Part shown: positions 1 to 64,000 of the stretch, in pieces
Numbering within the stretch: the stretch's first letter is position 1
Layout of the letters: every line of letters starts with the position of its first letter
Source: an uncultured Anaerolinea sp.
GTDB lineage: Bacteria > Chloroflexota > Anaerolineae > Anaerolineales > Anaerolineaceae
Direction of reading: 5' to 3'
Assembly: GCA_964483135.1 (NCBI GenBank)
Contig: CAZAAJ010000002.1
Coordinates: forward strand, 6,511 to 70,510
Length of the DNA stretch: 64,000 nucleotides
Notes under the pieces: model-generated
Databases searched by the model: none
Told to the model about the DNA's origin: nothing
The model's input: the letters and a program-made list of their open reading frames with translations, nothing else
Program-made: the position numbers and the translations under genes

Positions 1-203
1 GTAGGCTGTGAAGTGGTTGGATGAATCGGGTTTTCTTTAAGCTTTTCGTAGAACTCCAAACCGGAAAGCTCAACCCCATCCAGGTACTGCGACTTCCCCC
101 AAACAATGGTCAGTGGAACCACCAATAACCCGTATTGTTCCCGCAAGGACAAGGGAAGATCATTCGTACTATCGGTAATTATCGCAATTTTTTCTTTTGT
201 CAT
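1..203 (-). CDS. DegV family protein, N-terminal fragment (gene runs off window start)
   Basis: Not in ORF track because truncated. Reverse translation from ATG at 203..201 gives MTKEKIAIITDSTNDLPLSLREQYGLLVVPLTIVWGKSQYLDGVELSGLEFYEKLKENPIHPTTSQPT, the typical DegV N-terminus (IxxDSxxDLP ... TSQP). It stays open to the window edge. Confidence 0.6.
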   Translation of the reverse strand, partial: MTKEKIAIITDSTNDLPLSLREQYGLLVVPLTIVWGKSQYLDGVELSGLEFYEKLKENPIHPTTSQP

Positions 204-351
204 CTGGACACCTTCAATAATATTTTGCCTGATTATAAAAAAATTCATGTGAACATGTGTATGACTATTGATAGATTTTTACAACAGAATTTATCCTGAT
301 AAAATAGTAATTCATCCTGTTTACAAAGCCGCGCATAAAGGCTTCATTAAT

Positions 352-1590
352 ATGATTGATAAAATTCGCTCAACTGTTCGTAAATATCCCCGGAATTTCT
401 GGATCCTCATCGGGTCTCTATTCATAGACCGCCTCGGCGGAGCGTTGATTTTCCCATTCTTCTCGCTTTACATCACCGAAAAGTTCGGCGTCGGGATGAC
501 CCAGGTTGGCACCCTGTTTGCGTTCTATGCGGTTTCCAGCTTTATCGGTTCACTCATTGGCGGCGCGCTTACTGACCGCTTTGGCCGCCGCTCGTTGATG
601 ATCTTCGGATTAATTTCCAGCGCTTTTTCTGCTCTCATCATGGGGTTGTCAAAGGATTTTCACACCTTCTTCGTCTTTTCCGTGATCGTCGGCGCATTTG
701 CCGATATGGGGCACCCTGCCAGTCAGGCTATGTTGACCGATATCCTGCCTGAAGCGAAACGAATTGAGGGATTTGGCATCCTGCGAGTGGTTGCCAACCT
801 GGCGGTTACCATTGGACCAGCCATTGGAGGTTTGATCGCGTCCAAATCTTTCTTCGCGCTTTTCATCATCGATGCTGTTGCCTCTTCGATCACTGCCCTC
901 ATCGTTTACCTCACCATGCCCGAAACCAAGCCTGAAAAACGTGCTGATCAACCTCACGAAACGATCTTCCAAACATTCAAGGGGTATTCAGTAGCGATCA
1001 AGGACAGCATCTTCATGGCATTCCTTGGCGTTTCCGCCATCAGTGTCATTGTTTACATGCAGATGAATACCACGCTATCGGTATATCTTCGGGACGTACA
1101 TCAAATCACAACCCAGCAGTTCGGGTACATCCTCAGCCTGAACGCGGCGATGGTGGTGGTTTTTCAATTCTGGGTAACGCGTAAGATCTCAAAATACGCA
1201 CCGATGGTATTGATGACATTTGGAACACTGTTCTACCTGGTTGGTTTCACCATGTACGGCTTTACCACCACATATCCGTTGTTCTTGTTCGCAATGGTGA
1301 TCATCACCATAGGCGAGATGATCGTTTCGCCAACCTCCACAGCGCTGGTGGCTCGCCTTGCGCCATTGGATATGCGCGGTCGCTACATGGCGGTTTCCGG
1401 ATTCAGCTGGATCATCCCATCAGCCATAGGTCCTCTGTTCGCTGGCTTTATTATGGATAATTACGACCCACGCTGGGTTTGGTACGCTTGCGGCATCCTT
1501 GCTGCAATAGCCACACTGGGCTTTCTACTGCTTTCCCGCAGTGCATCCGAAAGGCTGCAGCATTCAGATTCTCAAAGTGCAAAAGATTAA
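352..1590 (+). CDS. MFS transporter
   Basis: ORF 268..1590 begins at a TTG. The first ATG is at 352 (MIDKIRSTVRKYPRNFW), just before TM1. About 12 hydrophobic segments; MFS loop motif LTDRFGRR between TM2 and TM3. The start is uncertain (268 or 352). Confidence 0.85.
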   Translation: MIDKIRSTVRKYPRNFWILIGSLFIDRLGGALIFPFFSLYITEKFGVGMTQVGTLFAFYAVSSFIGSLIGGALTDRFGRRSLMIFGLISSAFSALIMGLSKDFHTFFVFSVIVGAFADMGHPASQAMLTDILPEAKRIEGFGILRVVANLAVTIGPAIGGLIASKSFFALFIIDAVASSITALIVYLTMPETKPEKRADQPHETIFQTFKGYSVAIKDSIFMAFLGVSAISVIVYMQMNTTLSVYLRDVHQITTQQFGYILSLNAAMVVVFQFWVTRKISKYAPMVLMTFGTLFYLVGFTMYGFTTTYPLFLFAMVIITIGEMIVSPTSTALVARLAPLDMRGRYMAVSGFSWIIPSAIGPLFAGFIMDNYDPRWVWYACGILAAIATLGFLLLSRSASERLQHSDSQSAKD

Positions 1591-1655
1591 CCACCCTATT
1601 CAATTATTGATTGGTTACATTCATCACATTTTGTCAGACAATCGGGATATTATTC

Positions 1656-1684
1656 TTGTAAAGCGATTTTAAACATGCTATTAT
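1656..1684 (+). promoter_or_regulatory. Candidate sigma70-type promoter for the Mo-hydroxylase operon
   Basis: TTGTAA (1656-1661), a 17-nt spacer, then TATTAT (1679-1684) in an AT-rich intergenic region. It would give a leader of about 180 nt before the ATG at 1870. Confidence 0.3.
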
Positions 1685-1869
1685 TTCTAAATAGCCAGAG
1701 TGTCCCGGTTTCATTTATTTTTAATAGATCAATCCCATTAAAGAATGAGAGGTGATTTTTCCCCCAATCGATAAAATCTTGAAAACAAACCCGGTGATTG
1801 TGAATGTTTGCGAAATTAACCTTATGAAATCACCAGCTTTGCTGGAAAATTCCAAAGACAGGACATAAT

Positions 1870-2763
1870 ATGATTAATCCTCATCCTGGACTACCCGAAC
1901 TGCAATATGTAAAACCAAACTCCCTTGCCGAAGCCAGCAAATTCCTGGCAGATCACGATGGAATCGCCCGTCCATTCGCCGGTGGAACCGATAATTTTGT
2001 CCGCTTGCGTGATGGCGTACTGAAACTGGATTACCTGGTGGACGTAAAAGGACTGGAGGGCGTGCACGAGCTTTCCTTTGATGCTAAAAATGGGTTAACC
2101 ATCGGCGCTGCCGTGACAATGAACAAAGTTGCCGCCTATGCGGACGTCATCAAGCATTATCCCAACCTTGCCCAGGCTGCCCAATCCGTTGCCAGCTACC
2201 AGCTGCGTAACCGCGCCACGATCATTGGCAACATTTGCAATGCCTCGCCCGCGGGTGACACCATCGGCACTTGCATGATCCTGGATGGTGTGCTCAAAGT
2301 GCATGGTCTTGAGGGTTTTCGTGATGTTTCGCTAAGCTCTTTCTTTTTAGCTCCAGGACGCACTGTGTTAAAACCAGGGGATGTGGTAGTAGCCATCACC
2401 CTGCCCCTGCCCCCCAAAGGATTTGTTGGAACCTATAAAAAACTCGGGAGAAATGCCATCGGTGATCTTTCGATCGTTGGTGTTGCTGTATTGGGATATC
2501 CCTCGAAAGAAAGTCCCTCCGGATTCCAGTTCCGCATCGCGCTGGCTTCCGTTGCTCCCGTTCCATTTGAAGCGCTTAAAGCCGAGGCTGTCCTCAGCGA
2601 GAAAAAGATCACCGATGAATCGATCACCAGGGCTGCTGAAGCTGCCATGGAATCAGTCACTCCCATCGATGATGTCCGCGGTTCAGCCCGATACCGCAAG
2701 TTCATGGTACGCAACCTTACCCGTGAAGCATTAACCGAAGTCTGGAAAAAACTAAGCAAATAG
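1870..2763 (+). CDS. Xanthine dehydrogenase family, FAD-binding (medium, CoxM/XdhB-like) subunit
   Basis: 297 aa. FAGGTDNF FAD-binding motif near the N-terminus, and a C-terminal CO-dehydrogenase-flavoprotein-like region (SARYRK). It is first of three adjacent subunit genes. Confidence 0.9.
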   Translation: MINPHPGLPELQYVKPNSLAEASKFLADHDGIARPFAGGTDNFVRLRDGVLKLDYLVDVKGLEGVHELSFDAKNGLTIGAAVTMNKVAAYADVIKHYPNLAQAAQSVASYQLRNRATIIGNICNASPAGDTIGTCMILDGVLKVHGLEGFRDVSLSSFFLAPGRTVLKPGDVVVAITLPLPPKGFVGTYKKLGRNAIGDLSIVGVAVLGYPSKESPSGFQFRIALASVAPVPFEALKAEAVLSEKKITDESITRAAEAAMESVTPIDDVRGSARYRKFMVRNLTREALTEVWKKLSK

Positions 2764-2806
2764 TCCACCGTGACGATTTGACCTATAAAGTCAGGAGGCA
2801 AGAAAA

Positions 2807-3268
2807 ATGAATTATTCAACAATTACCCTCACCGTCAATGACCTGGTTGAAACGGTGGATGTCCCCCAAAACATGACCCTGCTGCAAATGATCCGCGAGA
2901 AGTTATCCCTTACCGGCACGAAGAACGGTTGTTCAGCCGGAGAATGCGGCGCTTGCACAGTGTTGATAAATGGCGAACCCGTGAACAGCTGCATGGTCTT
3001 GGCTGCTGAATGTGACGGTGCAGTCATCACCACGGTTGAAGGATTGGCTAAAGGTGGAAAACTCACCCAGCTTCAGGAAGCGATCATCAAATCCGGTGGC
3101 GTGCAATGTGGTTTCTGCACCCCCGGTATGCTCATTTCGGCGACTGCCCTGTTGAAACGCAATCCTCACCCCACCGAAGTCGAGATCCGCGAAGCGATCG
3201 TTGGCAACCTCTGCCGCTGCACCGGATACGTCCGCATTGTGGACGCGATCAAGCAGACTGCGAAATAA
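2807..3268 (+). CDS. Xanthine dehydrogenase family, [2Fe-2S]-binding small subunit
   Basis: 153 aa. Plant-type ferredoxin cluster CSAGECGACTV plus the second cluster motifs CGFCTPG and CRCTGY. Confidence 0.92.
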   Translation: MNYSTITLTVNDLVETVDVPQNMTLLQMIREKLSLTGTKNGCSAGECGACTVLINGEPVNSCMVLAAECDGAVITTVEGLAKGGKLTQLQEAIIKSGGVQCGFCTPGMLISATALLKRNPHPTEVEIREAIVGNLCRCTGYVRIVDAIKQTAK

Positions 3269-3304
3269 GCGCGGTAACAACCAGATCTTCCAAGGAGCCA
3301 AATT

Positions 3305-5662
3305 ATGGCAAACGTAAAAACCAAAGAAAAAGTATCCAATCCGATCGGCGCATCAGTACCGCGCAATGACGTTTACGAAAAGGTGACCGGTACCGCGGTT
3401 TACGCCGATGATATCCAGTTCGGGAACAAATTACTCCACGCCCGCGCAGTCCGCAGCCCTTACCCGCATGCGTTGATCAAGCGGGTTGACACCACTAAAG
3501 CCGAAAAACTACCCGGGGTTAAAGCAGTGGTTACCGGCAAAGACTTCCCCAACCGCATGGGTTTATACCTGCAGGATAAGACCATTTTCGCAATTGACAG
3601 GGTACGTTACCTGGGCGACCCGGTGGCAGCCGTGGCAGCCATCTCCGATGAGATTGCCATGAAGGCATGTGAATTGGTGGAAGTGGAATATGAGCCGCTG
3701 GAAGGTGTTTTCGATCCTGAATATGGCGCTTCAAAAGAAGCTCCGCTTATCCACCCCCAACTGGGCGAATACGTCTATCCGAATTTCATTTTCCCTGAAC
3801 CGGGAACCAATATCGCCAACCATTTCAAGATTCGTAAGGGGGATGTGGAAAAAGCTTGGAAAGACTGCGCCCACATCGTTGAACGCCATTTTGTTATTCC
3901 TCACATTCAGCACGTACCCATCGAAACCCATATCGCCATCGCCCAAATGGACGAGAAGGGTAAAGTAACCCTGTGGGCTTCTTCGCAGTCCCCCTTTGCC
4001 CAGCGTAACCTCATCGCCAAAGCCCTGCATATTTCTCAGAGTGACCTACGTGTGATCGCACCGCTGGTCGGCGGCGGATTCGGTTCCAAAGCCGGCGTTA
4101 CCATGGAAGCAATCCCGGTAGCGCTCGCCACCAAATGCAAGGGTTGGCCGGTAAAAATGATCCTCACCCGCGAGGAAGAGTTCTTCACCAACTTCGTCCG
4201 CCAGGGTCTTTCGATCCATGTAAAGGTCGGCTGCGATAAAGAAGGCAACCTTGTTGCGCTCAAGAACATGATGTACTGGGACGGCGGCGCTTCTACAGAA
4301 TACGGCACCAATGTCACCCGCGCCGGCGGTTATTCCAGCTCCGGTCCTTACGACATCCCCAATGTTTCTACCGACAGCATCTGCGTTTACACCAACCATC
4401 CCATCGGCGGTGCCTACCGCGGCTTTGGTATGTCCGAGCTGCATACCGGGCTTGACCAGGCGATGGATGAACTCGCTGAAAAAGTAGGCCTTGATAAGAT
4501 AACTTTCCTTAAGAAGAACGCAGTACAGGAAGGCGACACCCTTGTTACCGGCATGATCATGCACGCCAACGGCATCCAGCAATGCATCGACAATGTTGCC
4601 AAATCACTTAATTTCAATGAAAAATCCAAACCCTCCTCTCCCGACCGGCTGCGTGGTAAAGGTATCGCCGTCATGTGGAAAGCCCCCGCCATGCCCCCGA
4701 ACGCTGGCTCCAGCGCATGGGTTGAACTTGCCGAAGATGGCAATATCACTGTTGGTCTGGGCGGTCAGGAAATCGGACAGGGTACTTTCACTGTGATGGC
4801 TCAAATGGCAGCCTCCGCCCTGGGTGTGCCCTACGAAAAGGTACGCATTGCCGGACCTGTGGATACTCAATACAGCCCCTATGAATGGCAAACCGTTGCC
4901 AGCCGCCTTACCTGGAGCATGGGGAACGCCGTCCGGGCTGCTGCTTCGGATGCGCGCCGCCAGATCCTCGAGATGGTTGCTGAGGCCTGGAAAGAAAAAA
5001 CTGAAGACCTGGATATCGTCAACGGTGTAGTCGTCTCTTACAAGAGTGAACAGGAAATTCCGTTGACCGATATCGTCATCTATGGCATGCCCAAGAAAAA
5101 TGACGAAGGTTGGATGGGCGGTCCCATCATCGGGCGCGGCTCCTTCATGCCCAAGTACGTGACCAACCTGGATGCCGAGACCGGTCAGGGTGCCCGCGCT
5201 GTGGTGCACTACACCGTCGGCTGCGAAGGTCTGGATATCGAAATCGATAAGAGTACCGGGCAGATCCATGTGCTTAAGGCTGCAGCGGCGTTCGATGTCG
5301 GTAAAGCCATCAACCCTGAGCTGGTCAAAGGACAGATCGAAGGCGGTTTCGTGCAAGGACTAAGTTCCGCCATGTTTGAGGAGATCAAATTAAAGCAGGG
5401 AGTCATGACCAATCCCTCCTTTGTAGATTACCGCATCGCCACCGCCCCGGACGTGAACTTCCCGCTGGAAACCCCGTATGTTGAGGTGCCGCAGGATGAC
5501 GGTCCGTGGGGTGCGCGCGGAGTCGGTGAACACCCAATGGTGCCTACTATCGCAGCGCTTGGCAATGCCATTTACGCCGCCACCGGTATCCGCCTGCAGG
5601 GTCCCCCCTACTCTGCCGAAAAGATCTACCTGGCAATGCTCGACGCCGGGATCGTAAAATAA
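3305..5662 (+). CDS. Xanthine dehydrogenase family, molybdopterin-binding large subunit
   Basis: 785 aa. Ald_Xan_dh N-terminal hammerhead region, VGGGFGSK motif and the GVGE motif near the C-terminus. Substrate cannot be assigned from sequence alone. Confidence 0.92.
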   Translation: MANVKTKEKVSNPIGASVPRNDVYEKVTGTAVYADDIQFGNKLLHARAVRSPYPHALIKRVDTTKAEKLPGVKAVVTGKDFPNRMGLYLQDKTIFAIDRVRYLGDPVAAVAAISDEIAMKACELVEVEYEPLEGVFDPEYGASKEAPLIHPQLGEYVYPNFIFPEPGTNIANHFKIRKGDVEKAWKDCAHIVERHFVIPHIQHVPIETHIAIAQMDEKGKVTLWASSQSPFAQRNLIAKALHISQSDLRVIAPLVGGGFGSKAGVTMEAIPVALATKCKGWPVKMILTREEEFFTNFVRQGLSIHVKVGCDKEGNLVALKNMMYWDGGASTEYGTNVTRAGGYSSSGPYDIPNVSTDSICVYTNHPIGGAYRGFGMSELHTGLDQAMDELAEKVGLDKITFLKKNAVQEGDTLVTGMIMHANGIQQCIDNVAKSLNFNEKSKPSSPDRLRGKGIAVMWKAPAMPPNAGSSAWVELAEDGNITVGLGGQEIGQGTFTVMAQMAASALGVPYEKVRIAGPVDTQYSPYEWQTVASRLTWSMGNAVRAAASDARRQILEMVAEAWKEKTEDLDIVNGVVVSYKSEQEIPLTDIVIYGMPKKNDEGWMGGPIIGRGSFMPKYVTNLDAETGQGARAVVHYTVGCEGLDIEIDKSTGQIHVLKAAAAFDVGKAINPELVKGQIEGGFVQGLSSAMFEEIKLKQGVMTNPSFVDYRIATAPDVNFPLETPYVEVPQDDGPWGARGVGEHPMVPTIAALGNAIYAATGIRLQGPPYSAEKIYLAMLDAGIVK

Positions 5663-5739
5663 TCGTGTTATATAGGAAAATGCCGGATTTGCTGTTCCGG
5701 CATTTTTATACTCTTTTTTCATGACCAAAGGAATACGTT

Positions 5740-6978
5740 ATGACTGAGAATTATGACTTGATCGTTCGCAATGCCCTGTTAAGGGATGCTACCAAGACTA
5801 CCGACATCGCCCTCCGGGATGGAAAGATTGCTAAATTAGGAAACAAGCTCGAAGGCAAAGCCGGCAAAGAGTTGGACGCCCGCGGCAACCTGGTGACAGA
5901 ATCCTTTGTCAACACCCATTTGCATCTATGCAAAGTCTACACCCTGATGATGATGGACGAAGCCGCGCTCAAGGATTACCAGGGCGCAGACATGGGTAAA
6001 GCCATGACCGCCATCGAACTGGCAGCCAGGGTCAAAGAAAAATATGACGAGAAGTGGATCATCAAGAATGTACGCCGCGTGCTGGCGCTGGCTGGCCGGT
6101 ACGGATGCACCCACATCCGCGCGTTTGCTGATGTGGACTCCAAGGGAAAACTGGAAGGCGTTAAAGCTCTGATCAAAGCCCGTGAGGAATTCAAAGGGAT
6201 CGTGGATGTGCAGGTGGTTGCCTTCGCCCAGGATGGCGTGGTTCGTGAACCCGGCACCGAAAAACTGATGCGCGAAGCCATGAAAATGGGCGCTGATGTG
6301 GTCGGCGGTATCCCCTGGATCGAATACACTGATGCCGATACTGCCGAGCATGTGCGGTTTTGTTTCAAACTGGCACGGGAATTCAATAAACCCGTCTCCA
6401 TGCTGGTAGACGATGCCGGTGATCCCGGATTACGCTCGATCGAGGTGATGGCGCTGGAAACGATAAAAAACGGCTGGCAGGGAAGATCACTGGCACATCA
6501 CGCCCGCGCCATGTCCATGTATCCCAAGCCGTACCTGCAGAAACTGACCGCGCTGCTCAAAAAAGCCCAAATGGGTGTAGTCAGTGACCCGCATACTGGT
6601 CCTCTGCATGCACGGGTGCGCGAATTGCTCGAAGAGAACGTGCTGGTCAGCCTCGGGCAGGATGATATTTCCGATGCCTATTACCCGTATGGGCGCAATA
6701 ACATGCTCGAAGTGGCTTTCCTTAACTCTCATCTTCTGTGGTTTACCACCCGTGATGACATGGAAATTCTGTATAACATGGTAACTAAAAATGCCGCCAA
6801 ATGCATCGGCATTGAAAACCATGAGATCAAAGAAGGTGCCCCGGCGAACCTGGTGGTACTCGATCAACCTAATGTGCTGGAAGCGCTGCGTTTCCATGAA
6901 AAACCGGTTTACGTGATCAGCCACGGAAAACTAGTCGACCAGGCAGCCATGGACAAGATCTACGAGGAAAATAAATAA
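5740..6978 (+). CDS. Metal-dependent amidohydrolase, cytosine deaminase/AtzC-like
   Basis: 412 aa. HxH metal motif (VNTHLHLCK) about 60 residues in, with later conserved His/Asp (HHARAM, GQDD). Same strand, 77 nt after the Mo-hydroxylase genes. Confidence 0.8.
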   Translation: MTENYDLIVRNALLRDATKTTDIALRDGKIAKLGNKLEGKAGKELDARGNLVTESFVNTHLHLCKVYTLMMMDEAALKDYQGADMGKAMTAIELAARVKEKYDEKWIIKNVRRVLALAGRYGCTHIRAFADVDSKGKLEGVKALIKAREEFKGIVDVQVVAFAQDGVVREPGTEKLMREAMKMGADVVGGIPWIEYTDADTAEHVRFCFKLAREFNKPVSMLVDDAGDPGLRSIEVMALETIKNGWQGRSLAHHARAMSMYPKPYLQKLTALLKKAQMGVVSDPHTGPLHARVRELLEENVLVSLGQDDISDAYYPYGRNNMLEVAFLNSHLLWFTTRDDMEILYNMVTKNAAKCIGIENHEIKEGAPANLVVLDQPNVLEALRFHEKPVYVISHGKLVDQAAMDKIYEENK

Positions 6979-7016
6979 CCAAAACCGCGGGGAAAAGTGA
7001 CTCCGTGGTTTTGGTT
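6977..7016 (+). terminator. Stem-loop after the amidohydrolase gene
   Basis: AACCAAAACCGCGG (6977-6990) pairs with CCGTGGTTTTGGTT (7003-7016). 14 bp with one G-U pair and a 12-nt loop, overlapping the stop codon. No clean U-tract follows. Confidence 0.5.
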
Positions 7017-7066
7017 ACATTAATCACCTTCACATGTGCTTTTCTTACCAAGAGAGTGAATTTTTA

Positions 7067-7095
7067 TTGACAATTTTTGGAAATTTCTCTATGAT
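7067..7095 (+). promoter_or_regulatory. Near-consensus sigma70-type promoter for the BMP/ABC transporter operon
   Basis: TTGACA (7067-7072), exactly 17 nt, then TATGAT (7090-7095). The leader to the ATG at 7280 would be about 180 nt. Confidence 0.55.
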
Positions 7096-7279
7096 ATTGT
7101 ATACAGGAAATTGACAAAATTATCTATTCCTCACCGATTGGACTTATATCGATGAAGGCACAGTATTGATTCTCAAGTCAATAGTCAAGTTATTGATTTC
7201 AATAATTAACAAAGGAGGTGATTTAAAACAGTATCTGATCGGTCGGGAAAACCAATCAATAATTAGAAAAGAGGAGAAT

Positions 7280-8284
7280 ATGTTCAAGAAGATTTCAATC
7301 GTCATTGCAGCACTTATGGTCCTCACGTTGATCGCCGGCTGCGCTGGTGGTGCAACAACCAATAGCGGCAAGCTTCAGGTATACGGTGCCTATGCCACCC
7401 CAATTGAAGAACCCTGGGATGGTGTGATCCATGTTGCTCTTCAAAAAGCAGCCACCGATGGACTAATTGAATACAACTACACCGAAAATATTGGATATTC
7501 TGGTGATATGGAACGCGTTCTTCGCCAGATCGCTGAAGAACAAAAACCTGACCTGATCGTAGGTGATGCATTTGTAAACGAAGAAGCTGTACGCCGCGTT
7601 GCTGCTGATTATCCAAAAATCGCATTCGCATTTGGTTCCGAGTTAGGACCAACGGCGCCAAACCTGGCAGTTTTTGATAACTGGATCCACGAACCTGCCT
7701 ATCTGTCCGGTATGCTTGCCGGTGGAATGACCAAGACCAATACCATCGGTATTGTTGCGGCAGTTCCCATCCCGGAAGTTAATCGTCTCGTCAACGCCTT
7801 CATTGCTGGTGCCAAAGAGACCAATCCCAATGTAAAGGTTCTTGTTTCCTTCATTGGATCCTTCTTTGATCCCGCAACCGCCAAAGAGCAGGCATTAGCT
7901 CACATCAGCGCTGGCGCCGATGTTCTTTATGCCGAACGCGCTGGCGTTATCGAAGCCGCTGCTGAAAAGGGTGTGTATGTCTTCGGCAACATGAGCGATC
8001 AGAACTCAATCGCTCCTGACTGGGTAGTCACCGGCCCCGTCTGGAATATGACCCCAACCGTTGAGTACGTCATCGCCCAGGTTAAAGCTGGAACCTTTTC
8101 ACCCATCGATCTCAAGGACTTCTGCATGATGGCAATGGGCGGCGCCTCCCTCGCAGACTTCCATGGAAATGACAGCAAGGTCCCGGCTGAAGTTCTCGCC
8201 GCAGTGAAAGCCAAGGAAGCAGCCATTAAATCCGGTATGTTCCGTGTACCCATCGATGAGGCTCAACCCCAGGCTGTGAATTAG
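7280..8284 (+). CDS. BMP family (basic membrane protein / nucleoside-type) ABC transporter substrate-binding lipoprotein
   Basis: Chosen start is the ATG at 7280, preceded by GAGGAG. It gives MFKKISIVIAALMVLTLIAGCAGG, a lipoprotein signal peptide with lipobox LIAGC. The mature part resembles the Bmp/PnrA family. The track ORF start at 7166 is an unlikely extension. Confidence 0.88.
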   Translation: MFKKISIVIAALMVLTLIAGCAGGATTNSGKLQVYGAYATPIEEPWDGVIHVALQKAATDGLIEYNYTENIGYSGDMERVLRQIAEEQKPDLIVGDAFVNEEAVRRVAADYPKIAFAFGSELGPTAPNLAVFDNWIHEPAYLSGMLAGGMTKTNTIGIVAAVPIPEVNRLVNAFIAGAKETNPNVKVLVSFIGSFFDPATAKEQALAHISAGADVLYAERAGVIEAAAEKGVYVFGNMSDQNSIAPDWVVTGPVWNMTPTVEYVIAQVKAGTFSPIDLKDFCMMAMGGASLADFHGNDSKVPAEVLAAVKAKEAAIKSGMFRVPIDEAQPQAVN

Positions 8285-8374
8285 TATCTTACTTCTAAGG
8301 GCGGCAGCGAAACTCCACTGCCGCCCTAAAAATAATACACCCGCCTGAGACCAGGCAGGGAAGAAGGATGATTT

Positions 8375-9871
8375 ATGTTCGCTGTCGAAATGAAAGGTGT
8401 TTACAAAACCTTTGGTGCAGTCAAAGCCAACCAGGGGGTTGATTTTTCCCTTGAACAAGGTGAAATTCATGCCCTGCTTGGAGAAAACGGCGCCGGCAAG
8501 ACAACCTTGATGAGGATCCTCTATGGTCTTTACAGGGCGGACGAAGGGGAAATTTTCATCAATGGGCAAAAGGTAGCTATCGAATCTCCAAAAGAAGCAA
8601 TTCGAGCCGGCATCGGCATGGTTACCCAGCATTTTACACTCGTCCCTACATTGACTGTCGCGGAGAATATCGTTCTGGGGTATTCCAACGATATTCTGCT
8701 ATCGCAGAAGGACATCGAAAAAAGCGTTGGCGAGGCATCGAAAAAGTACGGCGTTGAAGTGGATCCGGCCATATTGGTTAAGAATCTCTCGGTCGGCGAG
8801 CGGCAGAGGGTGGAGATCTTAAAAGCGCTTTATCGCGATGCAAAGATCCTGATCATGGATGAACCCACTGCCGTACTTGTTCCACAGGAAGTGGATGTAT
8901 TATTTGAATCGCTCGTCCGCCTGGTAAAATCAGGCCTTTCAGTGATTTTTATCAGCCATAAACTTGTCGAAGTGATGGCTGTTTGTGATCGCATTACTGT
9001 TTTACGGGATGGAAAGGTAACAAGTACAGTCAATAAATCGGAAACGAACCAGGTTGAATTGGCAAAAATGATGGTGGGCAGGGAAACATTCGGAGTAAAA
9101 CGTGAACCCTCAGTAAACGTTGGCGAACCGGTCTATGAAGTTTCCGGGATCACCCTTGAAGGAAATCATGGCAAGAGAATTCTGACCGATATTTCTTTTA
9201 GTTTGAACAAAGGCGAGATTCTCGGAATTGCAGGCGTTTCAGGCAACGGGCAGGGAGAATTAACTCACGTACTTACCGGCTTGACCAGGGCATCCAGCGG
9301 ATCCATCAAAATTGATGGCAAGGAAATTTCACACCTTACTCCAGGAGAAATTTCAAATTCTGGAATTGGCAGAACTCCTGAAGACCGCTATGAAGGTACG
9401 ATCGGGGATTTGACCGTAGCTGAAAACCTGGCAATTGAAAACCTGTCGCAATTCTGCCGGAATGGATTTGTTGACCAGAAAAAAGTGGTCGAATCCGCCA
9501 GGGAGAAGATTAAGGAATTTCAAATTAAAGCTTCTCCGAACGACCAATTGCGAAAACTTTCAGGCGGTAATATGCAAAAAGTTGTACTCGCCAGGGCACT
9601 TGCGCGTAATCCAAAGGTTCTGATCGCATCGCAGCCAACCCGCGGTCTTGATGTTGGTGCAACCGAATATGTGCGTAAACGTCTCCTCGAGGAAAAGGGA
9701 CGCGGCACCGCAGTCGTACTGCTTTCGGAAGACCTCGATGAGGTGCTGGCGCTTTCTGACAGAATCGCCGTGATCTACGAGGGAAAGATCCAGGGAATCG
9801 TTCCTTCTGCACAGGCTACTCCTGAAAAAATCGGGTTAATGATGGCCGGCGCTGGTAAAGCATCGATCTGA
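8375..9871 (+). CDS. ABC transporter ATP-binding protein, duplicated NBD (sugar/nucleoside importer type)
   Basis: 498 aa. First NBD has Walker A GENGAGKT, signature LSVGERQ and Walker B ILIMDEPT. The second NBD has LSGGNMQK. Confidence 0.92.
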   Translation: MFAVEMKGVYKTFGAVKANQGVDFSLEQGEIHALLGENGAGKTTLMRILYGLYRADEGEIFINGQKVAIESPKEAIRAGIGMVTQHFTLVPTLTVAENIVLGYSNDILLSQKDIEKSVGEASKKYGVEVDPAILVKNLSVGERQRVEILKALYRDAKILIMDEPTAVLVPQEVDVLFESLVRLVKSGLSVIFISHKLVEVMAVCDRITVLRDGKVTSTVNKSETNQVELAKMMVGRETFGVKREPSVNVGEPVYEVSGITLEGNHGKRILTDISFSLNKGEILGIAGVSGNGQGELTHVLTGLTRASSGSIKIDGKEISHLTPGEISNSGIGRTPEDRYEGTIGDLTVAENLAIENLSQFCRNGFVDQKKVVESAREKIKEFQIKASPNDQLRKLSGGNMQKVVLARALARNPKVLIASQPTRGLDVGATEYVRKRLLEEKGRGTAVVLLSEDLDEVLALSDRIAVIYEGKIQGIVPSAQATPEKIGLMMAGAGKASI

Positions 9872-9887
9872 AAAAGGAGAATTAATA

Positions 9888-10940
9888 GTGGCTAAATTTA
9901 AAATCGAACGCGCCGCCGCTCCACTTTGGGTTAAAACAGTCATTCCAGTGGCTGCTGTATTGGTAACCTTTCTTGTCACATCCATACTCATAATCCTTGC
10001 GAAAGCAAATCCGTTTGCGGCATATTACCATTTATTGATTGCTCCGTTGTCATCCAAGTTTTCTCTGCTTGAGGTATTGGTTAAATCCACACCGTTAATC
10101 CTGACAGGAATTGCCGTAGCAGTAGCTTTTAATTCAGGATACTATAACATTGGCGCAGAAGGACAGCTTTACGCAGGTGCCATTGCCGCAGCCTGGGTTG
10201 GTGCAAACCTTACCTCTTTACCGGCAATTGCTGCCATACCCCTCATGCTGGTACTCGGTTTTCTGGCAGGTATCCTGTGGGCATTGATCCCAGCCATTCT
10301 CAAGATCAAGCTTAAAGTGGACGAGGTGGTTACCACCTTGTTAATGAACTCTGTCATGGTATATGTTGTATCCTGGTTATTGAACGGTGTATGGAGGAAC
10401 CCTGAAACTGGCGCCCAACAATCACCCGAATTTTTTGCAGCCGCCAGGTACATCAGGCTGGTACCAAAATCCCGTTTGCACCTGGGTTTCATCATCGCCC
10501 TGGTGGTTGTCGTCATCATCTACATTTTGATTAAGAAGACACCTTTGGGACTTAAAATGCGCGCTGTTGGAGCCAGCAAGGTTGGTGCGCAATTTGCGGG
10601 GATCAATGTCAGCCGAACCATGTTGATTTCCGCCTTGATCAGCGGCGGGATTGCAGGTATTGCCGGTGTCGGTGAAATTGCAGGAATTCACTACCACCTG
10701 ATCAATGAACTTTCAAACGGGTATGGTTACACAGGCATCATAGCGGCGACACTTGGAGGATTGAACCCCATTGGCGTGTTGGTTGCTGCATTATTTATTG
10801 GGTTAATAGGAACCGGAGCTTTCAACGTAAGCATGGCGCTTCATGTTCCTGTTTACCTTGGTGATGTAGTCCAATCTACATTATTGCTGGTGACTCTTGC
10901 CATGCTCCTTTTACAAAATTACCGGATCAAGAGGGTATAA
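9888..10940 (+). CDS. ABC transporter permease (BPD_transp_2 type)
   Basis: 350 aa, GTG start, polytopic. Follows the ATPase by 16 nt. Typical of BMP-type nucleoside importers. Confidence 0.88.
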   Translation: MAKFKIERAAAPLWVKTVIPVAAVLVTFLVTSILIILAKANPFAAYYHLLIAPLSSKFSLLEVLVKSTPLILTGIAVAVAFNSGYYNIGAEGQLYAGAIAAAWVGANLTSLPAIAAIPLMLVLGFLAGILWALIPAILKIKLKVDEVVTTLLMNSVMVYVVSWLLNGVWRNPETGAQQSPEFFAAARYIRLVPKSRLHLGFIIALVVVVIIYILIKKTPLGLKMRAVGASKVGAQFAGINVSRTMLISALISGGIAGIAGVGEIAGIHYHLINELSNGYGYTGIIAATLGGLNPIGVLVAALFIGLIGTGAFNVSMALHVPVYLGDVVQSTLLLVTLAMLLLQNYRIKRV

Positions 10941-10942
10941 CT

Positions 10943-11854
10943 ATGGATGAATTTTTAGTCGGCTTGATAGCAGCAACTTTAAGGGTTGCTACCCCTTTGA
11001 TTTTCGCGACCCTTGGAGAACTTTTTTGTGAGCGGGCTGGAATCCTCAATCTCGGTATCGAAGGAACGATGTTCCTTGGTGCTTTTGCTGGCTTTACCGT
11101 TGCCTCATTAACGGGTTCAGTCTGGGTTGGATTACTCGGAGCGATTATCAGTGGAATTCTTGCAGGCTTTTTGATGAGCCTTTTTGCAGTCAGGCTGGGG
11201 GTTAACCAACATGTTTCGGGGTTAGGAATAACCCTGCTGGCCACAGCACTCTCGCTGTTTTCATTTCGTGTAATTTTTGGCGAAAATCAAAACCTTCCCT
11301 CGATCATTCCTTTTAAACAACTGGAGCTTTTTTCAAATAACCCGATCCTGCATGAAATCTTTTCTCAGTACCTGCTGACGTATATCGCAATCGCGATTGT
11401 TCCTGTCGTCTGGTTCATCATTTTTAGAACCAATTATGGACTCAGGATCCGTTCTGTTGGGGACAACCCTGAAGCCACAGATGCTGCAGGAATCGACGTC
11501 TATCGTCTTCGGACTTCTGCGTTGGTCATTGGCAGCGCGTTAATGGCCATTGGCGGAGCATTCTTATCCATTGCCCAGCTTGGGAAATTTACCTTCGGTA
11601 TCATCGAAGGTCGCGGTTGGGTATGCATCGCTCTCATCATTTTTGGCAACTGGCACCCGGTCAAGGTACTGTGGGGAGCTTTGCTCTTTGGAGGTGTCCA
11701 GGCATTACAGTCACGCTTACAGCTTACCGGCCTGAAACTGCCTTATGAACTTTTCCTCGCCCTGCCATATATAGTAACGATCATCGCCCTCACGCTGGCG
11801 GGCAGAAATGCCTCGTACCCGGCAGCAATGCTGAAACCCTATAAACGGGAATGA
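10943..11854 (+). CDS. ABC transporter permease (second permease subunit)
   Basis: 303 aa, polytopic, 2 nt after the previous stop. GxxNxGxEG-like motif LNLGIEGTM. Confidence 0.88.
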   Translation: MDEFLVGLIAATLRVATPLIFATLGELFCERAGILNLGIEGTMFLGAFAGFTVASLTGSVWVGLLGAIISGILAGFLMSLFAVRLGVNQHVSGLGITLLATALSLFSFRVIFGENQNLPSIIPFKQLELFSNNPILHEIFSQYLLTYIAIAIVPVVWFIIFRTNYGLRIRSVGDNPEATDAAGIDVYRLRTSALVIGSALMAIGGAFLSIAQLGKFTFGIIEGRGWVCIALIIFGNWHPVKVLWGALLFGGVQALQSRLQLTGLKLPYELFLALPYIVTIIALTLAGRNASYPAAMLKPYKRE

Positions 11855-11862
11855 TCCAAAAA

Positions 11863-11892
11863 GGCGTAAGGAGCAATTCTTACGCCTTTTTT
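11863..11892 (+). terminator. Rho-independent terminator of the transporter operon
   Basis: GGCGTAAG (11863-11870), 8-nt loop, CTTACGCC (11879-11886), then TTTTTT (11887-11892). Confidence 0.75.
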
Positions 11893-11953
11893 ATTCTTTC
11901 CTGCCCTTTTTAAGAATGTGACAATCAACCGCTTACAAACCTATAACTATCAC

Positions 11954-11982
11954 TTGAACAGAAAGGAAAGTGTTCCTAAAAT
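11954..11982 (+). promoter_or_regulatory. Candidate promoter of the decarboxylase operon
   Basis: TTGAAC (11954-11959), 17 nt, then TAAAAT (11977-11982), 44 nt upstream of the ATG at 12026. GGAGG RBS sits just before the start. Confidence 0.5.
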
Positions 11983-12025
11983 GGTATTGTTTGGAAATTA
12001 TTAATCAAAATAATCGGAGGTAGTA

Positions 12026-13597
12026 ATGGCTCAACCAAAAGCTGACAGCGCTCAAGAAGCCTTTATGGAACACCTAAAGGATCTTCGCAAACAGAGCAAG
12101 GCAGGCGGCGGCGAGAAACGCATTGAAGCCCAGCATGCCAAGGGTAAGTTAACTGCACGTGAACGTATTGATGCCCTGCTTGACGAAGGTTCATTCCAGG
12201 AGATCAATGGTCTGATGGTCAACCGCCATACCGATTTCGGCATGGAAAAGGAAAAGACCCCTGGTGACGGCGTGGTGGCTGGTTTTGGAAAGATCAACGG
12301 CCGCCGCGTTTGTGTTTATGCCCAGGATTTTACCGTGATGGGCGGCTCCTTCGGTGAAATTGCCGGTCAAAAGGTCTGCCATGTGATGGACCTGGCTATG
12401 GATGCCGGCGTTCCGGTCATCGGATTGAACGATGGCGGTGGCGCACGTATCCAGGAAGGCATTTTCTCTCTTTATGCCTACGGTGAACTTTTCTATCGCA
12501 ATACACAGGCTTCCGGTGTCGTTCCGCAGATCTCCGTCATTCTTGGACCCTGCGCTGGCGGCGCGGTCTATTCTCCCGCCCTCACCGACTTTGTAGTGAT
12601 GACGAAAAATATCAGCAATATGTTCATCACCGGACCTGAAGTCATCAAGACCGTTACCCACGAAGTGGTGGACGTTGAAACCCTTGGCGGCGCTGTGACT
12701 CACTCCTCCACCAGCGGTGTCGCCCACTTTGCCGCCGAAGATGAAAAACAGGCTTTCGCTTTTGTACGCTCGATCCTCAGCTACCTCCCCTCCAACAACT
12801 CCGAAACCGCTCCGGCTGTCGAAGTCACCGATGATCCCTGGCGCATGGACAAGGAGCTGGATTCCATTGTCCCGGCCGATCCTTCGGTTGGTTACGACAT
12901 GAAAGAGATCATCGAACGGGTCTGCGACCGCGGCTCTTTCTTTGAAGTAATGGGAAATTTTGCCCAGAACTCCGTTATCGGTTTTGCCCGCCTGCATGGA
13001 CAATCAGTGGGAATCGTTGCCCAGCAGCCGCTCTTCATGGCTGGTTCAATTGATATTGATGCTGCCGACAAAATGGCGCGCTTTATCCGCTTCTGCGATG
13101 CTTTCAACCTTCCCATTGTCACCTTCTCCGATTCACCCGGTTTCCTGCCCGGTGTATCCCAGGAACATGGCGGCATCATCCGTCACGGCGCCAAGATCGT
13201 CTACGCTTTCTCCGAAGCCACAGTTCCTCTGCTGACCGTCATCACCCGCAAGGGTTATGGTGGTGCCTACATTGTTATGAGCAGCAAACACATTCATTCA
13301 GACATGGTCTTCGCCTGGCCGGGTGCTGAAATTGCTGTCATGGGCGCTGAAGGCGCAGTTGCCATCCTCTACCGCAAGGAACTTGCCGAAAGGAACGATG
13401 GCGGTGAAGAACGCAAGCGCCTGGTGGCTGAATTCCGCGAGAAATTCTCCAATCCATACAAAGCCGCCACTGCCGGTTTCGTTGACGATGTCATTCTGCC
13501 CCACGAAACCCGCCCGCGCCTGATCGCTGCATTGGAATTGCTGCGCGATAAAAAATCACATGCCCCAGCCAAAAAACATGGCTGCATGCCCCTGTAA
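12026..13597 (+). CDS. Acyl-CoA carboxyltransferase, alpha subunit of a Na+-translocating methylmalonyl-/glutaconyl-CoA decarboxylase (PccB/12S family)
   Basis: 523 aa. Two crotonase-like carboxyltransferase halves, with motifs GKLTARERIDALLDEGSF, GGSFGE and GPCAGGAVYSPA. It is followed by the membrane subunits. Confidence 0.92.
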   Translation: MAQPKADSAQEAFMEHLKDLRKQSKAGGGEKRIEAQHAKGKLTARERIDALLDEGSFQEINGLMVNRHTDFGMEKEKTPGDGVVAGFGKINGRRVCVYAQDFTVMGGSFGEIAGQKVCHVMDLAMDAGVPVIGLNDGGGARIQEGIFSLYAYGELFYRNTQASGVVPQISVILGPCAGGAVYSPALTDFVVMTKNISNMFITGPEVIKTVTHEVVDVETLGGAVTHSSTSGVAHFAAEDEKQAFAFVRSILSYLPSNNSETAPAVEVTDDPWRMDKELDSIVPADPSVGYDMKEIIERVCDRGSFFEVMGNFAQNSVIGFARLHGQSVGIVAQQPLFMAGSIDIDAADKMARFIRFCDAFNLPIVTFSDSPGFLPGVSQEHGGIIRHGAKIVYAFSEATVPLLTVITRKGYGGAYIVMSSKHIHSDMVFAWPGAEIAVMGAEGAVAILYRKELAERNDGGEERKRLVAEFREKFSNPYKAATAGFVDDVILPHETRPRLIAALELLRDKKSHAPAKKHGCMPL

Positions 13598-13623
13598 TCC
13601 TGCTGAAATGAGGAGGTGTTATT

Positions 13624-13920
13624 TTGACTGATTTTCAAACAGGTCTGTTGATCAGCGCGGTTGGACTTGTGGTGACCTTTACTGCCCTGGCAATTTTCAT
13701 CGGGGTGATGGTTCTACTGCAAAAACTATTTCCTGTAAAAAAAGAGGTGGAAAAACAGGTCATTGAAGAAGTTAAACCCGCCGAGATCACTGCTGAATCT
13801 TCCAGCGCTGATGAGATTGCCGCCGCCCTGGCTGCTGTATCCTATTTGCGTTCGCAACGTGCCGGCCAACTTGGAGCATCGCTCCTCACCGGTCCCGGAC
13901 CTTACCGGACTTCCCATTGA
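13624..13920 (+). CDS. OadG-like small membrane subunit of the Na+-decarboxylase
   Basis: 98 aa. TTG start with AGGAGG 8 nt upstream, a single N-terminal TM helix (LLISAVGLVVTFTALAIFIGVMVLL) and an Ala-rich tail. The position between the alpha and biotin-carrier genes matches mmdADCB-type order. Confidence 0.65.
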   Translation: MTDFQTGLLISAVGLVVTFTALAIFIGVMVLLQKLFPVKKEVEKQVIEEVKPAEITAESSSADEIAAALAAVSYLRSQRAGQLGASLLTGPGPYRTSH

Positions 13921-13960
13921 TCTCAAAATCACGATAATACTGGAATCGTAGGAGAATAAA

Positions 13961-14422
13961 ATGAGTAAAAAGCTACAAGTAAAAGTGAACGGCAAATCCT
14001 TTGAGGTCGAGGTCAGTGATTTTTCAGGCGGTTCAGCGGATGTGACCGTCAACGGCACTCAATATGCAATTGAGATCGAAGAAACAGGTGGTGTTCTAGC
14101 CGCCCCTGTCGTAAAAGCTCCGGCAGCAGCCCCGGCGAAAGCCGCGGCACCTGCCGCCACCACTGCCGCTCCGGCTACAGGATCTGTGGCAATCGCTGCT
14201 GCCGGCGCTACGGATGTCATCAGCGCCCCCATGCCCGGCGTGATTATGGACATCGCATTTAAACCAGGCGATAAGATTGCCGTTGGTGACATTGTATGCG
14301 CACTGGAAGCTATGAAAATGAAGAACATGATCCGGTCAACCCGTGAAGGAACAGTGGGTTCCGTCGAAGTCAACGAAGGACAGAGAGTCCCCTTTGGCGC
14401 AGTGATCATCCGGTTCGCGTGA
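13961..14422 (+). CDS. Biotin carboxyl carrier subunit of the decarboxylase
   Basis: 153 aa. Ala/Pro-rich linker followed by a biotinyl domain with the biotinylation motif EAMKMKN. Confidence 0.88.
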   Translation: MSKKLQVKVNGKSFEVEVSDFSGGSADVTVNGTQYAIEIEETGGVLAAPVVKAPAAAPAKAAAPAATTAAPATGSVAIAAAGATDVISAPMPGVIMDIAFKPGDKIAVGDIVCALEAMKMKNMIRSTREGTVGSVEVNEGQRVPFGAVIIRFA

Positions 14423-14429
14423 GGTTGAT

Positions 14430-15557
14430 ATGGATCTTTCGAGACTACTCGTCTTACTAGACGCTTTCAAACAACTGCAATGGCAAAACCTGGTGATGAT
14501 CGGGATCGGCGGTGTACTGATCGCCCTTGCCATCCTTAAGGACTATGAGCCAACCCTGCTGCTGCCCATCGGGTTTGGCGCTATTCTGGCCAACCTGCCA
14601 CTCACCGGCGCCACTGAAGCCGGCGGCTGGTTGAAAATCCTTTTTGATGCCGGGATTGCAACCGAGTTATTCCCGCTCTTTGTTTTCATCGCCATTGGAG
14701 CCATGACTGATTTTGGCCCACTGCTTGAAAACCCAAAGATGGCGCTGTTAGGCGCAGCCGGGCAGTTTGGTATCTTTATTACACTTCTGCTGGCGCTTGC
14801 CACCGGAATGTTCACCCTCAATGAAGCCGCCAGCATCGGCATCATCGGCGCCATTGACGGACCGACCGCCATTTACGTATCATCCAAACTCGCCCCTCAT
14901 CTGCTTGGTCCGATTACTGTTTGCGCTTACAGCTACATGTCACTGGTGCCTATCATCCAACCCCCCGTAATGCGGTTGATGACCACGCATAAGGAAAAAA
15001 CCATCCACATGCCTTACACGATCAAGGAAGTCTCGCGGGCAACGCGAATCCTCTTCCCAATTGTGGTCACCGTGGTGGTTTCACTGCTTGCGCCAAAAGC
15101 ATCACCGTTGATCGCTTCACTCATGTTCGGTAATCTCATCAGAGAATCCGGTGCTGTTGAACGATTGAACCATGCCGCTCAGAATGAACTAGCCAACCTG
15201 ACCACCCTGTTCCTGGGGCTGGTGATTGGCTCGACGATGGAAGGTGTCAATTTTATTCAACCCACTACCTTGTTAATCCTCGTGTTAGGTCTCTTTGCTT
15301 TCGTGATGGACACAGTTGGCGGCATTTTACTTGGAAAATTGATGAACTTCTTCTCCGGCGGTAAATTCAATCCGCTCATCGGGGCTGCAGGGATCAGCGC
15401 TTTCCCCATGTCCGCCCGTATCGTTCAGCGTTTCGGTCAGGAATATGATACAAACAATTTCCTGCTGATGCACGCAATGGGTTCCAATGCTGCCGGTCAG
15501 CTGGGCAGCGTTATCGCAGGTGGTGTCGTCCTGGCGATCATGGCTGGTGTGTTGTAA
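14430..15557 (+). CDS. Na+-translocating decarboxylase beta subunit (OadB/GcdB/MmdB family)
   Basis: 375 aa, polytopic. Strongly resembles OadB-family proteins (DFGPLL, GAAGISAFPMSARI motifs). Confidence 0.92.
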   Translation: MDLSRLLVLLDAFKQLQWQNLVMIGIGGVLIALAILKDYEPTLLLPIGFGAILANLPLTGATEAGGWLKILFDAGIATELFPLFVFIAIGAMTDFGPLLENPKMALLGAAGQFGIFITLLLALATGMFTLNEAASIGIIGAIDGPTAIYVSSKLAPHLLGPITVCAYSYMSLVPIIQPPVMRLMTTHKEKTIHMPYTIKEVSRATRILFPIVVTVVVSLLAPKASPLIASLMFGNLIRESGAVERLNHAAQNELANLTTLFLGLVIGSTMEGVNFIQPTTLLILVLGLFAFVMDTVGGILLGKLMNFFSGGKFNPLIGAAGISAFPMSARIVQRFGQEYDTNNFLLMHAMGSNAAGQLGSVIAGGVVLAIMAGVL

Positions 15558-15620
15558 TCCAGTTAAAATACTGGATATAAGTTAAAGTTTTCGAATATCA
15601 TCTTAAAAAGGAGAATGAAA

Positions 15621-16502
15621 ATGAAACTACTTGATCTAACCATCCCGTTGGGAATTGGAACTCCCCCCTGGCCGACCTATGAACCTCTCCAGGTGAAATA
15701 CTTCAAGCGTCTTGCACCGAACGGCGCTAATGGGCAACTGTTGACCCACTCAAATCACCTTGGCACTCACCTTGACGGCGAAATTCACTTCTACACCCCC
15801 GGCCGTGATATAGCACAATTGCCCCTGGATTACCTGGTGCACGATGCCGCCGTTGTTGACCTGAGTGATGTTTGCGGTGATTACGACGTCTATACTTCCA
15901 AGATGATCACGGATCGCGTCGAAGTGAAAAAGGGCGATATCCTCGTCATCCATACCGGCTATCACCACTTTGGCTGGGATCAGCCCACCGCGGACGAGAT
16001 CCGCTACATGGTCAAACACCCGGGTCCCGACCAGGAATTTGCGGACTGGGCAAAGAAAATGGAACTGCGCTGGATCGCCGTTGACTGCGGTTCTGCCGAT
16101 CACCCGATGAATACCATCATCCGCCAGTGGATGCCCCGCCAGACCAAACAGGCTGAATACGTGTTCAAGAAGAAATTCGGCAAATCCCTTGAAGAGTTCT
16201 TCACCGAAGAGAAATACCAGCTCATGCACATCGACCTGTTTCCCAAGCAGATCATCCACGCCGAATGCTTTGGCGGCATGATCGACCTCATCCTCAACCG
16301 CCGCATCCAGGTGGGCTTCTTCCCATGGCGCTTCGTTGATGGTGAAGCCTCCATTGGTCGCGCAGTCGCTTTCCTCGAAGATAAGGAATACGATGACCTG
16401 ATGAAAAAAGCTGCCACGATGCCGAAAACAAAATTCGGTGATGTTTACGAAATCAAGCACGTTGAAAGTCTGAATAAGTTAAGCAAAGCCAATATGGCTT
16501 AA
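15621..16502 (+). CDS. Cyclase family protein (kynurenine-formamidase-like metal hydrolase fold)
   Basis: HSNHLGTHLDGEIHF matches the HxGTHxDxPxH cyclase-family motif. There are two in-frame ATGs (15615, 15621). AAGGAG ends at 15613, so 15621 has the better spacing. It is longer than typical family members. Confidence 0.8.
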   Translation: MKLLDLTIPLGIGTPPWPTYEPLQVKYFKRLAPNGANGQLLTHSNHLGTHLDGEIHFYTPGRDIAQLPLDYLVHDAAVVDLSDVCGDYDVYTSKMITDRVEVKKGDILVIHTGYHHFGWDQPTADEIRYMVKHPGPDQEFADWAKKMELRWIAVDCGSADHPMNTIIRQWMPRQTKQAEYVFKKKFGKSLEEFFTEEKYQLMHIDLFPKQIIHAECFGGMIDLILNRRIQVGFFPWRFVDGEASIGRAVAFLEDKEYDDLMKKAATMPKTKFGDVYEIKHVESLNKLSKANMA

Positions 16503-16532
16503 ATTTTTTAAAATTTATCAAGGAGAATTAAA

Positions 16533-17258
16533 GTGAAATTCGATCTTCCAGAAAAAGCAACTGAACCCATCCTTTCGATCGATGCCCGCGAAGTGGAAGC
16601 CCTCCTGCAGGGTCCTGCCATGCAGCTTCCCAAGTGGCCCGGCGCCCAGGTTAAATTAAAAGATGGCCGCCTCCTCTACATCCGCGAAGCACGCCTCGAA
16701 GAAGCCCCCAAAATGATGGAATATGTCAAGCGGTTAATGGACGTGGACCATGACTTCTACGATATCGTCGGCGCCCGTGTCTATTCCGAAATCCTCGGCT
16801 GGTACCGCCATCGTTTAAAAGATCCCTATACTCTCGTCGGTTTGATCGATGGGATGTGGGTGGGCTTCGCCAATGGACGTGTAATGAATGAAGACATCAA
16901 CATCAGCCTGCACACCATGGCTCTTTCCCGCGGCGGACGTATCGGCGCAGTCATGTACTACGCCAAGGCTTACTACGCCTTCGAAATGATCAAGAATACC
17001 GAATGGTGGGCTACCTACGAATCCTACAATGGCTGGATGCGCTGGGGTCTTGGTATGGCTCAGCCTTCTTACCCGTGGCCGGATGTTCAGCATGAACTTG
17101 GCGGCGCCCGTGTTTACTATGTCACCAAGAAATACTGGGATCAGATGATCAAGAATTACGTTCGCGAAATGGCTGGCGCTGACCTGGACTTCAATGTGTC
17201 TGACGCGGTCCGCAAAGCCAACGAGAACCTGATCGTTCCCGAAGAGATCCTCGTCTAG
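16533..17258 (+). CDS. Hypothetical protein, possibly GNAT-fold
   Basis: 241 aa. GTG start with AAGGAG 7 nt upstream. The pattern KLKDGRLLYIREARLEEAPKM ... SRGGRIGAVM resembles the GNAT beta1 strand and an acetyl-CoA motif-A-like segment. The assignment is weak. Confidence 0.5.
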   Translation: MKFDLPEKATEPILSIDAREVEALLQGPAMQLPKWPGAQVKLKDGRLLYIREARLEEAPKMMEYVKRLMDVDHDFYDIVGARVYSEILGWYRHRLKDPYTLVGLIDGMWVGFANGRVMNEDINISLHTMALSRGGRIGAVMYYAKAYYAFEMIKNTEWWATYESYNGWMRWGLGMAQPSYPWPDVQHELGGARVYYVTKKYWDQMIKNYVREMAGADLDFNVSDAVRKANENLIVPEEILV

Positions 17259-17273
17259 TTTTACGCTGTCGTT

Positions 17274-17305
17274 AAAAAAGAGAGCCGTGATGGCTCTCTT
17301 TTTTT
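17274..17305. terminator. Bidirectional Rho-independent terminator between convergent genes
   Basis: AAAAAAGAGAGCC (17274-17286), 5-nt loop, GGCTCTCTTTTTT (17292-17305). A-tract and T-tract flank a GC-containing stem. Confidence 0.7.
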
Positions 17306-18182
17306 ATTCACTTTCCACGGATGCGGCAATGCCAAGTGTTGTATCTACACCTGAGGAATGCCCGAAATGGGTCAGTAATTCCACCAGGTCGGTGGAAATA
17401 GGTTTTCCCGTAAAAAGCGCATCGATCACCTGGAGAAAGGGCTCTTCAGACCAACCCCGGCTGGCTGCCAGCATCCGGTTGGCAGAGATGGTGGTGGTCT
17501 TTCCTTTCGCCAGATCCAGTAATTCTTGTGCTAATGCTGCCAGAAATGGTGCTGGTTCGTCAACTGCCTGTTGATAACAGGATTGGTATAAGACGAACCC
17601 CGCCAACCAGTCATCGCCTGAAGGAGTCAACCCTCCGCCAAGCCCGAGCAAATGACTCGCTGACTCAAGGCAGGCATCCAAGTTGCGGTCAATGTAAGCT
17701 TTTGTAAAAAGCCGGGTGTTGTTTGAAATCCTGTCCGCCAGGTCTTCCGGCAGGGTCTGGTGATGATTGAAAAGGAACATCCACCCCTTGCCGGGGTCTA
17801 TCTCCGAAATCCTGTTGAGAATTGAATCCATCCTATTAGTACGGTCGATATGTTTGGTCATCATTTGAACTGGTGCATCCGGCGTCCATATCTCTGCGTT
17901 CTCAGTGATGATCCTGATTTCGCTATTACCAAAAACAAGCGCGTCTGCTGTTACATCGAATTCGGTATTGACCGCCAATTCGTTCATCAGCCGATCATAA
18001 CCCGGAACATAGATGTTGAAGGGGCTTTTATAAGGCGCATCGGTGATGAATAGAATGTACTCGCGGCATTGTAGGAAGATCCCCTTGGAGGTCAGTCCCC
18101 TCACTGTTCCCGCGCGATGCAGTTGCAGCGCTTCGGCAGCCATTTTTCCCATGAATGTGGCAAAAAAAGTCTTTTGAGTCAT
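17304..18182 (-). CDS. DUF2877 (AllH-like) domain protein
   Basis: 292 aa. Motifs LGLGGGLTPSGDDWLAGF and FGHSSGVDTTLG match my recollection of the DUF2877/YlbF (AllH) family. No FdrA/YlbE partner genes are present. Confidence 0.55.
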   Translation of the reverse strand: MTQKTFFATFMGKMAAEALQLHRAGTVRGLTSKGIFLQCREYILFITDAPYKSPFNIYVPGYDRLMNELAVNTEFDVTADALVFGNSEIRIITENAEIWTPDAPVQMMTKHIDRTNRMDSILNRISEIDPGKGWMFLFNHHQTLPEDLADRISNNTRLFTKAYIDRNLDACLESASHLLGLGGGLTPSGDDWLAGFVLYQSCYQQAVDEPAPFLAALAQELLDLAKGKTTTISANRMLAASRGWSEEPFLQVIDALFTGKPISTDLVELLTHFGHSSGVDTTLGIAASVESE

Positions 18183-18188
18183 TTGCTT

Positions 18189-19034
18189 TTACCTGTGGAA
18201 AACCGCCATGTTTCCCAGCACGCCCCATGAATTGAGGAATACCTCGTTGGGGACTTCAAAAACGTTACCATTGTTCACATAACGGACAGAGTCGCTGTCA
18301 TACCCGGTGAGGATGGCCACATGCTCATAGGCGGCGACAATGGTGGTATTCCCCTTGGAATCAGTGTATTCCGCCGGCACGCCTCCGACCATATTGCCGA
18401 TGACCCAAACGATGACCGGATGGCCGGCAGCGATCTTTTCTTTAATTTGCTCCAGGGTATATCCCTTCCCGCCTTCAGCATCCACACCGTATTTTTGCAG
18501 CAGCGCAGCAACGGGGGCCGCATGTACGCCATAAGCATAAGGCGGCACCTGTCCCCAGGGACCATTGGCGTCGCCGACGAATCCCAGGTCGGGGTTATCC
18601 GAAATTGGCAATGCGTGCTGGAAGTCGTACTGGTAAAGCAGAACGCCGTAATATCCAGCCAGGTCAACGGCTGCGGCAGCTTCGCATCCGAGGTAGAAAA
18701 ACTTAGGATTGGCACTTATCTTAAGGTATGTGCTGTCAGGAATTGAAGTAGGAAGAGGCGTAATCGTTGGGAGCACAGTCGGGGCCAGTGTCGCGGTGGC
18801 GATCACCGCTGCAGTAGCGGATGTTGGGGGTTCGATCGTTGATGTGGAAAAGTACGCCAGCCGGGGTGTGCTTGTGAACGCGTGTTCGGTTGAAACAGCG
18901 TTTACCGGCGCCGTTGTCTTTCCTTCACCCTTGAGGACTGAGAAGATAATCACCGCGGCGACCAGCAGCACCAGCAGGAGAACAGTGATCACGGTTTTCT
19001 TATCCTGAATCAAGTGGCTTACTTTTTTTTGCAT
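18189..19034 (-). CDS. Membrane-anchored peptidase C39-like (papain-fold) domain protein
   Basis: Start taken at the ATG at 19034 (MQKKVSHLIQDKK), followed by a TM helix, a Thr/Ala/Pro-rich linker and a C39_2-like domain. That domain has a candidate catalytic Cys (YLGCEAAAA) and His (YEHVAILTGYD). The upstream part of track ORF 18189..19205 is a tRNA gene read in frame. Confidence 0.7.
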   Translation of the reverse strand: MQKKVSHLIQDKKTVITVLLLVLLVAAVIIFSVLKGEGKTTAPVNAVSTEHAFTSTPRLAYFSTSTIEPPTSATAAVIATATLAPTVLPTITPLPTSIPDSTYLKISANPKFFYLGCEAAAAVDLAGYYGVLLYQYDFQHALPISDNPDLGFVGDANGPWGQVPPYAYGVHAAPVAALLQKYGVDAEGGKGYTLEQIKEKIAAGHPVIVWVIGNMVGGVPAEYTDSKGNTTIVAAYEHVAILTGYDSDSVRYVNNGNVFEVPNEVFLNSWGVLGNMAVFHR

Positions 19035-19063
19035 ACCGCCAATGATACCCCATCTACCAGGAT

Positions 19064-19089
19064 AAAAAAACACTCCCTTCCGGGAGTGT
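19064..19089 (-). terminator. Rho-independent terminator directly after tRNA-Phe
   Basis: On the minus strand: ACACTCCC GGAA GGGAGTGT followed by TTTTTTT (plus-strand A-run 19064-19070). It begins 4 nt after the tRNA 3' end. Confidence 0.75.
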
Positions 19090-19093
19090 CGTG

Positions 19094-19166
19094 TGCCGAG
19101 GACCAGGATCGGACTGGTGACCCCACAATTTTCAGTCGTGTGCTCTACCAACTGAGCTACCTCGGC
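19094..19166 (-). tRNA. tRNA-Phe (anticodon GAA)
   Basis: 73 nt: GCCGAGG-TA-GCTC-AGTTGGTA-GAGC-A-CACGA-CTGAAAA-TTGTG-GGGTC-ACCAG-TCCGATC-CTGGT-CCTCGGC-A. Full cloverleaf with a 7-bp acceptor stem, anticodon loop CU-GAA-AA and discriminator A. CCA is not encoded. Confidence 0.93.
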
Positions 19167-19176
19167 AGTGATGCCT

Positions 19177-19205
19177 ATTCTACCCTGTGCAGGTTCGATT
19201 GTCAA
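19177..19205 (-). promoter_or_regulatory. Sigma70-type promoter of tRNA-Phe
   Basis: Minus strand TTGACA (19205-19200), 17 nt, then TAGAAT (19182-19177). The -10 element ends 10 nt before the mature tRNA 5' end. Confidence 0.6.
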
Positions 19206-19209
19206 GAAA

Positions 19210-19237
19210 TTGGATTTTCAGGTTTGGATTTTCAGGT
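19210..19237. repeat. Perfect 14-bp tandem duplication (TTGGATTTTCAGGT x2)
   Basis: 19210-19223 and 19224-19237 are identical. The repeat lies 2 nt from the stop of the 19240..19779 gene and 4 nt upstream of the tRNA -35 element. Confidence 0.9.
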
Positions 19238-19239
19238 TC

Positions 19240-19779
19240 TCAATCCAGCGGGCTCAGCCTGAATTCGAACACGTGTGATCCCTGCGCGTCTTGCGGACAC
19301 GACACCTCGGCAGCCTGGAAGAATTTTCCGCTGGCGGTCCAACTCAGGAATTCCTGGAACAACCCCAAATAGAAAGCGCAATCCATTGGGTTGGACTGAT
19401 GTTCGCTGGTGTATTGGATCATCAGTTTATCATTTGCAGTTTTTACATGGAATTTATAAGCAGTATTTTTTTCCAGCCAGGTGGTTATATCCCCAATCCC
19501 GCGGGTAACCTTCTGCCTGAATGACAACAGGCGGTACTCAGGATGCTGCCAGCCATGCGCCTCAGCGTGATCCCGCAGCCAGTAATGCAAACCGGCGCGG
19601 CCTGCCCGCTGCACCATTCCCCGCGTGCAGTCAACGCCGAACTTTTCAACGCAGGTAAAAATACGAGTTTCAGGATCGCTGTCCGGGCCTGAATTCCCTA
19701 TTTCGCTTCCATCCCCCAGCACTTCAGCGAGTCCTTCATATAAATATTTTTTTGTTGGGGTGAGTGATTTTTGGCTCAA
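19240..19779 (-). CDS. Hypothetical protein, V4R-like (4-vinyl-reductase-type small-molecule-binding) domain suspected
   Basis: 179 aa. Its start overlaps the GTPase stop (ATGA). The C-terminal pattern DCAFYLGLFQEFLSW...AAEVSCPQDAQGSHVFEF resembles the Cys-containing V4R signature. Family call is tentative. Confidence 0.55.
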   Translation of the reverse strand: MSQKSLTPTKKYLYEGLAEVLGDGSEIGNSGPDSDPETRIFTCVEKFGVDCTRGMVQRAGRAGLHYWLRDHAEAHGWQHPEYRLLSFRQKVTRGIGDITTWLEKNTAYKFHVKTANDKLMIQYTSEHQSNPMDCAFYLGLFQEFLSWTASGKFFQAAEVSCPQDAQGSHVFEFRLSPLD

Positions 19780-20318
19780 TGATTTTTATCCATTTCTTCG
19801 AGGATGCTGTAAAGTAGCTCTAAAAGCACGGTTTTAACAGAGCTCTTTTTCTTTGCGATACAGGGAAGAATCTTAATGTTCTTATCCAGGCGTAGCGCCA
19901 GGCGAATATCTTCAATATCCCACGCGTCCGGCAAGTCCTGCTTATTGGCAGCCACCAGGTAGGGCGTCGGCGCGTATGCATGGAATGTTTCCAGGATGCT
20001 GCGGGCTTCTTTAAATGTTTCAGGCCGGGTGCTGTCGATCATCACAATAAACCCGAGCATTCCTTCCGAAAGGATCTCCCACATAAAGTCAAACCGTTTT
20101 TGCCCTGGGGTGCCGAACAGGAAGAGCACCAGGTCATCATCAACCGTGATGCGTCCAAAATCCATGGCAACGGTTGTGCTTTCCTTCACCATTTCCCCTT
20201 TAGAGGAAACCTTTTTCTCCGTCGAAACTACTTCAATCTCGCTAACCGAACGGATAAGTTCGGTTTTCCCCGAGTTGAAAGGTCCTGTAACAACTATTTT
20301 GACGGTCTGAGTTTGCAT
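19776..20318 (-). CDS. Small Ras-like GTPase, CvnD/MglA-related (COG2229-type)
   Basis: 180 aa. P-loop GPFNSGKT, switch region TTVAMDFGRI, G3 written FGTPGQ (Thr in place of Asp, as in MglA/CvnD) and G4 NKQD. Confidence 0.85.
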   Translation of the reverse strand: MQTQTVKIVVTGPFNSGKTELIRSVSEIEVVSTEKKVSSKGEMVKESTTVAMDFGRITVDDDLVLFLFGTPGQKRFDFMWEILSEGMLGFIVMIDSTRPETFKEARSILETFHAYAPTPYLVAANKQDLPDAWDIEDIRLALRLDKNIKILPCIAKKKSSVKTVLLELLYSILEEMDKNH

Positions 20319-20333
20319 AGATCGGGTCCTTCG

Positions 20334-21149
20334 TTATATTGACCGAATTTTGTTGATCAATCGGTTGACCAGTGATTTTTGTTCCACCGGATCCTTGGTG
20401 GGGAACATTTTTTGCGGCAGAACAACCTGGGTGCCGCTCGGGCGTACCAGTTCCACCAGCCCCGCCTGCAGCAGCGCATAAACAATGCGGCGAATTTCAA
20501 GGTCATTCAATTGAGTGGCTTTGGCGATTTGCTGAATGGTGTTCTTGGGATTCACGTAATTGACAACGCGCCATTCTTCAACCGATAAATTTACATCGCG
20601 GATATTCATGCCCGGGCGATCGGTGAACTTGAGCGCCATTTCAAGGCTCGGCAGTTCGCTCTTAAGTTCCTCCAATTCCTGGGTTTGCCTGGCGCCTTCA
20701 ATGATCAGGTTTTCCAGGTCCAACTTTACCGGGATCTTTTCAACCGGGGTCAATTCACCGGTCTCAAAATGGAAGAAACCCTCAGCCCACGAGAATAACT
20801 GCCGTACAACATCAGAATAGATGGATTCCAGGGTTGAAAGTATCTGTTCCTGGCTTAGATATCCCGCATTCATCAGGTAAATCCCCATTTCCTTGTCATT
20901 GGGGGTTGCATGTTTGGCAGCGATCGGGGTGGCCTGGGATGCAGTGAGCACTTCCTGCTCCACCAGTTCCTGCAGCAGTTGTTTTGTGCTATTCTCAAAT
21001 TCAGCGAAACTCAATTTTCCATCACGGAAAATGACCCGGGCATTGTTCCCCGGGCCTTCAACGTAAAGACCGCCTGTTTTGGTAGCCAGGTTGATCAGGT
21101 TGAGCAACTGTAAGATTGAGAAATCCCGAATATTGCCTTTAAGGGCCAT
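20334..21149 (-). CDS. DUF4388 (PATAN) domain protein with C-terminal wHTH (DUF742-like) region
   Basis: 271 aa. The N-terminus MALKGNIRDFSILQLLNLINLATKTGGLYVE is the hallmark DUF4388 start. The C-terminus LSVEEWRVVNYVNPKNTIQQIAKATQLNDLEIRRIVYALLQAGLVEL looks like a winged helix. Confidence 0.8.
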   Translation of the reverse strand: MALKGNIRDFSILQLLNLINLATKTGGLYVEGPGNNARVIFRDGKLSFAEFENSTKQLLQELVEQEVLTASQATPIAAKHATPNDKEMGIYLMNAGYLSQEQILSTLESIYSDVVRQLFSWAEGFFHFETGELTPVEKIPVKLDLENLIIEGARQTQELEELKSELPSLEMALKFTDRPGMNIRDVNLSVEEWRVVNYVNPKNTIQQIAKATQLNDLEIRRIVYALLQAGLVELVRPSGTQVVLPQKMFPTKDPVEQKSLVNRLINKIRSI

Positions 21150-21253
21150 GATTTCCTATTAACGATTTAATTGATTCTGAAATTATACAGTCAAGGTTGG
21201 GATGCGTCAAATTCGACCTTGGGTATAATAAACCGGATAACGGAATTTAAATA

Positions 21254-22891
21254 ATGCCATCACTCTCCAAATACCTTTCATCAATTGACCACGACCTGTT
21301 GTACAGGATTGCCTATCATTGGGAGGTCGAAGTTGAGTCTGGTGACCTGAAGAAAATCGAATCTGACCTTGCCGCCGCGATGTCTAACAGGCTAAAGGTT
21401 GAGGAAATGCTTGATATCCTGCCTCCTGACGCAAAACCTGCCTGGAATGCGCTGCTCGCAAAATCCAACCGGATACCCTGGAGCGAATTCAGTCATCAGT
21501 TCGGCTCGATACGTGAATTAGGTCCTGCAGCACGTGAACGGGAAAACCCCGACCAGCACCCGATAAATATTACGGAATACCTGTATTATCGCGGGTTGAT
21601 TGCCCGTGCCTTCATGGACACATCGCCAGAGCCCCGGGAATTCGCATTTATACCGGATGAGATTGCCTCCTTGTTCCATTACACAACTTCGCCTCCAGCA
21701 ACATCCGGGGTCCGACCGGTTCCCCCATCCGAGATCAAGCGCCACCAGTCAGGGAATACGCGTCTGCTAGACCATATGACCGACTGGCTGGCACAATTGC
21801 GCATGGATCAAAAACTGGAACCCGGTTATTTTGAAAAAGCACAGGTCAGCCAGCAGTTTGTGGAAGCCACGGCTGCCAGTATTAAACTGGTTTCAGCCAG
21901 GCTGGAATTATCTCCAGAGAAGATCGGAAATTTCCTCCAAGCGGACCGGTTAATCACTCTCAGGGAATTATTCCAGCTTTGGAAATCAAGCGAAGCGGTC
22001 AACGACCTGCTGATGATACCCGGACTGATATTCGAAGGGACCTGGCGGTATGATCCGGTTTTTTCGCGGCAGGTGATCCTTCAGCAGGTGGTCAATTTTG
22101 ACCTACAAACCTGGTTCAGCTTATCCTCATTAATTTCAAGGATAAAGACGGAATCCGCTGATTTCCTGCGCCCCGCGGGTGATTTTGACAGCTGGTCCAT
22201 CCGTAAAAAAGGCACAAAAGAATACCTGAGCGGGCGTGAGCATTGGGATGATGTGGAAGGCGCTTATATTCAATACCTGTTCGCCGGACCGCTGCATTGG
22301 CTGGGGTTGGTTGACCTGGCTTACGATTCCACCGAACCGGCACCTGTTGCCTTCCGAATTTCACCCATTGCAGGCTACCTGCTAAAACCGGAATTCCCTG
22401 TGCCTGTTATGGCACCTGAAGCTGCGCCAAAATTGCTTTCTGACCTTACGATCGTGATGCCGGTCAATTCCTCAAGGCTGCTGCGTTACCAGGTTGGCAG
22501 GTTTACGAAGATCATCAGCAATTCCTCTAGCGAAACACGATTCCAGATCAGCACGGATTCCCTCACCACTGCAGAGAAGCATGGACTCAAGGTAGACCAG
22601 TTACTGCAATTGCTGGAAAAACAGGTCAAACTCCCGCTACCTGCCTCGTATAAAAAACTCGCCGAGCGCTGGGATCAGCGCCGGATCGAAGTGAAGATGG
22701 AAAAAGCCACCCTGCTGCGGGTCGAGGATCCCGAAGTGATCAAGATCCTGATGGATAATCCGCGTACTGCCCGCCTGATTCGTGAAACCCTGACTGAGAA
22801 AATCATCACCCTTGAGCCTGCCGGCATGGAACTGGTAAAAAAAGTCCTGCTCGAAGCGGGTATTCTTTCTCAAATTGAACTGGATGTATAA
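21254..22891 (+). CDS. Hypothetical protein (C-terminal region reminiscent of XPB-associated Helicase_C_3/DRD-like domain; no NTPase motifs)
   Basis: 545 aa, single long ORF, divergent from the PATAN operon. I found no Walker A motif. The family call is weak and from memory. Confidence 0.6.
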   Translation: MPSLSKYLSSIDHDLLYRIAYHWEVEVESGDLKKIESDLAAAMSNRLKVEEMLDILPPDAKPAWNALLAKSNRIPWSEFSHQFGSIRELGPAARERENPDQHPINITEYLYYRGLIARAFMDTSPEPREFAFIPDEIASLFHYTTSPPATSGVRPVPPSEIKRHQSGNTRLLDHMTDWLAQLRMDQKLEPGYFEKAQVSQQFVEATAASIKLVSARLELSPEKIGNFLQADRLITLRELFQLWKSSEAVNDLLMIPGLIFEGTWRYDPVFSRQVILQQVVNFDLQTWFSLSSLISRIKTESADFLRPAGDFDSWSIRKKGTKEYLSGREHWDDVEGAYIQYLFAGPLHWLGLVDLAYDSTEPAPVAFRISPIAGYLLKPEFPVPVMAPEAAPKLLSDLTIVMPVNSSRLLRYQVGRFTKIISNSSSETRFQISTDSLTTAEKHGLKVDQLLQLLEKQVKLPLPASYKKLAERWDQRRIEVKMEKATLLRVEDPEVIKILMDNPRTARLIRETLTEKIITLEPAGMELVKKVLLEAGILSQIELDV

Positions 22892-22927
22892 TAAATCCGC
22901 TCAAAAATAATCAATCTATGAGGTGCT

Positions 22928-24112
22928 ATGACTAATCGCTTGAACTGGATACAGGATGAACTCCACACCCTTCAGGAAGCCGGTTTATTCAACCGCATCC
23001 GTACGCTCGGATCTCCACAGGGCGCCTGGCTGGTTGTGGACGGTAAAAAAGTGCTCAATTTCTGTTCAAATAATTACCTCGGGTTGGCAAATGATCCCCG
23101 CCTGGTGAAAGCCGCAACCGACGCGTTGAATAAATACGGGGTCGGACCGGGTGCAGTGCGTTCCATCGCTGGAACCATGCAGATCCACCTGGACCTGGAA
23201 AAACGGATCGCTGAATTTAAAGGTGTGGATGCTGCCATTGCCCTTCAATCCGGCTTTTCTGCCAACCTGGCAGCCATCCCGGCGATGGTGCAAAAAGAGG
23301 ATGTCCTTTTCACCGATGAACTTAACCACGCCAGCATTATTGACGGCTGCCGCCTTTCCGGCGCCCGTATTGTAAAGTACCTGCATACAGACCCCGTTGA
23401 CCTGGAACGGGTAATCAAGGAGAATGCCGGCACTTACCGCCGCGCTCTTTGCATCACGGATGGTGTTTTTAGTATGGATGGCGATATCGCCCCACTGGAC
23501 AAGATTTACGAGATCACCAGTAAATATGAAGTGATGCTGGCAGTGGATGACGCCCACGGTGAGGGGGTTATCGGGCGCAACGGACGCGGGATTGTCGATC
23601 ATTTCGATCTGCACGGAAAGGTTGACCTTGAGATCGGCACTTTCTCCAAAGCGTTCGGTGTGATGGGCGGGGTTTGCGCCGGCAACCAGCTGGTCGTCGA
23701 CTGGATCCGCCAGCGCGGACGACCCTTCCTCTTTAGCTCAGCTGCCACACCGGCAGATACTGCTGCCTGCATTGCCGCAGTCGATATTTTGGAAAAGTCA
23801 TCCGAACTGGTTGACCGGTTATGGGAGAATGCGCGCTACTTCAAAGCCGCCATGAAGGACATGGGGTTCGACACAGGCGTCAGCGCCACACCGATCACCC
23901 CGGTCATGCTGGGCGAAGCCGCCACTGCGCAGCAGTTCAGCCGTGAACTCTTCGAAGAATCCGTTTTTGCGATGCCGCTTGGATTTCCCACTGTACCAAA
24001 AGGAAAGGCGCGCATCCGGGTAATGATCTCCGCAGCCCACACCCGCCAGGATCTCGACCAGGGGCTGGCTGCTTTCCAAAAAGTTGGCCGGAAACTTGGA
24101 CTGGTGAAGTAA
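22928..24112 (+). CDS. kbl: Glycine C-acetyltransferase (2-amino-3-ketobutyrate CoA ligase)
   Basis: 394 aa. Collinear with E. coli Kbl as I recall it: [49 protein letters not shown]-lysine GTFSKAFG, and RPFLFS. BioF is the less likely alternative. Confidence 0.88.
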
Positions 24113-24127
24113 CTGGATTAATAAAAA

Positions 24128-24154
24128 AAGAGAGGACCTCACGGGTCTTCTCTT
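24128..24154. terminator. Bidirectional terminator hairpin between kbl and the glycan operon end
   Basis: AAGAGAGGAC (24128-24137), 7-nt loop, GTCTTCTCTT (24145-24154). 10 bp with one G-U pair, an A-run upstream and a T-run downstream. Confidence 0.6.
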
Positions 24155-24940
24155 TTATGTAAACATGCGTTTACGTTTCGAATTGATCAACGGAGAAACA
24201 ATTTTCCGCAGGTAATATTTGAATACGATTGGCGCAAACCAGCTGCCGCCATCGCGGTAATGCACCCGCAGCATTTCCGGCCAGCAGCGGTCATCGGCAC
24301 TTACTGTTTTTGCGCCGGAATGCAGGCGGAATTTTGCCCACGGAGTACCAGGCAGATACTTCAACTGTGTAACCTTTGCCAGCCGCACCCACAGGTCGTA
24401 ATCCATGGCGAAGAAAAAACTCGGATCCAATGGACCTGTTTTGCGCCAGTGTTCAGCCCGGAAGAAAGCTGCCGGCTGCGGAATGTGAACAAACCCGCGG
24501 CGCAGCCGGGCAAGATCGGTTTGCGCTGCGTTGAACCTGCCGATAACCTTATCATTCTCGTCAATGAAATCCAGATCGCCGTAAACCATGCCAATTTCTG
24601 GATGTTCCTGAAGGTATGCAACTGCAGCTGAAACAGCACCCGGGGTATAGGCGTCGTCAGAATTCACCCACGCGAGGATTTCACCATGCGCCTTTGAAAA
24701 CCCTTTGTTCAAGGCATCGGTTTGGCCTTTATCTCGTTCTGAAATCCAATAGGCAAGTCTGTCAGTATACTTTTCGATCACAGCAACGCTGTTATCCGAT
24801 GAACCGCCATCGATCACAATGTACTCGATACGTGGATAGTCCTGCTCAAGGACTGAGCGCATCGTCTGTTCCAGGAATCGTCCTTGGTTGAAAGACGGGG
24901 TGACGATAGAAACCAGCGGTTTTTTACCAATGGCAGACAT
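24155..24940 (-). CDS. Glycosyltransferase family 2
   Basis: 261 aa. The N-terminal GT-A signature is VSIVTPSFNQGRFLEQTMRSVLEQDYPRIEYIVIDGGSSD ... NSDD. It is a paralogue of 26474..27445. Confidence 0.88.
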   Translation of the reverse strand: MSAIGKKPLVSIVTPSFNQGRFLEQTMRSVLEQDYPRIEYIVIDGGSSDNSVAVIEKYTDRLAYWISERDKGQTDALNKGFSKAHGEILAWVNSDDAYTPGAVSAAVAYLQEHPEIGMVYGDLDFIDENDKVIGRFNAAQTDLARLRRGFVHIPQPAAFFRAEHWRKTGPLDPSFFFAMDYDLWVRLAKVTQLKYLPGTPWAKFRLHSGAKTVSADDRCWPEMLRVHYRDGGSWFAPIVFKYYLRKIVSPLINSKRKRMFT

Positions 24941-26490
24941 TATTTGATTGTTCCTAACGGGTGGCGCAGGTCGAACAGGTAATATCCATCTCCCTGTTCA
25001 TAAGGGTAATTGGCGAAAAGATAGTTATGCAGCTCAGTTTGTGCTTCAAAATCCCCGATGAGGGTCACCAAAAAGTAATCCATCCCATCAGTACTGGATC
25101 TAAAATACTCCACAAATTCCGGGGATGATACCCCACCGAGCTCACGCACCACCATATCTCCGCGAGTTGGCCAGTCCTTTGGCAGGACGAACCCCCAGTA
25201 CTGCAAACGGTAGCCGTAATCATGGGTTAAACCGATCACCTGCTTGTTTAAGCCAATTTTCTCTCCCAACGTCTTCCAGTAAGCGGCTTCATGACGGTAA
25301 CTGGCAAGTTGAAGATTGTTACGAGTCACCAGGGCTGCAAGCACCATTCCTGCGAAAAGGATGAGTACAACAAGAACGCGAAATAGTTTCGAAAGCTCAA
25401 GCGATTCCAGTTTCTGGAATATCACGTCAGCAATAATCCCAAAACCGATGGCAACAATGAAAACCAGCGGCAGGCTGTAATAGTTATGGGTATAAATATG
25501 ATAAGCAAAGGTAAACCCAAAAATTATGTAACCTATCCATAATAAAAGGTAGATAATTCGGAAATCCTTTTGCCTGATGAGAAAAAAAGCCAGAATTGCC
25601 AGGAAAAGCGGGAAATATCCAACAATCGATTTGGCCATGGTGAACCAGTGGTGATACCAGCTGGGATCCATATACAATGCAGGAAAAAAGCGCGAGCCGA
25701 AGATCGAGCCTTCATTACCACCAACGGTAGCACTAATCACGTTGAAAAGGATTGCTGGAACCAGGGCAAGGACCGCCATCAGGTAGACGTGCCAATCCCT
25801 GATCCAATTCTTGAATCCTTTCATTAACACCATGCATGCAAGTGGCAATCCGACAAAAAACACCGAAGGAGCTTTAACAAAAACTGCCAGCCCTGTGAGG
25901 AGCCCCGCCAGGATTGAATTTTTTAAAGTGCTGTCCTTGAACCATTTATATTGAAAATATATAGCCCACAGTATGCACGAAATCATTAATGGGTCAGGTT
26001 GAAAAGACCGGCTGGCATAAACACCAAACGGAACAAACAGGTAGAAAGCCAGCGCTGCCAAGGCACCATTGACAGAGATCAATCTCCTGGTGAGCAGGAA
26101 TAGCGGGATTCCTCCGATCACCCAAAACAGGATGGAGAAGAATCGTCCGGCATTTGGCCATTCCCTGCCCAGCAAAGCATAGGTATATGCAGCAAGGTGT
26201 TCCATGATCGGTGGTTCAATTGCAGACTGGCCTTCACCGGCAGTAATGCCTATTCGCCTGATATCCGGATCCAGGGTATTCATTTGAGGGATATCCATCT
26301 TGTAATAAATACCCCTCGCCATCAGCAGGGAATGAAGTTGCCGTGTTGCAGCAAAATCCAATTGCAAATCGGAAAAATCAAAAAAACGAACAGCGAAACC
26401 ACCCAGCAATAAAATAGTGACCAGGATCCACTGGATGATCTTATTGGGTCTAAGGAAGAGCGCTGTATGGCTGTTATCTGTCTGCATCAT
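24940..26490 (-). CDS. Polytopic GT-C-type glycosyltransferase (GT39/GT83, ArnT/PMT-like)
   Basis: 516 aa, about 12 TM segments followed by a soluble C-terminal domain of about 110 aa. Acidic residues lie in the first extracytoplasmic loop (DFSDLQLD). Overlaps both neighbours. Confidence 0.6.
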   Translation of the reverse strand: MMQTDNSHTALFLRPNKIIQWILVTILLLGGFAVRFFDFSDLQLDFAATRQLHSLLMARGIYYKMDIPQMNTLDPDIRRIGITAGEGQSAIEPPIMEHLAAYTYALLGREWPNAGRFFSILFWVIGGIPLFLLTRRLISVNGALAALAFYLFVPFGVYASRSFQPDPLMISCILWAIYFQYKWFKDSTLKNSILAGLLTGLAVFVKAPSVFFVGLPLACMVLMKGFKNWIRDWHVYLMAVLALVPAILFNVISATVGGNEGSIFGSRFFPALYMDPSWYHHWFTMAKSIVGYFPLFLAILAFFLIRQKDFRIIYLLLWIGYIIFGFTFAYHIYTHNYYSLPLVFIVAIGFGIIADVIFQKLESLELSKLFRVLVVLILFAGMVLAALVTRNNLQLASYRHEAAYWKTLGEKIGLNKQVIGLTHDYGYRLQYWGFVLPKDWPTRGDMVVRELGGVSSPEFVEYFRSSTDGMDYFLVTLIGDFEAQTELHNYLFANYPYEQGDGYYLFDLRHPLGTIK

Positions 26491-27445
26491 TACAGTCCTC
26501 GGATGTGTGTGGGTTTTGTCGTTTTACCCGCCTGCGGATAAACCATGACCTAAAGTTTTCCAACCCCAAGGGAGCAAAGAAAGCGAAAACCATACGGTAC
26601 CATTCTCTGCCCAAACCACGGGGATTGAGGCAAAAGCTCTTCCAATAGGTTTTAAATGACCCGCGGTAATCCTTCGCATCCAAAAGGTAAAAACCATTCA
26701 GGCGGTTTGCCCCGGCGATGATATCTTTACGATGCCGGTAAAATTCTCCAGATAAATTCGGCTGGGCCGGCATCCATTCCACTATGCGCAATGCCTCTTG
26801 TCCAAATGCTGCGGCCTGCTTCAAGTTTTTGCAATCTTCGTGGTAGTGCGCGCAAGCCCAAAGCCGGGGAATGTACTGCACCTCCCCGACCGCTGCCAGG
26901 CGGATCCACAGGTGATGGTCAAGGAGGAAGTGATAGCTGGTATCCAGGAATCCTGTTTTTTCAAGAGCAGTACGCCGCATGAAAACCGCTGGCTGCCCGA
27001 TGATGTGGAAAGACATCAGGTCGGAAAGCTGCCAATTCCTATAGGTCAACGTGTTCAGGACCTTGCCATCCAGGGTGACCACCCGGACATTACCGTAAAC
27101 GAAACTAGCCTGAGGATGCTCCTGCAGGGCTTTTACCGCGGATGCCACTGTACCGGGCAAGAGGTAATCGTCTGAATTCAACCAGGCAATAAACTCGCCT
27201 TTGGAACGCACCAGCCCCTTGTTGATCGCCTCGGCTTGCCCGGAATCCTTTTCCGAAACCCACCAGGTTAACCGGGCAGCATACTTGTTGATGATATCAA
27301 CACTGCCGTCTTTTGACCCGCCATCTACCACCATGTAATCAATGGCAGGGTAATCCTGATCAAGCACAGAGCGTATTGTCTTTTCCAGGAAGGCAGCCTG
27401 GTTAAAAGAGGGGGTGATAATACTGACCAAAGGGGTTGAAGACAT
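26474..27445 (-). CDS. Glycosyltransferase family 2
   Basis: 323 aa, with VSIITPSFNQAAFLEKTIRSVLDQDYPAIDYMVVDGGSKD ... NSDD. Same architecture as 24155..24940, plus a C-terminal extension. Confidence 0.88.
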   Translation of the reverse strand: MSSTPLVSIITPSFNQAAFLEKTIRSVLDQDYPAIDYMVVDGGSKDGSVDIINKYAARLTWWVSEKDSGQAEAINKGLVRSKGEFIAWLNSDDYLLPGTVASAVKALQEHPQASFVYGNVRVVTLDGKVLNTLTYRNWQLSDLMSFHIIGQPAVFMRRTALEKTGFLDTSYHFLLDHHLWIRLAAVGEVQYIPRLWACAHYHEDCKNLKQAAAFGQEALRIVEWMPAQPNLSGEFYRHRKDIIAGANRLNGFYLLDAKDYRGSFKTYWKSFCLNPRGLGREWYRMVFAFFAPLGLENFRSWFIRRRVKRQNPHTSEDCNDADR

Positions 27446-28248
27446 TAAAAGAGGCTTTCGTAATCCACTTTTGGGAAAATTGTAAGCTTGCCGCCGACTG
27501 TGGCATCGAGGATTTCGCGGCCGTCACGTGCGTAAGCTTCGCGCGCCATTGCATAACCGATCTCATTTCCCTTAAGGTCTGCAAGTTGCCAGCGGAAACC
27601 CTTGCCGAAATACCCCGGATGAAAATGATTGGGGTCATCGCCGGTCGACGTAACCGTTGTATTGGGTGTTCCAGTGGTGGTGTAAAAATGATCTACACCA
27701 ATTAGGACCACCTGTCTAAACCCCATATAAAATGCGAGCTGCATGGCGACAAATGTAACCGTAGAACCTTCCCATAACCGGCCAGTCGCATTTCCTGAAA
27801 ACCTCGGAAGGTCATATGATGTGTAAAGATAATGCAAATTTGGCGATGGGGTGATCCATTTCCGTCCCCGCCATGAGACGAACGTTGGGATGGTGAGCTG
27901 GCGTAAGTCCTGTGCGCACTGCTCGATCACCAAGTCATTAACGGTAAGAAGACAGGAGGTCGAAAAACCAAGTTCGGAAAATGCCATGTAAAAGCGGTTC
28001 ATCCCGATAGTGAATTCAGTTCGAAGTTTCTGCAAGTTGGTATTTTTGAGGCTCGGTCCATTGCCGATGATGAAACAACGCTCCCCTTTGTGTGTGTCCT
28101 TGAGTTGGCGTAGTTTTTTGATCGACTCCTGCCTCCAGGGGTGAAATTGCGCCTGCGGCCAGTCCAGGGCAGCTTGCAGTCTATGTTTGCCAGTTCGCAG
28201 AGAATTAACCAGCGGCTCAGGCAGGTTTTCGAGCAATTTCGATGCCAT
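27445..28248 (-). CDS. DUF115/Maf-like, CstII(GT42)-like putative nonulosonic-acid transferase
   Basis: 267 aa. The motifs CFIIGNGPSL, MNRFY, VLIGVDHFY and DDPNHFHPGYF parallel Campylobacter CstII as recalled (IIAGNGPSL, CNQFY, YLSGIDFY, catalytic-His segment). Confidence 0.65.
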   Translation of the reverse strand: MASKLLENLPEPLVNSLRTGKHRLQAALDWPQAQFHPWRQESIKKLRQLKDTHKGERCFIIGNGPSLKNTNLQKLRTEFTIGMNRFYMAFSELGFSTSCLLTVNDLVIEQCAQDLRQLTIPTFVSWRGRKWITPSPNLHYLYTSYDLPRFSGNATGRLWEGSTVTFVAMQLAFYMGFRQVVLIGVDHFYTTTGTPNTTVTSTGDDPNHFHPGYFGKGFRWQLADLKGNEIGYAMAREAYARDGREILDATVGGKLTIFPKVDYESLF

Positions 28249-28250
28249 GC

Positions 28251-29051
28251 TTACTCCGTGCTCAGGCGGGCGGTCGCACCGCCATCAACAACCAGGGCTT
28301 GCCCGGTCATGAAAGAGGATTGGCTGCCATCCGCGAGGAAAAAAATGGCGTTTGCGATCTCTTCCGGGGTGCCGATGCGTCCATTGACGGTCTTGCGGGC
28401 CAGGTTATCCAGGCGCTCACCGATAGAGCCGCCTGACAAATGTCCGCGCGCAAGACCACTTCGCAGCATAGGGGTATCCACAGCGCCCGGCAGAACAGCA
28501 TTTACGCGAATATTATTCGGAGCGAATTCAATCGCCATTGCCCGGGTGAGCGCAAGGATTCCTCCCTTGCTGGCTGCGTAGGCAGCAATATTTGCAGAAG
28601 TCTGTATCGCATGCACGGAAGAAACATTAACGATCGCTCCTCCGCCTGCCATGCACAATAATGGATGTTCAAACCTGGCTCCGATGAATACCGGTCGCAA
28701 GTTGGTGGCAATCACCTGATCCCACTCGGCTACCGTGGTTTCCACCAGGGGTTTTGAAATTTGCAGGGCTGCATTGTTAACAACAGCATTCAGAGAAGAG
28801 GTGAACAATTTGACCTTGTCAAAGATTAACGGGAATTGTTTAGCCTCTGAAATATCCGCCTGGATGAACAATCCATCCATAGGGAAGCCTTCGCCGAAAG
28901 GCTGTCGGTCAACACCAATCACCGACCACCCGCGGCTGGCAAACATCTTCACAGTAGCCCTTCCAATACCACCGGCACTGCCTGTTACCAGGACGATACG
29001 CTTGTACCCCTTAACCGCCTCTTCACCTTGTAATAATTTTTTGTTGGTCAT
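28251..29051 (-). CDS. SDR family oxidoreductase
   Basis: Start at the ATG at 29051 (MTNKK). TGSAGGIGRA Rossmann motif, NNAA, and catalytic S...YAASK. The track ORF start at 29114 lies inside the upstream gene. Confidence 0.88.
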   Translation of the reverse strand: MTNKKLLQGEEAVKGYKRIVLVTGSAGGIGRATVKMFASRGWSVIGVDRQPFGEGFPMDGLFIQADISEAKQFPLIFDKVKLFTSSLNAVVNNAALQISKPLVETTVAEWDQVIATNLRPVFIGARFEHPLLCMAGGGAIVNVSSVHAIQTSANIAAYAASKGGILALTRAMAIEFAPNNIRVNAVLPGAVDTPMLRSGLARGHLSGGSIGERLDNLARKTVNGRIGTPEEIANAIFFLADGSQSSFMTGQALVVDGGATARLSTE

Positions 29052-30000
29052 ATAAATCCTCGTGGTCAATTTCCAATCCAATGAGCAAATTACGGATCGT
29101 ATTCCAATGCACATTTTCCCAGGCAGCCGGGCTTGAGTTGGAGTTATGCGGCGCCAGCATCACATTTTTCATTTTAAGCAAAGGTGACCTTTGTGGTAAT
29201 GGTTCATGTTCAAAAACATCGAGTGCTGCGCCGGCGATCACATTATTTGCTAAAGCAGTTATCAGCGCTGTTTCATCAACGATCGGTCCCCGCGCAGTAT
29301 TCACCAGGATTGCGGTATGTTTCATCTTTCCCAGTGTTTCTTCGTTGATAAGGTGCAATGAACCCGGGTTGAGATCGCAATTAACGCTAACGAAATCAGC
29401 TTCCTTCAGCAGAGTGGCAAGATCAACGGAGGTCACATTGTTCTCCAGCAAAAAATCACGCGGGATGGGCAGGATATCATTTCCCAACAGGCGCATGCCA
29501 AAACCACGTGCACGCCGCAGAACCGCCTTGCCTATGTTGCCAACTCCGATCACTCCAAGCGTACACTCCGAGAGGGAGCGGCCAGGGATCTTTTGCCAGA
29601 CACCAGATTTTACCGCAGAATCCATCCACGGCTGCTGGCGTGCGAATGCCAGGATATAGCCCATCACGCTGTCGGCTACCGGCAGGGTGAACGCGTTAAG
29701 AGTGTTGAGCAATTTGACCGAATAGGTTGCGCAGGCTTCCTTGTCGATAGAATCGATGCCCGTACCCCATTTGGCGATCACCTTCAAGCGCGGAATACAA
29801 GCCTCAATCACCTTGCGGGTATATCGGTCATCCCCGCAGATTGTCCCATCAAACTTCCCGGCGTAGGTTAACAGGGCATCCTCTTCCAGGCGTTCATTCA
29901 CATGGGGGAGGATAAGGTTGATCCCGTAGTGCTTGAAAACAGGAGCGAATCTTTCCATGAAAGGGAGCATATAAGGGGCAGTCAATAACACGTCATACAT
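29023..30000 (-). CDS. D-isomer-specific 2-hydroxyacid dehydrogenase (glycerate/phosphoglycerate dehydrogenase-like)
   Basis: NAD motif GVIGVGNIGKAV, catalytic region NTARG...D and a His in APHNS. The ATG at 30000 has AAGAGG 5 nt upstream; the track start at 30030 is also possible. Confidence 0.88.
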   Translation of the reverse strand: MYDVLLTAPYMLPFMERFAPVFKHYGINLILPHVNERLEEDALLTYAGKFDGTICGDDRYTRKVIEACIPRLKVIAKWGTGIDSIDKEACATYSVKLLNTLNAFTLPVADSVMGYILAFARQQPWMDSAVKSGVWQKIPGRSLSECTLGVIGVGNIGKAVLRRARGFGMRLLGNDILPIPRDFLLENNVTSVDLATLLKEADFVSVNCDLNPGSLHLINEETLGKMKHTAILVNTARGPIVDETALITALANNVIAGAALDVFEHEPLPQRSPLLKMKNVMLAPHNSNSSPAAWENVHWNTIRNLLIGLEIDHEDLYDQQKIITR

Positions 30001-30064
30001 TTTTACCTCTTGCACCGAACTCTTCTCCAATCATCATATCATTCACCCTTCAATTCACAAACAC

Positions 30065-32161
30065 CTATTCCTTGATGACATATTTATACAAAATAAACTG
30101 CTCCGGACTATCGATCCGTTCAACTTCCTGCAGCCTGTTCACAAAGATCGCGTTATATGGGTCTGAGATTGTTAGAGTATATTCCTTTCCAAAGACATAA
30201 TCGAGCGGCAGGGCATCCAGCCATTTTTGCCCGTTTCCTGTTTTTATTGCCTGAAAATAATCAGCACTGTTGATCAATCCATCGAGGTTGACCACCGTGC
30301 GGTTTTGGATGAAATAGGCGGTACTTCCCCCTCCTGTCATGCCAATAAGCGACGCCTCTTCAGTAAGTGCCTCAAGTTGGGTAACTTCCGACAGGTAATC
30401 ATCCTGGTTTTCCAAAGACACCTCTTGTGGCGCCAGGTTGACGATGTAACGGATATGGAGAGTCGAAATATAGACGAACAATCCCATAAAAACAATCAGT
30501 GAGATTATTGACCGAACGCGTCCCTTTTTCATCCAAATGGTGAATCCTTCAAGCAGCACCGACCCCAACAACACCATCGAGAGCATCTGGGCAATCCAGT
30601 ACCAGGCCCGGGTATGTTGGTACCCAACTGTTGTATAGTACATGAACTGCAGAGTGGCTCCCAGCATCAGAGCCGGGATAAAAAGCGAAAACGATTTCCT
30701 GGCAAGATTGCCGTGCTTGTAATTCATTAGCATCAACACCAGGATGCTGACCACGGTAAACGAAATGCCAAATATTGACGCTGATGCGCGGGGGTTTGCC
30801 ATCTTAAACCAGCGGGTGAGTGTGTCGGCAAAAGTAAAAAACTGGTTGGTCACGAGCGACCACGCCCCGTAGTTGCCATCCGGGTACAACCCCAGCACTG
30901 TCAACAGGGTAACCTTATGTCCATAAATGGTATTTGGAAGGGTACTCCACCAGGTCTTGATCTGCCCGCTGACGGGAGTGAAGGTACCAAAAAACACCTT
31001 GTTGAGGATCATGTACGTACTGATCAACACTGCAATCGGAAGTCCAATCAAAAAACCTTCGGCAATAATGCGGCGCCAATTCAGTGTCATCCATTCAGTT
31101 AAAGCCGCCTGTGGGGATTTTTGGTTTTCATCAATTTTTTTACGCGCAACCAGATGATGGATGAAGACCAACCCGAAACTTAACAGGGCATCGATGAGGA
31201 GTATCGATTTTGACACGGTTGGAACCACTTTCAAATGGTTTAAAAGCAACAGGAACCCAAATTCGACCACCAGGGCAGCAACGGAAGCAACCACCAAACG
31301 CAGAAGCAAACCGGTAATTCTTTTACCCGAAGCAGAACTGTAAAGGCTAAGGAAGTAATACGCGATGGGTTTAACCAGCAAGCCAGCCGCGACCATGGGA
31401 TAGATAGACCTGGATTCGATCTCATACGCCGGCAAACCGAGCCGGATGAGCCAGACGATAAACCCGGAAAAAGCGATCAACACCAGGTCAATAAAAACCA
31501 CCAGCTTGATCTGCTTCACACGAAGGAGTACAAATACAATGACCACAAGCACCACGAACAGGTTGTCCAGGCGCGAAAGTATGGTCATTGCTCCCAGCAA
31601 GCCAAGGAAAACAAACTGCGTCCATTTCAGGTGTTTAAGACCTGCGGATGCCAGGATCGTTGCGGTCTTGAATAGAAACAAAACCATAAAGAAAGCGCTT
31701 ATTGCCGCTTCCATGCCATGCACGATCGTATTTGAATACACTGCCGGCAGCAGGATCCAGGTTAATGCACCGATGAAGGCTGGCCAGGTTTTCAGCGCTA
31801 TCTTAAACAATTTGAAAAGAAAAACCCCAGTGAGCCCATTGAAAAGTGCACTTACCAGCACAAGCACTCGCAAGGGGAGGATCAGGTTAAACCGTGAAAG
31901 CCAAAAAACGCCGAGGCAGACCCCCATCCACAGCGGATGAAACCCATTGGTCAGGTGGATCTGGTCAAAGGTGAACCCATGTCCGCTGAGGACATTTTGC
32001 GCAACCTTGTAGTAATAGAAGGCATCATCAATGTTGTACCAGCGCATCAGGCTGTTGGCTGGTGCAAGGGAAACATAAACACCCCCGGCAAGCCCGGCCA
32101 GAAGCAGGAACCACTCAATCAATCCAATGGAATGCTTTTTGGTCCAGCTAAACATTTCCAT
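30065..32161 (-). CDS. Large polytopic membrane protein with C-terminal soluble domain (GT-C-like glycosyltransferase or polymerase, family unknown)
   Basis: 698 aa, at least 14 hydrophobic segments, then a hydrophilic C-terminus of about 130 aa. Overlaps the upstream cytidylyltransferase stop by 14 nt. Confidence 0.6.
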   Translation of the reverse strand: MEMFSWTKKHSIGLIEWFLLLAGLAGGVYVSLAPANSLMRWYNIDDAFYYYKVAQNVLSGHGFTFDQIHLTNGFHPLWMGVCLGVFWLSRFNLILPLRVLVLVSALFNGLTGVFLFKLFKIALKTWPAFIGALTWILLPAVYSNTIVHGMEAAISAFFMVLFLFKTATILASAGLKHLKWTQFVFLGLLGAMTILSRLDNLFVVLVVIVFVLLRVKQIKLVVFIDLVLIAFSGFIVWLIRLGLPAYEIESRSIYPMVAAGLLVKPIAYYFLSLYSSASGKRITGLLLRLVVASVAALVVEFGFLLLLNHLKVVPTVSKSILLIDALLSFGLVFIHHLVARKKIDENQKSPQAALTEWMTLNWRRIIAEGFLIGLPIAVLISTYMILNKVFFGTFTPVSGQIKTWWSTLPNTIYGHKVTLLTVLGLYPDGNYGAWSLVTNQFFTFADTLTRWFKMANPRASASIFGISFTVVSILVLMLMNYKHGNLARKSFSLFIPALMLGATLQFMYYTTVGYQHTRAWYWIAQMLSMVLLGSVLLEGFTIWMKKGRVRSIISLIVFMGLFVYISTLHIRYIVNLAPQEVSLENQDDYLSEVTQLEALTEEASLIGMTGGGSTAYFIQNRTVVNLDGLINSADYFQAIKTGNGQKWLDALPLDYVFGKEYTLTISDPYNAIFVNRLQEVERIDSPEQFILYKYVIKE

Positions 32162-32825
32162 ACTCCGGTTTCGCTTTGAGCATCAGCTCGACCATTTTGA
32201 AATCGACCTCTTCATCAATATCCCACGATTCTTCGGGGGCAGTCTCAAACAGGATAGGCGACGTGCCGATGCGCGTTCCATTCTTTTTCAGACTTTCTGC
32301 TGAAAAAAGGTAAATACAGGAATTTTCCTCATACACGGGCAGCAGGTCCTGGGTTTGCAGCAGAACCCTCGGGTCGTGGTTGATGGCTTTCCCCCGCGCA
32401 TCATAAAGGCGCGTTTGCAGCCTGGTAACCGAGAATAATGAATCTTTTGCCGGCATGGCGCTTAACAGGGAGTGAATAGCCCTGGAGATGGTTTTCGAGG
32501 TCAGCAGCGGATTGGTGGAATGCGTCTGCAGATATAGATCGCCCGGAACTTGTGAAATGTCATAAAGGAGGATCTGATTCATTGGGATGTTATCGGCCTT
32601 CAACGCGTCAGGACGCGGGATTACGATAACACCCGGGAACGAACGATGAAGGCCATCGATTATCTCTTCGCTGTCGGTATCCACTGCGATGCGGGTGACT
32701 TCGGGGCAATGCTGCAAAGTAAGCAGGATGTGCTGGTAAAGGGGTTTCCCATCCAGCAGGCGGTAATTCTTGCCGGGTACCCGTTGTGAATGGTGGCGCA
32801 TGGGGATGAGTGCAGTAATTTGCAT
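32148..32825 (-). CDS. Acylneuraminate cytidylyltransferase family protein (CMP-ulosonic acid synthetase paralogue 1)
   Basis: 225 aa. The N-terminal ALIPMRHHSQRVPGKNYRLLDGKPL matches the CTP_transf_3 P-loop-like motif (IPAR..S.R.P.KN). AAGAGG RBS upstream. Confidence 0.8.
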   Translation of the reverse strand: MQITALIPMRHHSQRVPGKNYRLLDGKPLYQHILLTLQHCPEVTRIAVDTDSEEIIDGLHRSFPGVIVIPRPDALKADNIPMNQILLYDISQVPGDLYLQTHSTNPLLTSKTISRAIHSLLSAMPAKDSLFSVTRLQTRLYDARGKAINHDPRVLLQTQDLLPVYEENSCIYLFSAESLKKNGTRIGTSPILFETAPEESWDIDEEVDFKMVELMLKAKPEYGNV

Positions 32826-32846
32826 GGTAGACCTCTTTCGAACAGG

Positions 32847-33131
32847 CTAACCGCCTGTGATGACCGACATCAGGTGGATACACTCGCCTTCATGTGGAGA
32901 TTCGTCCATCAGCATGACTGGATTTTCCAGGTTGCCATCAATTACAAACATGACAGAACTGAGGAATTCATCGCCGCCAGGAGTTATCAGGATATTCACC
33001 ATGGCAGGATAACGCAAAGCTAATTCCTTAACGATTTGACGATAACGCGTTCCCTCCGGAAGCGACAGGGTGAGTTCATCTATTTCAGCAAGCTCCTTCG
33101 CAATCCCTGAGAACTCGACCTTAACCTTCAC
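32847..33131 (-). CDS. MoaD/ThiS-family ubiquitin-like (beta-grasp) protein with C-terminal Gly-Gly
   Basis: 94 aa. GTG start with GGAGG 7 nt upstream. MKVKVEFSGIAKEL...EGECIHLMSVITGG then stop. The overall pattern is collinear with MoaD (N-terminal beta-strand, C-terminal ..PPVTGG-like tail). Confidence 0.75.
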   Translation of the reverse strand: MKVKVEFSGIAKELAEIDELTLSLPEGTRYRQIVKELALRYPAMVNILITPGGDEFLSSVMFVIDGNLENPVMLMDESPHEGECIHLMSVITGG

Positions 33132-33172
33132 CTGTTAACCTCCACCGATTGATACCTGTGGATTACTGAGAT

Positions 33173-34129
33173 TCAATCTTTTATTTTACTATACTGGATC
33201 GGCTCAACCGGACGGTTGCTCTTGCTGTGACCGCTTTCAGCAGTCCGTGGATAATAGAATGTCTGCCGCAGCCCCCAGGTGAGCTGCCCGGGTTGGCGGT
33301 ATCCGCAGTAAGTTCCATAGAATTGTGCCCACCGGAAGCGAATAACCGGGAAGAAGTTGCGCCAAAAAACACCCTGTCTCCTGGCAGATTTCAAATCATC
33401 CACCGAGTTGTGATAAAAGAGACGCACCAGGTCTGCCCTGCCAAAGCGTTCCTGGGGGAAGATCCGCTTAAAAGCCATCCCTTCACGAAGGTAACGGTTA
33501 AAAATTCTTTTTGGCTTTTCGTGGTGCACATGGATAATCTCAGCTTCGGCGACATAGGAGATCCCAAAGCCTGTGCTGTGGAGCCATTTTGCCCATTCTA
33601 GGTCTTCCAACCCCGGCAGGGTTTCATCATAGGGGTGCAGCTCCCACAATTTTCGCCGAATGGCGGCATTGGCATTATTGCAGAAAGGATATTCCTGTAA
33701 CGGTTCAGAATCATCAGGGTACCAGTGTTTGAAAATCTGCTGTTCGGAAAAATGAGAATGGCTGGTACCGCGCTGTTTGCCATATGTTAACCCTATCTTT
33801 TCATCAGCAAACGGTGCCAATAACTGGTCAAGCCAATCCGGGTAGACCGGGTAAACATGCGCACTGGCCATCACTACCAGGTTAGCACCTGCTGCAGCAA
33901 TTCCCTTATTCAATGAACGTCCAAAAGTAAACTTTTCAGGAGAGATGTGGACGACGTCTACGGCGAATTCACTGGCTGCCGCGACTGTACCATCAGTCGA
34001 ACCGGAATCCACCAGGATCACCTGTACATTTTTGAGCGACTGTTCAAAGATTCCCAGCAGCAGCCGGCGAATGTGAGATTCCTCGTTGTAAGCGCGGATG
34101 ATTATCGAACAGTCAGGTTTAGCTGTCAT
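33173..34129 (-). CDS. Glycosyltransferase family 2
   Basis: 318 aa, with CSIIIRAYNEESHIRRLLLGIFEQSLKNVQVILVDSGSTDGT and a later ED acidic motif (GLEDLEW). GT-A fold. Confidence 0.85.
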   Translation of the reverse strand: MTAKPDCSIIIRAYNEESHIRRLLLGIFEQSLKNVQVILVDSGSTDGTVAAASEFAVDVVHISPEKFTFGRSLNKGIAAAGANLVVMASAHVYPVYPDWLDQLLAPFADEKIGLTYGKQRGTSHSHFSEQQIFKHWYPDDSEPLQEYPFCNNANAAIRRKLWELHPYDETLPGLEDLEWAKWLHSTGFGISYVAEAEIIHVHHEKPKRIFNRYLREGMAFKRIFPQERFGRADLVRLFYHNSVDDLKSARRQGVFWRNFFPVIRFRWAQFYGTYCGYRQPGQLTWGLRQTFYYPRTAESGHSKSNRPVEPIQYSKIKD

Positions 34130-35742
34130 GGCTTAAGTTCAAATGGCGTTTGATGGCTGATACCATCCAAAATCACCTGCATAGTTTCAGAGTTGTCAGA
34201 AGACAGGTCTGGGCACGTTACGTTCTTTTTTAGTGTTACATACCCCTTCCAGTACAGATCTGTATCCAGGAATTGGTCGAAAGGAAGCGAGAACATGAAC
34301 AATTGCTTATATAAGAATCTTCTTGCATTCCGGGTGAATTCAGGAGGTACCGGCTGTGCATCCGCAAGCAAAAGGGAATCCAACTTCTTTTTGTAATCAG
34401 CCTGGGAGAACGGGTGAATCGTGATGGGGATCTGGGTGTAGCGTGCCTTTGCCGCAGTAAGCACATTTTTTCCCAACAGGATCGCTTCCAGACCAATGGT
34501 GGAGTTATAGACCATCACAAAATGGGAGCGCTGGATAAGCTCATACGAACTGACCATTTCATCCGTATCGATGAAGACCACGTTTGTAAGTAAGTCGATT
34601 GAAGATTGCTCCACCCAATTAGCCACGCTTTCGCGGCTTTCTTTACCTTTTCGACCCTCATCCGGGTGCGCCCGCAAGATAAAGAGAATCTCTGGATGTT
34701 CCCTGGCTGCCTGGTGAACAACGTTCAGCCAGTCAAACATGGTCGGGAAAATAGTGTTGGCGTGTACCTGGCTGGTATCGAAAATGACATTGGTAAAGAC
34801 CGGAATGATTTTCTTATAACTCGTCATTTTTTGCATGAGGGTTTCATCAAGCTGTTCGATCTGCGGCCAGAACTTGATGCCAGCCATAGTGAAATTGCCT
34901 TTGAACCGTTTGCCCATGTAATCATCCAGCCGGTTATTCATCGCATCATTAAGTTCGAAATCAGCAGGAATCTCCAGCGGATAAGCGGTGGCTTCACCAT
35001 CAGTGAAGAAAGCTGTTAATGGTTGAATCCCCACCTCATGGGTGATCACACGTACTTTTTTATCCAGGCAAGCCTGGCGTGCGGCAGCTTCGGGGTAGAA
35101 CATGCCATTGAAGACCACCACCGCCTGCGGATTCAACCTGTCGATCATTGTAGAAAACTGTTGATAGACATTCCATGCAGAGAGAATGAAGGCACGCATG
35201 AAGGTCAGGGTTGGCTCATCCTCAACCAGGTTATGGCGTCGCAGAACCCATCGCAGCGAGTTCACCGCCCAAAATCCGAGTGGTAAATCGTCTTTTGTAA
35301 AGCCAATTAATCCATCAAGAGTCAGGGGCTGTAACCCGGTTTTTAATTCAGGGTATTTCCGCTGTACCAGCCAGGTGACTGGAGCGCCCGTAAATACCTG
35401 GCGGCTTTGCCGGATACACACGTCACATGGAGGGGATTGATAGACATCATCGCGATTACTGCCCAGGATGCAGCGCTCCATGCCGGCATTGCAAATGAAA
35501 TAATTCACCGGAACACCATTTGCCCGCAGGCCAAGGCTAGCCAGCAGCGAATAGGCTGCGTTCTGGCTCATACTCTGCAGCCGGGTGGAAGCGTTAAAGA
35601 AGATAACCGGTCGAAAGTCCTCCGCTGGTGTTGGCAGAGAACTGGTTTGACGGACCAACCCATTCCAGCGCTGGTTGCTGGAATAATGCGACCAACGCTG
35701 ACCAATGGCGTTCTTGATTTTTACCGGTGAGTAACCTGTCAA
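34126..35742 (-). CDS. GT-B-like protein, capsule-biosynthesis (KpsC/KpsS, Capsule_synth)-like; N-terminal Cys cluster
   Basis: 538 aa. It shares the motifs LRAHPDEG and VYNSTIGLEAILLGKNVL with 53348..54997 and 43517..44944. It has an extra CNAGMERC...CDVC four-Cys cluster. Family assignment is from memory. Confidence 0.45.
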   Translation of the reverse strand: MTGYSPVKIKNAIGQRWSHYSSNQRWNGLVRQTSSLPTPAEDFRPVIFFNASTRLQSMSQNAAYSLLASLGLRANGVPVNYFICNAGMERCILGSNRDDVYQSPPCDVCIRQSRQVFTGAPVTWLVQRKYPELKTGLQPLTLDGLIGFTKDDLPLGFWAVNSLRWVLRRHNLVEDEPTLTFMRAFILSAWNVYQQFSTMIDRLNPQAVVVFNGMFYPEAAARQACLDKKVRVITHEVGIQPLTAFFTDGEATAYPLEIPADFELNDAMNNRLDDYMGKRFKGNFTMAGIKFWPQIEQLDETLMQKMTSYKKIIPVFTNVIFDTSQVHANTIFPTMFDWLNVVHQAAREHPEILFILRAHPDEGRKGKESRESVANWVEQSSIDLLTNVVFIDTDEMVSSYELIQRSHFVMVYNSTIGLEAILLGKNVLTAAKARYTQIPITIHPFSQADYKKKLDSLLLADAQPVPPEFTRNARRFLYKQLFMFSLPFDQFLDTDLYWKGYVTLKKNVTCPDLSSDNSETMQVILDGISHQTPFELKP

Positions 35743-35746
35743 TTGT

Positions 35747-36616
35747 CTAGATCCTGCGCAGCTTCTTCAATGACGGAAGCTCGCTGTCGTATACCTTTTT
35801 TATGCCGTCACCGACAGATTGTTCGGTAACGCGGATGTATTTAACCAGTTTTTCGAAACCACCCGGTTCAACCGAGGCTGCCTGGTCAGAACCCCACATG
35901 GCACGGTCGAGGGTAATGTGCCGTTCCACCATGCAGGCGCCCAACCCTACCGCCACTGCAGAGGTGACCAGCCCAACCTCATGCCCGGAATATCCAATGG
36001 GGCAGGAAAACGTTTTACGAAGTGTGTCGATCATTCGCAAATTCAATTCATGAGGGTCGCAAGGATAGGTGCTGGTGGCATGCGTGAGAACCAGGTTCTC
36101 CTGACCGACCAGGCTTACTGAAGTTTTAATCTGTTCCAAAGTGGACATGCCGGTTGAAAGGATCAAAGGACGACCGGTACTTCGCAAATGCGTCAGTAAC
36201 TTGTGATCGGTTAGAGATGCGGATGGGATCTTGTAGCAAATGGGGTCATACTGCTCCATGAAGTTGACGGCTTCCTCATCCCATACGGAAACAAACCAGT
36301 CAATGCCAACCTGCTTGCAAAAACGGGCAATCTCGTCATATTCTTTTTTACCAAATTCCGTCTTCTCACGGTATGCCATGTAGGTGATGTATCCCCATGG
36401 GGTTTCACGCATCTGGTTGCGCTGCTCAGGGGGGACGCATAATTCCGGAGTGCGTTTTTGGAACTTGACCGCATCCACCCCGGCGTGTTTGGCAGCCTGG
36501 ATCAGTTGTTTTGCGATTTCAATATCTCCATTATGGTTGATCCCGGCTTCAGCGATGATATAAGCAGGATGTCCATCCCCTACCAAGCGATTACCGATCG
36601 TTACTTCACGTGTCAT
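35747..36616 (-). CDS. NeuB-family nonulosonic acid (9-phosphate?) synthase, lacking the C-terminal SAF/antifreeze-like domain
   Basis: 289 aa. IIAEAGINHNGD, DAVKFQKR, STGMS and GYSGHE are NeuB TIM-barrel motifs. The ORF stops about 55-65 aa short of the other two NeuB paralogues in this window. Confidence 0.85.
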   Translation of the reverse strand: MTREVTIGNRLVGDGHPAYIIAEAGINHNGDIEIAKQLIQAAKHAGVDAVKFQKRTPELCVPPEQRNQMRETPWGYITYMAYREKTEFGKKEYDEIARFCKQVGIDWFVSVWDEEAVNFMEQYDPICYKIPSASLTDHKLLTHLRSTGRPLILSTGMSTLEQIKTSVSLVGQENLVLTHATSTYPCDPHELNLRMIDTLRKTFSCPIGYSGHEVGLVTSAVAVGLGACMVERHITLDRAMWGSDQAASVEPGGFEKLVKYIRVTEQSVGDGIKKVYDSELPSLKKLRRI

Positions 36617-36662
36617 TTTTTCTCCTATTTGAGAATTATTTTTGAATTGATGTAAGGAGTAT

Positions 36663-37898
36663 CTATTTTAACCGAGTTAAGAGGATATCACAAAGCTCCC
36701 TCACTGCGCCGCGACCACCCTGGTTCTCAAGTACCCAATCTGCCTTGCGTTGTACTTCGGGGAGGGCATCTGCGGGAGCAAATGCGAAGGCCGCCACCGG
36801 GAAACATGGCAGGTCATTGGTATCGTTACCGATGTAAATCACTTCGCCGGGGTCGATCTTCATTTCAGTCAGGTATTCTTTCAGGGCCGCTGCTTTATCA
36901 TCGATCCCCTGCAATACGGGGACATTTATCTTCCTGCACCTGGCTTCGACAACCGGGTTACGCTCCTTGGAGATGACCAGCGCGGAAATTTTTTTCTGCT
37001 CTTTCAAAATTGCCAATCCAAGGCTGTCGCTGCGGTTGGCAGCGATTGCCTCGTCGCCATTTTGACTTACCCAAACCCGATTATCAGTTAAGACACCGTC
37101 GAAATCCAATACCAGCAGTTTCACCTTACGCGGCAGCGGACGGCGCTGGTTAGCCGGGTCAACAAATGTCAGCCCACCATCGCGGATCAGGGTTTCCGCA
37201 GCACGCCAATCGGATGGTTTGTCCAGGTCCACGGTATATTTGGGGTCAATAATAAGCGGCAGGATCACCCTTCCACTCATGGATTGTTTTTCGAGGATCA
37301 CATGCGGCCGGATGGCGTCAATATGCCCGGTCTGCCAGTAGACTTCCGGCAGGATTTGGCGGGGAGCATTGAATGGTTCAGATATACCGGGAACCCCCAC
37401 GATCGGGATCATGCGTCCTTCGGGTTCGATCTTCCACATCTTATAAGGGTTTTGCCCTGCCAACACCACACCCCTCACTGAGTCGGCGGTCGGGTTTGCC
37501 AAAAGCAGCCCCACTGCCTCATCCACGCAGGTTAATGGGCGGATGGGAGAAGTCGGTCGCAGCTGGACCACTACTTCAGGTCGGTAACCCTCGTGTTCAA
37601 ACAACCACTCAAGTGCATGCTTGTAGACGGGCAGGTCAGTGGTGTTATCCCGCGCAAACTCGTCAGGGCGCAAAAAAGGCGTCTCAGCCCCCCACTCGCG
37701 AGCCACCGCGGCAATTTCCTCATCGTCGGTTGAGACGATGGTGCGTGTAACAAGGTTGGCCCGAAGCCCCGCCAAGATACTGTAAGCAATCAGGGGATAT
37801 CCGCCAAAGTCCCTGATGTTCTTGCGGGGGATTCCCTTGGACCCGCCGCGTGCCGGAATTACCGCCAGTATTTCGGGTTTTTTTACCATGCTGTCCAT
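36663..37898 (-). CDS. Fusion protein: CMP-ulosonic acid synthetase (CTP_transf_3) + KdsC-type HAD phosphatase
   Basis: 411 aa. The N-terminal half has AVIPARGGSKGIPRKN. The C-terminal half has the HAD motif I LDFDGVLTD, then SKER and GNDTNDL (KdsC/YrbI family). An alternative ATG is at 37889. Confidence 0.85.
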   Translation of the reverse strand: MDSMVKKPEILAVIPARGGSKGIPRKNIRDFGGYPLIAYSILAGLRANLVTRTIVSTDDEEIAAVAREWGAETPFLRPDEFARDNTTDLPVYKHALEWLFEHEGYRPEVVVQLRPTSPIRPLTCVDEAVGLLLANPTADSVRGVVLAGQNPYKMWKIEPEGRMIPIVGVPGISEPFNAPRQILPEVYWQTGHIDAIRPHVILEKQSMSGRVILPLIIDPKYTVDLDKPSDWRAAETLIRDGGLTFVDPANQRRPLPRKVKLLVLDFDGVLTDNRVWVSQNGDEAIAANRSDSLGLAILKEQKKISALVISKERNPVVEARCRKINVPVLQGIDDKAAALKEYLTEMKIDPGEVIYIGNDTNDLPCFPVAAFAFAPADALPEVQRKADWVLENQGGRGAVRELCDILLTRLK

Positions 37899-38704
37899 CC
37901 TCCATCCACCACCACGTTGGAACCTGTCATATAGGAAGAAGCGTCAGACGCCAGGAACAAAAGAGCACCGTTCATTTCATCTTTCCTTGCCATACGTCCA
38001 AGGATTGCCCGTGAAGAGTAGTTTTTTACAAATTCTTCCGGATTATTATTGAAAACGCCACCCGGTGTGAGCGCGTTCACGCGAATTTTCGTGCCCATGT
38101 AATAGGCAGCCAGGTATCGCGTGAGCCCCATAATGCCGGATTTGGTCACAGAGTAAAAAACAGGTTTGAATACCTTTTTCTTGCCGGCAAAATCATAGAT
38201 GCGCTGGTCAGGGCCGACCAGCCCATAAGTGGAGCAAATATTGATGATCGAACCGCTGCCCTGTTTTACCATCACCCTGCTGGCAGCCTGGGATGCCAAA
38301 AAAGCACCAGTAAGGTTGACGTTCAAACCATCCTGCCAGAACTGCAGGGGGTAATCCTCAAATGCATTGTTGCTGGTTTGCGGGTGATCAGGGTCGAACT
38401 TCGGGTCAAGCGCAGCGCTGTTCACGAGCACATCCAGGCGGCCTGTCATGGCAATTACTTTATCCATTGCGGCGCTGACAGATGCCGGGCTGGTCACATC
38501 CAGTTCAAGCCCATATACTGTGCCGGGCAATCCCTGCAAATCGCGTGTGCAACTTTCGACCAGGGTGGGATTTACATCAGCTAAAAAAACAGTCGAGCCG
38601 GCTTCTGCCAGAGTTTTGACGAATTCTTTACCCAGCAGTCCTCCTCCCCCGGTCACAACCGAAGTCTTCCCTTGTAAAGAAAATTTATCGAAGATGGTAG
38701 CCAT
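37883..38704 (-). CDS. SDR family oxidoreductase
   Basis: 273 aa, with TGGGGLLGKEF, NSAA and the catalytic YSVTK. Confidence 0.88.
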   Translation of the reverse strand: MATIFDKFSLQGKTSVVTGGGGLLGKEFVKTLAEAGSTVFLADVNPTLVESCTRDLQGLPGTVYGLELDVTSPASVSAAMDKVIAMTGRLDVLVNSAALDPKFDPDHPQTSNNAFEDYPLQFWQDGLNVNLTGAFLASQAASRVMVKQGSGSIINICSTYGLVGPDQRIYDFAGKKKVFKPVFYSVTKSGIMGLTRYLAAYYMGTKIRVNALTPGGVFNNNPEEFVKNYSSRAILGRMARKDEMNGALLFLASDASSYMTGSNVVVDGGWTAW

Positions 38705-38712
38705 GCTGCTCC

Positions 38713-39699
38713 TTAATCAAGTTTAACCAGTTTGCCAAAATGTGAGGATTGATGCACTGCCAGGGTTAATTTTAATGCTGCGATGCCATCATGGATATCA
38801 CATGCGGGGATTTCTTTCCCATTGGCAACATGAATGAAATGCTGCATTTCTGCCAGGAAAAGATGATTGCGCTCGAAACCAGCCGGTGGAAGGATTTCCT
38901 CCGGTTCGGGTCTGCCTGCCCGGAAAACCTTTGCTGAGGCAGTGGCGTTATCAAAAAAGATCGTCCCATTTTCGCCAATGATCTCGAGCGTGTGTTTTCC
39001 AGGCTGCTGCACATAATCCAGGTGAACCGTGCCAGCCAGGCTGCTCTTGAATTGCAGCCCAATCTCGGCGGTGTCTTCAACGTCCAATCCGAGACCAGCC
39101 GATGAAGTGTAAGCCCACACCGAATCGACATTACCGAACATCCAGCGTAAATAATCCAGCGGATGACTTAAAGTATTCACCACTCCCCCGCCCAATTCAG
39201 GGCGGGCGCTGTAACTCTGGCGGTAATCCTCCCAGGGGTGCCAGCCGGGCAAGTATTCACCCCAGTGCGCCCTGAAGGAAACCGGCTTGCCAATCGCATA
39301 CGCCTGTACCATTTCGCGCACCTTGCTTAACACCGGGTGAAATCGGAATTGGAAACCAACAAGCATGGGGCTGCTGTGCTCTTCGAGAGCGCGCTGCAAC
39401 TCCTCTACCCGGTTCATGTCGTGAGAGATCGGTTTTTCCATCAGGATGGCACAACCAGCCTTCGCCGCCGGGATGGCAACATCTAAATGCAGCGCGGTCG
39501 GGTTGGAAACAACGACTGCATCCGGTTGATGCGCCAGAGCAGCGTAAATCTCGGTTTCATCCGGAATTCCATTGATGTCTGCTTCAGGCAAGGTGGAGTG
39601 GTGAGAGCGCAGCAAAACGAAATCGGTCTCCCCCAATGCGCGCAGATTATTTAAGTGGCGGCGGCCAATCGAACCAAAACCACAAATGAGCGTTTTCAT
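38713..39699 (-). CDS. Gfo/Idh/MocA family oxidoreductase
   Basis: 328 aa. N-terminal Rossmann MKTLICGFGSIGRRH and the EKP motif (LMEKPISH). First gene of the minus-strand operon 39699->24155. Confidence 0.88.
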   Translation of the reverse strand: MKTLICGFGSIGRRHLNNLRALGETDFVLLRSHHSTLPEADINGIPDETEIYAALAHQPDAVVVSNPTALHLDVAIPAAKAGCAILMEKPISHDMNRVEELQRALEEHSSPMLVGFQFRFHPVLSKVREMVQAYAIGKPVSFRAHWGEYLPGWHPWEDYRQSYSARPELGGGVVNTLSHPLDYLRWMFGNVDSVWAYTSSAGLGLDVEDTAEIGLQFKSSLAGTVHLDYVQQPGKHTLEIIGENGTIFFDNATASAKVFRAGRPEPEEILPPAGFERNHLFLAEMQHFIHVANGKEIPACDIHDGIAALKLTLAVHQSSHFGKLVKLD

Positions 39700-39963
39700 G
39701 TCAGTGCCATAAATAATTTATAAGACGGCGAAATCGAAAAAGTAAAATCCTTAAAACCTCGTGCCAGATGATTCTAACTAATAAGTATACCCCCTGGGCG
39801 AATTACATGAATACTATTTTTCTTACTCATTTTTTGGCTAGTAGCTCCTACGTTTTTCGTTCTGTAAAAGACCTGTGGTTATACCAAGACTTTTTCCTTC
39901 CAAATTGCAAATGAGTCACAATCAATATGCAAAGTGAAAACTCAAGTTACAGTCAATTCTTTT

Positions 39964-39990
39964 AAAGAACCCTAAAAATGGTTCTTTTTT
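39964..39990 (+). terminator. Orphan terminator-like hairpin inside a divergent intergenic region
   Basis: AAAGAACC (39964-39971), 8-nt loop, GGTTCTTT (39980-39987), then TTT. There is no annotated plus-strand gene upstream of it. Confidence 0.4.
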
Positions 39991-40150
39991 CATATGAAAA
40001 AATTTTTAGAAATTACTACCGATAAATCTCCTTTTCCCTTTTACTAGCCAATTTGGTAAAATTGATTTGATGATAAAATTTTTAATCCTGTTAAGGAATT
40101 TTGTTTGTGAAACTATTTTTTCCATATCTAGGTAAAAGGTCACGAATATT

Positions 40151-41290
40151 ATGCGTCGAATAGCGTTTATTACTGGATCGAGAGGTGAATGGGGGTATAT
40201 AAGACCAATCATCAAGATAATTGAAAATAATCCTAACATGGATTATCAAATAATTGCCACAAATATGCATGTGCTACCCCAATTTGGTTATTCGGTAAAT
40301 GAAATCGAACAAGATGGTTTCAACGTTGCCGAGAAAATTTATATGACTTATGATGGCTATACTTCCATTACAATGGCGAAATCGCTTGGAAGTTTGTTGA
40401 TGGAATTACCGACAACTATTAATCGATTAAAACCCGATATCATCCTGCTTGCAGGCGATCGGGGGGAACAGCTCATTGGTGCGATAGTTGGTGTTCATTT
40501 AGGGATACCTGTTGCTCATATTCAGTCTGGAGAACTTTCAGGAAATGTTGATGGAATTATCAGGCATGCCATAACAAAATTGGCGCATATTCATTTTGCA
40601 GCAAATGATGAATTTGCAGAAAGGGTTAGAAAACTCGGGGAAGAGGATTTTAGGATCTTTACAACTGGAGCCCCTTTGGTTGACGAAATAGTCAATGGCA
40701 AATACACCTCTGAAAGCGAAGTCAGGTTGAAGTATCGGATCAACAAGGAAGACTTATTTGTGCTGGCTGTACAACACCCCGTTACAGAAGAAGAGGATTT
40801 TGCAGGAGATCAAGTAGAAAAAACCATTGAGGCATTAATTGAAATAGGTTGGCCCGCAGTTTTTATCTATCCAAATGCAGACGCGGGAAGTGAGTTAATT
40901 CGAAATAAATTATCCAAACTCAAGAAACCAAATATTCGATTATTTAGGAATTTACCAAGGCAAGACTACTTGGGATTACTCAGAATTGCTGATGTCATGG
41001 TTGGAAATTCCAGCAGCGGAGTAATGGAGGCACCTTCTTTTTCGACACCTGCAGTTAATATAGGGAGAAGGCAACATAATAGATTACAGGCTTCCAATGT
41101 AATTAATGTGAATTACGATACACAAGAAATAGTTGATGCAATACGAAAAGCTGTATCTCCTGAGTTCATAAAGATCGCGCATAAATCGATCAATCCTTAT
41201 GGAGATGGAATGGCATCGCCAAGAATTGTTGAGATCCTACAAAATATTGAAATTAATGAAAAACTTATGCAAAAAGAAATGGCTTATTGA
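40151..41290 (+). CDS. neuC: UDP-N-acetylglucosamine 2-epimerase (hydrolysing), NeuC type
   Basis: 379 aa. MRRIAFITGSRGEWGYIRPII, GDRGE and HIQSGE...G.ID..IRHAITKLAHIHF are typical of hydrolysing NeuC-type epimerases. Low-GC DNA. Confidence 0.88.
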   Translation: MRRIAFITGSRGEWGYIRPIIKIIENNPNMDYQIIATNMHVLPQFGYSVNEIEQDGFNVAEKIYMTYDGYTSITMAKSLGSLLMELPTTINRLKPDIILLAGDRGEQLIGAIVGVHLGIPVAHIQSGELSGNVDGIIRHAITKLAHIHFAANDEFAERVRKLGEEDFRIFTTGAPLVDEIVNGKYTSESEVRLKYRINKEDLFVLAVQHPVTEEEDFAGDQVEKTIEALIEIGWPAVFIYPNADAGSELIRNKLSKLKKPNIRLFRNLPRQDYLGLLRIADVMVGNSSSGVMEAPSFSTPAVNIGRRQHNRLQASNVINVNYDTQEIVDAIRKAVSPEFIKIAHKSINPYGDGMASPRIVEILQNIEINEKLMQKEMAY

Positions 41291-41300
41291 GGAGATTAAC

Positions 41301-42410
41301 ATGATAAGTCTTTTTGATCTAATTATTGCTCCTGAAAGATCCTTACAAACTGCACTCGAGCGAATGACCGTAAATAAGAAGGGCCTTCTCTTTGTTTGCG
41401 ATGAGAATGAACACCTGATTGGGGTGATTTCAGATGGAGATATTCGACGAGCTCTTTTAAATAATGCTTTGTTATTATCCTCTATCAGTTCATACATGAA
41501 TTTAGATCCCATAACCACAACATCTATAGAAAGCGGAAAAGCACTTATCAATAAGACGAATCACATTGCAATACCGGTTGTAAACGATTTGGGACAAGTT
41601 ATCGCCGCTGTAATCCAGAATAAAGAAGAAATTGAGGTTATCAAAACTGAGCAATTACGTGAGACTATTACATCCGCGGACGTAATCGCTATAATTCCAG
41701 CAAGGGGAGGTTCCAAACGGATTGTTAAAAAGAATATAGCGGTTGTAAAGGGAAAACCACTTATAGGATATGCGATTGAAGTTGCAAAATTGGTTTCTTC
41801 GATTTCAGAGGTGCTAATATCAACTGACGATGAAGAAATTGCTAATATTGCACGCGTTTATGGGGCTGATGTCCCCTGGTTACGACCCGCACATTTAGCA
41901 CAAGACGATACTCCTTCAATTGATGTTGTAATTCATTCAGTAGAGTGGGCAAAGAAGCAATTTGGCTCGCAACTTCAATTTGGAGTTCTATTGGAACCTA
42001 CTGCGCCGTTAAGAACTTCAGAACAGATTTCAAAAGCAATTGAGATATTAAGGTCATCTGATGCCGATTCAGTTGTTTCAGTATCAGAAATCCCCCATGT
42101 TTTTAATCCAGAAGAAATTTTAACAATTAAAGATCAGTTTCTTATACCTTTTAATAAGAAAAGAACGATGGACAATCGCCTGCCGCGGCAGAGCCAGAAA
42201 CCTTACTACGCACAAAATGGGTTGGTGTACGCATTTCGCATAGATAGGTTGCTGGAAAAAAGAAGTCTTTATGGTAAGAAATGTTCCCCGATGATCGTCG
42301 ATTGGAGTTATTTCCTGGATATCGACAACCCATCAGATCTCATTCTTGCAGAACATAAAATTAACGTGTTAAGCAATAACCACGAAGGAGAGAAAAAATG
42401 GCCCGTATAA
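41301..42410 (+). CDS. neuA: CBS-pair domain + acylneuraminate cytidylyltransferase (CMP-NulO synthetase paralogue 3)
   Basis: ATG at 41301 with GAGGAG upstream. The N-terminal ~120 aa form a CBS pair (GVISDGDIRRAL; AIPVVNDLGQVIAAV). Then comes IIPARGGSKRIVKKN. The track start at 41199 lies inside neuC. Confidence 0.85.
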   Translation: MISLFDLIIAPERSLQTALERMTVNKKGLLFVCDENEHLIGVISDGDIRRALLNNALLLSSISSYMNLDPITTTSIESGKALINKTNHIAIPVVNDLGQVIAAVIQNKEEIEVIKTEQLRETITSADVIAIIPARGGSKRIVKKNIAVVKGKPLIGYAIEVAKLVSSISEVLISTDDEEIANIARVYGADVPWLRPAHLAQDDTPSIDVVIHSVEWAKKQFGSQLQFGVLLEPTAPLRTSEQISKAIEILRSSDADSVVSVSEIPHVFNPEEILTIKDQFLIPFNKKRTMDNRLPRQSQKPYYAQNGLVYAFRIDRLLEKRSLYGKKCSPMIVDWSYFLDIDNPSDLILAEHKINVLSNNHEGEKKWPV

Positions 42411-43426
42411 ATATTTCAAACCATTGGATTGGTGACAATGAACCTTGTTTCATTATTGCTGAAGCGTGTGACAATCATTTGGGTGATTTAGCTAAAGCAA
42501 AGGAAATGGCGTTACAGGCTAAGCTATGTGGTGCCGATGCAGTGAAATTTCAACACCATTTACCTGACGAAGAAATGCTTCGAGAAGGCGTTCCAATGTC
42601 AGCAAATTTTAATATGCCTTTGTATGAATTTCTTCAAAAATATGCGTTAACTTTAGAACAACATTATCAGTTGCTCGAATATTGTAAAAAGATAGGAATA
42701 ATCTATCTATGCACACCCTTTAGTCGAAAAGCCGCTGAAGAACTTAACAAAATGGGTTTAAGTGCCTTTAAAATTGGGTCTGGGGAATTAACTGATATCC
42801 CCACATTAAAAGTAATTGCTTCCTATGGAAAGCCTATGATACTTTCTACAGGAATGTCAGAAGTGCACGAAATTGAGGAAACACTTCAGGCAATTATTCC
42901 GATCAATGATCAAGTAATCCTAATGAATTGCACTTCAGAATATCCACCTAAGTACTCAGATATCAACCTTGGTGTAATCAAACAACTTCACGATAAGTTT
43001 AAGTTGATCGTTGGTCATTCTGATCACTCACCGGATATTTACACCTGTTTTGGAGCTGTTGCATTAGGCGCGAAACTTATAGAAAAACACCTGATTCTTG
43101 ATAGAAGGCAACCTGGTCCAGATCAGAGTGTTTCGATTGAACCTTACGAGCTGTACCAATTAACGCAAGGAATCAGGCGAATCGAAGAAGCCTTAGGAAA
43201 TAATAAAAGTATCAATGATCTCGAACGTCCGATCCGGGCATGGGCACATCGAAGTGTGGTCTCGTTGAAAGATATTCCTAAAGGTAGTGTTGTGTCGCCT
43301 GAATTAGTTTGGACAAAAAGACCAGGAACTGGCATCCCGGCCAAATTAATGGACAAGGTGATTGGCAGAATTGCAAAAAAAGATATTCCAGCAAATCATT
43401 TAATTTCCTGGGATGAATTAGAATAA
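42398..43426 (+). CDS. neuB: N-acetylneuraminate (nonulosonic acid) synthase, full length with SAF domain
   Basis: 342 aa. IIAEACDNHLGD, DAVKFQHH, STGMS and GHSDHS, plus a C-terminal SAF-like segment (RSVVSLKDIPKGSVVSPELVWTKRPGTGI). Overlaps the neuA stop by 13 nt. Confidence 0.9.
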   Translation: MARINISNHWIGDNEPCFIIAEACDNHLGDLAKAKEMALQAKLCGADAVKFQHHLPDEEMLREGVPMSANFNMPLYEFLQKYALTLEQHYQLLEYCKKIGIIYLCTPFSRKAAEELNKMGLSAFKIGSGELTDIPTLKVIASYGKPMILSTGMSEVHEIEETLQAIIPINDQVILMNCTSEYPPKYSDINLGVIKQLHDKFKLIVGHSDHSPDIYTCFGAVALGAKLIEKHLILDRRQPGPDQSVSIEPYELYQLTQGIRRIEEALGNNKSINDLERPIRAWAHRSVVSLKDIPKGSVVSPELVWTKRPGTGIPAKLMDKVIGRIAKKDIPANHLISWDELE

Positions 43427-43516
43427 CAAACAAGTCTTCCAGAGTGTTGAGTTCTTCTTATCATCGAATAAAAATAGTCTCTCACGGCTTTCTAACCTCA
43501 ATTCGGATATAAACTA

Positions 43517-44944
43517 TTAATTAAGAAGAGACAATAATAATTCTGCGGTTCTCTTGGTCGCCTCACCGTTCAAAAAAGTCAATTCCTGTTCTGCAAATTT
43601 CAATCGATTTTCACTATGAAGGTCGGGGTTTTGTAAGTAACAATCAAGTGTTTTTATCAACTCTTCAACCGTGAACACATTTACAGCTGCATTCGCTTTT
43701 ACTACACGTTTTGCAGTTGGTAAATCAGGAACGTCATGTAAAGGCATCCAAAAGTTTTCAGCCCAACCTTCTGTGGTATCAATACAACAACTAATAATAG
43801 GGCGATTCTTAATCGCCGCCTCCAATACCATGGTTGAGTAAATAGTAACAATAACATCGCTATATGCTAGCATCGAGGCTTTTTCTGGGAAATCTTCACC
43901 GGAATACCTTGGCACACCTCCACCGACGGCTTTCGGCGCAACTACATGTACATCAGGACAGGTTTTCGCTAGTTCCATAATTCGACGACACTCATCCTGA
44001 TAGTGTTTTTGTGATTTGAAATGGTTTGGATGTAATCGAATTAATAGTTGCGCAGGTTTATTTAGTTTCTTTTCCTTAATCAAATCAACGATCACTTCGA
44101 TATTATGATAATTCGGTGAAATACTAAGCGCTGTGGAAATATACGTGATTAGCTTTTTCCCAGGGTCCAAATCATGTTCAAGATAATATTCCTCCCGCGG
44201 GAGCAGCCAGGTATTGTTAATATAGCCATCATAAAGAGGCATACCGCCAATTTTTATTTTCTCTATTGGCCAATCCAATCCTGAAGATAATTCATTTACA
44301 TGAATCTGTGACCATACAATGGCATAATCGACATCGGCTCCGAGAATACCATGAGAAACCGGGTTATCCCAACCAATAACTGTCATAAGTGATGTGATTC
44401 CATTTTTTTTAGCCTCCCGTAAAAAATACCGGTCCAGGCGCCATCCGGAAGTGGGAGAAATAACCAGGTCGGGGTGGTACTTTTCAAAAACATCGGAGAA
44501 AAAATCAGTGGTAAACAATTTATTTTGAATTTTCCGGAATAGTTTTCTGGCCAAATGAGAATGCCGAAGTACCCAAATGAATGGACGCATAGAAAAGAGC
44601 AACAACTTCCAACGACCTTTTGCCTCAAACTCCTTCCTTTTCCTGTGAATATCAACATAAGACAATGGAATTGCACTAGACATACTCGACCCACGTAAAT
44701 ACTCGAAAATCTCCTGAGTCCTCGCATGATGAGTCAACCGATAATGATTTGTTAAGTCCTCCCTTGAAGATATAAAGGAGATATTCTTAAACTGGCTATA
44801 TTCTTTCTCCAATAGATTTACTAATTCGGATTGGACTAAGAAAATTATTTGAATCCCATTTTTAGTTAATATCCTGGCTAGGTCTGTGTGTAAATAATAA
44901 CCGAGCATTAAACCATGATCTGAATAGACTAATATTGTTTTCAA
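43517..44944 (-). CDS. GT-B-like protein (TagF/Capsule_synth-like), possible ulosonic-acid or glycerophosphate transferase
   Basis: 475 aa, low-GC. IRLHPNHF and IYSTMVLEAAIKNRPII parallel the motifs of the 538-aa and 570-aa paralogues. Family is uncertain. Confidence 0.4.
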   Translation of the reverse strand: MKTILVYSDHGLMLGYYLHTDLARILTKNGIQIIFLVQSELVNLLEKEYSQFKNISFISSREDLTNHYRLTHHARTQEIFEYLRGSSMSSAIPLSYVDIHRKRKEFEAKGRWKLLLFSMRPFIWVLRHSHLARKLFRKIQNKLFTTDFFSDVFEKYHPDLVISPTSGWRLDRYFLREAKKNGITSLMTVIGWDNPVSHGILGADVDYAIVWSQIHVNELSSGLDWPIEKIKIGGMPLYDGYINNTWLLPREEYYLEHDLDPGKKLITYISTALSISPNYHNIEVIVDLIKEKKLNKPAQLLIRLHPNHFKSQKHYQDECRRIMELAKTCPDVHVVAPKAVGGGVPRYSGEDFPEKASMLAYSDVIVTIYSTMVLEAAIKNRPIISCCIDTTEGWAENFWMPLHDVPDLPTAKRVVKANAAVNVFTVEELIKTLDCYLQNPDLHSENRLKFAEQELTFLNGEATKRTAELLLSLLN

Positions 44945-44971
44945 TTCTTTTCCTTTTGGGCGGTTTTATGG

Positions 44972-45961
44972 TTAATTATTGTACCAATGAAAGATTTGAT
45001 TATAAACTTTCATCAAAAAACCTTTTATTAAGTAGGAATCTAAAATTTTCCTAAATAAATACTTCCAGCCATGATTCGTTGGTTTACTTTTTACACTGAA
45101 TTTATTCGGCACTTTATTACTCATGTTCATTGCAAAAGGTTCCGGAACCATTAAACGTAAGAATCCTGCCTTGTCCATTAACTCATCTAATTGAAGCACC
45201 TGCCCCATAGGTCGATCCATTTTAAAAGGTAAGAACTTAGATATGATATCCTTTCGAGTGGCAAATTGCCAATGAGAAGCTCCCACTTGTGCTGTTACAC
45301 CCTTATAAGTTAACCTAATATCATTGGTTGTTTCATATCTTTGGCGAATTTCAGTTTCGGGAACACCTAAGCTCAAATTAAATTCAAGGAAAGTATGCCA
45401 AGGAATAAATTGCCCTGTCTTTACTGTAACCTCTGGATTATTTGTCGCCCATTTCAAGGTGCTTGCATATAAATTTCCCCGAGTTCGAAATGGTCTTGCA
45501 GTAACCATCCCCGTGGACGGATAGGTTTCAAGAATTTCCATCGTTCGCTCAAGCCATCCGGAGTGAAAAAGCACATCGCTATCTGAATAAACAATAATTT
45601 CACCAGGAGCACTCGTAAAGATCAAATTCCAAGCACCTCCTTTTCCTAAATTCTTTTTAGAAAGAAATAAATACTGGATCTTCTCATTTCGATGCTGCAT
45701 TAACAACCAATCTTGAACCTCTTTACAAGAGCCATTATCGAAAACCATAAGGTCGACAGGGATTTGTGTGTTTTTCTTTATGGAGTCAAGATTGATTTTT
45801 AATACTTCTAAAGTCTCAGAATAGAAACCACTCAAGAAAGGAATGAAGTTTAAAACGCAAACAGTAATACGTTCTGGGGTAGTTATAGAAGCGAGGGATT
45901 CTACTGGGTTTTGATAATTTTTCATGTCATTATTTGTTTTTGTAACAATGCTTTTTCTCAT
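44972..45961 (-). CDS. Glycosyltransferase family 2
   Basis: Start placed at the ATG at 45961 (MRKSIV), clear of the upstream gene stop at 45987; 45925 is also possible. GT-A signature VFDNGSCKEV...YSDSDVLF. Low-GC. Confidence 0.72.
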   Translation of the reverse strand: MRKSIVTKTNNDMKNYQNPVESLASITTPERITVCVLNFIPFLSGFYSETLEVLKINLDSIKKNTQIPVDLMVFDNGSCKEVQDWLLMQHRNEKIQYLFLSKKNLGKGGAWNLIFTSAPGEIIVYSDSDVLFHSGWLERTMEILETYPSTGMVTARPFRTRGNLYASTLKWATNNPEVTVKTGQFIPWHTFLEFNLSLGVPETEIRQRYETTNDIRLTYKGVTAQVGASHWQFATRKDIISKFLPFKMDRPMGQVLQLDELMDKAGFLRLMVPEPFAMNMSNKVPNKFSVKSKPTNHGWKYLFRKILDSYLIKGFLMKVYNQIFHWYNN

Positions 45962-45986
45962 AGTGAATTTATAGGAAATATCAATT

Positions 45987-46907
45987 CTAAAGGTTACCTT
46001 TTGTAAACGCTTTACGTAATTTCGAATACACCTGCTTAGGATGCAACAATAAAAAGAAAATCTCTGCAAGTTTTAACGAATGCATTTTGATCATTGGGAA
46101 GATTTCCAATTCGCGAATAAATCTTCGTCCGGTGAGCGGCTTTTTACTGATACCCCGCGGTGAAAGGTAGTAATTGGCATCAGGTAACCGGAAGTTGGTA
46201 CGATTGCCCCCCGCCAGTCGGATATTTTCATCGGTTTCCGGCAGACGATAATGTGGTTTTCCCTCCGGCAGGTGGCTGTAATCATGGTCCTGGTGAATGA
46301 CCTGGATTAAACCCGTGGCATCAATGGTCGTCCAACCGTGCTGCCGTGATTCGTAGATCATCCAATTATCCCAGCCGGCACGCCCGATGGCAAAATCCGG
46401 GATATGTTCAAAACAGTCCCTCGAGTAGATGAAATAATCGCTGCCCATGGGTTTATGCAGCCTGCCGCGGGAGGCACAATCCTGGCGTAACCTTTCCTGC
46501 CAGCCATCCGAAAAAGCCAACTCTTCCCGTACATCCAAATCCCAGCGCTGCCCGACCAGCAAAAAGCGTGGAGCCAGTGCCATTACGCGTTTCGCCTGGG
46601 TTACAAAATCCGGCAGCAGTAGGATATCCGCGTTCACGTAGGCCAGCAGCGGCGAATCATTGAATTCTCGGGCAGTATGAAAAAGCGAACTGATCAAGGG
46701 GGTTCCGCTGGCATTCTTTTTTATCGCAGAAATGTGCTTAACCCCCAATTTTGCTGAGTTCTCAGCGAGTCCCTCCTCATCGCCCAGAACCAGGATCTCC
46801 ACTTCATCCCCTAGCGCGATCCACGAGCGGATGGCATTACGCTGGATCACGGCGATATGCGGATTCGTGAATGGTTTGGGAGCAGTGAAGAGGGTGAGGA
46901 TTTTCAT
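45987..46907 (-). CDS. Hypothetical protein, GT-A-like glycosyltransferase suspected
   Basis: 306 aa. MKILTLFTAPKPF... with YVNADILLLPDF as a DxD-like segment. The last ~30-40 codons lie in low-GC DNA at the island junction. Confidence 0.45.
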   Translation of the reverse strand: MKILTLFTAPKPFTNPHIAVIQRNAIRSWIALGDEVEILVLGDEEGLAENSAKLGVKHISAIKKNASGTPLISSLFHTAREFNDSPLLAYVNADILLLPDFVTQAKRVMALAPRFLLVGQRWDLDVREELAFSDGWQERLRQDCASRGRLHKPMGSDYFIYSRDCFEHIPDFAIGRAGWDNWMIYESRQHGWTTIDATGLIQVIHQDHDYSHLPEGKPHYRLPETDENIRLAGGNRTNFRLPDANYYLSPRGISKKPLTGRRFIRELEIFPMIKMHSLKLAEIFFLLLHPKQVYSKLRKAFTKGNL

Positions 46908-47662
46908 TTCTTTTCCACGTCATACATGGTCTTATGAGCCACAGAAGAATTAATCTTCGCAAGGGAAGGGTCCTGGAGGAAGAGCGCTAATACTTCGCGC
47001 CATGAAAAGTCATTGCGGTTTTGCATGCGTTTAAGAACTTCCCTCAACAATGCCAGGTCTTCAGGGGTATCCAGTGTCCAGCGCAAGCTGCCGTAATCGA
47101 CATCGTTTTGTAATTGTTTTACTTTGAATCGGCCCGGCACTTCATACAAATAAGGCATCACATGTTCGCGGTCATGTTTGGCGGTAGCGTTCTTCCACGC
47201 GGTTTCCAGCGCTTTGAAAGTACAGACTTCCACATCCAGCCCGATTGGATAGGTGCGCCTAAAGGGGGGAGGCAGCCGGTTGCAGGAAAAATCTACAGGG
47301 GAGTCGAGTAAGACGTTAACCACCTGGTCAATCAACTCCGGGTCGATCAGCGGGCAATCGCCTGTTAGACGCACCACAAAATCCGCTTTGTATTCTGATG
47401 CGCATTGAAAATAACGATCAAGCACATCCGGCAGGCTGCCACGAAAGACTGGCGTTCCCAATTTGCGGCATAATACAACAATTGGCTCATCTGAAGGATC
47501 GGTTGTGGTGGCCACAACTGTCTCCGTCACAGTTTCAGAGCGCTTCACCCGCTCGATCATGCGCTCCAGCACCGGGTAGCCGCCCAGGTCCAGCAGCACT
47601 TTGCCGGGCAACCGCGTGGAACTCATGCGTGCCTGGATGATGGCAATAACGCGCTTCTTCAT
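46904..47662 (-). CDS. SpsF/PseF-type cytidylyltransferase (CMP-NulO synthetase paralogue 4, COG1861-like)
   Basis: Start at the ATG at 47662 (MKKRVIAIIQARMSSTRLPGKVL), in an ATGA overlap with the upstream stop. The RLTGDCPLIDP motif is typical of SpsF/FlmC/PseF-like enzymes. Confidence 0.8.
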   Translation of the reverse strand: MKKRVIAIIQARMSSTRLPGKVLLDLGGYPVLERMIERVKRSETVTETVVATTTDPSDEPIVVLCRKLGTPVFRGSLPDVLDRYFQCASEYKADFVVRLTGDCPLIDPELIDQVVNVLLDSPVDFSCNRLPPPFRRTYPIGLDVEVCTFKALETAWKNATAKHDREHVMPYLYEVPGRFKVKQLQNDVDYGSLRWTLDTPEDLALLREVLKRMQNRNDFSWREVLALFLQDPSLAKINSSVAHKTMYDVEKK

Positions 47663-48756
47663 GCCCTTTCCCTTCGCAACTCTATCGCCTTCTCGTAAGC
47701 CTGCAGCAATACGGGAAAATTCTTTGACCAATCTGCCCGTTCTTCAGCCAATACCCGGTTTCGCTGCCGCATCTCATTAACCTCAGGGGAATCCTTATCA
47801 AACTTAACCATGAATCCCGCCAGATCCTCAGCGTTCCCGGTCGTAAACCGCCATCCGTTTACACCTTGTTCAATCCACTCAGCATTGCCAGGAATATTGC
47901 TCACCAATGCCGGAAGACCACACGCCAGTGCTTCCATCAGGGAGACTGAAGCCCCATCGCTGTGGGATCCGCTGATATACAGATCAGCGCTTCGGTAAAC
48001 ATCAGGGAGATTCTCTAAGGCTGCAACTCCGCCAAAATGGACTTTATCTGACAGCCCCGCTTCAGCAACCAACTTCCGCAATAACCCTTCCCGTGACCCT
48101 TTGCCAAAGACCTTCAGGCGCAGGTCAGGGCGTTTTTCGGCAGCGATGGTGAATGCCTGAATAATGCAATCCACGTCATAGAGTTTCTCGAATGAACGCA
48201 TGGAGAGCAGCACTGTGTTTTCCTGCCACCCAAGTTCATCCTGCAAATTTCGAGATCCGGCAGGGGAAAAATGAAACAGGTCTACGCCCCAGGGAAATTG
48301 AAAATACGGACCTTTAAAGCCATACTTTCGGGCTTTTTCCAGGATACACTTCGAGTCGCCCACCAGCACATCCGTTTGAGAGAGGGTAAAGCGAGTGATG
48401 CGCCGGGTCTGAAAGCTGCGCTCAGCCTCCAGCATCAGGTCAGAGCCCCACGACATGGTCACCAACGGGTGTATGAGATTCACGGCAGCCAGGTATGCTG
48501 GTCCCTGCACCGGACCGGCATGAACGACATCGGGCTTTATTGATTCGATCACCTTTTTTAACTTTGGAGCTTGCAACTGAATTATGAACAAACTTTTTTT
48601 AACCGGTTCCCAATTTACGGGAGTAACTTTCACTGGCCACCCGGTAACAATTCCCTGCAAGGACAAAATAAACACTTCGTGCGGTGTTTGTGCAAGTGAC
48701 GCTGCAAATCGCAGGTCGTGAGAAGTTTGTCCGTTGGTCAAGTACAGGATGCGCAT
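47659..48756 (-). CDS. Glycosyltransferase family 4 (GT-B, retaining type)
   Basis: 365 aa. The C-terminal EX7E-like region is SHSDGASVSLMEALACGLPALVSNIPGNAEWIEQGVNG. Confidence 0.85.
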   Translation of the reverse strand: MRILYLTNGQTSHDLRFAASLAQTPHEVFILSLQGIVTGWPVKVTPVNWEPVKKSLFIIQLQAPKLKKVIESIKPDVVHAGPVQGPAYLAAVNLIHPLVTMSWGSDLMLEAERSFQTRRITRFTLSQTDVLVGDSKCILEKARKYGFKGPYFQFPWGVDLFHFSPAGSRNLQDELGWQENTVLLSMRSFEKLYDVDCIIQAFTIAAEKRPDLRLKVFGKGSREGLLRKLVAEAGLSDKVHFGGVAALENLPDVYRSADLYISGSHSDGASVSLMEALACGLPALVSNIPGNAEWIEQGVNGWRFTTGNAEDLAGFMVKFDKDSPEVNEMRQRNRVLAEERADWSKNFPVLLQAYEKAIELRRERA

Positions 48757-48768
48757 CGTATTTGCTGC

Positions 48769-49839
48769 TTATTCGCCCAGGTCAGCCCAGCGAATTTCCT
48801 TCCCAAATGGAAGATCTTTGAGAGCGTGGGTGCCAATGACCTGGTTGATCTCTGCCGGTTTGACGGCACCGGCGGTTGCCGGTCTCAACACTTCCAGCAT
48901 CTCGCGGGTGATCTTCTCCCCTGCTTTGATATCCCGCGCCGCGCGCACACAGCGCCGTTGCACGATCGAAGTATCCTTCTCATTAGCAGTGATGAATTTA
49001 TCCGCTGAACCCAATGCTTTTTCAAGTTCACGGGTGCGGTCCACCATCTCACGCCAGGTAAGCGGGGTCATACTGAAGGGGTGATCCGGTCCGGTACGGG
49101 TGGTGTCATCGGTGAAATGTTTTTCGATCACCCTCGCGCCCAGCGCTATCGCGCCGAGCACGGTGGCATGTCCGTGTGTGTGGTCAGACAACCCCAATTT
49201 TACCTGCGGGAACATGGTATGGTAGGTGTTCAATACCCGCAAATTAATATTCTCAAAATTGACCGGACTTGCTGTGTAATTGGTGTTGCACTGCAGCAGC
49301 ACCACCTGCGGATTGATCGCCAGCAGGGTGTGCACTGCGCGCTGTACATCGCCAATTTCCGCTGCACCGGAAGAAACGATCACCGGCTTGCCCTTACGGG
49401 CAATGTACTCCAGCATTTCCAGCCAGTCCACATCACCTGAGCCGATCTTGTGTGCCGGCACAAACGGATCGAGGTAGTCCACCGCTTCAAAATCATAAGG
49501 AGAGGAGAAATAGTCAATGCCCACCCGGTCGCATTCTTCTTTCAACACCGGAGTCCAATCAAAGGGGATGGAGGCATCGGAGTAAACCTGGAATACAGAT
49601 TTTTTCCAGGTCGCCTGGTGCGAGACCTGACCTTTCATGGCAGTGAAACCATAATCGGAAACAATCTTTGCCGCCCTGAAGTTCTGGAACTTGGCAGCGT
49701 CCGCGCCGGCTTCTTTTGCCAAGCGGATCAGTAATTTGGCGCGTTCCAGGTCACCATCATGATTGGCGGAAATATCCGCAATGAAATAGGTTGGGTGATT
49801 TTCGCCGATCAAATGCTTGCCGATTTTTACTTCCATCAA
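48769..49839 (-). CDS. NeuB-family nonulosonic acid synthase (PseI/LegI-like), full length with SAF domain
   Basis: 356 aa. FIADISANHDGD, DAAKFQNF, SSGAA and GLSDHT, plus C-terminal SAF (RCVRAARDIKAGEKITREMLEVLRP). Confidence 0.88.
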   Translation of the reverse strand: MMEVKIGKHLIGENHPTYFIADISANHDGDLERAKLLIRLAKEAGADAAKFQNFRAAKIVSDYGFTAMKGQVSHQATWKKSVFQVYSDASIPFDWTPVLKEECDRVGIDYFSSPYDFEAVDYLDPFVPAHKIGSGDVDWLEMLEYIARKGKPVIVSSGAAEIGDVQRAVHTLLAINPQVVLLQCNTNYTASPVNFENINLRVLNTYHTMFPQVKLGLSDHTHGHATVLGAIALGARVIEKHFTDDTTRTGPDHPFSMTPLTWREMVDRTRELEKALGSADKFITANEKDTSIVQRRCVRAARDIKAGEKITREMLEVLRPATAGAVKPAEINQVIGTHALKDLPFGKEIRWADLGE

Positions 49840-49856
49840 GTCCTCCTTACCTAAAA

Positions 49857-50774
49857 CTAGGCGAGTGAACGGATCATTTGCGGAAAGCCGTGCCGGTACT
49901 GGCTGTGGAATTTTTCCAATCCCTGCGCGAATGCCGGCAGCGGATGACCCAGAGCTTGAGCCAGTTTGCCGGTTGAAAGCGTCAGGTTGGGTGAACGCGC
50001 GGCAGTCAATCCGCCATCTGAAACAGAAGCAGTGTGAACCAGTGAATCATCAAAACCAAACTGACGAGCGATCGCCGCGCCAAATTGATACTTCGACATG
50101 CTTTCTGGTCCAACCATGTGATATAGACCCGAAAGGTCTTTTTCGACAGATTCCACCAGGGTTACAGCCAGGTCGAGCACCATCATCGGGCAGAACAGGA
50201 TATCCGTAAAGCCCTTAACCACTTTACCCTCAGAAAGGTTGTTAACAAAGAATTCCGCCAGGCTGCGGGTACCGCTGAGGCTCCAGCCGTAAAAGTTCAC
50301 TCTTGCCACCAGCGCTTGCGGGTTTGCGGAGAGGACTGCGAGTTCACCATCACGCTTTGTCCGGGCATAAACGCTCAAGGGATTGGGTTGATCAGTTTCT
50401 ACGTAATTCCCTTTTTGCCCGTCAAAAACTGCGTCCGTTGAAATATGGACCATTTTGATAGCATGTTTTTTCGCGACCTCTGCGATTTCACCGGGCAGGT
50501 CCGCGTTCACCCGCTGTGCATCCAATGGTCGTTTTTCGCAATCATCCACATTGGCCATGGCAGCGCAATGCAGGATAACTTCCGGCTTGATCTCCTCCAC
50601 CAGTTTCTCAATGATCCCGGTCTCTGTCAGGTCAGCCTGGTGCGTCTTGAAGTTGATCCAACTTAAAGGATTGCGGTTATCCACCCCGGTCACCTGGTGT
50701 TGGCGGCCATCCACTGCCAGGGCAAAATTTAACCCCAGCAAACCGGATGCACCAGTGACCATGAAACTGCTCAT
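49857..50774 (-). CDS. RmlD-type (dTDP-4-dehydrorhamnose reductase-like) NAD(P)-dependent sugar 4-ketoreductase
   Basis: 305 aa. VTGASGLLG, STDAVFDG and YARTK (the YxxxK catalytic motif). RmlD_sub_bind architecture. Confidence 0.8.
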   Translation of the reverse strand: MSSFMVTGASGLLGLNFALAVDGRQHQVTGVDNRNPLSWINFKTHQADLTETGIIEKLVEEIKPEVILHCAAMANVDDCEKRPLDAQRVNADLPGEIAEVAKKHAIKMVHISTDAVFDGQKGNYVETDQPNPLSVYARTKRDGELAVLSANPQALVARVNFYGWSLSGTRSLAEFFVNNLSEGKVVKGFTDILFCPMMVLDLAVTLVESVEKDLSGLYHMVGPESMSKYQFGAAIARQFGFDDSLVHTASVSDGGLTAARSPNLTLSTGKLAQALGHPLPAFAQGLEKFHSQYRHGFPQMIRSLA

Positions 50775-51778
50775 TAGAGTTTCCCTGCCAGGTAGTCAGC
50801 TTCAATGGGAGCAATGATGCTCTTGATCTGGTCAACACTCAGCCACTGGGTATTGGTGTTGGAGGCATAGCGGAAACCATCTTTGAGCAAACTGCCCCTG
50901 GCTTCCCAATCCCGTCCGAACCACAGCGTTTCTGCCGGCTGCACCACATACATATCCGGCATTTCCACGGTCTGGCGCGCTTCATCTTCAGAGATGAGCA
51001 CTTCATGCAATTTTTCGCCAGGGCGTATGCCAATGTTGTCGATCTGTGCATCTGGAGCAATTGCTTTTGCCAGGTCAAAAATCGTGCAGCTGGGAATCTT
51101 GGGGACAAACACCTCTCCGCCGTACATGTTTTCAGCGGCACGGATGACAAAACGGACCCCCTGTTCCAGGCTGATCCAAAATCGTGTCATGCGGTTATCG
51201 GTGACGGTTACCTTGCCGGTCTGGCGCTGTTTGAGGAACACGGGCACCACCGATCCACGGCTGCCAACAACATTGCCGTAACGTACACAGGCAAATCGCA
51301 CCTCGCGTCCGCCGGCATAAGCATTGGATTGAACAAAGAGTTTCTCGGCTGCCAGTTTTGTTGCCCCGTAGAGATTCACCGGGTTGACTGCTTTATCGGT
51401 GCTGAGTGCCACCACCCGGCTGACATCGGAATCAATGGCAGCATCGATGACATTGCTGCTGCCAAGGATATTGGTCTTGATAGCTTCCATGGGGTTGTAT
51501 TCACAGGCAGGCACCTGCTTGAGGGCAGCGGCGTGAATGACCACATCCACCCCATCAAAGGCGCGTTTGCAGCGCTCCTTATCGCGGACATCTCCAATGA
51601 AATAACGCAGAGACGGATGATTGTATCCAGCTGATTGCATTTCATGCTGTTTGAGCTCATCACGGCTGAAAACAATTACCTTGGAAGGATGATATTCATC
51701 CAGCATGACGCGGATGAACTTTTTTCCAAAAGATCCTGTTCCACCCGTAACCAGAACGACTTTTTTTGACCAATCCAT
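50774..51778 (-). CDS. pseB: UDP-N-acetylglucosamine 4,6-dehydratase, PseB/FlaA1 (or FnlA/WbjB/CapE) type
   Basis: 334 aa. Nearly collinear with H. pylori FlaA1 as recalled: TGGTGSFGK, SRDELKQ, IGDVRD, HAAALKQVP, STDKAVNP.NLYGATKL, VRYGNVVGSRGSVVP, RMTRFWI, GGE.FVPKIPS and IRPGEKLHE. Confidence 0.85.
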   Translation of the reverse strand: MDWSKKVVLVTGGTGSFGKKFIRVMLDEYHPSKVIVFSRDELKQHEMQSAGYNHPSLRYFIGDVRDKERCKRAFDGVDVVIHAAALKQVPACEYNPMEAIKTNILGSSNVIDAAIDSDVSRVVALSTDKAVNPVNLYGATKLAAEKLFVQSNAYAGGREVRFACVRYGNVVGSRGSVVPVFLKQRQTGKVTVTDNRMTRFWISLEQGVRFVIRAAENMYGGEVFVPKIPSCTIFDLAKAIAPDAQIDNIGIRPGEKLHEVLISEDEARQTVEMPDMYVVQPAETLWFGRDWEARGSLLKDGFRYASNTNTQWLSVDQIKSIIAPIEADYLAGKL

Positions 51779-51812
51779 GGCAACCTCATCAATAACAGAA
51801 TATTTGGTTTAC

Positions 51813-53312
51813 TTATTTACCCGTCAGGCGATTCCGCATATCACGCAGAAAATAATACATCCTGGTGTCTGTGATTTTTCTGGTAGGAAGCTTTCTATGC
51901 GGGGTGTAAGGAAACTCCGCCAGCTCCGGCCATAGATACGCTGTAATGCGCTGCTGGGCAATATGGTTGGGATAGGAGCGGTATTTAGGGTCGATCCCCA
52001 GCATGATGGTGAAGAACTTGCGGCAATTGAATAGAGTGAATTCCTGCTGCGCGAGGTTGAATACGGCATACCCCAGGTCGTACCAGTTACCAACCTCGAT
52101 CTCCCACGAAAGCAAGTCCAGCAGTTTGACACCGTATTTCTCCGCATAGGGTTTGGCTTCCTCTAGCCAGGTACGCAGGTTGTTTACCACCAGCGGTGCA
52201 TCGCCTAATGCCATCAGGGCAACAATATCCTTCAAGGTTACCTTTGGTGGATGAATCCCTACCCCAAAGTAGCGGCAGCGCATGATCTCGGATATAGTTC
52301 CCTTCAGGATGACCTGATCAGATGGAATATTTTTGATCCTGCCAGCCACGATATCCACCCAGTCGACTTTCAATCCTTTCACATTGCGCTGGTAAAGCTC
52401 ACGGATGTCCTCATCTGCGGGCAACCGACAGTCATACACTGTATGTTTGAAGCCAATCTTCTTTGCCATTTGCACCGGTACGAACACATCATCGCTGTCT
52501 TCAGTGAGATTGCGATACAGCAGTGAATAGACCGGAATATCTGTAATGAAGTCTTTGCAAGCGGAAAATACCAGGCGACTATCAAGCCCTGAGGACAGAG
52601 AAACTGCAAGGCGGAAGCGGTTATGAGCGCTGGTCAGCAGCCCTTTGAGCATTTTACCGACCACAGGGATCGAACTCTCAAAATCCTGTTTCTCCAGTTT
52701 TTGATACGGCCAGAATCGTTTCGCCTGATTCGCTTTGAAATCGAAAAGATGGTTTGGAAGGAGCTGTTTAACTTCAGCATACGGGCTGGATTCCCCCGGC
52801 CACCAGGCTTCGTGCCGTTCCTTGAACCGCGGTGAGTTGGTGTACTCAAGCGACTCTTTCGACTCAACAAAACCCAGTTGCTCAGCCAGCAGCCCGGGCT
52901 GCGTGGACATCCAAACGTGCCTGTCGGCATCCACGTGGTAGAACAGGGTCAGAGTTCCACCCGCGTCCGGGAATACCAGGTCTGCACCATGCCCGGAAAG
53001 GAAGAGCAGCCAGCGACCACCTAAAGCATCTGTTAAACGGATGAATTCATCCGCACTGACTGCTGCCAGGCATAAACGAGTTAAGATCGCCTTGTCATCG
53101 TCCTGCGGACGCTCAGGATCCAAAAGGAAACCCAGCAATATCACCGAGAATCCATTTTCATTTAGTGTGACAACATTGAGGTCCGGATGAGCAGAAAGCC
53201 ATCCCTTTCCCTCAACGCGGAAATGCTTCCAGTCCGGCAGCTCGATCTTCTTCTGCCCCAGGAAATATTGACCGCGATACAATAGCTTTTCAAAACTGGT
53301 CTTTTCTGTCAT
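51813..53312 (-). CDS. Asparagine-synthase-like / PP-loop ATP-pyrophosphatase domain protein (possible sugar amidotransferase)
   Basis: 499 aa. The central SLSSGLDSRLV resembles the SGGxDS PP-loop of AsnB / N-acetyl-sugar amidotransferases. The N-terminal half lacks an obvious catalytic Cys2. Confidence 0.5.
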   Translation of the reverse strand: MTEKTSFEKLLYRGQYFLGQKKIELPDWKHFRVEGKGWLSAHPDLNVVTLNENGFSVILLGFLLDPERPQDDDKAILTRLCLAAVSADEFIRLTDALGGRWLLFLSGHGADLVFPDAGGTLTLFYHVDADRHVWMSTQPGLLAEQLGFVESKESLEYTNSPRFKERHEAWWPGESSPYAEVKQLLPNHLFDFKANQAKRFWPYQKLEKQDFESSIPVVGKMLKGLLTSAHNRFRLAVSLSSGLDSRLVFSACKDFITDIPVYSLLYRNLTEDSDDVFVPVQMAKKIGFKHTVYDCRLPADEDIRELYQRNVKGLKVDWVDIVAGRIKNIPSDQVILKGTISEIMRCRYFGVGIHPPKVTLKDIVALMALGDAPLVVNNLRTWLEEAKPYAEKYGVKLLDLLSWEIEVGNWYDLGYAVFNLAQQEFTLFNCRKFFTIMLGIDPKYRSYPNHIAQQRITAYLWPELAEFPYTPHRKLPTRKITDTRMYYFLRDMRNRLTGK

Positions 53313-53347
53313 TTTTCCTCCTTTTCTTAAGGAAAATAAAGGTAGCC

Positions 53348-54997
53348 CTATTTTCCGTTTATCGTAATTTCTACAGCCTTTTTATGAATGTTCGAATGAA
53401 GGTTTGCCCAATCCAGGGGTTCCCCTACCAGGTAACGGAAGGAATTGCCATACCTGCGTTTACCTTCTTTGCTGAAAACCTGAGAGATCTTGTGATCCTC
53501 ATAATCCTGCCATAGTTTTATGTGCCACGGGAAAGGCAGCGGAAAAGTGTAAAAGAAATGATAGGCGTACTTCCACGCCAGGCTGACTTGTTCCTTGGTT
53601 AACCTGAATTGCTTTGGCTTTGCCAGCATCGTTCCCAGCAGTTTGAAATATTCCACCCAGCTGGCTGGGTCGTAGGTAAAACCGCGCTCGCGGTAATGGG
53701 TTTTGCCCGCCACAACCACTGGAAGACCTTTTAAAGCCATTTCGAGGCCAACCGTGGTGGTGTATACCAATCCAATATCAGATATGCTCATCAGGTCATA
53801 GGTGTTGACCTTCTCTTCAGGATGAATCACATGGATGTATTCAGGCAATTCAGGTAAAGTCTGCCTGACCACATCTACCATGGAACACTCGCGGGTGAGG
53901 ATCTCGCCGGGATGGATGCGTATGACCAGCTGGATATCCGGTCTGCCGATGAAATAAAGGATGGTACGGCTTACCCAGTCTGCCATCGTCTTGCTGAATA
54001 CCTGTCGGCCGAGCGTAAGGCTGTCGCCTAAAACATTGGTTGCCAGCATTACAATTGGACGGTTATCCAGTTTTAATGCCTGCCGAACGGATTCATCACC
54101 TTGCGCCGGTGTGCTCTGCCACTGCCGGGTGAAATTTTCGCTGGTTTTTGCCTGCTGGCGGCTCTCAAATAATGCCTGGATGCGACCTAATTGTTCCTTG
54201 GTCAGTTTGGTATCTTTCCAGGCAGCCCACATGTTGGTAGTATCCTGCCGCATGATTTCTGAGTTTTGTCCCAGCCAGAAAGCTTCCTTCTGGTCACTGA
54301 ACTCATAGGTCATCACCGGGATCTTCAGGAATCTGGCAATGCGGTAGACTATTCCGAATTCGAGAATGGTCCCATTTGGAACTACTACCACGTCCGGTTT
54401 GTTGGTTCGCAGCCAATCCAATACCGATTGTGCGGCTTCCAGGTTGCGTTTGTACCGGAATTGATAAGTAGGCCATTCTGATTCAACTTCTTCAATCTGA
54501 AGAGTATATTGAGTATCGAACGTAGTCACTTCTTTGACCGCGTCCATGATTGCTTTGGGAAGAACAGTATAGACTGCCCGGTTTGAAAGGAAAGAGACTG
54601 TTTTGATCAACGGAGAGGCTGCCTGCATCACCTTTTGGGTGTACAGGTTTTGGCGTCGAATATCAAACTTATCCTGGTCCTGGTGCCAATCAGCATAGGG
54701 ATAATAACCAAGCGTCACTTCATTATTATCAGCAGCCAACCCGATGGCGGTTACAGTTGCCTGTTCTATCCAATAGTGCATGGCCGCGAAAACAAATACC
54801 TTCTTACCGGTGAATTTTGCGGTCTTCTTTGCTGCCTTTGCCTCTGTCACAAGTTCAGGCAATACTTCCTGCAGCCTCTTTAGTGCGAAACGGGTATTGA
54901 CCCCATTGGCATTTCGCCTGACCAGCCAGTAAAGTTCTGCGGTCAGAGGGATATTACCAAGGAGTTTCTTGAACGTACTTGATTTTTCATCAGCCAT
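53348..54997 (-). CDS. GT-B-like protein, capsule-biosynthesis (KpsC/KpsS)-like paralogue
   Basis: Start at the ATG at 54997 (MADEKSST), overlapping the wzt stop by 1 nt. The motifs IRIHPGEI and VYTTTVGLEMALKGLPVV are shared with 34126..35742. Confidence 0.5.
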   Translation of the reverse strand: MADEKSSTFKKLLGNIPLTAELYWLVRRNANGVNTRFALKRLQEVLPELVTEAKAAKKTAKFTGKKVFVFAAMHYWIEQATVTAIGLAADNNEVTLGYYPYADWHQDQDKFDIRRQNLYTQKVMQAASPLIKTVSFLSNRAVYTVLPKAIMDAVKEVTTFDTQYTLQIEEVESEWPTYQFRYKRNLEAAQSVLDWLRTNKPDVVVVPNGTILEFGIVYRIARFLKIPVMTYEFSDQKEAFWLGQNSEIMRQDTTNMWAAWKDTKLTKEQLGRIQALFESRQQAKTSENFTRQWQSTPAQGDESVRQALKLDNRPIVMLATNVLGDSLTLGRQVFSKTMADWVSRTILYFIGRPDIQLVIRIHPGEILTRECSMVDVVRQTLPELPEYIHVIHPEEKVNTYDLMSISDIGLVYTTTVGLEMALKGLPVVVAGKTHYRERGFTYDPASWVEYFKLLGTMLAKPKQFRLTKEQVSLAWKYAYHFFYTFPLPFPWHIKLWQDYEDHKISQVFSKEGKRRYGNSFRYLVGEPLDWANLHSNIHKKAVEITINGK

Positions 54998-56259
54998 TAT
55001 TTTTCCTCGATCTGCCACTCCAGGCGGGGTCGTGTGACCCCCTGGCGGCTTTCTGCCCACTGCATGCCCGGGGCACCGGCAGGATTAACATTAAAAACTA
55101 CTGCGTTTGCATCATGAAAATAGCGTTTCACTCGAAAGACGCTGGCGTTCATACCGATCACAAACCGACCTTCATTCAACATATCCGCAGGCAGCCGCAC
55201 CCGGCTGATGTACCGCCCCGCCTTGCGCATGGTCAGGCGATTGAACTGCTCCGGATCGTCTATATCGAAAGAGGTAAAAACGAATTCCCCCCGCATCGAC
55301 ATCAGGTAGATGCCAACCCGCAAGCCGGTTATCGGCGCGTCGAGTTCGTATTCCACTTCGATATACATCGGGTCGATCGACCGGATCGAATCCGTCACCT
55401 GCTTATGATGATTGAGGACCCGCATCGCCACCGGCCGGAAAGGTTTTGCTCCCGCTTCGATCTCGGAAGGTTTCCAGCGGCGCTCTCCGCCTTTCTCGTA
55501 ATCATGAGAAAGGTAGTAATCAACCGCTTCCTGGCTGGGGGCGCGCATGAGCATTTTACCGTGTTCCAGGATGATACATTCTTTCGTCAGGCGGGTAACC
55601 GCCGACATGTTGTGCGATACAAACAATACCGTTCGTCCTTCACCAGCCACGTCGCTCATTTTTCCAAGGCATTTCTTCTGGAATTCGGCATCGCCCACCG
55701 CGAGGACCTCATCAACGATGAGGATTTCCGGTTCGAGGTGAGCTGAAACTGCGAAAGCCAGGCGCATATACATGCCACTGGAATAACGCTTTACCGGTGT
55801 ATCAATGAATTGACCAATATCCGAGAATGCCACGATCTCATCGAATTTCTTCTGGATCTCGCTCTTCTTCATCCCGAGGATGGCGCCATTGAGGTACACA
55901 TTCTCCCGCCCGGTCAATTCCGGGTGGAATCCGGTACCTACTTCCAGCAGCGAACCCACTCGTCCGCGGATTTCAGCTTTGCCTTCAGTGGGTTCCACAA
56001 CTCGCGAAAGGATCTTGAGCAAAGTGGACTTGCCAGCTCCGTTCTTGCCAATCACCCCCAGAACCATGCCTTTTTCCACATCAAAGCTGATATCTCGAAG
56101 CGCCCAAAAGGTTTCACTGCCGGTGGGATTGAACAGGGCCTTGATCGGACTTCGCACGACCTCAACAATCTTTTCACGTAAGGTGGTGTATTTGTTCACC
56201 TCAGAAAAGATGCGGTATTGTTTGCCGATTCCAGCGACTGTAATTGCGTAATTGCTCAT
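54997..56259 (-). CDS. wzt: Polysaccharide/teichoic-acid ABC exporter ATP-binding protein (Wzt/TagH type) with C-terminal extension
   Basis: 420 aa. Walker A GKNGAGKST, signature YSSGMYMRL and Walker B ILIVDEVL. An extra C-terminal domain of about 170 aa follows the NBD. Confidence 0.9.
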   Translation of the reverse strand: MSNYAITVAGIGKQYRIFSEVNKYTTLREKIVEVVRSPIKALFNPTGSETFWALRDISFDVEKGMVLGVIGKNGAGKSTLLKILSRVVEPTEGKAEIRGRVGSLLEVGTGFHPELTGRENVYLNGAILGMKKSEIQKKFDEIVAFSDIGQFIDTPVKRYSSGMYMRLAFAVSAHLEPEILIVDEVLAVGDAEFQKKCLGKMSDVAGEGRTVLFVSHNMSAVTRLTKECIILEHGKMLMRAPSQEAVDYYLSHDYEKGGERRWKPSEIEAGAKPFRPVAMRVLNHHKQVTDSIRSIDPMYIEVEYELDAPITGLRVGIYLMSMRGEFVFTSFDIDDPEQFNRLTMRKAGRYISRVRLPADMLNEGRFVIGMNASVFRVKRYFHDANAVVFNVNPAGAPGMQWAESRQGVTRPRLEWQIEEK

Positions 56260-56266
56260 GGATTTC

Positions 56267-57121
56267 CTATATCATGTCCGCAAAAATTCGTTCCATGCGG
56301 CGGAAGAAATAAAGACCACTAATGAATATCATGAGAGAGATCGTACCTGAAATTGCCAGGCTGGAGAAAGAGATGGTTTCCGGCTGACCCAGCAGCGCCC
56401 AGCGGAACCCAGTTACGACCCCTGCCATCGGGTTGATCGAATACAACCACTGCCACTTTTCCGGGATCAAGGTGGCAGAATAAACCACCGGTGAAACAAA
56501 CTTCCAGATCTCGGTGATAAATGGCAGCATATAGTTCACATCCCGATACATCACCAGGAGTGCCGAGAACCACAATCCCACCCCTATGGCAGTGATCATT
56601 GCCAGCAGGATAAAGACCGGCAGCCACAATGTGTTAATGGTGGGCGTGATCTGGTAGTAGATCATCATGCCAATAAGAATGGTGAAGGCGATTAGAAAAT
56701 CTACCAGGTTGGCGAACACAGAAGACAACGGCACGATGATGCGTGGGAAGTAGATCTTGGAGACCATTCCACCGCTTTGCAGCATGGAGCGGGCAGAAAC
56801 CTCGAGGGCTGCCGCGAAGAAACCCCAGGGCAGCAATCCTGTGTAAGAGAAGATGGGATAAGGGATACCATCAGATGGAATCTTGGCCAACTGACCAAAG
56901 AAAATGGTGAAAACCACCATGTTCATAAAAGGTTTGAGAAGCGCCCACAGGACTCCCAGTACAGATTGCTTGTAACGCACTTTGAGATCGCGCCAGGTGA
57001 GGAAATAGACTAGCTCGCGATAATGCCAGAGGTCCTTCAAGTTCAAAGGAACCCAGCCTTTCACGGGTTTGATCGTCACCAATTCAGGCAGCCGGTCGCC
57101 TTCAAGCGCTTTTTGTTTCAT
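56267..57121 (-). CDS. wzm: ABC-2 type polysaccharide exporter permease (Wzm/TagG type)
   Basis: 284 aa, six TM segments, with an N-terminal YRELVYFLTWRDLKVRYKQSVLG motif characteristic of Wzm/TagG/KpsM. Confidence 0.88.
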   Translation of the reverse strand: MKQKALEGDRLPELVTIKPVKGWVPLNLKDLWHYRELVYFLTWRDLKVRYKQSVLGVLWALLKPFMNMVVFTIFFGQLAKIPSDGIPYPIFSYTGLLPWGFFAAALEVSARSMLQSGGMVSKIYFPRIIVPLSSVFANLVDFLIAFTILIGMMIYYQITPTINTLWLPVFILLAMITAIGVGLWFSALLVMYRDVNYMLPFITEIWKFVSPVVYSATLIPEKWQWLYSINPMAGVVTGFRWALLGQPETISFSSLAISGTISLMIFISGLYFFRRMERIFADMI

Positions 57122-58557
<1,436 letters not shown>

Positions 58558-58568
58558 GCGTCTCCAAT

Positions 58569-58610
58569 ATTCAACTGTTGAATTATAAACTAACCCTGTT
58601 TTGTGGTCAA
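58569..58610 (-). promoter_or_regulatory. Consensus promoter plus 15-bp palindromic operator upstream of the regulator/fcl/wzm operon
   Basis: Minus strand TTGACC (58610-58605), 17 nt, then TATAAT (58587-58582). The perfect palindrome ATTCAAC-N-GTTGAAT (58569-58583) overlaps the -10 element and the start-site region. GGAG lies 4 nt before the ATG. Confidence 0.6.
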
Positions 58611-58613
58611 GGG

Positions 58614-58639
58614 AAAAAACAAAATCGCCAAAAGGCGAT
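58614..58639 (-). terminator. Rho-independent terminator after the Ig-like/zinc-ribbon gene
   Basis: Minus strand ATCGCC TTTT GGCGAT followed by TTTGTTTTTT, 47 nt after the stop at 58686. Confidence 0.65.
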
Positions 58640-58685
58640 CGTGTTTTTATTTTGAATTGATGGGACATCCCTGGAAGGAGGTAAT

Positions 58686-59441
58686 CTACATGTTTTGATA
58701 CCTCGAATCGTCTATTCCCCTGCGCAGTTTTTCTTCTTCAGATAACTCAGGGAGCTGCGTGGTTTCTTCCACGATTTCCGCCTGTTCTGCAGCATGAAGT
58801 TCGTTGAGAGTTGCGCGCCGGACAATGCTCCACTTGCCGCAATGAGGGCAGGGGGTCAGTTTTCCCACAAGCATATTCAGACTTAATAGTTGAAAACCAA
58901 AAGGTCGATGACATTTGGGGCAGATTCCTCCGCCATACGTATAACTGCGGGGAGCACCTAATGGTTGTTTTATTCCTTTTCGTCTTGATATCAATGGGAA
59001 TAGCGCTCCGACCAGGATGGAACCAAACACAACCACCAGGATAGGCACAACCATTTTCAGCATCGTCTGGTTACTCTCACCTTTTGAAATGAAGAGCGCG
59101 CTGATCGTGGTTGATTCCAGCTTTTCGCCATCGGATGTATAACCAACTGCGTGAAGTATATGTGATCCAACCGGATAGTTATCCGTCACAAATTGTAGCG
59201 CAAACGGAGCGCTGGTATCCTCCCCTATCAGCGTGTCATCAAGGTAGAACTCAACCCGGGAAAGGGTCGAAGGTCCAGAGGCTTTTATCGAAAAGGTTCC
59301 CTGGATGTCGCCATTGAATCCACCATAGCCAAAATCCCGCGAGAGGCTGATCGTTAGCCCTTCACTTTGAGCAGAAACAGCCGTAATGATAAATAAGCAT
59401 GCGACGATAGGGAGAAAAGAGAGGAGTTTTATTTTTTTCAT
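58686..59441 (-). CDS. Single-pass membrane protein: signal peptide, Ig-like ectodomain, TM helix, cytoplasmic CxxC...CxxC zinc ribbon
   Basis: 251 aa. Signal peptide MKKIKLLSFLPIVACLFIITAVSAQS, a beta-rich ectodomain of about 110 aa, TM MVVPILVVVFGSILVGALFPLI, then CPKCHRPF...CPHCGKW and an acidic tail. Confidence 0.6.
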   Translation of the reverse strand: MKKIKLLSFLPIVACLFIITAVSAQSEGLTISLSRDFGYGGFNGDIQGTFSIKASGPSTLSRVEFYLDDTLIGEDTSAPFALQFVTDNYPVGSHILHAVGYTSDGEKLESTTISALFISKGESNQTMLKMVVPILVVVFGSILVGALFPLISRRKGIKQPLGAPRSYTYGGGICPKCHRPFGFQLLSLNMLVGKLTPCPHCGKWSIVRRATLNELHAAEQAEIVEETTQLPELSEEEKLRRGIDDSRYQNM

Positions 59442-59444
59442 GGG

Positions 59445-60251
59445 TCACTTCCATCGGGTAAGGATTGATTCGCGATCAAACACCTGGGTCGCAAAGTACA
59501 ACATTAATGCATCCAACGCGATCATCACAAAAGCCACGATCAAAATCAGTTGTGTATTGAGCACAAAAACGCCAGCCACCTGTCCAAAAAAACCGCCCAG
59601 CACTGGAATAATGATGACCATAGATATTTGCTCAGCCACGCGGGGATCGTTCACCCGCGAGGAAACCATCATGGCAAAGGTGGTCGCAAGCAGCGCCAGC
59701 AACGGTCCAACCAGGAATATGGCAATCAGCCATCTGTGTTCAAAAAATGCGGCAAGCATGTTCTTGTTGGAAATTAATAGAAACGCGCCTGCGGAAAAAA
59801 CCCCGTATGCAGCATAGGTGGCTGCCACCGCCGGGATAACCGCAGCCAGGCATTTACCGACAAGTAACTCCACTGTAGTAATGGGAGTGGCTAATAATGG
59901 TTCGAGACTGCGGGTTGTTTTTTCACCCACGATCGAATAAGCCGCGATTGTTCCTGGGATGGCTACCGGGATAAGCATGAAAAGCATCATGAACTGGCTC
60001 ACCATGTATACCTGGAAGCATTCCGATCCCGTCAACCCCGATGGGCAAATCTGTTTGGAGAGCTCCTCCGGCAATTGACCTGCAGTTTGCCCGGCGACCG
60101 TGGCCGTGGAGGAGCCACGCGTACTGAAAAGCATTGCCAGGGGGATAACCACCATGATCAAAGGAAGAAACGCGACGGTAAAGATCACCAACTTGTTTTT
60201 AAAGACTTCCATCCATTCCTTGGTCATTATTGTTTTGATCTTTTTCATCAC
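59445..60251 (-). CDS. ABC-2 family transporter permease
   Basis: 268 aa, six hydrophobic segments with a long first external loop. Sits 4 nt after the ATPase gene. Confidence 0.8.
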   Translation of the reverse strand: MMKKIKTIMTKEWMEVFKNKLVIFTVAFLPLIMVVIPLAMLFSTRGSSTATVAGQTAGQLPEELSKQICPSGLTGSECFQVYMVSQFMMLFMLIPVAIPGTIAAYSIVGEKTTRSLEPLLATPITTVELLVGKCLAAVIPAVAATYAAYGVFSAGAFLLISNKNMLAAFFEHRWLIAIFLVGPLLALLATTFAMMVSSRVNDPRVAEQISMVIIIPVLGGFFGQVAGVFVLNTQLILIVAFVMIALDALMLYFATQVFDRESILTRWK

Positions 60252-60255
60252 AACC

Positions 60256-61164
60256 TCAATTATTTTTGACCAGCTGCAGATAGACTTCTTCCAGCGAATA
60301 TCTTAACTCACCGATAAACTGGATCGAGGCGTTTGCCTTCACCAGCTCCCGGATCAACTCCGGATTATGCATTTCGGGGTCATCCAGTTGAATCACTAAT
60401 TTGTTATCAACAGCCTTGGCATCGGTCACGAAAGGCAATCTTTTAACAACCGGGACAAAACTTTCACTTGAAGTACCAAGGTGAACGATGATTTTCCGGC
60501 CAAAGACAGATTTTCTCAACGCGGTTGGGGTATCCACTACCAGCAAGTGAGTCTTGAAGACTCCTACTCTGTCGCATAATCGGTCTGCCTCGTCGAGGTT
60601 ATGCGTGCATAAAAAGATCGTCCTGCCCTCGCGTTTTAACTCTGAGATAAATTCCCTGACCAGGTGCGAGGCTTCAGGATCGAGACCAGAAGTCGGCTCA
60701 TCGAGGAAAAGCAGCCGGGGTTCGTGAAGCAGTGCCCTGGCAATGGCTAGTTTCTGCTTCATGCCTTTCGAGAAAGTCCCTGCGGCATCTTCACGGCGTT
60801 CCCACAAGCCCAGCATTTTCAGGTATTTTTCAACCTGCCCGCGGACATCTTTAACCTCGTACAATTCCGCAAAGATATGTAAATTGGTTTCGGCTGACAA
60901 GTTGTCATACATCCCCGGAGTCTCGGTCAAAAGCCCAACATTACGGCGGATATCAACATCCTGTTTGCCAACAGTAAACCCTGCCACAGTCGCGGATCCC
61001 TCGCTAGGGGCGATCAGACTGGCTAACATACGCACTGTAGTAGTCTTGCCGGCTCCGTTGGGACCAAGAAAGCCGAACACTTCACCTTCACGGACGTCCA
61101 GGTCCAGTTTATTTACCGCCAGGACGCTCCCAAAACGTTTTGTAAGGTTTTCGGTATGGATCAT
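60256..61164 (-). CDS. ABC transporter ATP-binding protein (ABC-2/DrrA-like exporter subfamily)
   Basis: 302 aa. Walker A GPNGAGKTT, signature FSKGMKQK and Walker B LLFLDEPTSGLD. Confidence 0.92.
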   Translation of the reverse strand: MIHTENLTKRFGSVLAVNKLDLDVREGEVFGFLGPNGAGKTTTVRMLASLIAPSEGSATVAGFTVGKQDVDIRRNVGLLTETPGMYDNLSAETNLHIFAELYEVKDVRGQVEKYLKMLGLWERREDAAGTFSKGMKQKLAIARALLHEPRLLFLDEPTSGLDPEASHLVREFISELKREGRTIFLCTHNLDEADRLCDRVGVFKTHLLVVDTPTALRKSVFGRKIIVHLGTSSESFVPVVKRLPFVTDAKAVDNKLVIQLDDPEMHNPELIRELVKANASIQFIGELRYSLEEVYLQLVKNN

Positions 61165-61171
61165 CGGTCAC

Positions 61172-62038
61172 CTATGTGTATTTCGAATTGTCCAATTGCT
61201 CGTTTGATAGCTCAATATTATCCGGTTTTTGGACTGGAGCAACAACGTCCACTTCCTTTGCTTCCGGTTCTGGTTCAGGTTTTCTCAAAGAAAAGATAAT
61301 GAAAAAGCTGATCAGGGCAAAAACACCGACCAAGCCCTCCACCCAGTAAGCATTCGTCAATTGTAAGGCAACTAAAGCGGCAGCATCGACTATTGCATGG
61401 TAAAGGATTGCCAGAAATACCCAGCCGGCCTGTTTCCGTACAAATACCTGCAGCACAAGGACAGAAAAAGAGAGCTGGATCACAATGGTGAACAAGCGCT
61501 CTACCGCTCCCAACAGGGAGTCATACCATGTGGCGGACCAGTACGCACTGACCTGAGCCTGCGCTTGCACCAGGGTGTCCCCTGTGTAAAGGGTGGAAAG
61601 ATCAACATTCCTCATGGCAGTTAATTGGAAGAAAGCCAGCAACGCCAGTCCGCCGAGGATGATAGCTTCCACGCCACCGTGACCCGCCCCCGCAAGCACT
61701 GCTTTCTTCCAGGAACGAGCATCTTTCAACCACCAGCGATACATGCCATAACGGAATAATTCCTCAAATAGTCCGGCGCTTAATCCCAGGAAGACTGCAT
61801 TGAAGAATAATGCGTTTTGTGTTGACAGTGTCGCCAGGGAAGTTTTGTTCAAGAGCGTCGTCATCAATGAGTTGAACGGGATGTGCCCCACCTGGGAAAG
61901 TATGAACGTGGCGCCGCCCACCAGCCAGAATCGCCAGCTCAGTTTCCATTTTTTCACCAGGAAAATCGCCAACGCAACCGGTATGCCAATCATTAAGAAG
62001 GCGTTTAGAAAGTGAATAAAAAGAGTAAGATTCATCAC
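61172..62038 (-). CDS. YhfC-family (CPBP-related) intramembrane metalloprotease
   Basis: 288 aa, polytopic. GLFEELFRYG (EExxR-type), GAGHGGVEAI and AVERLFTIVIQ motifs match what I recall for YhfC/DUF2324. Confidence 0.62.
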   Translation of the reverse strand: MMNLTLFIHFLNAFLMIGIPVALAIFLVKKWKLSWRFWLVGGATFILSQVGHIPFNSLMTTLLNKTSLATLSTQNALFFNAVFLGLSAGLFEELFRYGMYRWWLKDARSWKKAVLAGAGHGGVEAIILGGLALLAFFQLTAMRNVDLSTLYTGDTLVQAQAQVSAYWSATWYDSLLGAVERLFTIVIQLSFSVLVLQVFVRKQAGWVFLAILYHAIVDAAALVALQLTNAYWVEGLVGVFALISFFIIFSLRKPEPEPEAKEVDVVAPVQKPDNIELSNEQLDNSKYT

Positions 62039-62211
62039 AACCTGCTTAGCTTAGTATTTAAACAGGAACCCTGTGAATTATACACAGGGTTTCGAAATGT
62101 ATATATCTCCCACCAGCAGAACAAAACTTTTAATGGTTTTTTTAATGAAATTCCCAGATTAGCCTTAACAAAAATCTTTACTAATTAAAAAAGGGGTCAA
62201 CGAAAGTTACC

Positions 62212-63012
62212 TTACCGAACCTTCTTGTTATCGGATTTGCGGGGGAACCAGGGAATGAAAGCACTGGTGGACTCTATATACTCTTTATAACCTGGTTTAA
62301 CTGACATGGTCTTTTCCAGCAAAGCCACGCCGGACACCCGGAGCAACAAAAAGGTCATCAGGATCGGGCTGAAGACTGACCACCATCCGCCGGCAGAAAG
62401 CGCGATCAGGAAATATCCCCACCACTGTGCGGCATCTCCGAAGTAATTCGGGTGGCGCGAATACCGCCATACGCCCGTGTTTAACACTTTTCCGCGATTT
62501 TCCGGATTTTTTTTAAACTGTGCCAATTGCAGATCACCCATGGCTTCAAAGAAGAACCCGATCACCCAAACTGCAAGACCTGCAAAGTCCAACCAGGTCA
62601 GAAGATCAACCCTGCCAAAATACTGGGCAGCCAGTAATGGTGTTGAGATTATCCACAAGAGGAACCCCTGCAATAAAAACACCTGGAAGAGACTCTTCCA
62701 CCACCATTTTGACCCGTTTTCACCGCGCCATTTCTGGTATCGGAAGTCTTCCCCCTTTCCTTTGTTGCGGAGGAAAACATGGGTAGATAAACGTAATCCC
62801 CAGATGGTCACGAGAATCGCAATCAATAACTTGCGCGGTAGAAAACCATCGGGGGTCAAGAGGAAATATGCCCAACCAGCGATGACGAACCCGCTTCCCC
62901 AAAAAATATCCACGATACTTGAATTCTTAAGTGCCAGGCTTCCCAGCCAGAGCACAATCATCAAGCCCATAATAATCAGCAATCCAATGACAAATACCGA
63001 TAAAAAAGTCAC
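62212..63012 (-). CDS. DUF1295 / steroid-5-alpha-reductase-like membrane protein
   Basis: 266 aa, polytopic. The C-terminal motif GVWRYSRHPNYFGD is typical of DUF1295/ICMT-like reductase/methyltransferase folds. Confidence 0.8.
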   Translation of the reverse strand: MTFLSVFVIGLLIIMGLMIVLWLGSLALKNSSIVDIFWGSGFVIAGWAYFLLTPDGFLPRKLLIAILVTIWGLRLSTHVFLRNKGKGEDFRYQKWRGENGSKWWWKSLFQVFLLQGFLLWIISTPLLAAQYFGRVDLLTWLDFAGLAVWVIGFFFEAMGDLQLAQFKKNPENRGKVLNTGVWRYSRHPNYFGDAAQWWGYFLIALSAGGWWSVFSPILMTFLLLRVSGVALLEKTMSVKPGYKEYIESTSAFIPWFPRKSDNKKVR

Positions 63013-63013
63013 T

Positions 63014-63862
63014 CTATTCTCCAGTTATCTTTTTACTGACGCAGGCAAACCCATAAACTCCCGGACCAAGATGCGCTCCCAGGATGGGATTGAGTACTTC
63101 GACCCATGGGTCAACATCTGACAACATATCACGGATCTCTGACATGAGGATATTTACATTCTCAACGGAGCCGGAATACAATAAGGCGATTTTTTCAAAG
63201 GGTCCGTGGGATTTAAGCATTTCAACCAGGCGATGGATCGCCTTTTTTTGAGTCCTCACTTTTTCGATTCCTGAAACACCTTCATACATCTTCAAAATTG
63301 GTTTAAGTTCCAATAATTCGCCAATGGAGGAAACAACTCTGTTCATCCTGCCGCTCTTGCGCAGGAATTTGAGCGTGTCCAACGCTGCACTTACATAAGT
63401 CCGTTTTAATTGGTCTTCAAGATGTTCAAGAATCTCCTTGACTGTATGCCCTGCTTTCGCCAATTCGGCGGCGGTTTGCACCAGGAACCCGGTCCCCAAA
63501 CTGAGTTGCCTGGAATCGAAAACGGTCACCGGTACCGAGGTGGTTTCAGCAGCGGCGGAACGGGCTACATCGATTACAGCGCTCAAGGTCCTCGAGATGT
63601 GGATTGCCAGGACCTCTGTTGCCCCTTCGTCCGCCAGTGCATCAAACATCGAACGGAACTTTATCATCGAAGGCACTGCAGTCCGTGGATGATCTTTGAA
63701 TTCAGGCAAACGCTTATAAAATTGCTCGCGGGTCATATCGATACCGTCGAGGTAATCCTGTCCGTCAGCATGGATATAAAGTGGTAAAACCCGAATGCCC
63801 AAATCAGATACGACGCTGGTTGGGAGATCACAAGTGCTATCCGTGATCACGCGTACTGTCAT
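63014..63862 (-). CDS. DegV family fatty-acid-binding protein
   Basis: 282 aa, with VITDSTCDLP near the N-terminus, a later GTGF segment and the C-terminal LGAHLGPG. Its stop is 1 nt from the DUF1295 start. Confidence 0.88.
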   Translation of the reverse strand: MTVRVITDSTCDLPTSVVSDLGIRVLPLYIHADGQDYLDGIDMTREQFYKRLPEFKDHPRTAVPSMIKFRSMFDALADEGATEVLAIHISRTLSAVIDVARSAAAETTSVPVTVFDSRQLSLGTGFLVQTAAELAKAGHTVKEILEHLEDQLKRTYVSAALDTLKFLRKSGRMNRVVSSIGELLELKPILKMYEGVSGIEKVRTQKKAIHRLVEMLKSHGPFEKIALLYSGSVENVNILMSEIRDMLSDVDPWVEVLNPILGAHLGPGVYGFACVSKKITGE

Positions 63863-63866
63863 AATT

Positions 63867-64000
63867 TCACCTCAATACCAGGATGATCCCAAATACGATC
63901 TCAATCGCAAGGCTGATCCAGTTGGAAGACGCTGTCGATTTATCAAGGAATATCGAAACGAGCCGAACTAGGGCAATTGCCAGGTATCCAATACCCAGCA
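63867..64000 (-). CDS. C-terminal fragment of a membrane protein (gene starts beyond window end)
   Basis: Not in ORF track. The minus-strand frame reads ...LGIGYLAIALVRLVSIFLDKSTASSNWISLAIEIVFGIILVLR, with a TGA stop at 63869..63867 embedded in the GAGGTGA RBS of degV. Function unknown. Confidence 0.35.
   Translation of the reverse strand, partial: LGIGYLAIALVRLVSIFLDKSTASSNWISLAIEIVFGIILVLR

Follow-up and report, generated by a model that had tools for sequence, protein, structure and literature searches.

Small sulfur carriers of the MoaD/ThiS type are known from cofactor, tRNA and cysteine biosynthesis and from a few antibiotic and siderophore pathways. Genes for MoaD are usually grouped with moaE, moaA or moaC, and a separate theme, in which a MoaD is linked to an aldehyde:ferredoxin oxidoreductase (AOR), was described in the same survey (Iyer, Burroughs and Aravind, 2006; PMC1779556) and is also represented by TK1065 of T. 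kodakarensis (PMC11323500). Carriers can likewise be encoded inside biosynthetic clusters. CxnE is a MoaD-family carrier situated in the chuangxinmycin cluster with its E1, MoeZ, in trans, and the sulfur goes to C2 of a 2-hydroxy or keto acid that a reductase of the cluster supplies (PMC5925218); QbsE (thioquinolobactin) shares this arrangement of a cluster-encoded MoaD-family carrier and an E1 (MoeZ) from primary metabolism. BexX-type 2-thiosugar synthesis uses shared carriers (PMC11323500), the clusters themselves carrying a ThiG homologue. Finally, SAMP1 of Haloferax and the Ubls of the P. furiosus PF1061 type are dual carrier/modifier proteins whose E1 is often encoded in trans.

Here we describe a MoaD/SAMP-like beta-grasp protein, henceforth the glycan-type Ubl or simply Ubl, encoded among glycosyltransferase and CMP-sugar genes in Anaerolineaceae. 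The original prediction had supposed that no role for such a protein is described in surface-glycan loci, and our literature searches agree: neither two Aravind-group surveys nor full-text searches yielded a report that places a protein of the MoaD/ThiS type in a polysaccharide locus, a NulO locus or a locus for protein glycosylation. As read from sequence, Ubl combines a familiar carrier fold with an undescribed and deeply conserved setting, the glycan operon, and its function is a prediction; its conservation there hints that glycan synthesis may involve a sulfur-based or tagging chemistry.

Ubl is encoded within a predicted glycan operon

The window, by which we mean the whole 64,000-nt stretch of DNA that was analysed, encodes Ubl in a 94-aa ORF whose existence and coordinates (32847-33131) were correctly predicted, while its strand needs correction to minus, the gene running from 33131 down to 32847. 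The ORF opens with a GTG codon at 33131-33129, 7 nt behind the GGAGG motif (33143-33139) that had been picked out as its start context. Its product closes with ...ECIHLMSVITGG, in keeping with the HLMSVITGG end read originally, and a TAA stop follows directly after the diglycine. The spacings given for its neighbours also hold, the gene lying 41 nt downstream of the GT2 gene and 21 nt upstream of the CTP_transf_3 cytidylyltransferase gene. All three belong to the tightly packed set of 15 genes that had been proposed as an operon and that the coordinates bear out: these genes lie on the minus strand, run from 39699 to 24155 and overlap or are separated by at most 46 nt (Table 1). A promoter/terminator scan revealed no terminator signal above chance around the Ubl gene, and Rfam and promoter scans gave nothing above chance. 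We take the Ubl gene to be co-transcribed with its neighbours, as part of an Anaerolineaceae operon predicted to make a nonulosonic/ulosonic-acid glycan.

Table 1. Features of the Ubl gene and its operon in the window
Feature	Position	Strand	Evidence
GFO/IDH/MocA oxidoreductase, operon gene 1	38713..39699	-	
SDR (PtmA-like)	37883..38704	-	
CMP-ulosonate synthetase fused to KdsC/Kdn-9-P-type HAD phosphatase	36663..37898	-	Pfam
NeuB-family synthase without SAF domain	35747..36616	-	Pfam
Capsule_synth / BFO_1060-like GT-B transferase	34126..35742	-	Pfam
GT2 glycosyltransferase (GT2_318, 318 aa), always directly upstream of Ubl	33173..34129	-	Pfam; synteny
Shine-Dalgarno GGAGG, 7 nt 5' of GTG	33139..33143	-	Sequence; SD-like motif upstream of 46/46 unique orthologues
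MoaD/SAMP-like beta-grasp protein (glycan-type Ubl), 94 aa	32847..33131	-	Sequence, translation, Pfam ThiS, 1vjk match, AF2/Foldseek, dN/dS
Gly-Gly codons and stop	32847..32855	-	The diglycine forms the actual C terminus
CMP-NulO-synthetase-like cytidylyltransferase (CTP225, 225 aa), always directly downstream of Ubl	32148..32825	-	CTP_transf_3 E 4e-25; synteny
Polytopic membrane protein, 698 aa (Mem698; weak PMT_2 in orthologues)	30065..32161	-	
D-2-hydroxyacid dehydrogenase	29023..30030	-	Pfam
SDR; true start probably near 29051	28251..29114	-	
MptE-like/DUF115 (Maf-type) protein	27445..28248	-	Pfam
GT2 (323 aa), PMT_2 GT-C (516 aa), GT2 (261 aa); operon end	24155..27445	-	

CTP225, the product of the gene downstream of Ubl, aligned over its full length with NeuA (CMP-Neu5Ac synthetase) structures 9t4z, 6ifd and 1eyr. 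Its candidacy as a MocA-like molybdopterin cytidylyltransferase was rejected on the strength of this full-length match and of the lack of an NTP_transf_3 match. The operon has a GC content of 0.499, as against 0.501 for the backbone. Elsewhere the window encodes a Mo-hydroxylase (1870-5662), and a tblastn search with about 250 family proteins detected no MoaD-like ORF in the window outside the Ubl ORF.

Ubl has a predicted MoaD/SAMP-type fold

The Pfam ThiS model (PF02597) matched Ubl over its full length with an E value of 2.9e-4 and 21.8 bits, 0.7 bit under the gathering score of 22.5, and a precomputed PF02597 match is present in many orthologues; none of the NCBIfam models matched Ubl. When PDB sequences were searched with phmmer, the MoaD-like protein 1vjk of P. 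furiosus aligned with Ubl from residue 1 to the terminal Gly-Gly (E 5e-5). The full-length ThiS match and this end-to-end alignment bear out the collinearity with MoaD-type carriers that had been proposed, although the tails differ, LMSVITGG in Ubl versus FPPVSGG in archaeal 1vjk.

Structure prediction and comparison with MoaD, ThiS and SAMP, the course suggested by the original prediction, gave a MoaD/SAMP-type beta-grasp fold. The AlphaFold2 model, computed from 22 orthologues, has beta-grasp topology with a mean pLDDT of 84.5 and a pTM of 0.75. The top Foldseek match in the PDB is Haloferax SAMP1 (3po0, E 3.6e-6, TM 0.80), followed by 1vjk, human MOCS2A (5mpo), M. acetivorans SAMP1, a mycobacterial MoaD, Urm1 and E. 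coli MoaD, all with a Foldseek probability of 1.00 and TM scores of 0.7-0.8; CysO of the BexX complex ranked lower. Because of these Pfam, phmmer, AlphaFold2 and Foldseek results, we assign Ubl to the MoaD/ThiS superfamily as a genuine MoaD/SAMP-type member by modelled fold and by terminus, and a borderline one by Pfam score.

The diglycine terminus is constrained while the body evolves fast

A first homology search returned 28 protein clusters with 57-100% identity, and a profile of divergent members raised the family to at least 120 protein clusters. Among 30 orthologues from genome loci (identity 43-100%), neither the C-terminal octapeptide LMSVITGG nor the stop after it varies, and an FLSS motif is likewise invariant, with overall identity falling to 43-46%. 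In 91 of 93 further clusters the Gly-Gly is the C-terminal end, the exceptions being ...TGE, on a 616-bp contig, and ...TGGC. Each of the 46 unique orthologous genes has an SD-like motif, and in each the diglycine is immediately followed by a stop codon in frame. The median dN/dS was 0.17 (Nei-Gojobori, 99 pairs restricted to dS between 0.05 and 1.5), and the last 90 codons contain no indel. By these measures the Ubl ORF is a real gene under purifying selection, far beyond chance.

The body of Ubl, by contrast with this tail, makes it the fastest-evolving protein of the operon, its mean Kimura distance being 0.57 versus 0.19-0.54 for the other genes. A constrained free Gly-Gly tail joined to a fast body is the pattern expected if C-terminal chemistry is the function of the protein.

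Ubl keeps its place in all loci examined

We collected loci by exact-protein look-ups, a GTDB scan and a metagenome scan (30 loci) and mapped them by tblastn synteny. The GTDB scan, which used a two-peptide pattern and can miss divergent members, found 24 loci in 24 of 185,579 species genomes, all with the glycan locus. These genomes are all Anaerolineaceae/Chloroflexota MAGs, one of them labelled Syntrophorhabdus and probably mis-binned. The Anaerolineaceae are filamentous bacteria that abound in anaerobic digesters and in sludge.

In every locus that reaches the neighbours (about 60 loci from at least 24 Anaerolineaceae species) the order is GT2_318 - Ubl - CTP225, and the long loci show the whole operon. 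Absence of Ubl from syntenic loci had been named as evidence against a glycan role; Ubl is never absent from the roughly 60 loci. It is kept where the 698-aa membrane protein was lost (L031-33, L068 and L078), where PMT_2 was lost (L005 and L009), in five loci with an inserted radical SAM/SPASM gene, and in L021, where a GNAT gene was inserted directly beside it. The companion check, whether an E1-like adenylyltransferase co-occurs, found no such gene at any of these loci.

The flanks, with a Kbl/BioF-like aminotransferase (AT394) and a helicase, are syntenic as well. Since the flanks are syntenic, the loci come from a single family and the GC content of the operon is that of the backbone, the locus is, on this genomic evidence, native and vertically inherited. 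With one family and vertical inheritance, synteny speaks less strongly for functional linkage than the same conservation across phyla would, and the synteny seen here may largely be vertical inheritance. Ubl is, so far as the alignments indicate, a fixed and selected component of a predicted NulO-type glycan operon in Anaerolineaceae.

Partner enzymes and comparison with described systems

The original prediction had stated that the window lacks an E1, MoaE, ThiG/ThiH, a JAMM protease and a cysteine desulfurase. We ran Pfam over every non-overlapping ORF of the window that encodes at least 90 aa, 59 in total, and found none of these, nor a rhodanese. The unmatched ORFs of the approximately 60 loci contained no E1, JAMM, MoaE or ThiG, and a rhodanese and a desulfurase were likewise absent from every locus. 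No moaE, moaA or moaC was located within 10 kb of Ubl in these loci or anywhere in the 64-kb window, and the enzyme types known to use a thiocarboxylate (MoaE, ThiG/BexX, CysM and TtuA/Ncs6) are absent from the window and from every locus. We also scanned segments that had no assignment, namely the C-terminal 119 aa of the GT2, the N-terminal 283 aa of Caps538, the C-terminal 129 aa of Mem698 and a 306-aa ORF, and Pfam revealed no hidden domain in them at E values up to 10. Models of bacterial defence and ubiquitin-like systems (PADLOC) gave no matches. A candidate thiolation enzyme elsewhere in the window, an Asn_synthase-like PP-loop protein (51813-53312), was rejected: its matches are weak and AsnB-like, it has no PDB match and it lies 19 kb off.

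Ubl shares with MoaD and MOCS2A the beta-grasp fold, a length of about 90 aa and the free C-terminal Gly-Gly (5mpo, 6jbz and 1fm0 in Foldseek), but it sits in a glycan operon with no moaE, moaA, moaC or moeB nearby. SAMP1 and the PF1061-type Ubls provide its best structural and sequence matches; Ubl, however, is bacterial (Chloroflexota) and has neither JAMM nor E1 in cis. The link to AOR recurs in distant members of the HMM-defined clade to which Ubl belongs (below), whereas the Ubl operon lacks AOR or any W/Mo enzyme and places Ubl between a GT2 and a CMP-NulO synthetase. As for the cluster-encoded carriers, CxnE and QbsE have a C-terminal extension and a JAMM protease in the cluster, and Ubl has neither; the Ubl operon, unlike BexX clusters, has no ThiG-like enzyme; and the products of the CxnE, QbsE and BexX pathways are secondary metabolites, whereas that of Ubl would be a cell-surface glycan. 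Judged by what is encoded in cis, and only in cis, Ubl does not have the context of a functional MoaD, an AOR-linked MoaD, a BexX-type thiosugar system or a SAMP-type conjugation system.

Relatives outside the glycan locus

A profile was run against 1.84 billion representative proteins, of which no more than 123 matched at E values up to 1e-3. Two outgroups are closest to the glycan-type proteins. The P0030-like clade consists of Anaerolineaceae proteins of about 100 aa that are about 45% identical to Ubl and end in ...LSVMTGG. Its gene context is conserved, comprising Mo-hydroxylase genes, COXG, a xanthine/uracil permease, an NmrA-like protein, two small unknown proteins, the clade's own Ubl gene, a GNAT, an Asp/Glu racemase and AddAB, with that Ubl gene 4 kb from the Mo-hydroxylase cluster. 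The GNAT beside this sister-clade Ubl is unrelated to the GNAT inserted in L021. The other outgroup, P0029/P0198, is a small clade ending in ...SLVTGG plus two extra residues and located near XDH/AllFG genes; P0198 itself is encoded by a solitary gene next to AllF/AllG and another Mo-hydroxylase, with a carboxyltransferase/oxaloacetate-decarboxylase cluster downstream of it. The neighbourhood of P0198 resembles positions 1870-18182 of the window, where no Ubl is found at the equivalent spot. The genes of more distant relatives of the P0252 type (94 aa, ...AGG) are followed after 3 nt by a gene for aldehyde:ferredoxin oxidoreductase. Given these Mo- and W-enzyme neighbourhoods, the ancestry of the clade points to a probable role in pterin-cofactor sulfur transfer.

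In neighbour-joining trees the P0030-like clade was monophyletic in 55 of 60 bootstraps and the glycan-type clade in 3 of 60, the latter because the sequences are too short. We then compared where the two types occur, taking the longest contig of each cluster as its fingerprint. The contigs with sister-type genes measure 2.21, 1.71, 0.64, 0.49, 0.44, 0.43, 0.38 and 0.22 Mb, and those with glycan-type genes 1.01, 0.85, 0.79, 0.63 and 0.52 Mb and smaller; among the best 120 hits listed per search, no contig carries both. A single sample contains the glycan-type P0013 together with two proteins of the sister type, P0169 and P0277, but on different contigs, with GC contents of 0.48 and 0.44, respectively. 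Sample lists and tetranucleotide and GC comparisons gave no instance of co-occurrence, a result that is not conclusive. On balance this evidence tips against co-occurrence of the two types, although the two loci could be far apart in one genome.

Possible roles of Ubl

These relatives bear on the possibility that Ubl is the general-purpose or pterin-cofactor (Moco/MCD/Wco) carrier of its lineage, a vertically inherited MoaD that merely resides in the operon, with MoaE and MoeB encoded elsewhere and no part in glycan synthesis. Such a role would accord with MoaD, MOCS2A and SAMP1 being the best relatives by structure and sequence, with the AOR-adjacent MoaDs of the wider clade and its paralogues a few kb from Mo-hydroxylase genes, with a window that has a Mo-hydroxylase and Ubl as its one MoaD-like ORF, and with an operon that has no acceptor enzyme. 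The SVITGG tail resembles the SVMTGG of the sister clade, which suggests shared partners, and the finding that no contig among the matches listed carries both types fits alternative copies of one general-purpose gene. Against this, moaE, moaA and moaC, the usual neighbours of MoaD, are missing within 10 kb across the loci; Ubl has stayed in mid-operon, with gaps of 21-41 nt, and was never displaced as neighbours came and went; it evolves faster than any other protein of the operon; and the GTDB pattern scan, which can miss divergent members, places the family only in species with the glycan locus, whereas Moco use is far wider. We therefore regard a resident MoaD without a glycan role as possible but somewhat unlikely.

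Two other roles would tie Ubl to the glycan genes by different means. As a modifier of the SAMP/TtuB/Urm1 type, it would, once activated by an E1, be attached to lysine residues of enzymes in the pathway or of a protein that accepts the glycan, and so regulate or scaffold glycan assembly. SAMP1 is the top structural match and Urm1 is among the matches, the mature Gly-Gly end would need no processing, and archaeal MoaD-type Ubls double as carriers and modifiers (PMC11323500); yet an E1, an E2-like enzyme and a JAMM deconjugase are absent from every locus, models of known bacterial defence or ubiquitin-like systems do not match, and conjugation is rare in bacteria, making this role improbable in our estimate. 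Still less probable, and to our minds very unlikely, is that Ubl binds the GT2 or the cytidylyltransferase non-covalently, as a beta-grasp adaptor or subunit, with its tail inserted in the partner and no E1-dependent chemistry. The same two adjoining genes are present in all loci, and in a mirror-tree analysis the residual rate co-variation of Ubl is strongest with GT2_318 (partial r 0.47) and next with CTP225 (0.31), but these correlations are confounded by adjacency, and other adjacent gene pairs score as high as Ubl and GT2_318. Moreover, the invariant free Gly-Gly terminus is a hallmark of adenylation chemistry, and none of the approximately 120 protein clusters listed has Ubl fused to a neighbour.

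The reading that we favour, tentatively and at rather less than even odds, is that Ubl is an operon-resident carrier that is activated by an E1 encoded elsewhere and donates sulfur within the glycan pathway. It builds on what was found here, namely the modelled fold, the conserved free Gly-Gly terminus, purifying selection and the invariant operon position; what we infer is that an E1 encoded elsewhere activates Ubl, that sulfur is transferred and that the target belongs to the glycan pathway. The free C-terminal Gly-Gly would be adenylated and then thiocarboxylated by an E1 of the MoeB/ThiF/MoeZ type in trans, and the Ubl thiocarboxylate would pass its sulfur to a carbonyl-bearing intermediate of the operon, a pattern that would follow the cluster-encoded carriers that borrow an E1 from primary metabolism. 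Candidate acceptors are a keto-sugar formed by the SDR or GFO enzymes, the 2-keto or 2-hydroxy acid of the D-2-hydroxyacid dehydrogenase, and the 2-keto acid NulO. The lack of a recognisable thiocarboxylate-using enzyme in the operon counts against sulfur donation, as do the closest relatives outside glycan loci. We know of no sulfur-containing NulO glycan.

A narrower form of sulfur donation, which we consider unlikely, would make Ubl a dedicated thiocarboxylate donor. Its sulfur would be added to a nonulosonic/ulosonic acid, or to the keto precursor of one, at a position such as a keto or 2-hydroxy-acid carbon, and the result would be a thio-sugar in a surface glycan. The acceptor enzyme would then be of a not-yet-recognised type among the GT2, SDR or 2-hydroxyacid-dehydrogenase proteins of the operon, and envelope-glycan biosynthesis would gain its first step that depends on a sulfur-carrier protein. 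If Ubl serves the glycan pathway in any form, its presence would suggest that sulfur or ubiquitin-like chemistry acts on sialic-acid-like sugars in Anaerolineaceae and that a class of C-S bond-forming enzyme has gone unrecognised. Should Ubl instead be a housekeeping MoaD, the locus would be a cautionary example of deep synteny within a single family mistaken for functional linkage. Suitable carbonyl substrates for sulfur transfer are predicted to be supplied by the operon itself, through its two SDRs, the GFO oxidoreductase, the D-2-hydroxyacid dehydrogenase and the 2-keto-acid NulOs.

Operon content varies between glycan loci

Operon composition differs between the window and related loci. 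The large polytopic membrane protein of the window operon matches neither Pfam nor NCBIfam, is the second-fastest diverging of the operon proteins, and is missing from loci L031-33, L068 and L078. In five other loci with the glycan operon (L009, L018, L019, L021 and L025), a gene for a radical SAM/SPASM protein is inserted at the junction of the CMP-synthetase-phosphatase gene and NeuB, and the window operon has no such gene. A GNAT acetyltransferase gene separates the GT2 gene from the gene for the Gly-Gly beta-grasp protein (Ubl) in one species only (L021). This GNAT and the one that follows the Ubl gene of the sister clade are unrelated.

Contig CAYVRM010000061.1 (L028), whose bin is labelled 'uncultured Syntrophorhabdus sp.', also has the full Anaerolineaceae-type operon, with 52-79% identity to the window; this label is probably a binning error.

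Features of the window and related loci
Feature	Location	Strand	Remark
698-aa polytopic membrane protein	window 30065-32161	-	weak PMT_2 match in orthologues
353-aa radical SAM/SPASM protein	L009 5435-6496; L018 and L019 5429-6490; L021 4843-5904; L025 5464-6525		
175-aa GNAT acetyltransferase	L021 9373-9900		inserted at GT2 gene/Ubl junction
Sister-clade Ubl context	L036 9095-10315; L039 7173-8399; L047; L048; L080		
Glycan island	window 24155-57121		
499-aa protein	window 51813-53312	-	within glycan island; sole match a weak Asn_synthase PP-loop hit, residues 234-295
neuC-like UDP-GlcNAc 2-epimerase, CBS-domain CMP-NulO synthetase and NeuB+SAF genes	window 40151-43426	+	divergent three-gene cassette
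Region like purine/oxamate catabolism	window 1870-18182		
Ras/Arf/MglA-like small GTPase (180 aa) adjoining DUF4388 protein	window 19776-21149	-	

Relatives of the Ubl occur outside glycan loci

The closest outgroup Ubls, P0029 and P0198 (JGI contig), end in ...SLVTGGRL and ...SLVTGGST. Two residues thus extend beyond the Gly-Gly motif, implying C-terminal processing, and several other members of the clade also carry short extensions after this motif. In Anaerolineaceae, the sister clade, whose proteins end in ...LSVMTGG, is encoded in conserved surroundings: a Mo-hydroxylase/COXG/xanthine-permease cluster lies upstream, a 168-aa protein lacking any Pfam match and a 119-aa membrane protein precede the Ubl, and a GNAT and an Asp/Glu racemase follow it. 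The neighbourhood of P0198 resembles a region of the window reminiscent of purine/oxamate catabolism, which encodes an XDH-type Mo-hydroxylase, an amidohydrolase, a Bmp-type ABC importer, a cyclase and AllH, along with a carboxyltransferase and OAD gamma, biotin-carrier and beta subunits.

The glycan island and its low-GC cassette

The glycan island as a whole is unusually rich, with three NeuB paralogues, five CTP_transf_3 cytidylyltransferases, two Capsule_synth (KpsS/C-like) proteins, two GT-C-like membrane proteins, a Maf/MptE-like protein and a Wzm/Wzt ABC exporter. Its 499-aa protein, a putative and uncharacterised adenylating enzyme, has no relative among PDB sequences.

The three-gene cassette beside the operon has a GC content of 0.386, compared with 0.49-0.50 for the backbone, and is absent from related loci, where the GFO gene directly follows a Glyphos_transf-like gene. 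The cassette is probably a horizontally acquired module of the sialic/legionaminic type.

Elsewhere in the window, the small GTPase and the DUF4388 protein may form a polarity or motility switch in a filamentous Chloroflexota bacterium.

Follow-up and report, generated by a model that had tools for sequence, protein, structure and literature searches.

Several elements of the pathway considered here are known from other organisms. NeuB-family synthases without a SAF domain were noted earlier (PMC8208679), and a characterised SAF-less Kdn-9-P synthase is known from P. parvum (PMC6200933). The fusion of a CTP_transf_3 domain to a KdsC-type HAD domain occurs in vertebrate CMAS and in "some types of bacteria", and the homologous C-terminal domain of mouse CMAS showed no phosphatase activity in vitro (PMC8636478). 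In human NANS, the preference for a phosphorylated substrate has been attributed to the alpha2-beta2 loop (PMC8208679). Kdn-containing teichulosonic acid is present in the walls of Streptomyces, where NeuE, NeuA and NeuB (SCO4879-4881) belong to a cluster for wall polymers without phosphate that is activated by PhoP (PMC11481543, PMC3479208, PMC13011467), named the teichulosonic-acid cluster in PMC13011467. The same S. coelicolor cluster has a gene for a NanE-like ManNAc-6-P epimerase (SCO4873).

The window, i.e. the whole stretch of 64,000 nucleotides of an uncultured Anaerolinea sp. (Chloroflexota) that was analysed, carries on its minus strand a module of four genes: a GFO/IDH/MocA oxidoreductase (GFO), an SDR, a CTP_transf_3::HAD fusion and a SAF-less NeuB of 289 aa (NeuB-289). 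We propose that this module probably encodes a bacterial nonulosonic-acid pathway that follows the phosphate route and is of the Kdn type. The pathway type is known and the phylum is new; the fusion, the SAF-less NeuB and the SAF-less Kdn-9-P synthase all have precedents. The ORF check and the Pfam and NCBIfam scans recovered the four ORFs, domains and motifs of a preliminary description of this DNA at the same positions, including AVIPARGGSKGIPRKN, LDFDGVLTD and GNDTNDL in the fusion. That description had the module headed by the two oxidoreductases, which holds within the window; in relatives, however, co-directional genes extend upstream of GFO. It had also taken the 46-nt gap from 36616 to 36663 as the spacer downstream of NeuB. 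Because the module is on the minus strand, this gap lies on the N-terminal side of NeuB; on the C-terminal side, 4 nt (35743-35746) precede the next ORF, and there is still no room for a SAF domain. The features are listed in table 1.

Table 1. Positions of the module, its domains and the downstream operon in the window.
Feature	Position	Strand	Basis or remark
GFO/IDH/MocA oxidoreductase, 328 aa	38713..39699	-	Pfam PF01408, PF22725, PF02894
Classical SDR, 273 aa	37883..38704	-	Pfam adh_short, adh_short_C2
Fusion ORF, 411 aa	36663-37898	-	
CTP_transf_3, CMP-nonulosonate synthetase domain, residues ~9-238	37185..37874	-	P-loop intact, PARGGSKGIPRKN
C0-type HAD phosphatase, KdsC/YrbI subfamily, residues ~254-408	36675..37139	-	NCBIfam and catalytic residues
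SAF-less NeuB-family synthase, 289 aa	35747..36616	-	PF03102 alone; predicted sugar-6-phosphate:PEP condensing enzyme, Kdn-9-P synthase type
NeuB residues 54-88: K54-R55 (KFQKR) and extended alpha2-beta2 loop (...RETPWGYITYMAYREKTEF)	36353..36457	-	Proposed phosphate-recognition element
NeuB C-terminal helix and tail, residues 277-289 (...ELPSLKKLRRI)	35750..35788	-	Stands in place of linker and SAF
Capsule_synth (KpsC/KpsS-like) / BFO_1060-family glycosyltransferase, 538 aa	34126..35742	-	PF05159; starts 4 nt past NeuB stop
Remainder of co-directional glycan operon	24155..34129	-	Pfam/NCBIfam scans; conserved in Anaerolineae (synteny, loci L001-L052)
GT2	33173-34129	-	Operon member
ThiS-like	32847-33131	-	Operon member
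Second CTP_transf_3	32148-32825	-	Operon member
698-aa membrane protein	30065-32161	-	Operon member
D-2-hydroxyacid dehydrogenase	29023-30030	-	Operon member
Second SDR	28251-29114	-	Operon member
MptE/Maf-like protein	27445-28248	-	Operon member
GT2, PMT_2 GT-C, another GT2	within 24155..34129	-	Operon members

NeuB-289 matches PF03102 at residues 38-273 (257 bits), and Pfam gave no SAF match in the 289-aa protein, in agreement with the preliminary description. The two other NeuB paralogues of the window (342 and 356 aa) each have NeuB plus SAF (PF08666) and are 53-67 residues longer. This difference is the only argument for a truncation (pseudogene) or for an error of assembly or reading frame in the short form, a reading that is already refuted. 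No SAF remnant was found downstream of NeuB-289 in any frame; hundreds of full-length homologues of 289-291 aa form a deep clade, with over 100 of this length at 80-97% identity; and contigs of four independent metagenome runs span the stop codon and differ there by substitutions, never by indels. Nearly all of the 150 closest representative clusters have lengths of 270-300 aa. AlphaFold predicts a complete barrel (pLDDT 95.3, pTM 0.91), with the SAF-less PDB entry 6NCS as best fold match, and all the metal and PEP ligands of the NeuB family are present. The C-terminal tail, helical at residues 277-286 in the model, shows clade-wide conservation of E279 and of a K/R-L-R motif (among 150 representatives, E279 in 132, K/R285 in 109, L286 in 112 and R287 in 104).

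Among the three window paralogues, NeuB-289 is the best match for the P. parvum, BT1714-type and Streptomyces synthases. The P. parvum Kdn-9-P synthase, a Man-6-P-specific enzyme of 312 aa with no room for a SAF domain, is 35% identical to NeuB-289 and scores 140 bits against it, versus 115 and 91 against the SAF-bearing paralogues. The BT1714-type enzyme (the NeuB adjoining BT1713) is 33% identical, with 149 bits versus 130 and 105, and retains SAF. On alignment, all three synthases share with NeuB-289 the K54-R55 pair (K-x-x-K-R) and the long alpha2-beta2 loop, both absent in six references (NmNeuB, PseI, SpsE, 6NCS and the two SAF-bearing window paralogues). The pair and the loop are present in human NANS too, which retains its antifreeze-like domain (PDB 1WVO). 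W112, a non-acidic residue at 134 and G211 are common to NeuB-289 and the P. parvum enzyme but not to the BT1714-type enzyme, so the synthase signature is only partly general. The preliminary description implied that the loss of SAF marks the phosphate route. It is neither necessary nor sufficient, because the BT1714-type enzyme, like human NANS, keeps SAF and the Leptospira protein 6NCS is SAF-less but does not have the phosphate-route signature.

Regarding the fusion, its CTP half matches PF02348 (residues 12-137, 61 bits) and the PseF model TIGR03584 (residues 11-237) with 142 bits, under the cutoff of 205.7, versus ~39 bits for the KdsB models; its PDB relatives are 9FTB (NeuA), 6IFD, 1EYR and the mouse CMAS N-domain 1QWJ. 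Model matches place the KdsC/YrbI-type HAD at residues 257-408. In NCBIfam it scores 118 bits with KdsC, 102 with TIGR01670 (cutoff 107) and 86 with the KDN-9-P phosphatase (cutoff 180); the KdsC models thus outscore the Kdn-9-P phosphatase model, and no equivalog cutoff is passed. Among PDB entries, 3MMZ is the closest and the C-domain of mouse CMAS (3EWI) also matches; identity to BT1713 is 34%. In BT1713 numbering, the HAD has D10, D12, S54, K80, D104 and D107, as well as the sugar-binding residues E56, R64 and K67. D10, D12, S/T54 and K80 are conserved in ~70 HAD domains and D104 and D107 in all but one, while E56 and R64 are found in 71/71 sequences and K67 in 70/71. The fusion agrees with the Kdn-9-P phosphatase BT1713 in having E at position 56 and K at 67, where the KdsC structures 2R8E, 3I6B and 7T35 have R and T; as a marker, this pair reportedly comes from Lu et al. 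2009. The HAD thus keeps its nucleophile, acid/base Asp, Ser and Lys and the two later Asp of motif IV. In all fused forms and in 3MMZ, Asn replaces the first Asp of that motif (GNDTND); the equivalent residue of BT1713, D103, is the Mg2+ ligand.

The HAD adjoins a SAF-less NeuB in 42 of 48 Chloroflexi loci, always fused to CTP_transf_3. In other phyla this is the case in 14 of 22 loci, of which eight are fused and the rest have a free-standing HAD; single-chain CTP-HAD-NeuB (P0122) and HAD-NeuB (P0123) fusions were also found. In Streptomyces, the gene directly after a 3MMZ-type HAD is a SAF-less NeuB with 58% identity to NeuB-289 over 289 residues, and the neighbours of this pair are a polysialyltransferase-family gene and a GT2. 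From its layout, we infer that locus L081 is equivalent to SCO4879-4881. There is neither SDR nor GFO near the Streptomyces pair, which indicates that the core reaction can do without them.

In the Kdn-type route, NeuB-289 would form a nonulosonate 9-phosphate (Kdn-9-P) by condensing PEP and the 6-phosphate of a hexose, most probably of mannose. The C-terminal HAD of the fusion would then remove the 9-phosphate and the N-terminal CTP_transf_3 would convert the free sugar to its CMP derivative, perhaps with channelling, before the KpsC/BFO_1060-like transferase and glycosyltransferases pass the activated sugar to a surface glycan. The linkage of the genes, the HAD marker residues, the basic pair and loop of the synthase and the Streptomyces orthologue all favour the Kdn-like or otherwise 9-phosphorylated intermediate that had been suggested, and a Kdn-like product is our best guess. 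The motif IV Asn, the lack of activity of the mouse CMAS C-domain, the higher KdsC scores of the HAD and the three synthase positions that the BT1714-type enzyme does not share weigh against this reading. Alternatively, the route could be animal-like, from ManNAc-6-phosphate to Neu5Ac-9-P, followed by dephosphorylation by the HAD and CTP activation, with SDR and GFO, like PtmA and PtmF, helping to supply the amino-sugar phosphate precursor. The presence of the KR pair and loop in human NANS agrees with this, and BT1713 has reportedly been crystallised with Neu5Ac. The loop has been tied to ManNAc-6-P use (PMC8208679), PtmA and PtmF have been assigned to the part of the legionaminic acid pathway that supplies precursors (PMC4481668, SugarBase preprint), and the S. 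coelicolor cluster includes SCO4873. We nevertheless consider the Neu5Ac route unlikely: the Pfam and NCBIfam scans found no epimerase (2-epimerase included), kinase, aminotransferase or N-acetyltransferase in the operon, and separate NeuC-based and PseB-based modules in the window already cover the amino-NulOs. Moreover, the closest characterised synthases are Kdn-9-P synthases, the 58%-identical orthologue is from a genus with Kdn in a wall polymer, and the SDR is far under the PtmA equivalog cutoff.

Two other readings have a still lower probability. The HAD could serve for oligomerisation and not for catalysis, as it does in vertebrate CMAS, with the SAF-less NeuB using an unphosphorylated sugar and no phosphate route at all; the mouse C-domain has the same fold and its phosphatase activity was not detected (PMC8636478), the motif IV Asn is common to all fused forms, and 6NCS is a SAF-less NeuB barrel without phosphate-route features. 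A pure scaffold would need none of the conserved residues, yet the nucleophile, acid/base Asp, motif II Ser, motif III Lys and three sugar-binding residues are kept in ~70 sequences, and the two remaining motif IV Asp in all but one. The free-standing HADs beside NeuB in other phyla, the HAD fused to NeuB and not to a cytidylyltransferase, and a synthase with the KR pair and loop found in enzymes that use sugar phosphates also make this very improbable. An ulosonic acid of another chain length, be it an octulosonate similar to Kdo, made from arabinose-5-P, or a longer product of an unusual sugar phosphate prepared by the redox enzymes, would fit the top HAD scores with KdsC models and the KpsC/KpsS (Capsule_synth) family of the downstream transferase; in FCB-group loci, in addition, the SDR-HAD-NeuB core adjoins a split transketolase that could make non-standard sugar phosphates. 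This is equally improbable given E56/K67 as in Kdn-9-P phosphatase instead of the R/T of KdsC, the preference of the CTP domain for PseF/NeuA over KdsB models, and the nine-carbon product of the closest characterised synthases.

Downstream, an orthologue of the 538-aa transferase is found in 37 of 40 Chloroflexi loci. Its NCBIfam matches (BFO_1060_trans and TIGR04396) are under cutoff, and it probably transfers the CMP-activated sugar. The operon has a second cytidylyltransferase, which may activate the product instead of the fusion.

SDR and GFO are accessory redox enzymes. For the Kdn-type route, our best guess is that together they would invert one hydroxyl by oxidation and renewed reduction (an epimerisation), either in the precursor or in the nine-carbon sugar; the end product may then be an isomer of Kdn and not Kdn itself. 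The SDR is a conserved partner of the module and the GFO a looser one: an SDR orthologue lies within 4 kb upstream in 45 of 48 Chloroflexi loci, and in FCB-group loci too, while 25 of 34 Chloroflexi loci and 1 of 17 others have a GFO orthologue in the 9 kb upstream of the synthase. The GFO has the GxGxxG and EKP motifs, and Arg31 after beta2, present in 29 of 32 orthologues, points to NADP(H) as cofactor. Its best NCBIfam matches, IolG and UDP-GlcNAc 3-dehydrogenase, are both under cutoff; it is similar to PtmF/WlbA-type sugar dehydrogenases/reductases, with 3CEA, 3Q2K and 3Q2I as PDB relatives. The SDR is PtmA-like, yet not a PtmA equivalog (NF050062, 130 bits, cutoff 350; PRK09186, 190 bits, cutoff 255). 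It has an intact TGxxxGxG motif and catalytic triad (Ser, YxxxK), and the Asp that closes beta2 (Asp43), found in 58/58 orthologues, points to NAD(H). The last 16 nt of the SDR gene, stop codon included, are also the first 16 nt of the fusion gene.

The preliminary description read the module as a phosphate route to a Kdn-like product in which a single polypeptide both removes the phosphate and activates the sugar with CMP, and to judge from sequence comparison its main point appears right; the product, the substrate and the redox step of the module are predictions. Systems of this kind are already on record for Bacteroides, a haptophyte alga and animals and, by inference, for Streptomyces, and CMAS has the same fusion architecture. 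New are the phylum, a fused phosphatase that is probably active, a usable signature of the synthase, and a conserved, unexplained short-chain dehydrogenase/reductase (SDR) with a GFO/IDH/MocA partner (GFO).

The 289-aa synthase (NeuB-289) matches PF03102 over the full model (positions 1-241; 257 bits, cutoff 22.1), and its AlphaFold fold matches 6NCS and 1XUU with TM values of 0.88-0.89. All metal and PEP ligands of Neisseria meningitidis NeuB (E25, K53, Q55, K129, S132, S154, Y186, S213, H215, E234, H236 and D247) were found, as E23, K51, Q53, K129, S132, S154, Y184, S210, H212, E231, H233 and D244, respectively, and E134 of the reference is replaced by Ser. In agreement with the preliminary description, NeuB-289 gives no match to the SAF model (PF08666), stopping 16 residues past the barrel, and the two paralogues in the window (342 and 356 aa) have both NeuB and SAF by Pfam. 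Its scores lie below the equivalog cutoffs of NeuB_NnaB (248 versus 400 bits) and PseI (207 versus 340 bits), and it is not of the canonical two-domain NeuB/PseI/LegI type. In that type, SAF supplies Arg314 to the sugar site of the partner subunit, and the substrates are unphosphorylated sugars. The statement that no room is left for a SAF domain downstream was borne out, since no SAF-like sequence occurs there in any frame, the length of 289-291 aa recurs in more than 100 homologues at 80-97% identity, and almost all of the nearest 150 representative clusters, down to about 40% identity, have 270-300 aa. Contigs of four independent runs span the stop codon and differ by substitutions only, and the AlphaFold model (pLDDT 95.3) is a complete, confident barrel with a terminal short helix. 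The 46-nt gap cited in this connection was misplaced, because the genes are on the minus strand: it lies in front of the NeuB gene, and the gap behind is 4 nt.

Residues of NeuB-289 were mapped onto six references, namely N. meningitidis NeuB, C. jejuni PseI, B. subtilis SpsE, 6NCS and the two SAF-bearing window paralogues. It shares with the P. parvum Kdn-9-P synthetase K54-R55 (KFQKR), W112-D113, a non-acidic residue 134, G211 (SGH instead of SDH) and a basic K-L-(R/K) C-terminal tail; in the six other references 54/55 are non-basic, 134 is acidic and 211 is Asp. Among the window paralogues the P. parvum enzyme matches NeuB-289 best (35% identity; 140 bits versus 115 and 91), and it too has no room for SAF (it translates to 312 aa). 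Unlike the window system it is eukaryotic, only 35% identical and without a linked phosphatase gene, and the CMP-Kdn synthetase is a separate, membrane-anchored protein; it uses Man-6-P, not mannose (PMC6200933).

A second anchor is B. thetaiotaomicron, whose Kdn pathway has been described as BT1714 and BT1713 with an adjacent cytidylyltransferase (PMC6200933); the BT1713 sequence was taken from the supplement of that paper. Using BT1713 as query we located its locus, and the adjoining NeuB, which by adjacency is BT1714, was compared with the window. BT1714 is reportedly a Kdn-9-P synthase, and BT1713 a Kdn-9-P phosphatase, in the work of Wang et al. in 2008 and Lu et al. in 2009. Unlike NeuB-289, the BT1714-type enzyme (346 aa) keeps SAF and has C112, D134 and D211; its K-x-x-K-R pair is retained, as is the long alpha2-beta2 loop (reading DNPNSFGRTYGEHRAFLEL, with PNPRNSYGDTYGAHREFLEF in P. 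parvum and ETPWGYITYMAYREKTEF in NeuB-289), and of the three window paralogues its best match is NeuB-289 (149 versus 130 and 105 bits). The same loop has been credited with the phosphate-substrate preference of human NANS (PMC8208679). Because both anchors share the basic pair and the loop, and given this role of the loop, the combination is by sequence a feature common to the sugar-phosphate-using enzymes examined, and NeuB-289 has both. NeuB-289 thus carries what we use as a working signature of sugar-6-phosphate-dependent NulO-9-P synthases (NulO, nonulosonic acid), K-x-x-K-R plus an extended alpha2-beta2 loop, derived here from two anchor enzymes only and lacking in the six other references. 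W112, the non-acidic 134 and G211, also considered as a general phosphate-route signature, apply to the P. parvum enzyme and the NeuB-289 clade, not to the BT1714-type enzyme, and were demoted to a clade feature. The loss of SAF, treated in the preliminary description as a tell-tale of the phosphate route, had to be abandoned as such. It is not necessary, as the BT1714-type enzyme keeps SAF, nor is it sufficient: the Leptospira borgpetersenii protein 6NCS, SAF-less at about 285 aa and the best structural match of the NeuB-289 model (TM 0.88/0.89), has neither the KR pair nor the long loop, carries D134 and D211 as the references outside the clade do, and is a separate SAF-less lineage. Human NANS also retains SAF. 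The basic pair with the long loop should be a better marker for spotting a sugar-phosphate-using NeuB than the presence or absence of SAF. SAF-less NeuBs were noted earlier in environmental bacteria, including Streptomyces scabiei (PMC8208679).

The 411-aa protein was described as a fusion of CTP_transf_3 with a KdsC-type HAD phosphatase, and the whole-model alignments agree: residues 11-237 cover the entire PseF-type model (142 bits, cutoff 205.7) and residues 257-408 the entire KdsC/YrbI phosphatase model. CTP_transf_3 (PF02348) scores 61.4 bits against a cutoff of 22.6, with an intact P-loop (PARGGSKGIPRKN). The domain order is that of vertebrate-type CMAS, a synthetase followed by a KdsC-like C-domain in one chain, residues 8-238 matching the mouse N-domain (1QWJ) and 257-406 the C-domain (3EWI).

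The HAD half is 34% identical to BT1713, the numbering of which is used here. When some 70 HAD domains from the loci surveyed are aligned, Asp10 (nucleophile), Asp12 (acid/base), the motif II Ser/Thr and Lys80 of motif III are conserved, and Asp104 and Asp107 are present in all but one; Glu56 occurs in 71 of 71 sequences and Lys67 in 70 of 71, and Arg64 is conserved as well. According to Lu et al. (J Biol Chem 2009), Arg64, Lys67 and Glu56 reportedly bind the sugar, and Glu56 and Lys67 are said to have been proposed as markers separating Kdn-9-P from Kdo-8-P phosphatases. By HMMER alignment, positions 56/67 are Arg/Thr in the solved KdsC proteins 2R8E, 3I6B and 7T35, and Glu/Lys in 3MMZ, the nearest solved relative, as in the window. 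Motifs I-III of the window HAD are intact (D, D, S, K). Motif IV reads GNDTND, versus GDDxND in BT1713, with the other two Asp kept; all fused forms and 3MMZ carry Asn at the position where the free-standing HADs of Bacteroidota and Ignavibacteria (FCB group) have the first Asp, a caveat that may bear on Mg2+ binding. The catalytic Asp residues on which the preliminary description had made its reading depend are thus present as nucleophile and acid/base, the change to Asn being at the first Asp of motif IV. The domain scores below cutoff for the Kdn-9-P phosphatase equivalog NF058599 (85.6 versus 180 bits), narrowly for the YrbI subfamily TIGR01670 (102 versus 106.95) and for the KdsC equivalog (117.6 versus 208), and is therefore a member of the C0 HAD '8KDOP' subfamily and an equivalog of none.

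These residues bear on a fair rival to a working phosphatase, namely that the HAD half is a dead scaffold as in vertebrate CMAS, which shares the two-domain architecture and whose C-domain, found in vertebrates and some bacteria, has no phosphatase activity in vitro in the mouse and serves oligomerisation (PMC8636478). The window domain differs from the mouse C-domain in that its catalytic and sugar-binding residues are conserved, and in other lineages the HAD is free-standing or fused to NeuB, both of which speak against a scaffold; the phosphatase domain of the fused enzyme is probably active. Animals have a separate phosphatase, NANP. A fusion with an active-looking phosphatase makes an instructive counterpart to the vertebrate CMAS C-domain, the inactivity of which is puzzling, and could be a one-enzyme tool for CMP-Kdn.

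To see whether phosphatase and synthase are coupled, 80 loci with NeuB-289 relatives were fetched and their neighbours scored with the window's own proteins. A HAD lies directly upstream of the synthase in 42 of 48 Chloroflexi-labelled loci, always fused to a cytidylyltransferase, and in 14 of 22 loci of other phyla, eight of them fused. The SDR is found within 4 kb upstream in 45/48 Chloroflexi-labelled loci versus 7/22 of other phyla, GFO within 9 kb upstream in 25/34 versus 1/17, and a CapS-like transferase downstream in 37 of 40 Chloroflexi-labelled loci. Single-chain fusions also occur among the representative proteins: CTP_transf_3-HAD-NeuB (P0122), HAD-NeuB (P0123) and several CTP_transf_3-NeuB or NeuB-CTP_transf_3 chains. 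The NeuB-289-type synthase is thus genetically coupled to a predicted NulO-9-P phosphatase, and the repeated adjacency, together with repeated fusion in different orders, is good evidence that the three activities would be consecutive steps of one pathway. In the B. thetaiotaomicron locus they are likewise encoded side by side; there, unlike in the window, the phosphatase is a separate protein of 164 aa, and the readable 2.5 kb of the Bacteroides contig has no SDR or GFO. The nearest NeuB-289 relatives are labelled Anaerolineaceae, Anaerolineales or Chloroflexi, and the window sequence recurs in aquatic, groundwater and subsurface metagenomes. A literature search gave no relevant report of Kdn or NulO in Chloroflexi/Anaerolineae. 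The module would extend the phosphate-dependent Kdn-type pathway, characterised before only in the Bacteroides, haptophyte and animal systems, to the Anaerolineae (Chloroflexota), abundant and mostly uncultured filamentous bacteria that live in groundwater, sediments and sludge and have hardly been studied for their surface glycans.

A link to Kdn chemistry came from 3MMZ, which as query retrieved Streptomyces proteins annotated as 'KdsC family phosphatase' and 'N-acylneuraminate cytidylyltransferase'. In one Streptomyces genome the HAD gene, with the GND motif and E56/K67 as in the window, immediately precedes a NeuB-only gene of 312 aa; next to it lie a polysialyltransferase-family gene, a GT2 and an acyltransferase. 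This NeuB is 58% identical to NeuB-289 over 289 residues, with the same motifs (KFQKRTPE, TPWG, GYSGHE, DRAMWGSDQAAS and KKLRR). Unlike in the window, the HAD is not fused to a cytidylyltransferase and follows a DUF6716 region. No CTP_transf_3, SDR or GFO was found within 9 kb, which suggests that the HAD and the short NeuB are the core and the oxidoreductases additions. Streptomyces walls are decorated mainly with a Kdn-containing teichulosonic acid (PMC11481543). A PhoP-activated cluster of S. coelicolor devoted to phosphate-free wall polymers includes the NeuE/NeuA/NeuB-like genes SCO4879-4881 (PMC3479208); it is named the teichulosonic-acid cluster in PMC13011467. From its layout we infer that the locus examined is the counterpart of SCO4879-4881; if so, a Kdn-pathway enzyme is an orthologue of NeuB-289. 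For Streptomyces a NeuA::HAD fusion was considered and rejected, as DUF6716, and no CTP_transf_3, occupies the long open frame in front of the HAD. In the Streptomyces locus L081 the 3MMZ-type HAD ends a 695-codon frame of which the gene caller annotated only the last 226 codons, the N-terminal part being DUF6716, a putative glycosyltransferase; the frame may represent a glycosyltransferase::phosphatase fusion or may be an artefact of high GC.

Features of the window and of related loci
Feature	Position	Strand	Remarks
GFO/IDH/MocA oxidoreductase	38713-39699	-	328 aa; first in transcription direction
Classical SDR	37883-38704	-	273 aa
CTP_transf_3::HAD fusion	36663-37898	-	411 aa
NeuB-only synthase (NeuB-289)	35747-36616	-	289 aa
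Capsule_synth/BFO_1060-like transferase	34126-35742	-	538 aa; directly after NeuB-289
ThiS-like to second SDR	28251-33131	-	syntenic with the module across Anaerolineae
MptE-like/Maf-type domain protein	27445-28248	-	in the operon
NeuC/CBS-NeuA/NeuB+SAF cassette	40151-43426	+	within low-GC block, ~40.0-46.0 kb
PseB-type module	46904-55060	-	also RmlD-like reductase, GT1, KdsB-like cytidylyltransferase, Asn-synthase-like protein, second BFO_1060/Capsule_synth-like transferase
PseB equivalog of that module	50774-51778	-	499 bits, cutoff 408
NeuB+SAF of that module	48769-49839	-	
Aminotransferase-type cluster	L075, 2693-11131		
Aminotransferase-type cluster	L059, 4232-10818		
Aminotransferase-type cluster	L061, L065, L072, L077, L079, L080		
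3MMZ-type HAD frame	L081, 7594-9678		695 codons
Sulfurylase/kinase and GT-C genes	L039, 3447-6786		between GFO and SDR

In the window the module belongs to a minus-strand glycan operon that runs on to ~24.1 kb through a GT2, a ThiS-like gene, a second cytidylyltransferase, a large membrane protein, a D-2-hydroxyacid dehydrogenase, a second SDR, an MptE/Maf-like protein and more glycosyltransferases. The operon structure is deduced from the genes overlapping or lying 4-46 nt apart, since a scan of 28.0-40.3 kb for consensus promoters and terminators gave counts at the level of shuffled sequence. Among the RNA runs searched for the NeuB-289 gene, none had it. Of the genes between the GT2 and the MptE-like gene, all of them syntenic with the module across Anaerolineae, the ThiS-like protein has 94 aa, the stand-alone CTP_transf_3 225 aa, and the multi-pass membrane protein 698 aa without a Pfam or NCBIfam match; a second activated acid and a substituent on the sugar are both possibilities for this set. 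Maf proteins, to which the MptE-like protein is related by domain, are proposed nonulosonate transferases. Among the NeuB-289 relatives, P0189 is a NeuB::MptE-like fusion of 941 aa.

Two further nonulosonate modules are present in the window. The plus-strand cassette is canonical, its NeuC being a hydrolysing 2-epimerase equivalog (415 bits, cutoff 236), and the block around it has a GC content of 36-39% versus ~50% elsewhere. Because it is missing at the same position in the relatives L012, L018, L022 and L033, the cassette looks like a lineage-specific insertion that split a once-continuous operon: the relatives have the unbroken co-directional string NeuB356-GT1-CTP-h306-GT2-Glyphos_transf-GFO-SDR-fusion-NeuB289. 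Reading the whole low-GC block (40-46 kb) as one inserted island was rejected, since only the neuC-neuA-neuB cassette is absent from the relatives; the two low-GC glycosyltransferase genes flanking it have syntenic homologues there. That the module is headed by two oxidoreductases therefore holds for the window, as a result of the insertion, and not for the relatives, whose string continues upstream of GFO. With the PseB-based module as the third, this single genome stretch encodes three different NulO routes: phosphate-type, NeuC-based and PseB-based.

In the SDR the catalytic Ser and YxxxK are intact, and beta2 ends in an invariant Asp (58/58) that classically marks a preference for NAD(H). 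GFO carries EKP and, following beta2, an Arg conserved in 29/32, like those members of its family that prefer NADP(H); the two are predicted to be NAD-type and NADP-type, respectively. Over its whole length the SDR can be aligned to the PtmA model NF050062, although at 129.7 bits against a cutoff of 350, and equivalence to PtmA was rejected. In legionaminic-acid clusters the CMP-synthetase gene stands between those for PtmA, an SDR, and PtmF, an oxidoreductase of 326 aa, both of which are assigned to the precursor-supply segment of that pathway (PMC4481668). The clusters of Campylobacter, Vibrio and Plesiomonas resemble the window in having a ~255-270-aa SDR and a ~326-aa oxidoreductase by a CMP-NulO synthetase. 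They differ in that their products are di-amino NulOs derived from nucleotide-linked precursors, their synthases carry SAF and a phosphatase is lacking.

Another conserved cluster surrounds the SDR-HAD-SAF-less NeuB core in Hymenobacter, Ignavibacteria, Chitinophagales, Chloroherpeton and Kapaibacterium, in the order GT, CTP_transf_3, split transketolase, class-III aminotransferase, the core, and an FA_hydroxylase-family gene; no GFO was found in the clusters of the Hymenobacter, Ignavibacteria, Chitinophagales and Chloroherpeton type. The product of this cluster might be an amino-nonulosonate or a lipid head group; a neuraminic-acid aminoglycosphingolipid occurs in Chlorobium. With GFO present in Anaerolineae and the aminotransferase in the other group, one reading would cover both contexts: the NAD-type SDR would form a keto intermediate, which GFO would re-reduce in Anaerolineae (an epimerisation) and which would be transaminated in the other group. 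A hexose phosphate, a nonulosonate or a CMP derivative could each serve as the redox substrate. A more specific joint reading, which we consider unlikely, would have the SDR oxidise one hydroxyl of Kdn or of a phosphorylated precursor to a keto group. In Anaerolineae and the one Pirellulales locus seen, re-reduction by GFO would give an undescribed Kdn isomer, and in Bacteroidota, Ignavibacteria and Chlorobi the aminotransferase beside the SDR would aminate the intermediate, a route to neuraminic acid or another amino-nonulosonate from mannose-6-P, not from a hexosamine; a lipid head group would be possible there, given the linked fatty-acid-hydroxylase gene. The fused phosphatase/cytidylyltransferase would in the same joint reading be a catalytically active, ancestor-like form of the silent vertebrate CMAS C-domain. 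The tight linkage of the SDR, with GFO or an aminotransferase as partner depending on lineage, marks a putative tailoring step that could lead to new nonulosonic acids.

Two minor observations concern the loci surveyed. In some Anaerolineales (for example L039) GFO and the SDR are separated by genes for a bifunctional ATP-sulfurylase/APS kinase and a PMT-like GT-C, which hints at sulfated glycans in these lineages. Three short contigs (L015, L046 and L054), binned as Thiomonas, Gammaproteobacteria and Porphyromonadaceae, carry near-Anaerolineae cassettes at 67-72% identity and are probably mis-binned contigs rather than transfers.

Follow-up and report, generated by a model that had tools for sequence, protein, structure and literature searches.

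A conserved Anaerolineae operon in which a ketoreductase replaces the amination enzymes of pseudaminic acid synthesis probably makes a nonulosonic acid with one amino group

Described pathways closest to the locus

In the CMP-pseudaminic acid pathway of Campylobacter and Helicobacter (PseB, PseC, PseH, PseG, PseI and PseF), the dehydratase PseB acts first and yields an L-configured 4-keto-6-deoxy intermediate, the C4 aminotransferase PseC (DegT family) and the N-acetyltransferase PseH turn this into an N-acetylated amine, and the UDP-sugar hydrolase PseG acts ahead of a NeuB-family synthase, which uses PEP, and a cytidylyltransferase of the CTP_transf_3 family. In Bacillus thuringiensis, the same 4-keto sugar is reached by a two-enzyme Pen/Pal route. 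A second group of pathways (FnlA/B/C, CapE/F/G, WbjB/C/D and WbvB/R/D) leads to UDP-6-deoxy-L-HexNAc sugars through a UDP-GlcNAc dehydratase and then a C4 reductase, with a linked GT4 gene, as in the case of wbuB. Reductases of the RmlD type act on 4-keto-6-deoxy-L-hexose nucleotides.

The closest chemical precedent comes from the O-antigen of Fusobacterium nucleatum ATCC 25586, which contains 5-acetimidoylamino-3,5,9-trideoxy-(L-glycero-L-)gluco-non-2-ulosonic acid, or 'fusaminic acid' (Vinogradov et al., Carbohydr Res 2017; PMC13014188, PMC7371886). This residue (Non5Am) and L-6dAltNAc (2-acetamido-2,6-dideoxy-L-altrose) are adjacent in the polymer (PMC13014188, PMC7371886), and the mono-amino trideoxy type of nonulosonic acid (NulO) has so far been seen only in F. 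nucleatum; no published gene set for it was found in the literature searched that names fusaminic acid. Thus, the suggestion in the preliminary description that a mono-amino 9-deoxy NulO would lie outside the known bacterial NulOs was mistaken.

Gene order and conservation of the cassette

The window analysed here is a 64-kb stretch of Anaerolinea DNA. The six genes between 46904 and 53312, which had been described as lying in one order on the minus strand, were all found at those positions, including the 1-nt overlap between the stop of the dehydratase gene and the start of the reductase gene. Together with their conserved neighbours, they comprise:

45987-46907, minus strand: conserved 306-aa protein after the cytidylyltransferase, family unassigned (47 of 49 relatives); ATGA overlap by coordinates
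46904-47662, minus strand: SpsF-type cytidylyltransferase, proposed step 5, CMP activation (CTP_transf_3 118 bits, KdsB-like N-terminus)
47659-48756, minus strand: GT4-fold protein directly 3' of the synthase, proposed to act as UDP-6-deoxy-HexNAc hydrolase in step 3 or else as transferase of that sugar (Glycos_transf_1 105 bits, plus Glyco_trans_4_2)
48769-49839, minus strand: NeuB-family nonulosonate synthase, here NeuB3, proposed step 4, PEP condensation (NeuB and SAF domains)
49857-50774, minus strand: RmlD-fold 4-ketoreductase using NAD(P)H, which defines the cassette, proposed step 2 (RmlD_sub_bind 199 bits)
[quoted passage not shown]
51813-53312, minus strand: accessory tailoring enzyme with the fold of class-B asparagine synthetase and beta-lactam synthetase (weak Asn_synthase match, 24 bits; PP-loop SLSSGLDSR)
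53348-54997, minus strand: Capsule_synth/BFO_1060-like candidate CMP-nonulosonate transferase (Capsule_synth 21.6 bits; 47 of 49 relatives)
54997-56259, minus strand: Wzt (ABC_tran; Wzt_C below threshold, 26.9 bits against a cut-off of 30.4)
56267-57121, minus strand: Wzm (ABC2_membrane)
57122-58078, minus strand: Fcl-like SDR epimerase/reductase (GDP-L-fucose synthase model 308 bits, under the cut-off of 500; 45 of 49 relatives)
58075-58668, minus strand: MarR-type regulator heading the conserved locus (HTH_24/MarR), with a counterpart at the equivalent place in four relatives (L001-L003 and L005)

The core genes are translationally coupled, and those from the dehydratase to the cytidylyltransferase form a tightly packed operon. 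Two listed reading frames extend upstream of the starts given above: that of the cytidylyltransferase (46904-47731) reaches a TTG at 47731, its start being probably the ATG at 47662, which overlaps the GT4 stop as ATGA and gives 252 aa as in the relatives, and that of the Capsule_synth-like gene reaches a GTG at 55060, with the ATG at 54997 as the likely start.

A genome scan recovered the order dehydratase, reductase, NeuB3, GT4, cytidylyltransferase in 80 species-level genomes, 79 of them with titles referring to Anaerolineae/Chloroflexota and one to Chitinophagales, and an arrangement repeated so often is not due to chance. The fuller order common to these genomes runs from the Fcl-like gene through wzm, wzt, the Capsule_synth-like gene and either a methyltransferase or the AsnB-like gene to the five core genes and the 306-aa protein gene. 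Among the 49 loci with full 10-kb flanks, on which presence counts are based, the reductase, NeuB3 and GT4 are each found in all 49 and the dehydratase and cytidylyltransferase each in 46; the remaining three relatives lack both of the latter nearby, which counts against the pathway proposed below. No further conserved gene was found in the interior of the core across the 80 Anaerolineae-type loci.

The genes for reductase, NeuB and GT4 also stand together in three unrelated lineages, namely a low-GC metagenomic lineage (L006 and L007), a MAG of the Proteobacteria (L089) and a contig of 1.45 Mb (L091), and the reductase-NeuB pair, without GT4, on the 10.5-kb contig of an Omnitrophota MAG (L008). 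An N-acetyl-sugar amidotransferase of the WbuX family is encoded in both L007 and L008 (323 and 328 bits, over a cut-off of 203), in L008 with HisH/HisF-like partners, which is consistent with a 5-acetimidoyl NulO. Neither the ten representatives inspected, nine of which had the most low-GC-like composition, nor the 80 scan genomes included a Fusobacterium name.

Enzyme families of the cassette

The dehydratase scores 499 bits against the PseB equivalog TIGR03589 (cut-off 408) and only 263 against the FnlA model TIGR04130 (cut-off 730), and carries the motif STDKA...YGATK, which can be read directly from the sequence. By sequence, it is a PseB-class rather than an FnlA/CapE-class enzyme, in line with its initial description as PseB-like, although this motif is shared by Pen-type 5,6-dehydratases and cannot separate the two.

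The reductase resembles RmlD in its fold, its catalytic Thr/Tyr/Lys and the predicted type of substrate, a 4-keto-6-deoxy-L-hexose nucleotide. Its GxxGxxG motif, S112/T113, Y136 and K140 are invariant across 29 diverse homologues. It differs from RmlD itself in missing the cut-off of the rmlD equivalog (188 bits, with 224 required) and in being paired with a UDP-GlcNAc dehydratase. The window holds no RmlA, RmlB or RmlC, and a dTDP-L-rhamnose pathway does not fit. With 305 aa, it consists of a single RmlD domain; neither a CapF/FnlB-type reductase with a C-terminal cupin domain nor an FnlC/CapG 2-epimerase was found in the window by Pfam.

NeuB3 falls under both synthase equivalog cut-offs (NeuB, 282 against 400; PseI, 268 against 340), its best solved matches being PseI (8h2c, 163 bits), SpsE (162) and NeuB (154). 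The signature KxGSG[E/D] and an invariant QCNTNYT are present in all 73 orthologues, in which the aligned catalytic-site motifs KFQ, SDHT, EKHFT, GPD and LRP are conserved as well, and invariant motifs of its own set NeuB3 apart, by sequence, as a distinct subfamily of synthases. All 73 orthologues have Gly at the position of PseI Phe129, a residue reported to fit the L-altro configuration at C2; this counts against the proposed pathway and makes the predicted substrate geometry of NeuB3 tentative. The cytidylyltransferase likewise departs from its pseudaminic counterpart, with only 24 bits against the PseF model (cut-off 206).

The preliminary description had recognised no PseC- or PseH-type gene in the 64 kb, and a Pfam scan of every window ORF of at least 150 aa bears this out: there is no DegT family protein and no GNAT or hexapeptide acetyltransferase, and those intergenic gaps that were checked in the ORF table are shorter than about 460 bp. 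The sole 'aminotransferase' (22928-24112) belongs, at 570 bits, to the acyltransferases of the BioF/Kbl family. In the 80 relatives, no gene of the DegT, WbuX or GNAT kind lies within 10 kb of the cassette. Nor does the cassette include a UDP-sugar hydrolase of the NeuC or PseG kind, which speaks against the proposed pathway; in the window as a whole, no PseG-type gene was found either. The only Epimerase_2 gene of the window is NeuC-class and lies with a NeuB of its own inside an inserted low-GC island absent from the relatives; NeuC occurs in 5 of the 49 full-flank loci. With NeuC confined, within the window, to this island and NeuB3 under the NeuB cut-off, the gene at 48769-49839 does not fit a sialic acid (NeuCBA) system. 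The nearest solved relatives of the GT4-fold protein are BshA-type GT4 enzymes using UDP-GlcNAc, with no PseG among the matches listed, and by sequence it looks like an ordinary retaining transferase, which weighs against the proposed pathway, as does its absence from the L008 contig. The 306-aa protein has no Pfam or NCBIfam match.

The PP-loop protein is an accessory gene, present in 7 of the 80 relatives, while a methyltransferase occupies the same slot in 63, and belongs to a small family of Anaerolineae type, none of whose 54 clusters has a name. It had been suggested to amidate or acylate the product as PseA-like enzymes do. A PseA/WbuX identity was rejected, since the protein shows no similarity to WbuX and instead adopts a carbapenam/beta-lactam-synthetase fold. 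Its AF2 model (mean pLDDT 92.4) matches carbapenam synthetase (CarA), beta-lactam synthetase, AsnB and TsnB9 at the top of a Foldseek search (E 4e-15 to 1e-9, TM about 0.55), and the likeness extends over the full-length two-domain fold and the PP-loop. Like CarA and beta-lactam synthetase, it lacks an N-terminal Cys nucleophile, yet it is only 11-17% identical to the top 23 matches and stands outside the WbuX/PseA acetamidino-sugar family.

Upstream, the Capsule_synth-like protein scores 32 bits against BFO_1060_trans, far under the cut-off of 200; in T. forsythia, BFO_1060 is the counterpart homologous to Tanf_01245, a transferase of a Pse derivative. Each of the three NeuB genes of the window has such a Capsule_synth/BFO_1060-like neighbour. 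Wzt and Wzm (54997-57121), a predicted ABC exporter of glycans, are conserved in 47 of the 49 full-flank loci.

Proposed pathway and competing explanations

Since a ketoreductase stands in place of the amination steps, the operon probably makes a rare sugar acid of nine carbons that bears a single amino group. We favour, as a probable reading, an amine-free and shortened pseudaminic acid pathway ending in a CMP-5-acetamido-3,5,9-trideoxy-nonulosonic acid. This was one of two options offered in the preliminary description, and both gene content and cassette conservation make it the best supported one. The PseB-class enzyme, going by its family, would convert UDP-GlcNAc to UDP-2-acetamido-2,6-dideoxy-beta-L-arabino-hex-4-ulose. 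Judging from its fold, from its place in the operon and from catalytic residues that are all intact, the reductase is then predicted to reduce C4 of this UDP-4-keto-6-deoxy-L-AltNAc, giving UDP-6-deoxy-L-AltNAc or its C4 epimer (L-IdoNAc) instead of the N-acetylated amine made by PseC and PseH; with these two enzymes replaced by one, C7 of the final sugar would carry a hydroxyl rather than an NHAc group. The candidate for release of UDP is the GT4-fold protein encoded between synthase and cytidylyltransferase. NeuB3 would condense the free 6-deoxy-HexNAc with PEP to a 5-acetamido-3,5,9-trideoxy-non-2-ulosonic acid (C11H19NO8, 7-OH), and the SpsF-type enzyme would form the CMP-sugar. The Capsule_synth/BFO_1060-like protein probably transfers this sugar to the glycan exported by Wzm/Wzt, with putative tailoring by the AsnB-fold PP-loop protein here and by the methyltransferase in most relatives.

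The predicted product falls into the same class as fusaminic acid, i.e., a mono-amino, 9-deoxy, 7-hydroxy NulO, a match of predicted chemistry and not of genes. In the F. nucleatum polymer, 6-deoxy-L-AltNAc, the expected product of dehydratase plus reductase, is the residue neighbouring the NulO. The acetimidoyl group of fusaminic acid is one that the WbuX enzymes of the distant relatives L007 and L008 would make, whereas WbuX/PseA-family amidotransferases are absent from the window and from all 80 Anaerolineae loci. The F. nucleatum sugar is gluco; the cassette product may have either configuration at C4, gluco or manno.

The alternative that survives best, although we regard it as unlikely, is that the UDP-6-deoxy-L-AltNAc formed by dehydratase and reductase serves purely as a glycosyl donor, with the GT4 as its dedicated transferase, like WbuB for L-FucNAc beside fnlABC, and NeuB3 drawing an aldose from elsewhere. 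The normal appearance of the GT4, the missing hydrolase and the presence of L-6dAltNAc as a polymer residue in strain 25586 would all suit this explanation, as would a Pacearchaeota homologue of the reductase that sits among glycosyltransferases without a NeuB neighbour and counts against our preferred pathway. However, the reductase adjoins a synthase in five lineages, most Anaerolineae loci have neither NeuC nor another supplier of an aldose for NeuB3, and in L008 the only sugar-pathway genes beside the tailoring enzymes are those for PseB, reductase, NeuB and cytidylyltransferase. The two explanations may also hold at the same time: by analogy with strain 25586, where the reduced 6-deoxy-HexNAc is presumably both residue and NulO precursor, they are compatible.

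Ordinary pseudaminic acid synthesis, with PseC, PseH and PseG encoded outside the window and the RmlD-like protein either partnering a Pen-type dehydratase in the manner of Pal or acting as an epimerase on another intermediate, is quite improbable. The Pen/Pal precedent and the shared dehydratase motif leave room for it, the search covered 64 kb of the genome, and NulOs of the PseAc2/LegAc2 type predominate among those detected in the extracellular polymers (EPS) of anaerobic granular sludge, a kind of sludge rich in Anaerolineae. Against this stand the consistent lack of DegT and GNAT genes near the cassette in the relatives, the sub-threshold PseI and PseF scores and the lack of the PseI Phe in NeuB3. 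The DegT gene of L007 reaches a score of 238, short of the 423 set as cut-off for PseC, and adjoins a GFO/IDH/MocA oxidoreductase gene, a pairing that suggests a 3-amino-sugar route as in WbpB/WbpE-type systems.

A branch towards L-FucNAc, L-RhaNAc or L-QuiNAc, as made by WbjB/WbjC, CapE/CapF, FnlA/FnlB and WbvB/WbvR, follows the same two-step logic on UDP-GlcNAc, and WbvR is RmlD-like, but it is very improbable, because the dehydratase passes the PseB and not the FnlA cut-off and keeps the Tyr of YxxxK (Met in CapE), the reductase has no cupin/C3-epimerase domain, the conserved cassette has no FnlC/CapG-type 2-epimerase, and a NulO synthase and cytidylyltransferase are embedded in it. Of the second option in the preliminary description, that the pair only supplies residues of this kind, the L-FucNAc analogy thus falls at the level of enzyme families, while the idea of a residue stands insofar as it does not exclude a role as NulO precursor.

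Finally, it is possible, and we put this forward tentatively, that the cassette represents an undescribed route to fusaminic-type 3,5,9-trideoxy NulOs by way of an RmlD-fold 4-ketoreductase dedicated to this purpose, a new subfamily of NeuB and a protein of GT4 fold recruited as UDP-sugar hydrolase, its product being nearly universal in a Wzm/Wzt-exported envelope glycan of Anaerolineae. If so, the Anaerolineae, which are abundant and poorly known, would be chief among the natural producers of a sugar that is known from only one oral pathogen.

Organization of the operon and its predicted product

An unbroken run of minus-strand genes extends from ~58.7 kb down to 46.0 kb, with coupling evident from overlaps: 1 nt between PseB and the reductase, ATGA between the GT4 gene and the cytidylyltransferase, given the likely ATG of the latter at 47662, and likewise ATGA, by coordinates, between the stop of the cytidylyltransferase and the start of the 306-aa gene. 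The gene list of the preliminary description was thus confirmed by the ORF table, the Pfam and NCBIfam assignments, and the overlaps.

Genes of the operon in transcription order (families by Pfam and NCBIfam; scores in bits against family cut-offs)
58075-58668, minus: MarR-type regulator
57122-58078, minus: Fcl-like SDR (308, below the cut-off of 500)
56267-57121, minus: Wzm
54997-56259, minus: Wzt (Wzt_C match subthreshold, 26.9 vs 30.4)
53348-55060, minus: Capsule_synth/BFO_1060-like protein (likely start 54997)
51813-53312, minus: PP-loop protein, weakly Asn_synthase-like
50774-51778, minus: PseB (TIGR03589, 499 vs 408; FnlA, 263 vs 730)
49857-50774, minus: reductase of the RmlD fold (Pfam, 199; rmlD equivalog, 188 vs 224)
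48769-49839, minus: NeuB+SAF synthase, here NeuB3 (NeuB, 282 vs 400; PseI, 268 vs 340)
47659-48756, minus: GT4
46904-47731, minus: CTP_transf_3 cytidylyltransferase (likely start ATG 47662)
45987-46907, minus: 306-aa protein of no family

A Pfam scan of every window ORF of at least 150 aa, with the checked intergenic gaps below ~460 bp in the ORF table, found neither a DegT/DnrJ/EryC1 protein nor a GNAT or hexapeptide acetyltransferase in the 64 kb. The class I/II "aminotransferase" at 22928-24112, considered as a hidden PseC, is a BioF/Kbl-family acyltransferase (570 bits). Hence, the earlier claim that an aminotransferase and a PseH-like enzyme are missing holds for the 64-kb window. Neither PseG nor NeuC is present in the cassette. 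The Fcl-like epimerase/reductase (57122-58078) heads the conserved locus, with GDP-mannose dehydratase absent from the window, and might act as a further enzyme on the 4-keto product of PseB.

PseB-class enzymes yield UDP-4-keto-6-deoxy-L-AltNAc (alias L-IdoNAc), and RmlD reduces a 4-keto-6-deoxy-L-hexose nucleotide. In the cassette reductase, GxxGxxG, S112/T113, Y136, and K140 are invariant across an alignment of 29 diverse homologues. The enzyme would act directly on the PseB product, giving UDP-6-deoxy-L-AltNAc or its C4 epimer; the free sugar would then be condensed with PEP by the synthase to 5-acetamido-3,5,9-trideoxy-non-2-ulosonic acid, with activation by the cytidylyltransferase as the last step. 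We regard as moderately probable this Pse-like route, in which a ketoreductase takes the place of amination and the product is a trideoxy nonulosonic acid (NulO). It had been put forward in the preliminary description as one of two options and is the route best supported by gene content and conservation, but the sugar class, then considered new, is represented by fusaminic acid (5-acetimidoylamino-3,5,9-trideoxy-non-2-ulosonic acid, Non5Am) of Fusobacterium nucleatum ATCC 25586.

The O-antigen repeat of this strain is [->4-beta-Non5Am-4-alpha-L-6dAltNAc3PCho-3-beta-D-QuiNAc-] (PMC13014188, PMC7371886). Its L-6dAltNAc is the exact predicted product of PseB plus the reductase, and the acetimidoyl group of fusaminic acid agrees with the WbuX genes in two loci outside Anaerolineae (L007 and L008). 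We found no gene-level account of the biosynthesis of fusaminic acid or UDP-6-deoxy-L-AltNAc in the available text of the literature searched, nor any gene-level description of NulOs in Chloroflexi in that literature. Fusobacterium was absent among the ten reductase representatives that were looked up by name, drawn from the 150 best 50%-identity representatives ranked by low-GC amino acid composition, and from a further homologue search with a low-GC member as the query; the matches of these searches were metagenomic or were named as Omnitrophota, Proteobacteria, Pacearchaeota, or Sulfotelmatobacter, and the loci from the one scan of a genome collection were nearly all Chloroflexota. The window and Fusobacterium therefore appear to be linked only by predicted chemistry, not by genes. 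The cassette probably leads to a sugar class already known from one organism, with its genes not yet described in the literature searched.

Distribution of the cassette

Reductase homologues with 65% to 90% identity are, where named, from Chloroflexi/Anaerolineaceae MAGs. The window reductase has no exact match on record; its nearest hits have 99% identity (on a Logan contig of 4 kb) and 85% identity (L009). Gene order in five relatives' neighbourhoods (L001-L005) is the same as in the window. The reductase alignment A1, run as the query against one genome per species, yielded 80 loci, 79 of which are titled Anaerolineae/Chloroflexota, including those of the isolates Levilinea saccharolytica KIBI-1 and Pelolinea submarina MO-CFX1. 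The one locus titled otherwise, as a Chitinophagales MAG (L032), lies on a 3.3-kb contig and has a reductase identity of 56%, within the range of the Anaerolineae loci next to it in the list; the contig may have been misbinned.

Stop-to-stop ORFs of the 80 loci were searched with the window proteins and with DegT, GNAT, and WbuX seeds from other loci. Presence was counted in the 49 loci with full 10-kb flanks, in preference to strict adjacency, which is too tight for stop-to-stop ORFs and undercounts. The reductase, NeuB3, and GT4 were each present in all 49, PseB and the cytidylyltransferase each in 46, and the 306-aa gene, the Capsule_synth-like protein, Wzm, and Wzt each in 47. The DegT, WbuX, and GNAT seeds matched in 0/49 of these loci and 0/80 overall, and clustering of unassigned ORFs revealed no further conserved gene within the core from PseB to the cytidylyltransferase. 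The cassette is conserved and not a chance arrangement. Three Anaerolineae loci (L025, L068, and L044) keep the reductase, NeuB3, and GT4, with PseB and the cytidylyltransferase not nearby; L025 and L068 have two ORFs without a Pfam match between the reductase and synthase, and the neighbours in L044 include acetyltransferase-type genes (GNAT and aminoglycoside-acetyltransferase-like).

Distant reductase homologues (35% to 45% identity) were looked up for their neighbours outside Anaerolineae. In a low-GC metagenomic lineage (L006/L007), PseB (531 bits) is followed by the reductase, NeuB, GT4, and cytidylyltransferase in the order of the window, with GFO/IDH/MocA oxidoreductase, GNAT, DegT (238 bits vs the PseC cut-off of 423), and WbuX N-acetyl-sugar amidotransferase (323 bits, cut-off 203) genes nearby. 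Locus L008, from an Omnitrophota MAG, encodes PseB (490 bits), the reductase, NeuB, a cytidylyltransferase, HisH/HisF-like proteins, and WbuX (328 bits), with neither DegT nor GT4 on its 10.5-kb contig. In a Proteobacteria MAG (L089), a further Asn_synthase-like protein comes after the reductase, NeuB, and GT4, and L091 carries Wzm, Wzt, a methyltransferase, PseB, the reductase, NeuB, and GT4; the Pacearchaeota homologue (L090) has no NeuB neighbour. The adjacency of reductase and synthase across these lineages thus points to a recurrent functional pair, which GT4 usually accompanies and which putative acetamidino-forming enzymes repeatedly adjoin. Beside the reductase-NeuB-GT4 triad, two unrelated lineages share a trio of aldo/keto reductase, Aminotran_3, and SpsF-type cytidylyltransferase genes (L006, 6962-9994; L089, 643-5000), and in L091 the triad adjoins a single 594-aa gene (14167-15951) with a NeuB domain fused to a CTP_transf_3 domain.

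Synthase, UDP release, and the PP-loop protein

An alignment of 73 Anaerolineae NeuB3 orthologues with the L006 and L008 synthases, the two other NeuBs of the window, and NeuB, PseI, and SpsE from N. meningitidis, C. jejuni, and B. subtilis, respectively, shows conservation of the aligned catalytic-site motifs KFQ, SDHT, EKHFT, GPD, and LRP. At the position of Phe129 in PseI, which has been tied to substrate C2 configuration, all 73 orthologues have Gly (KxGSG[E/D]), as do Neu and Leg synthases. QCNTNYT is invariant in NeuB3, whereas NeuB has HCTNIYP and PseI has KCTSAYP at this site. NeuB3 is thus neither PseI nor NeuB but its own subfamily, which fits a different substrate or different facial selectivity. 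On our reading of the configurational prefixes, the "gluco" form of fusaminic acid and Pse differ at C4, a centre set by the synthase; in view of these sequence features, the substrate geometry assumed for NeuB3 is putative.

The route needs five reactions and the cassette has five conserved genes, hence the proposal, based on gene position, that the GT4-fold protein is a candidate hydrolase that would release the sugar from UDP. This role is favoured by its constant position and by its presence with the reductase-synthase pair across lineages, but the protein looks like a normal retaining GT4, its nearest solved relative is BshA, and it is absent from L008. A relationship to PseG was rejected: when solved structures were searched with a profile, ordinary GT4s made up the best 60 of 90 matches, with no PseG among them, so that the hydrolase role is proposed from position alone. 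Alternatively, GT4 may transfer 6-deoxy-L-AltNAc to a glycan, after the model of wbuB, which transfers L-FucNAc.

The PP-loop protein belongs to a small family (54 clusters, none named beyond "hypothetical protein"). Its single sequence has no PDB match and its profile only a weak PP-loop match, but an AlphaFold model built from 36 sequences (mean pLDDT 92.4) matched carbapenam synthetase, beta-lactam synthetase, AsnB, and TsnB9 over the full length in Foldseek (E 4e-15 to 1e-9, TM ~0.55). With its N-terminus MTEKTS, the protein lacks the Cys nucleophile of glutamine-dependent AsnB, which CarA and beta-LS likewise lack. An identity as PseA/WbuX was rejected on the absence of an NCBIfam TIGR03573 match, the absence of BLASTP similarity to bona fide WbuX, and the AsnB/CarA/beta-LS-like fold; the suggestion in the preliminary description of a PseA-like acetamidino-forming enzyme did not hold up. 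Judging from the model, ATP-dependent carboxylate activation followed by amide formation is the most likely chemistry, and acetamidino formation in the manner of PseA is less likely. Between the Capsule_synth-like gene and PseB, 63 of the 80 loci have a class-I methyltransferase and 7 an AsnB-like protein, making the PP-loop protein an exchangeable accessory; the enzymes in this slot, next to a Wzt whose Wzt_C match is weak, seem to be alternatives for tailoring or for capping the chain. Directly after the L089 triad lies a 640-aa Asn_synthase-like PP-loop protein (13165-15087; FMSSGFDSS, no Cys2) with no sequence similarity to that of the window, a second, independent recruitment of the AsnB-type fold beside the triad.

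Export, neighbouring modules, and implications

The window contains three NeuB and four CTP_transf_3 genes, and each NeuB has a Capsule_synth/BFO_1060-like neighbour (34126-35742, 43517-44944, and 53348-55060). Tanf_01245, the Pse-derivative transferase, has BFO_1060 as its T. forsythia homologue. Because the similarity of the window proteins to BFO_1060 is weak (32 to 47 bits vs a cut-off of 200), these proteins are only candidate CMP-NulO transferases, which would feed a Wzm/Wzt-exported polymer.

A low-GC island at 39703-46038 (36% to 39% vs ~50%), in place of 1.5 kb in the close relative L003, encodes a NeuC-equivalog hydrolysing 2-epimerase (415 bits), a CBS-domain cytidylyltransferase, a second NeuB+SAF (plus strand), a BFO_1060-like protein, and a GT2, and looks like a horizontally acquired sialic-acid-type module. 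The third ulosonic-acid module (27445-39699), conserved in many relatives, comprises a GFO/IDH/MocA oxidoreductase, two SDRs, two cytidylyltransferases (one of them fused to a KdsC/Kdn-9-P-phosphatase-like HAD domain), a 289-aa NeuB without SAF, a Capsule_synth-like protein, a GT2, a 2-hydroxyacid dehydrogenase, a 698-aa protein of no family, and an MptE-like protein whose domain is of the Maf type; the module suggests a phosphorylated Kdn-like route. The genes grouped at 19240-21149 encode a small GTPase (Ras/Arf-like, 180 aa), a DUF4388 protein, and a further protein of 179 aa that has no family; the group would be comparable to an MglA/MglB-type polarity module.

NulOs are usually sorted into the Neu/Kdn, Leg, and Pse routes. 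Judged from gene content, the cassette is probably a variant of the Pse-like route with a ketoreductase replacing amination, new as a gene set: the literature searched describes none for a mono-amino 9-deoxy NulO, though F. nucleatum, a colorectal-cancer-associated bacterium whose LPS binds Siglec-7, is a known source of the sugar. A defined five-gene cassette would permit enzymatic synthesis of the CMP-trideoxy-NulO, as well as probes and antibodies, and its sequence signatures separate it from true Pse clusters, where current annotation speaks of "pseudaminic acid" or "rhamnose" genes. In anaerobic digesters and sediments, Anaerolineae are major members of the community; their cell envelope is almost unstudied, and the cassette suggests that the group has a conserved acidic surface glycan.
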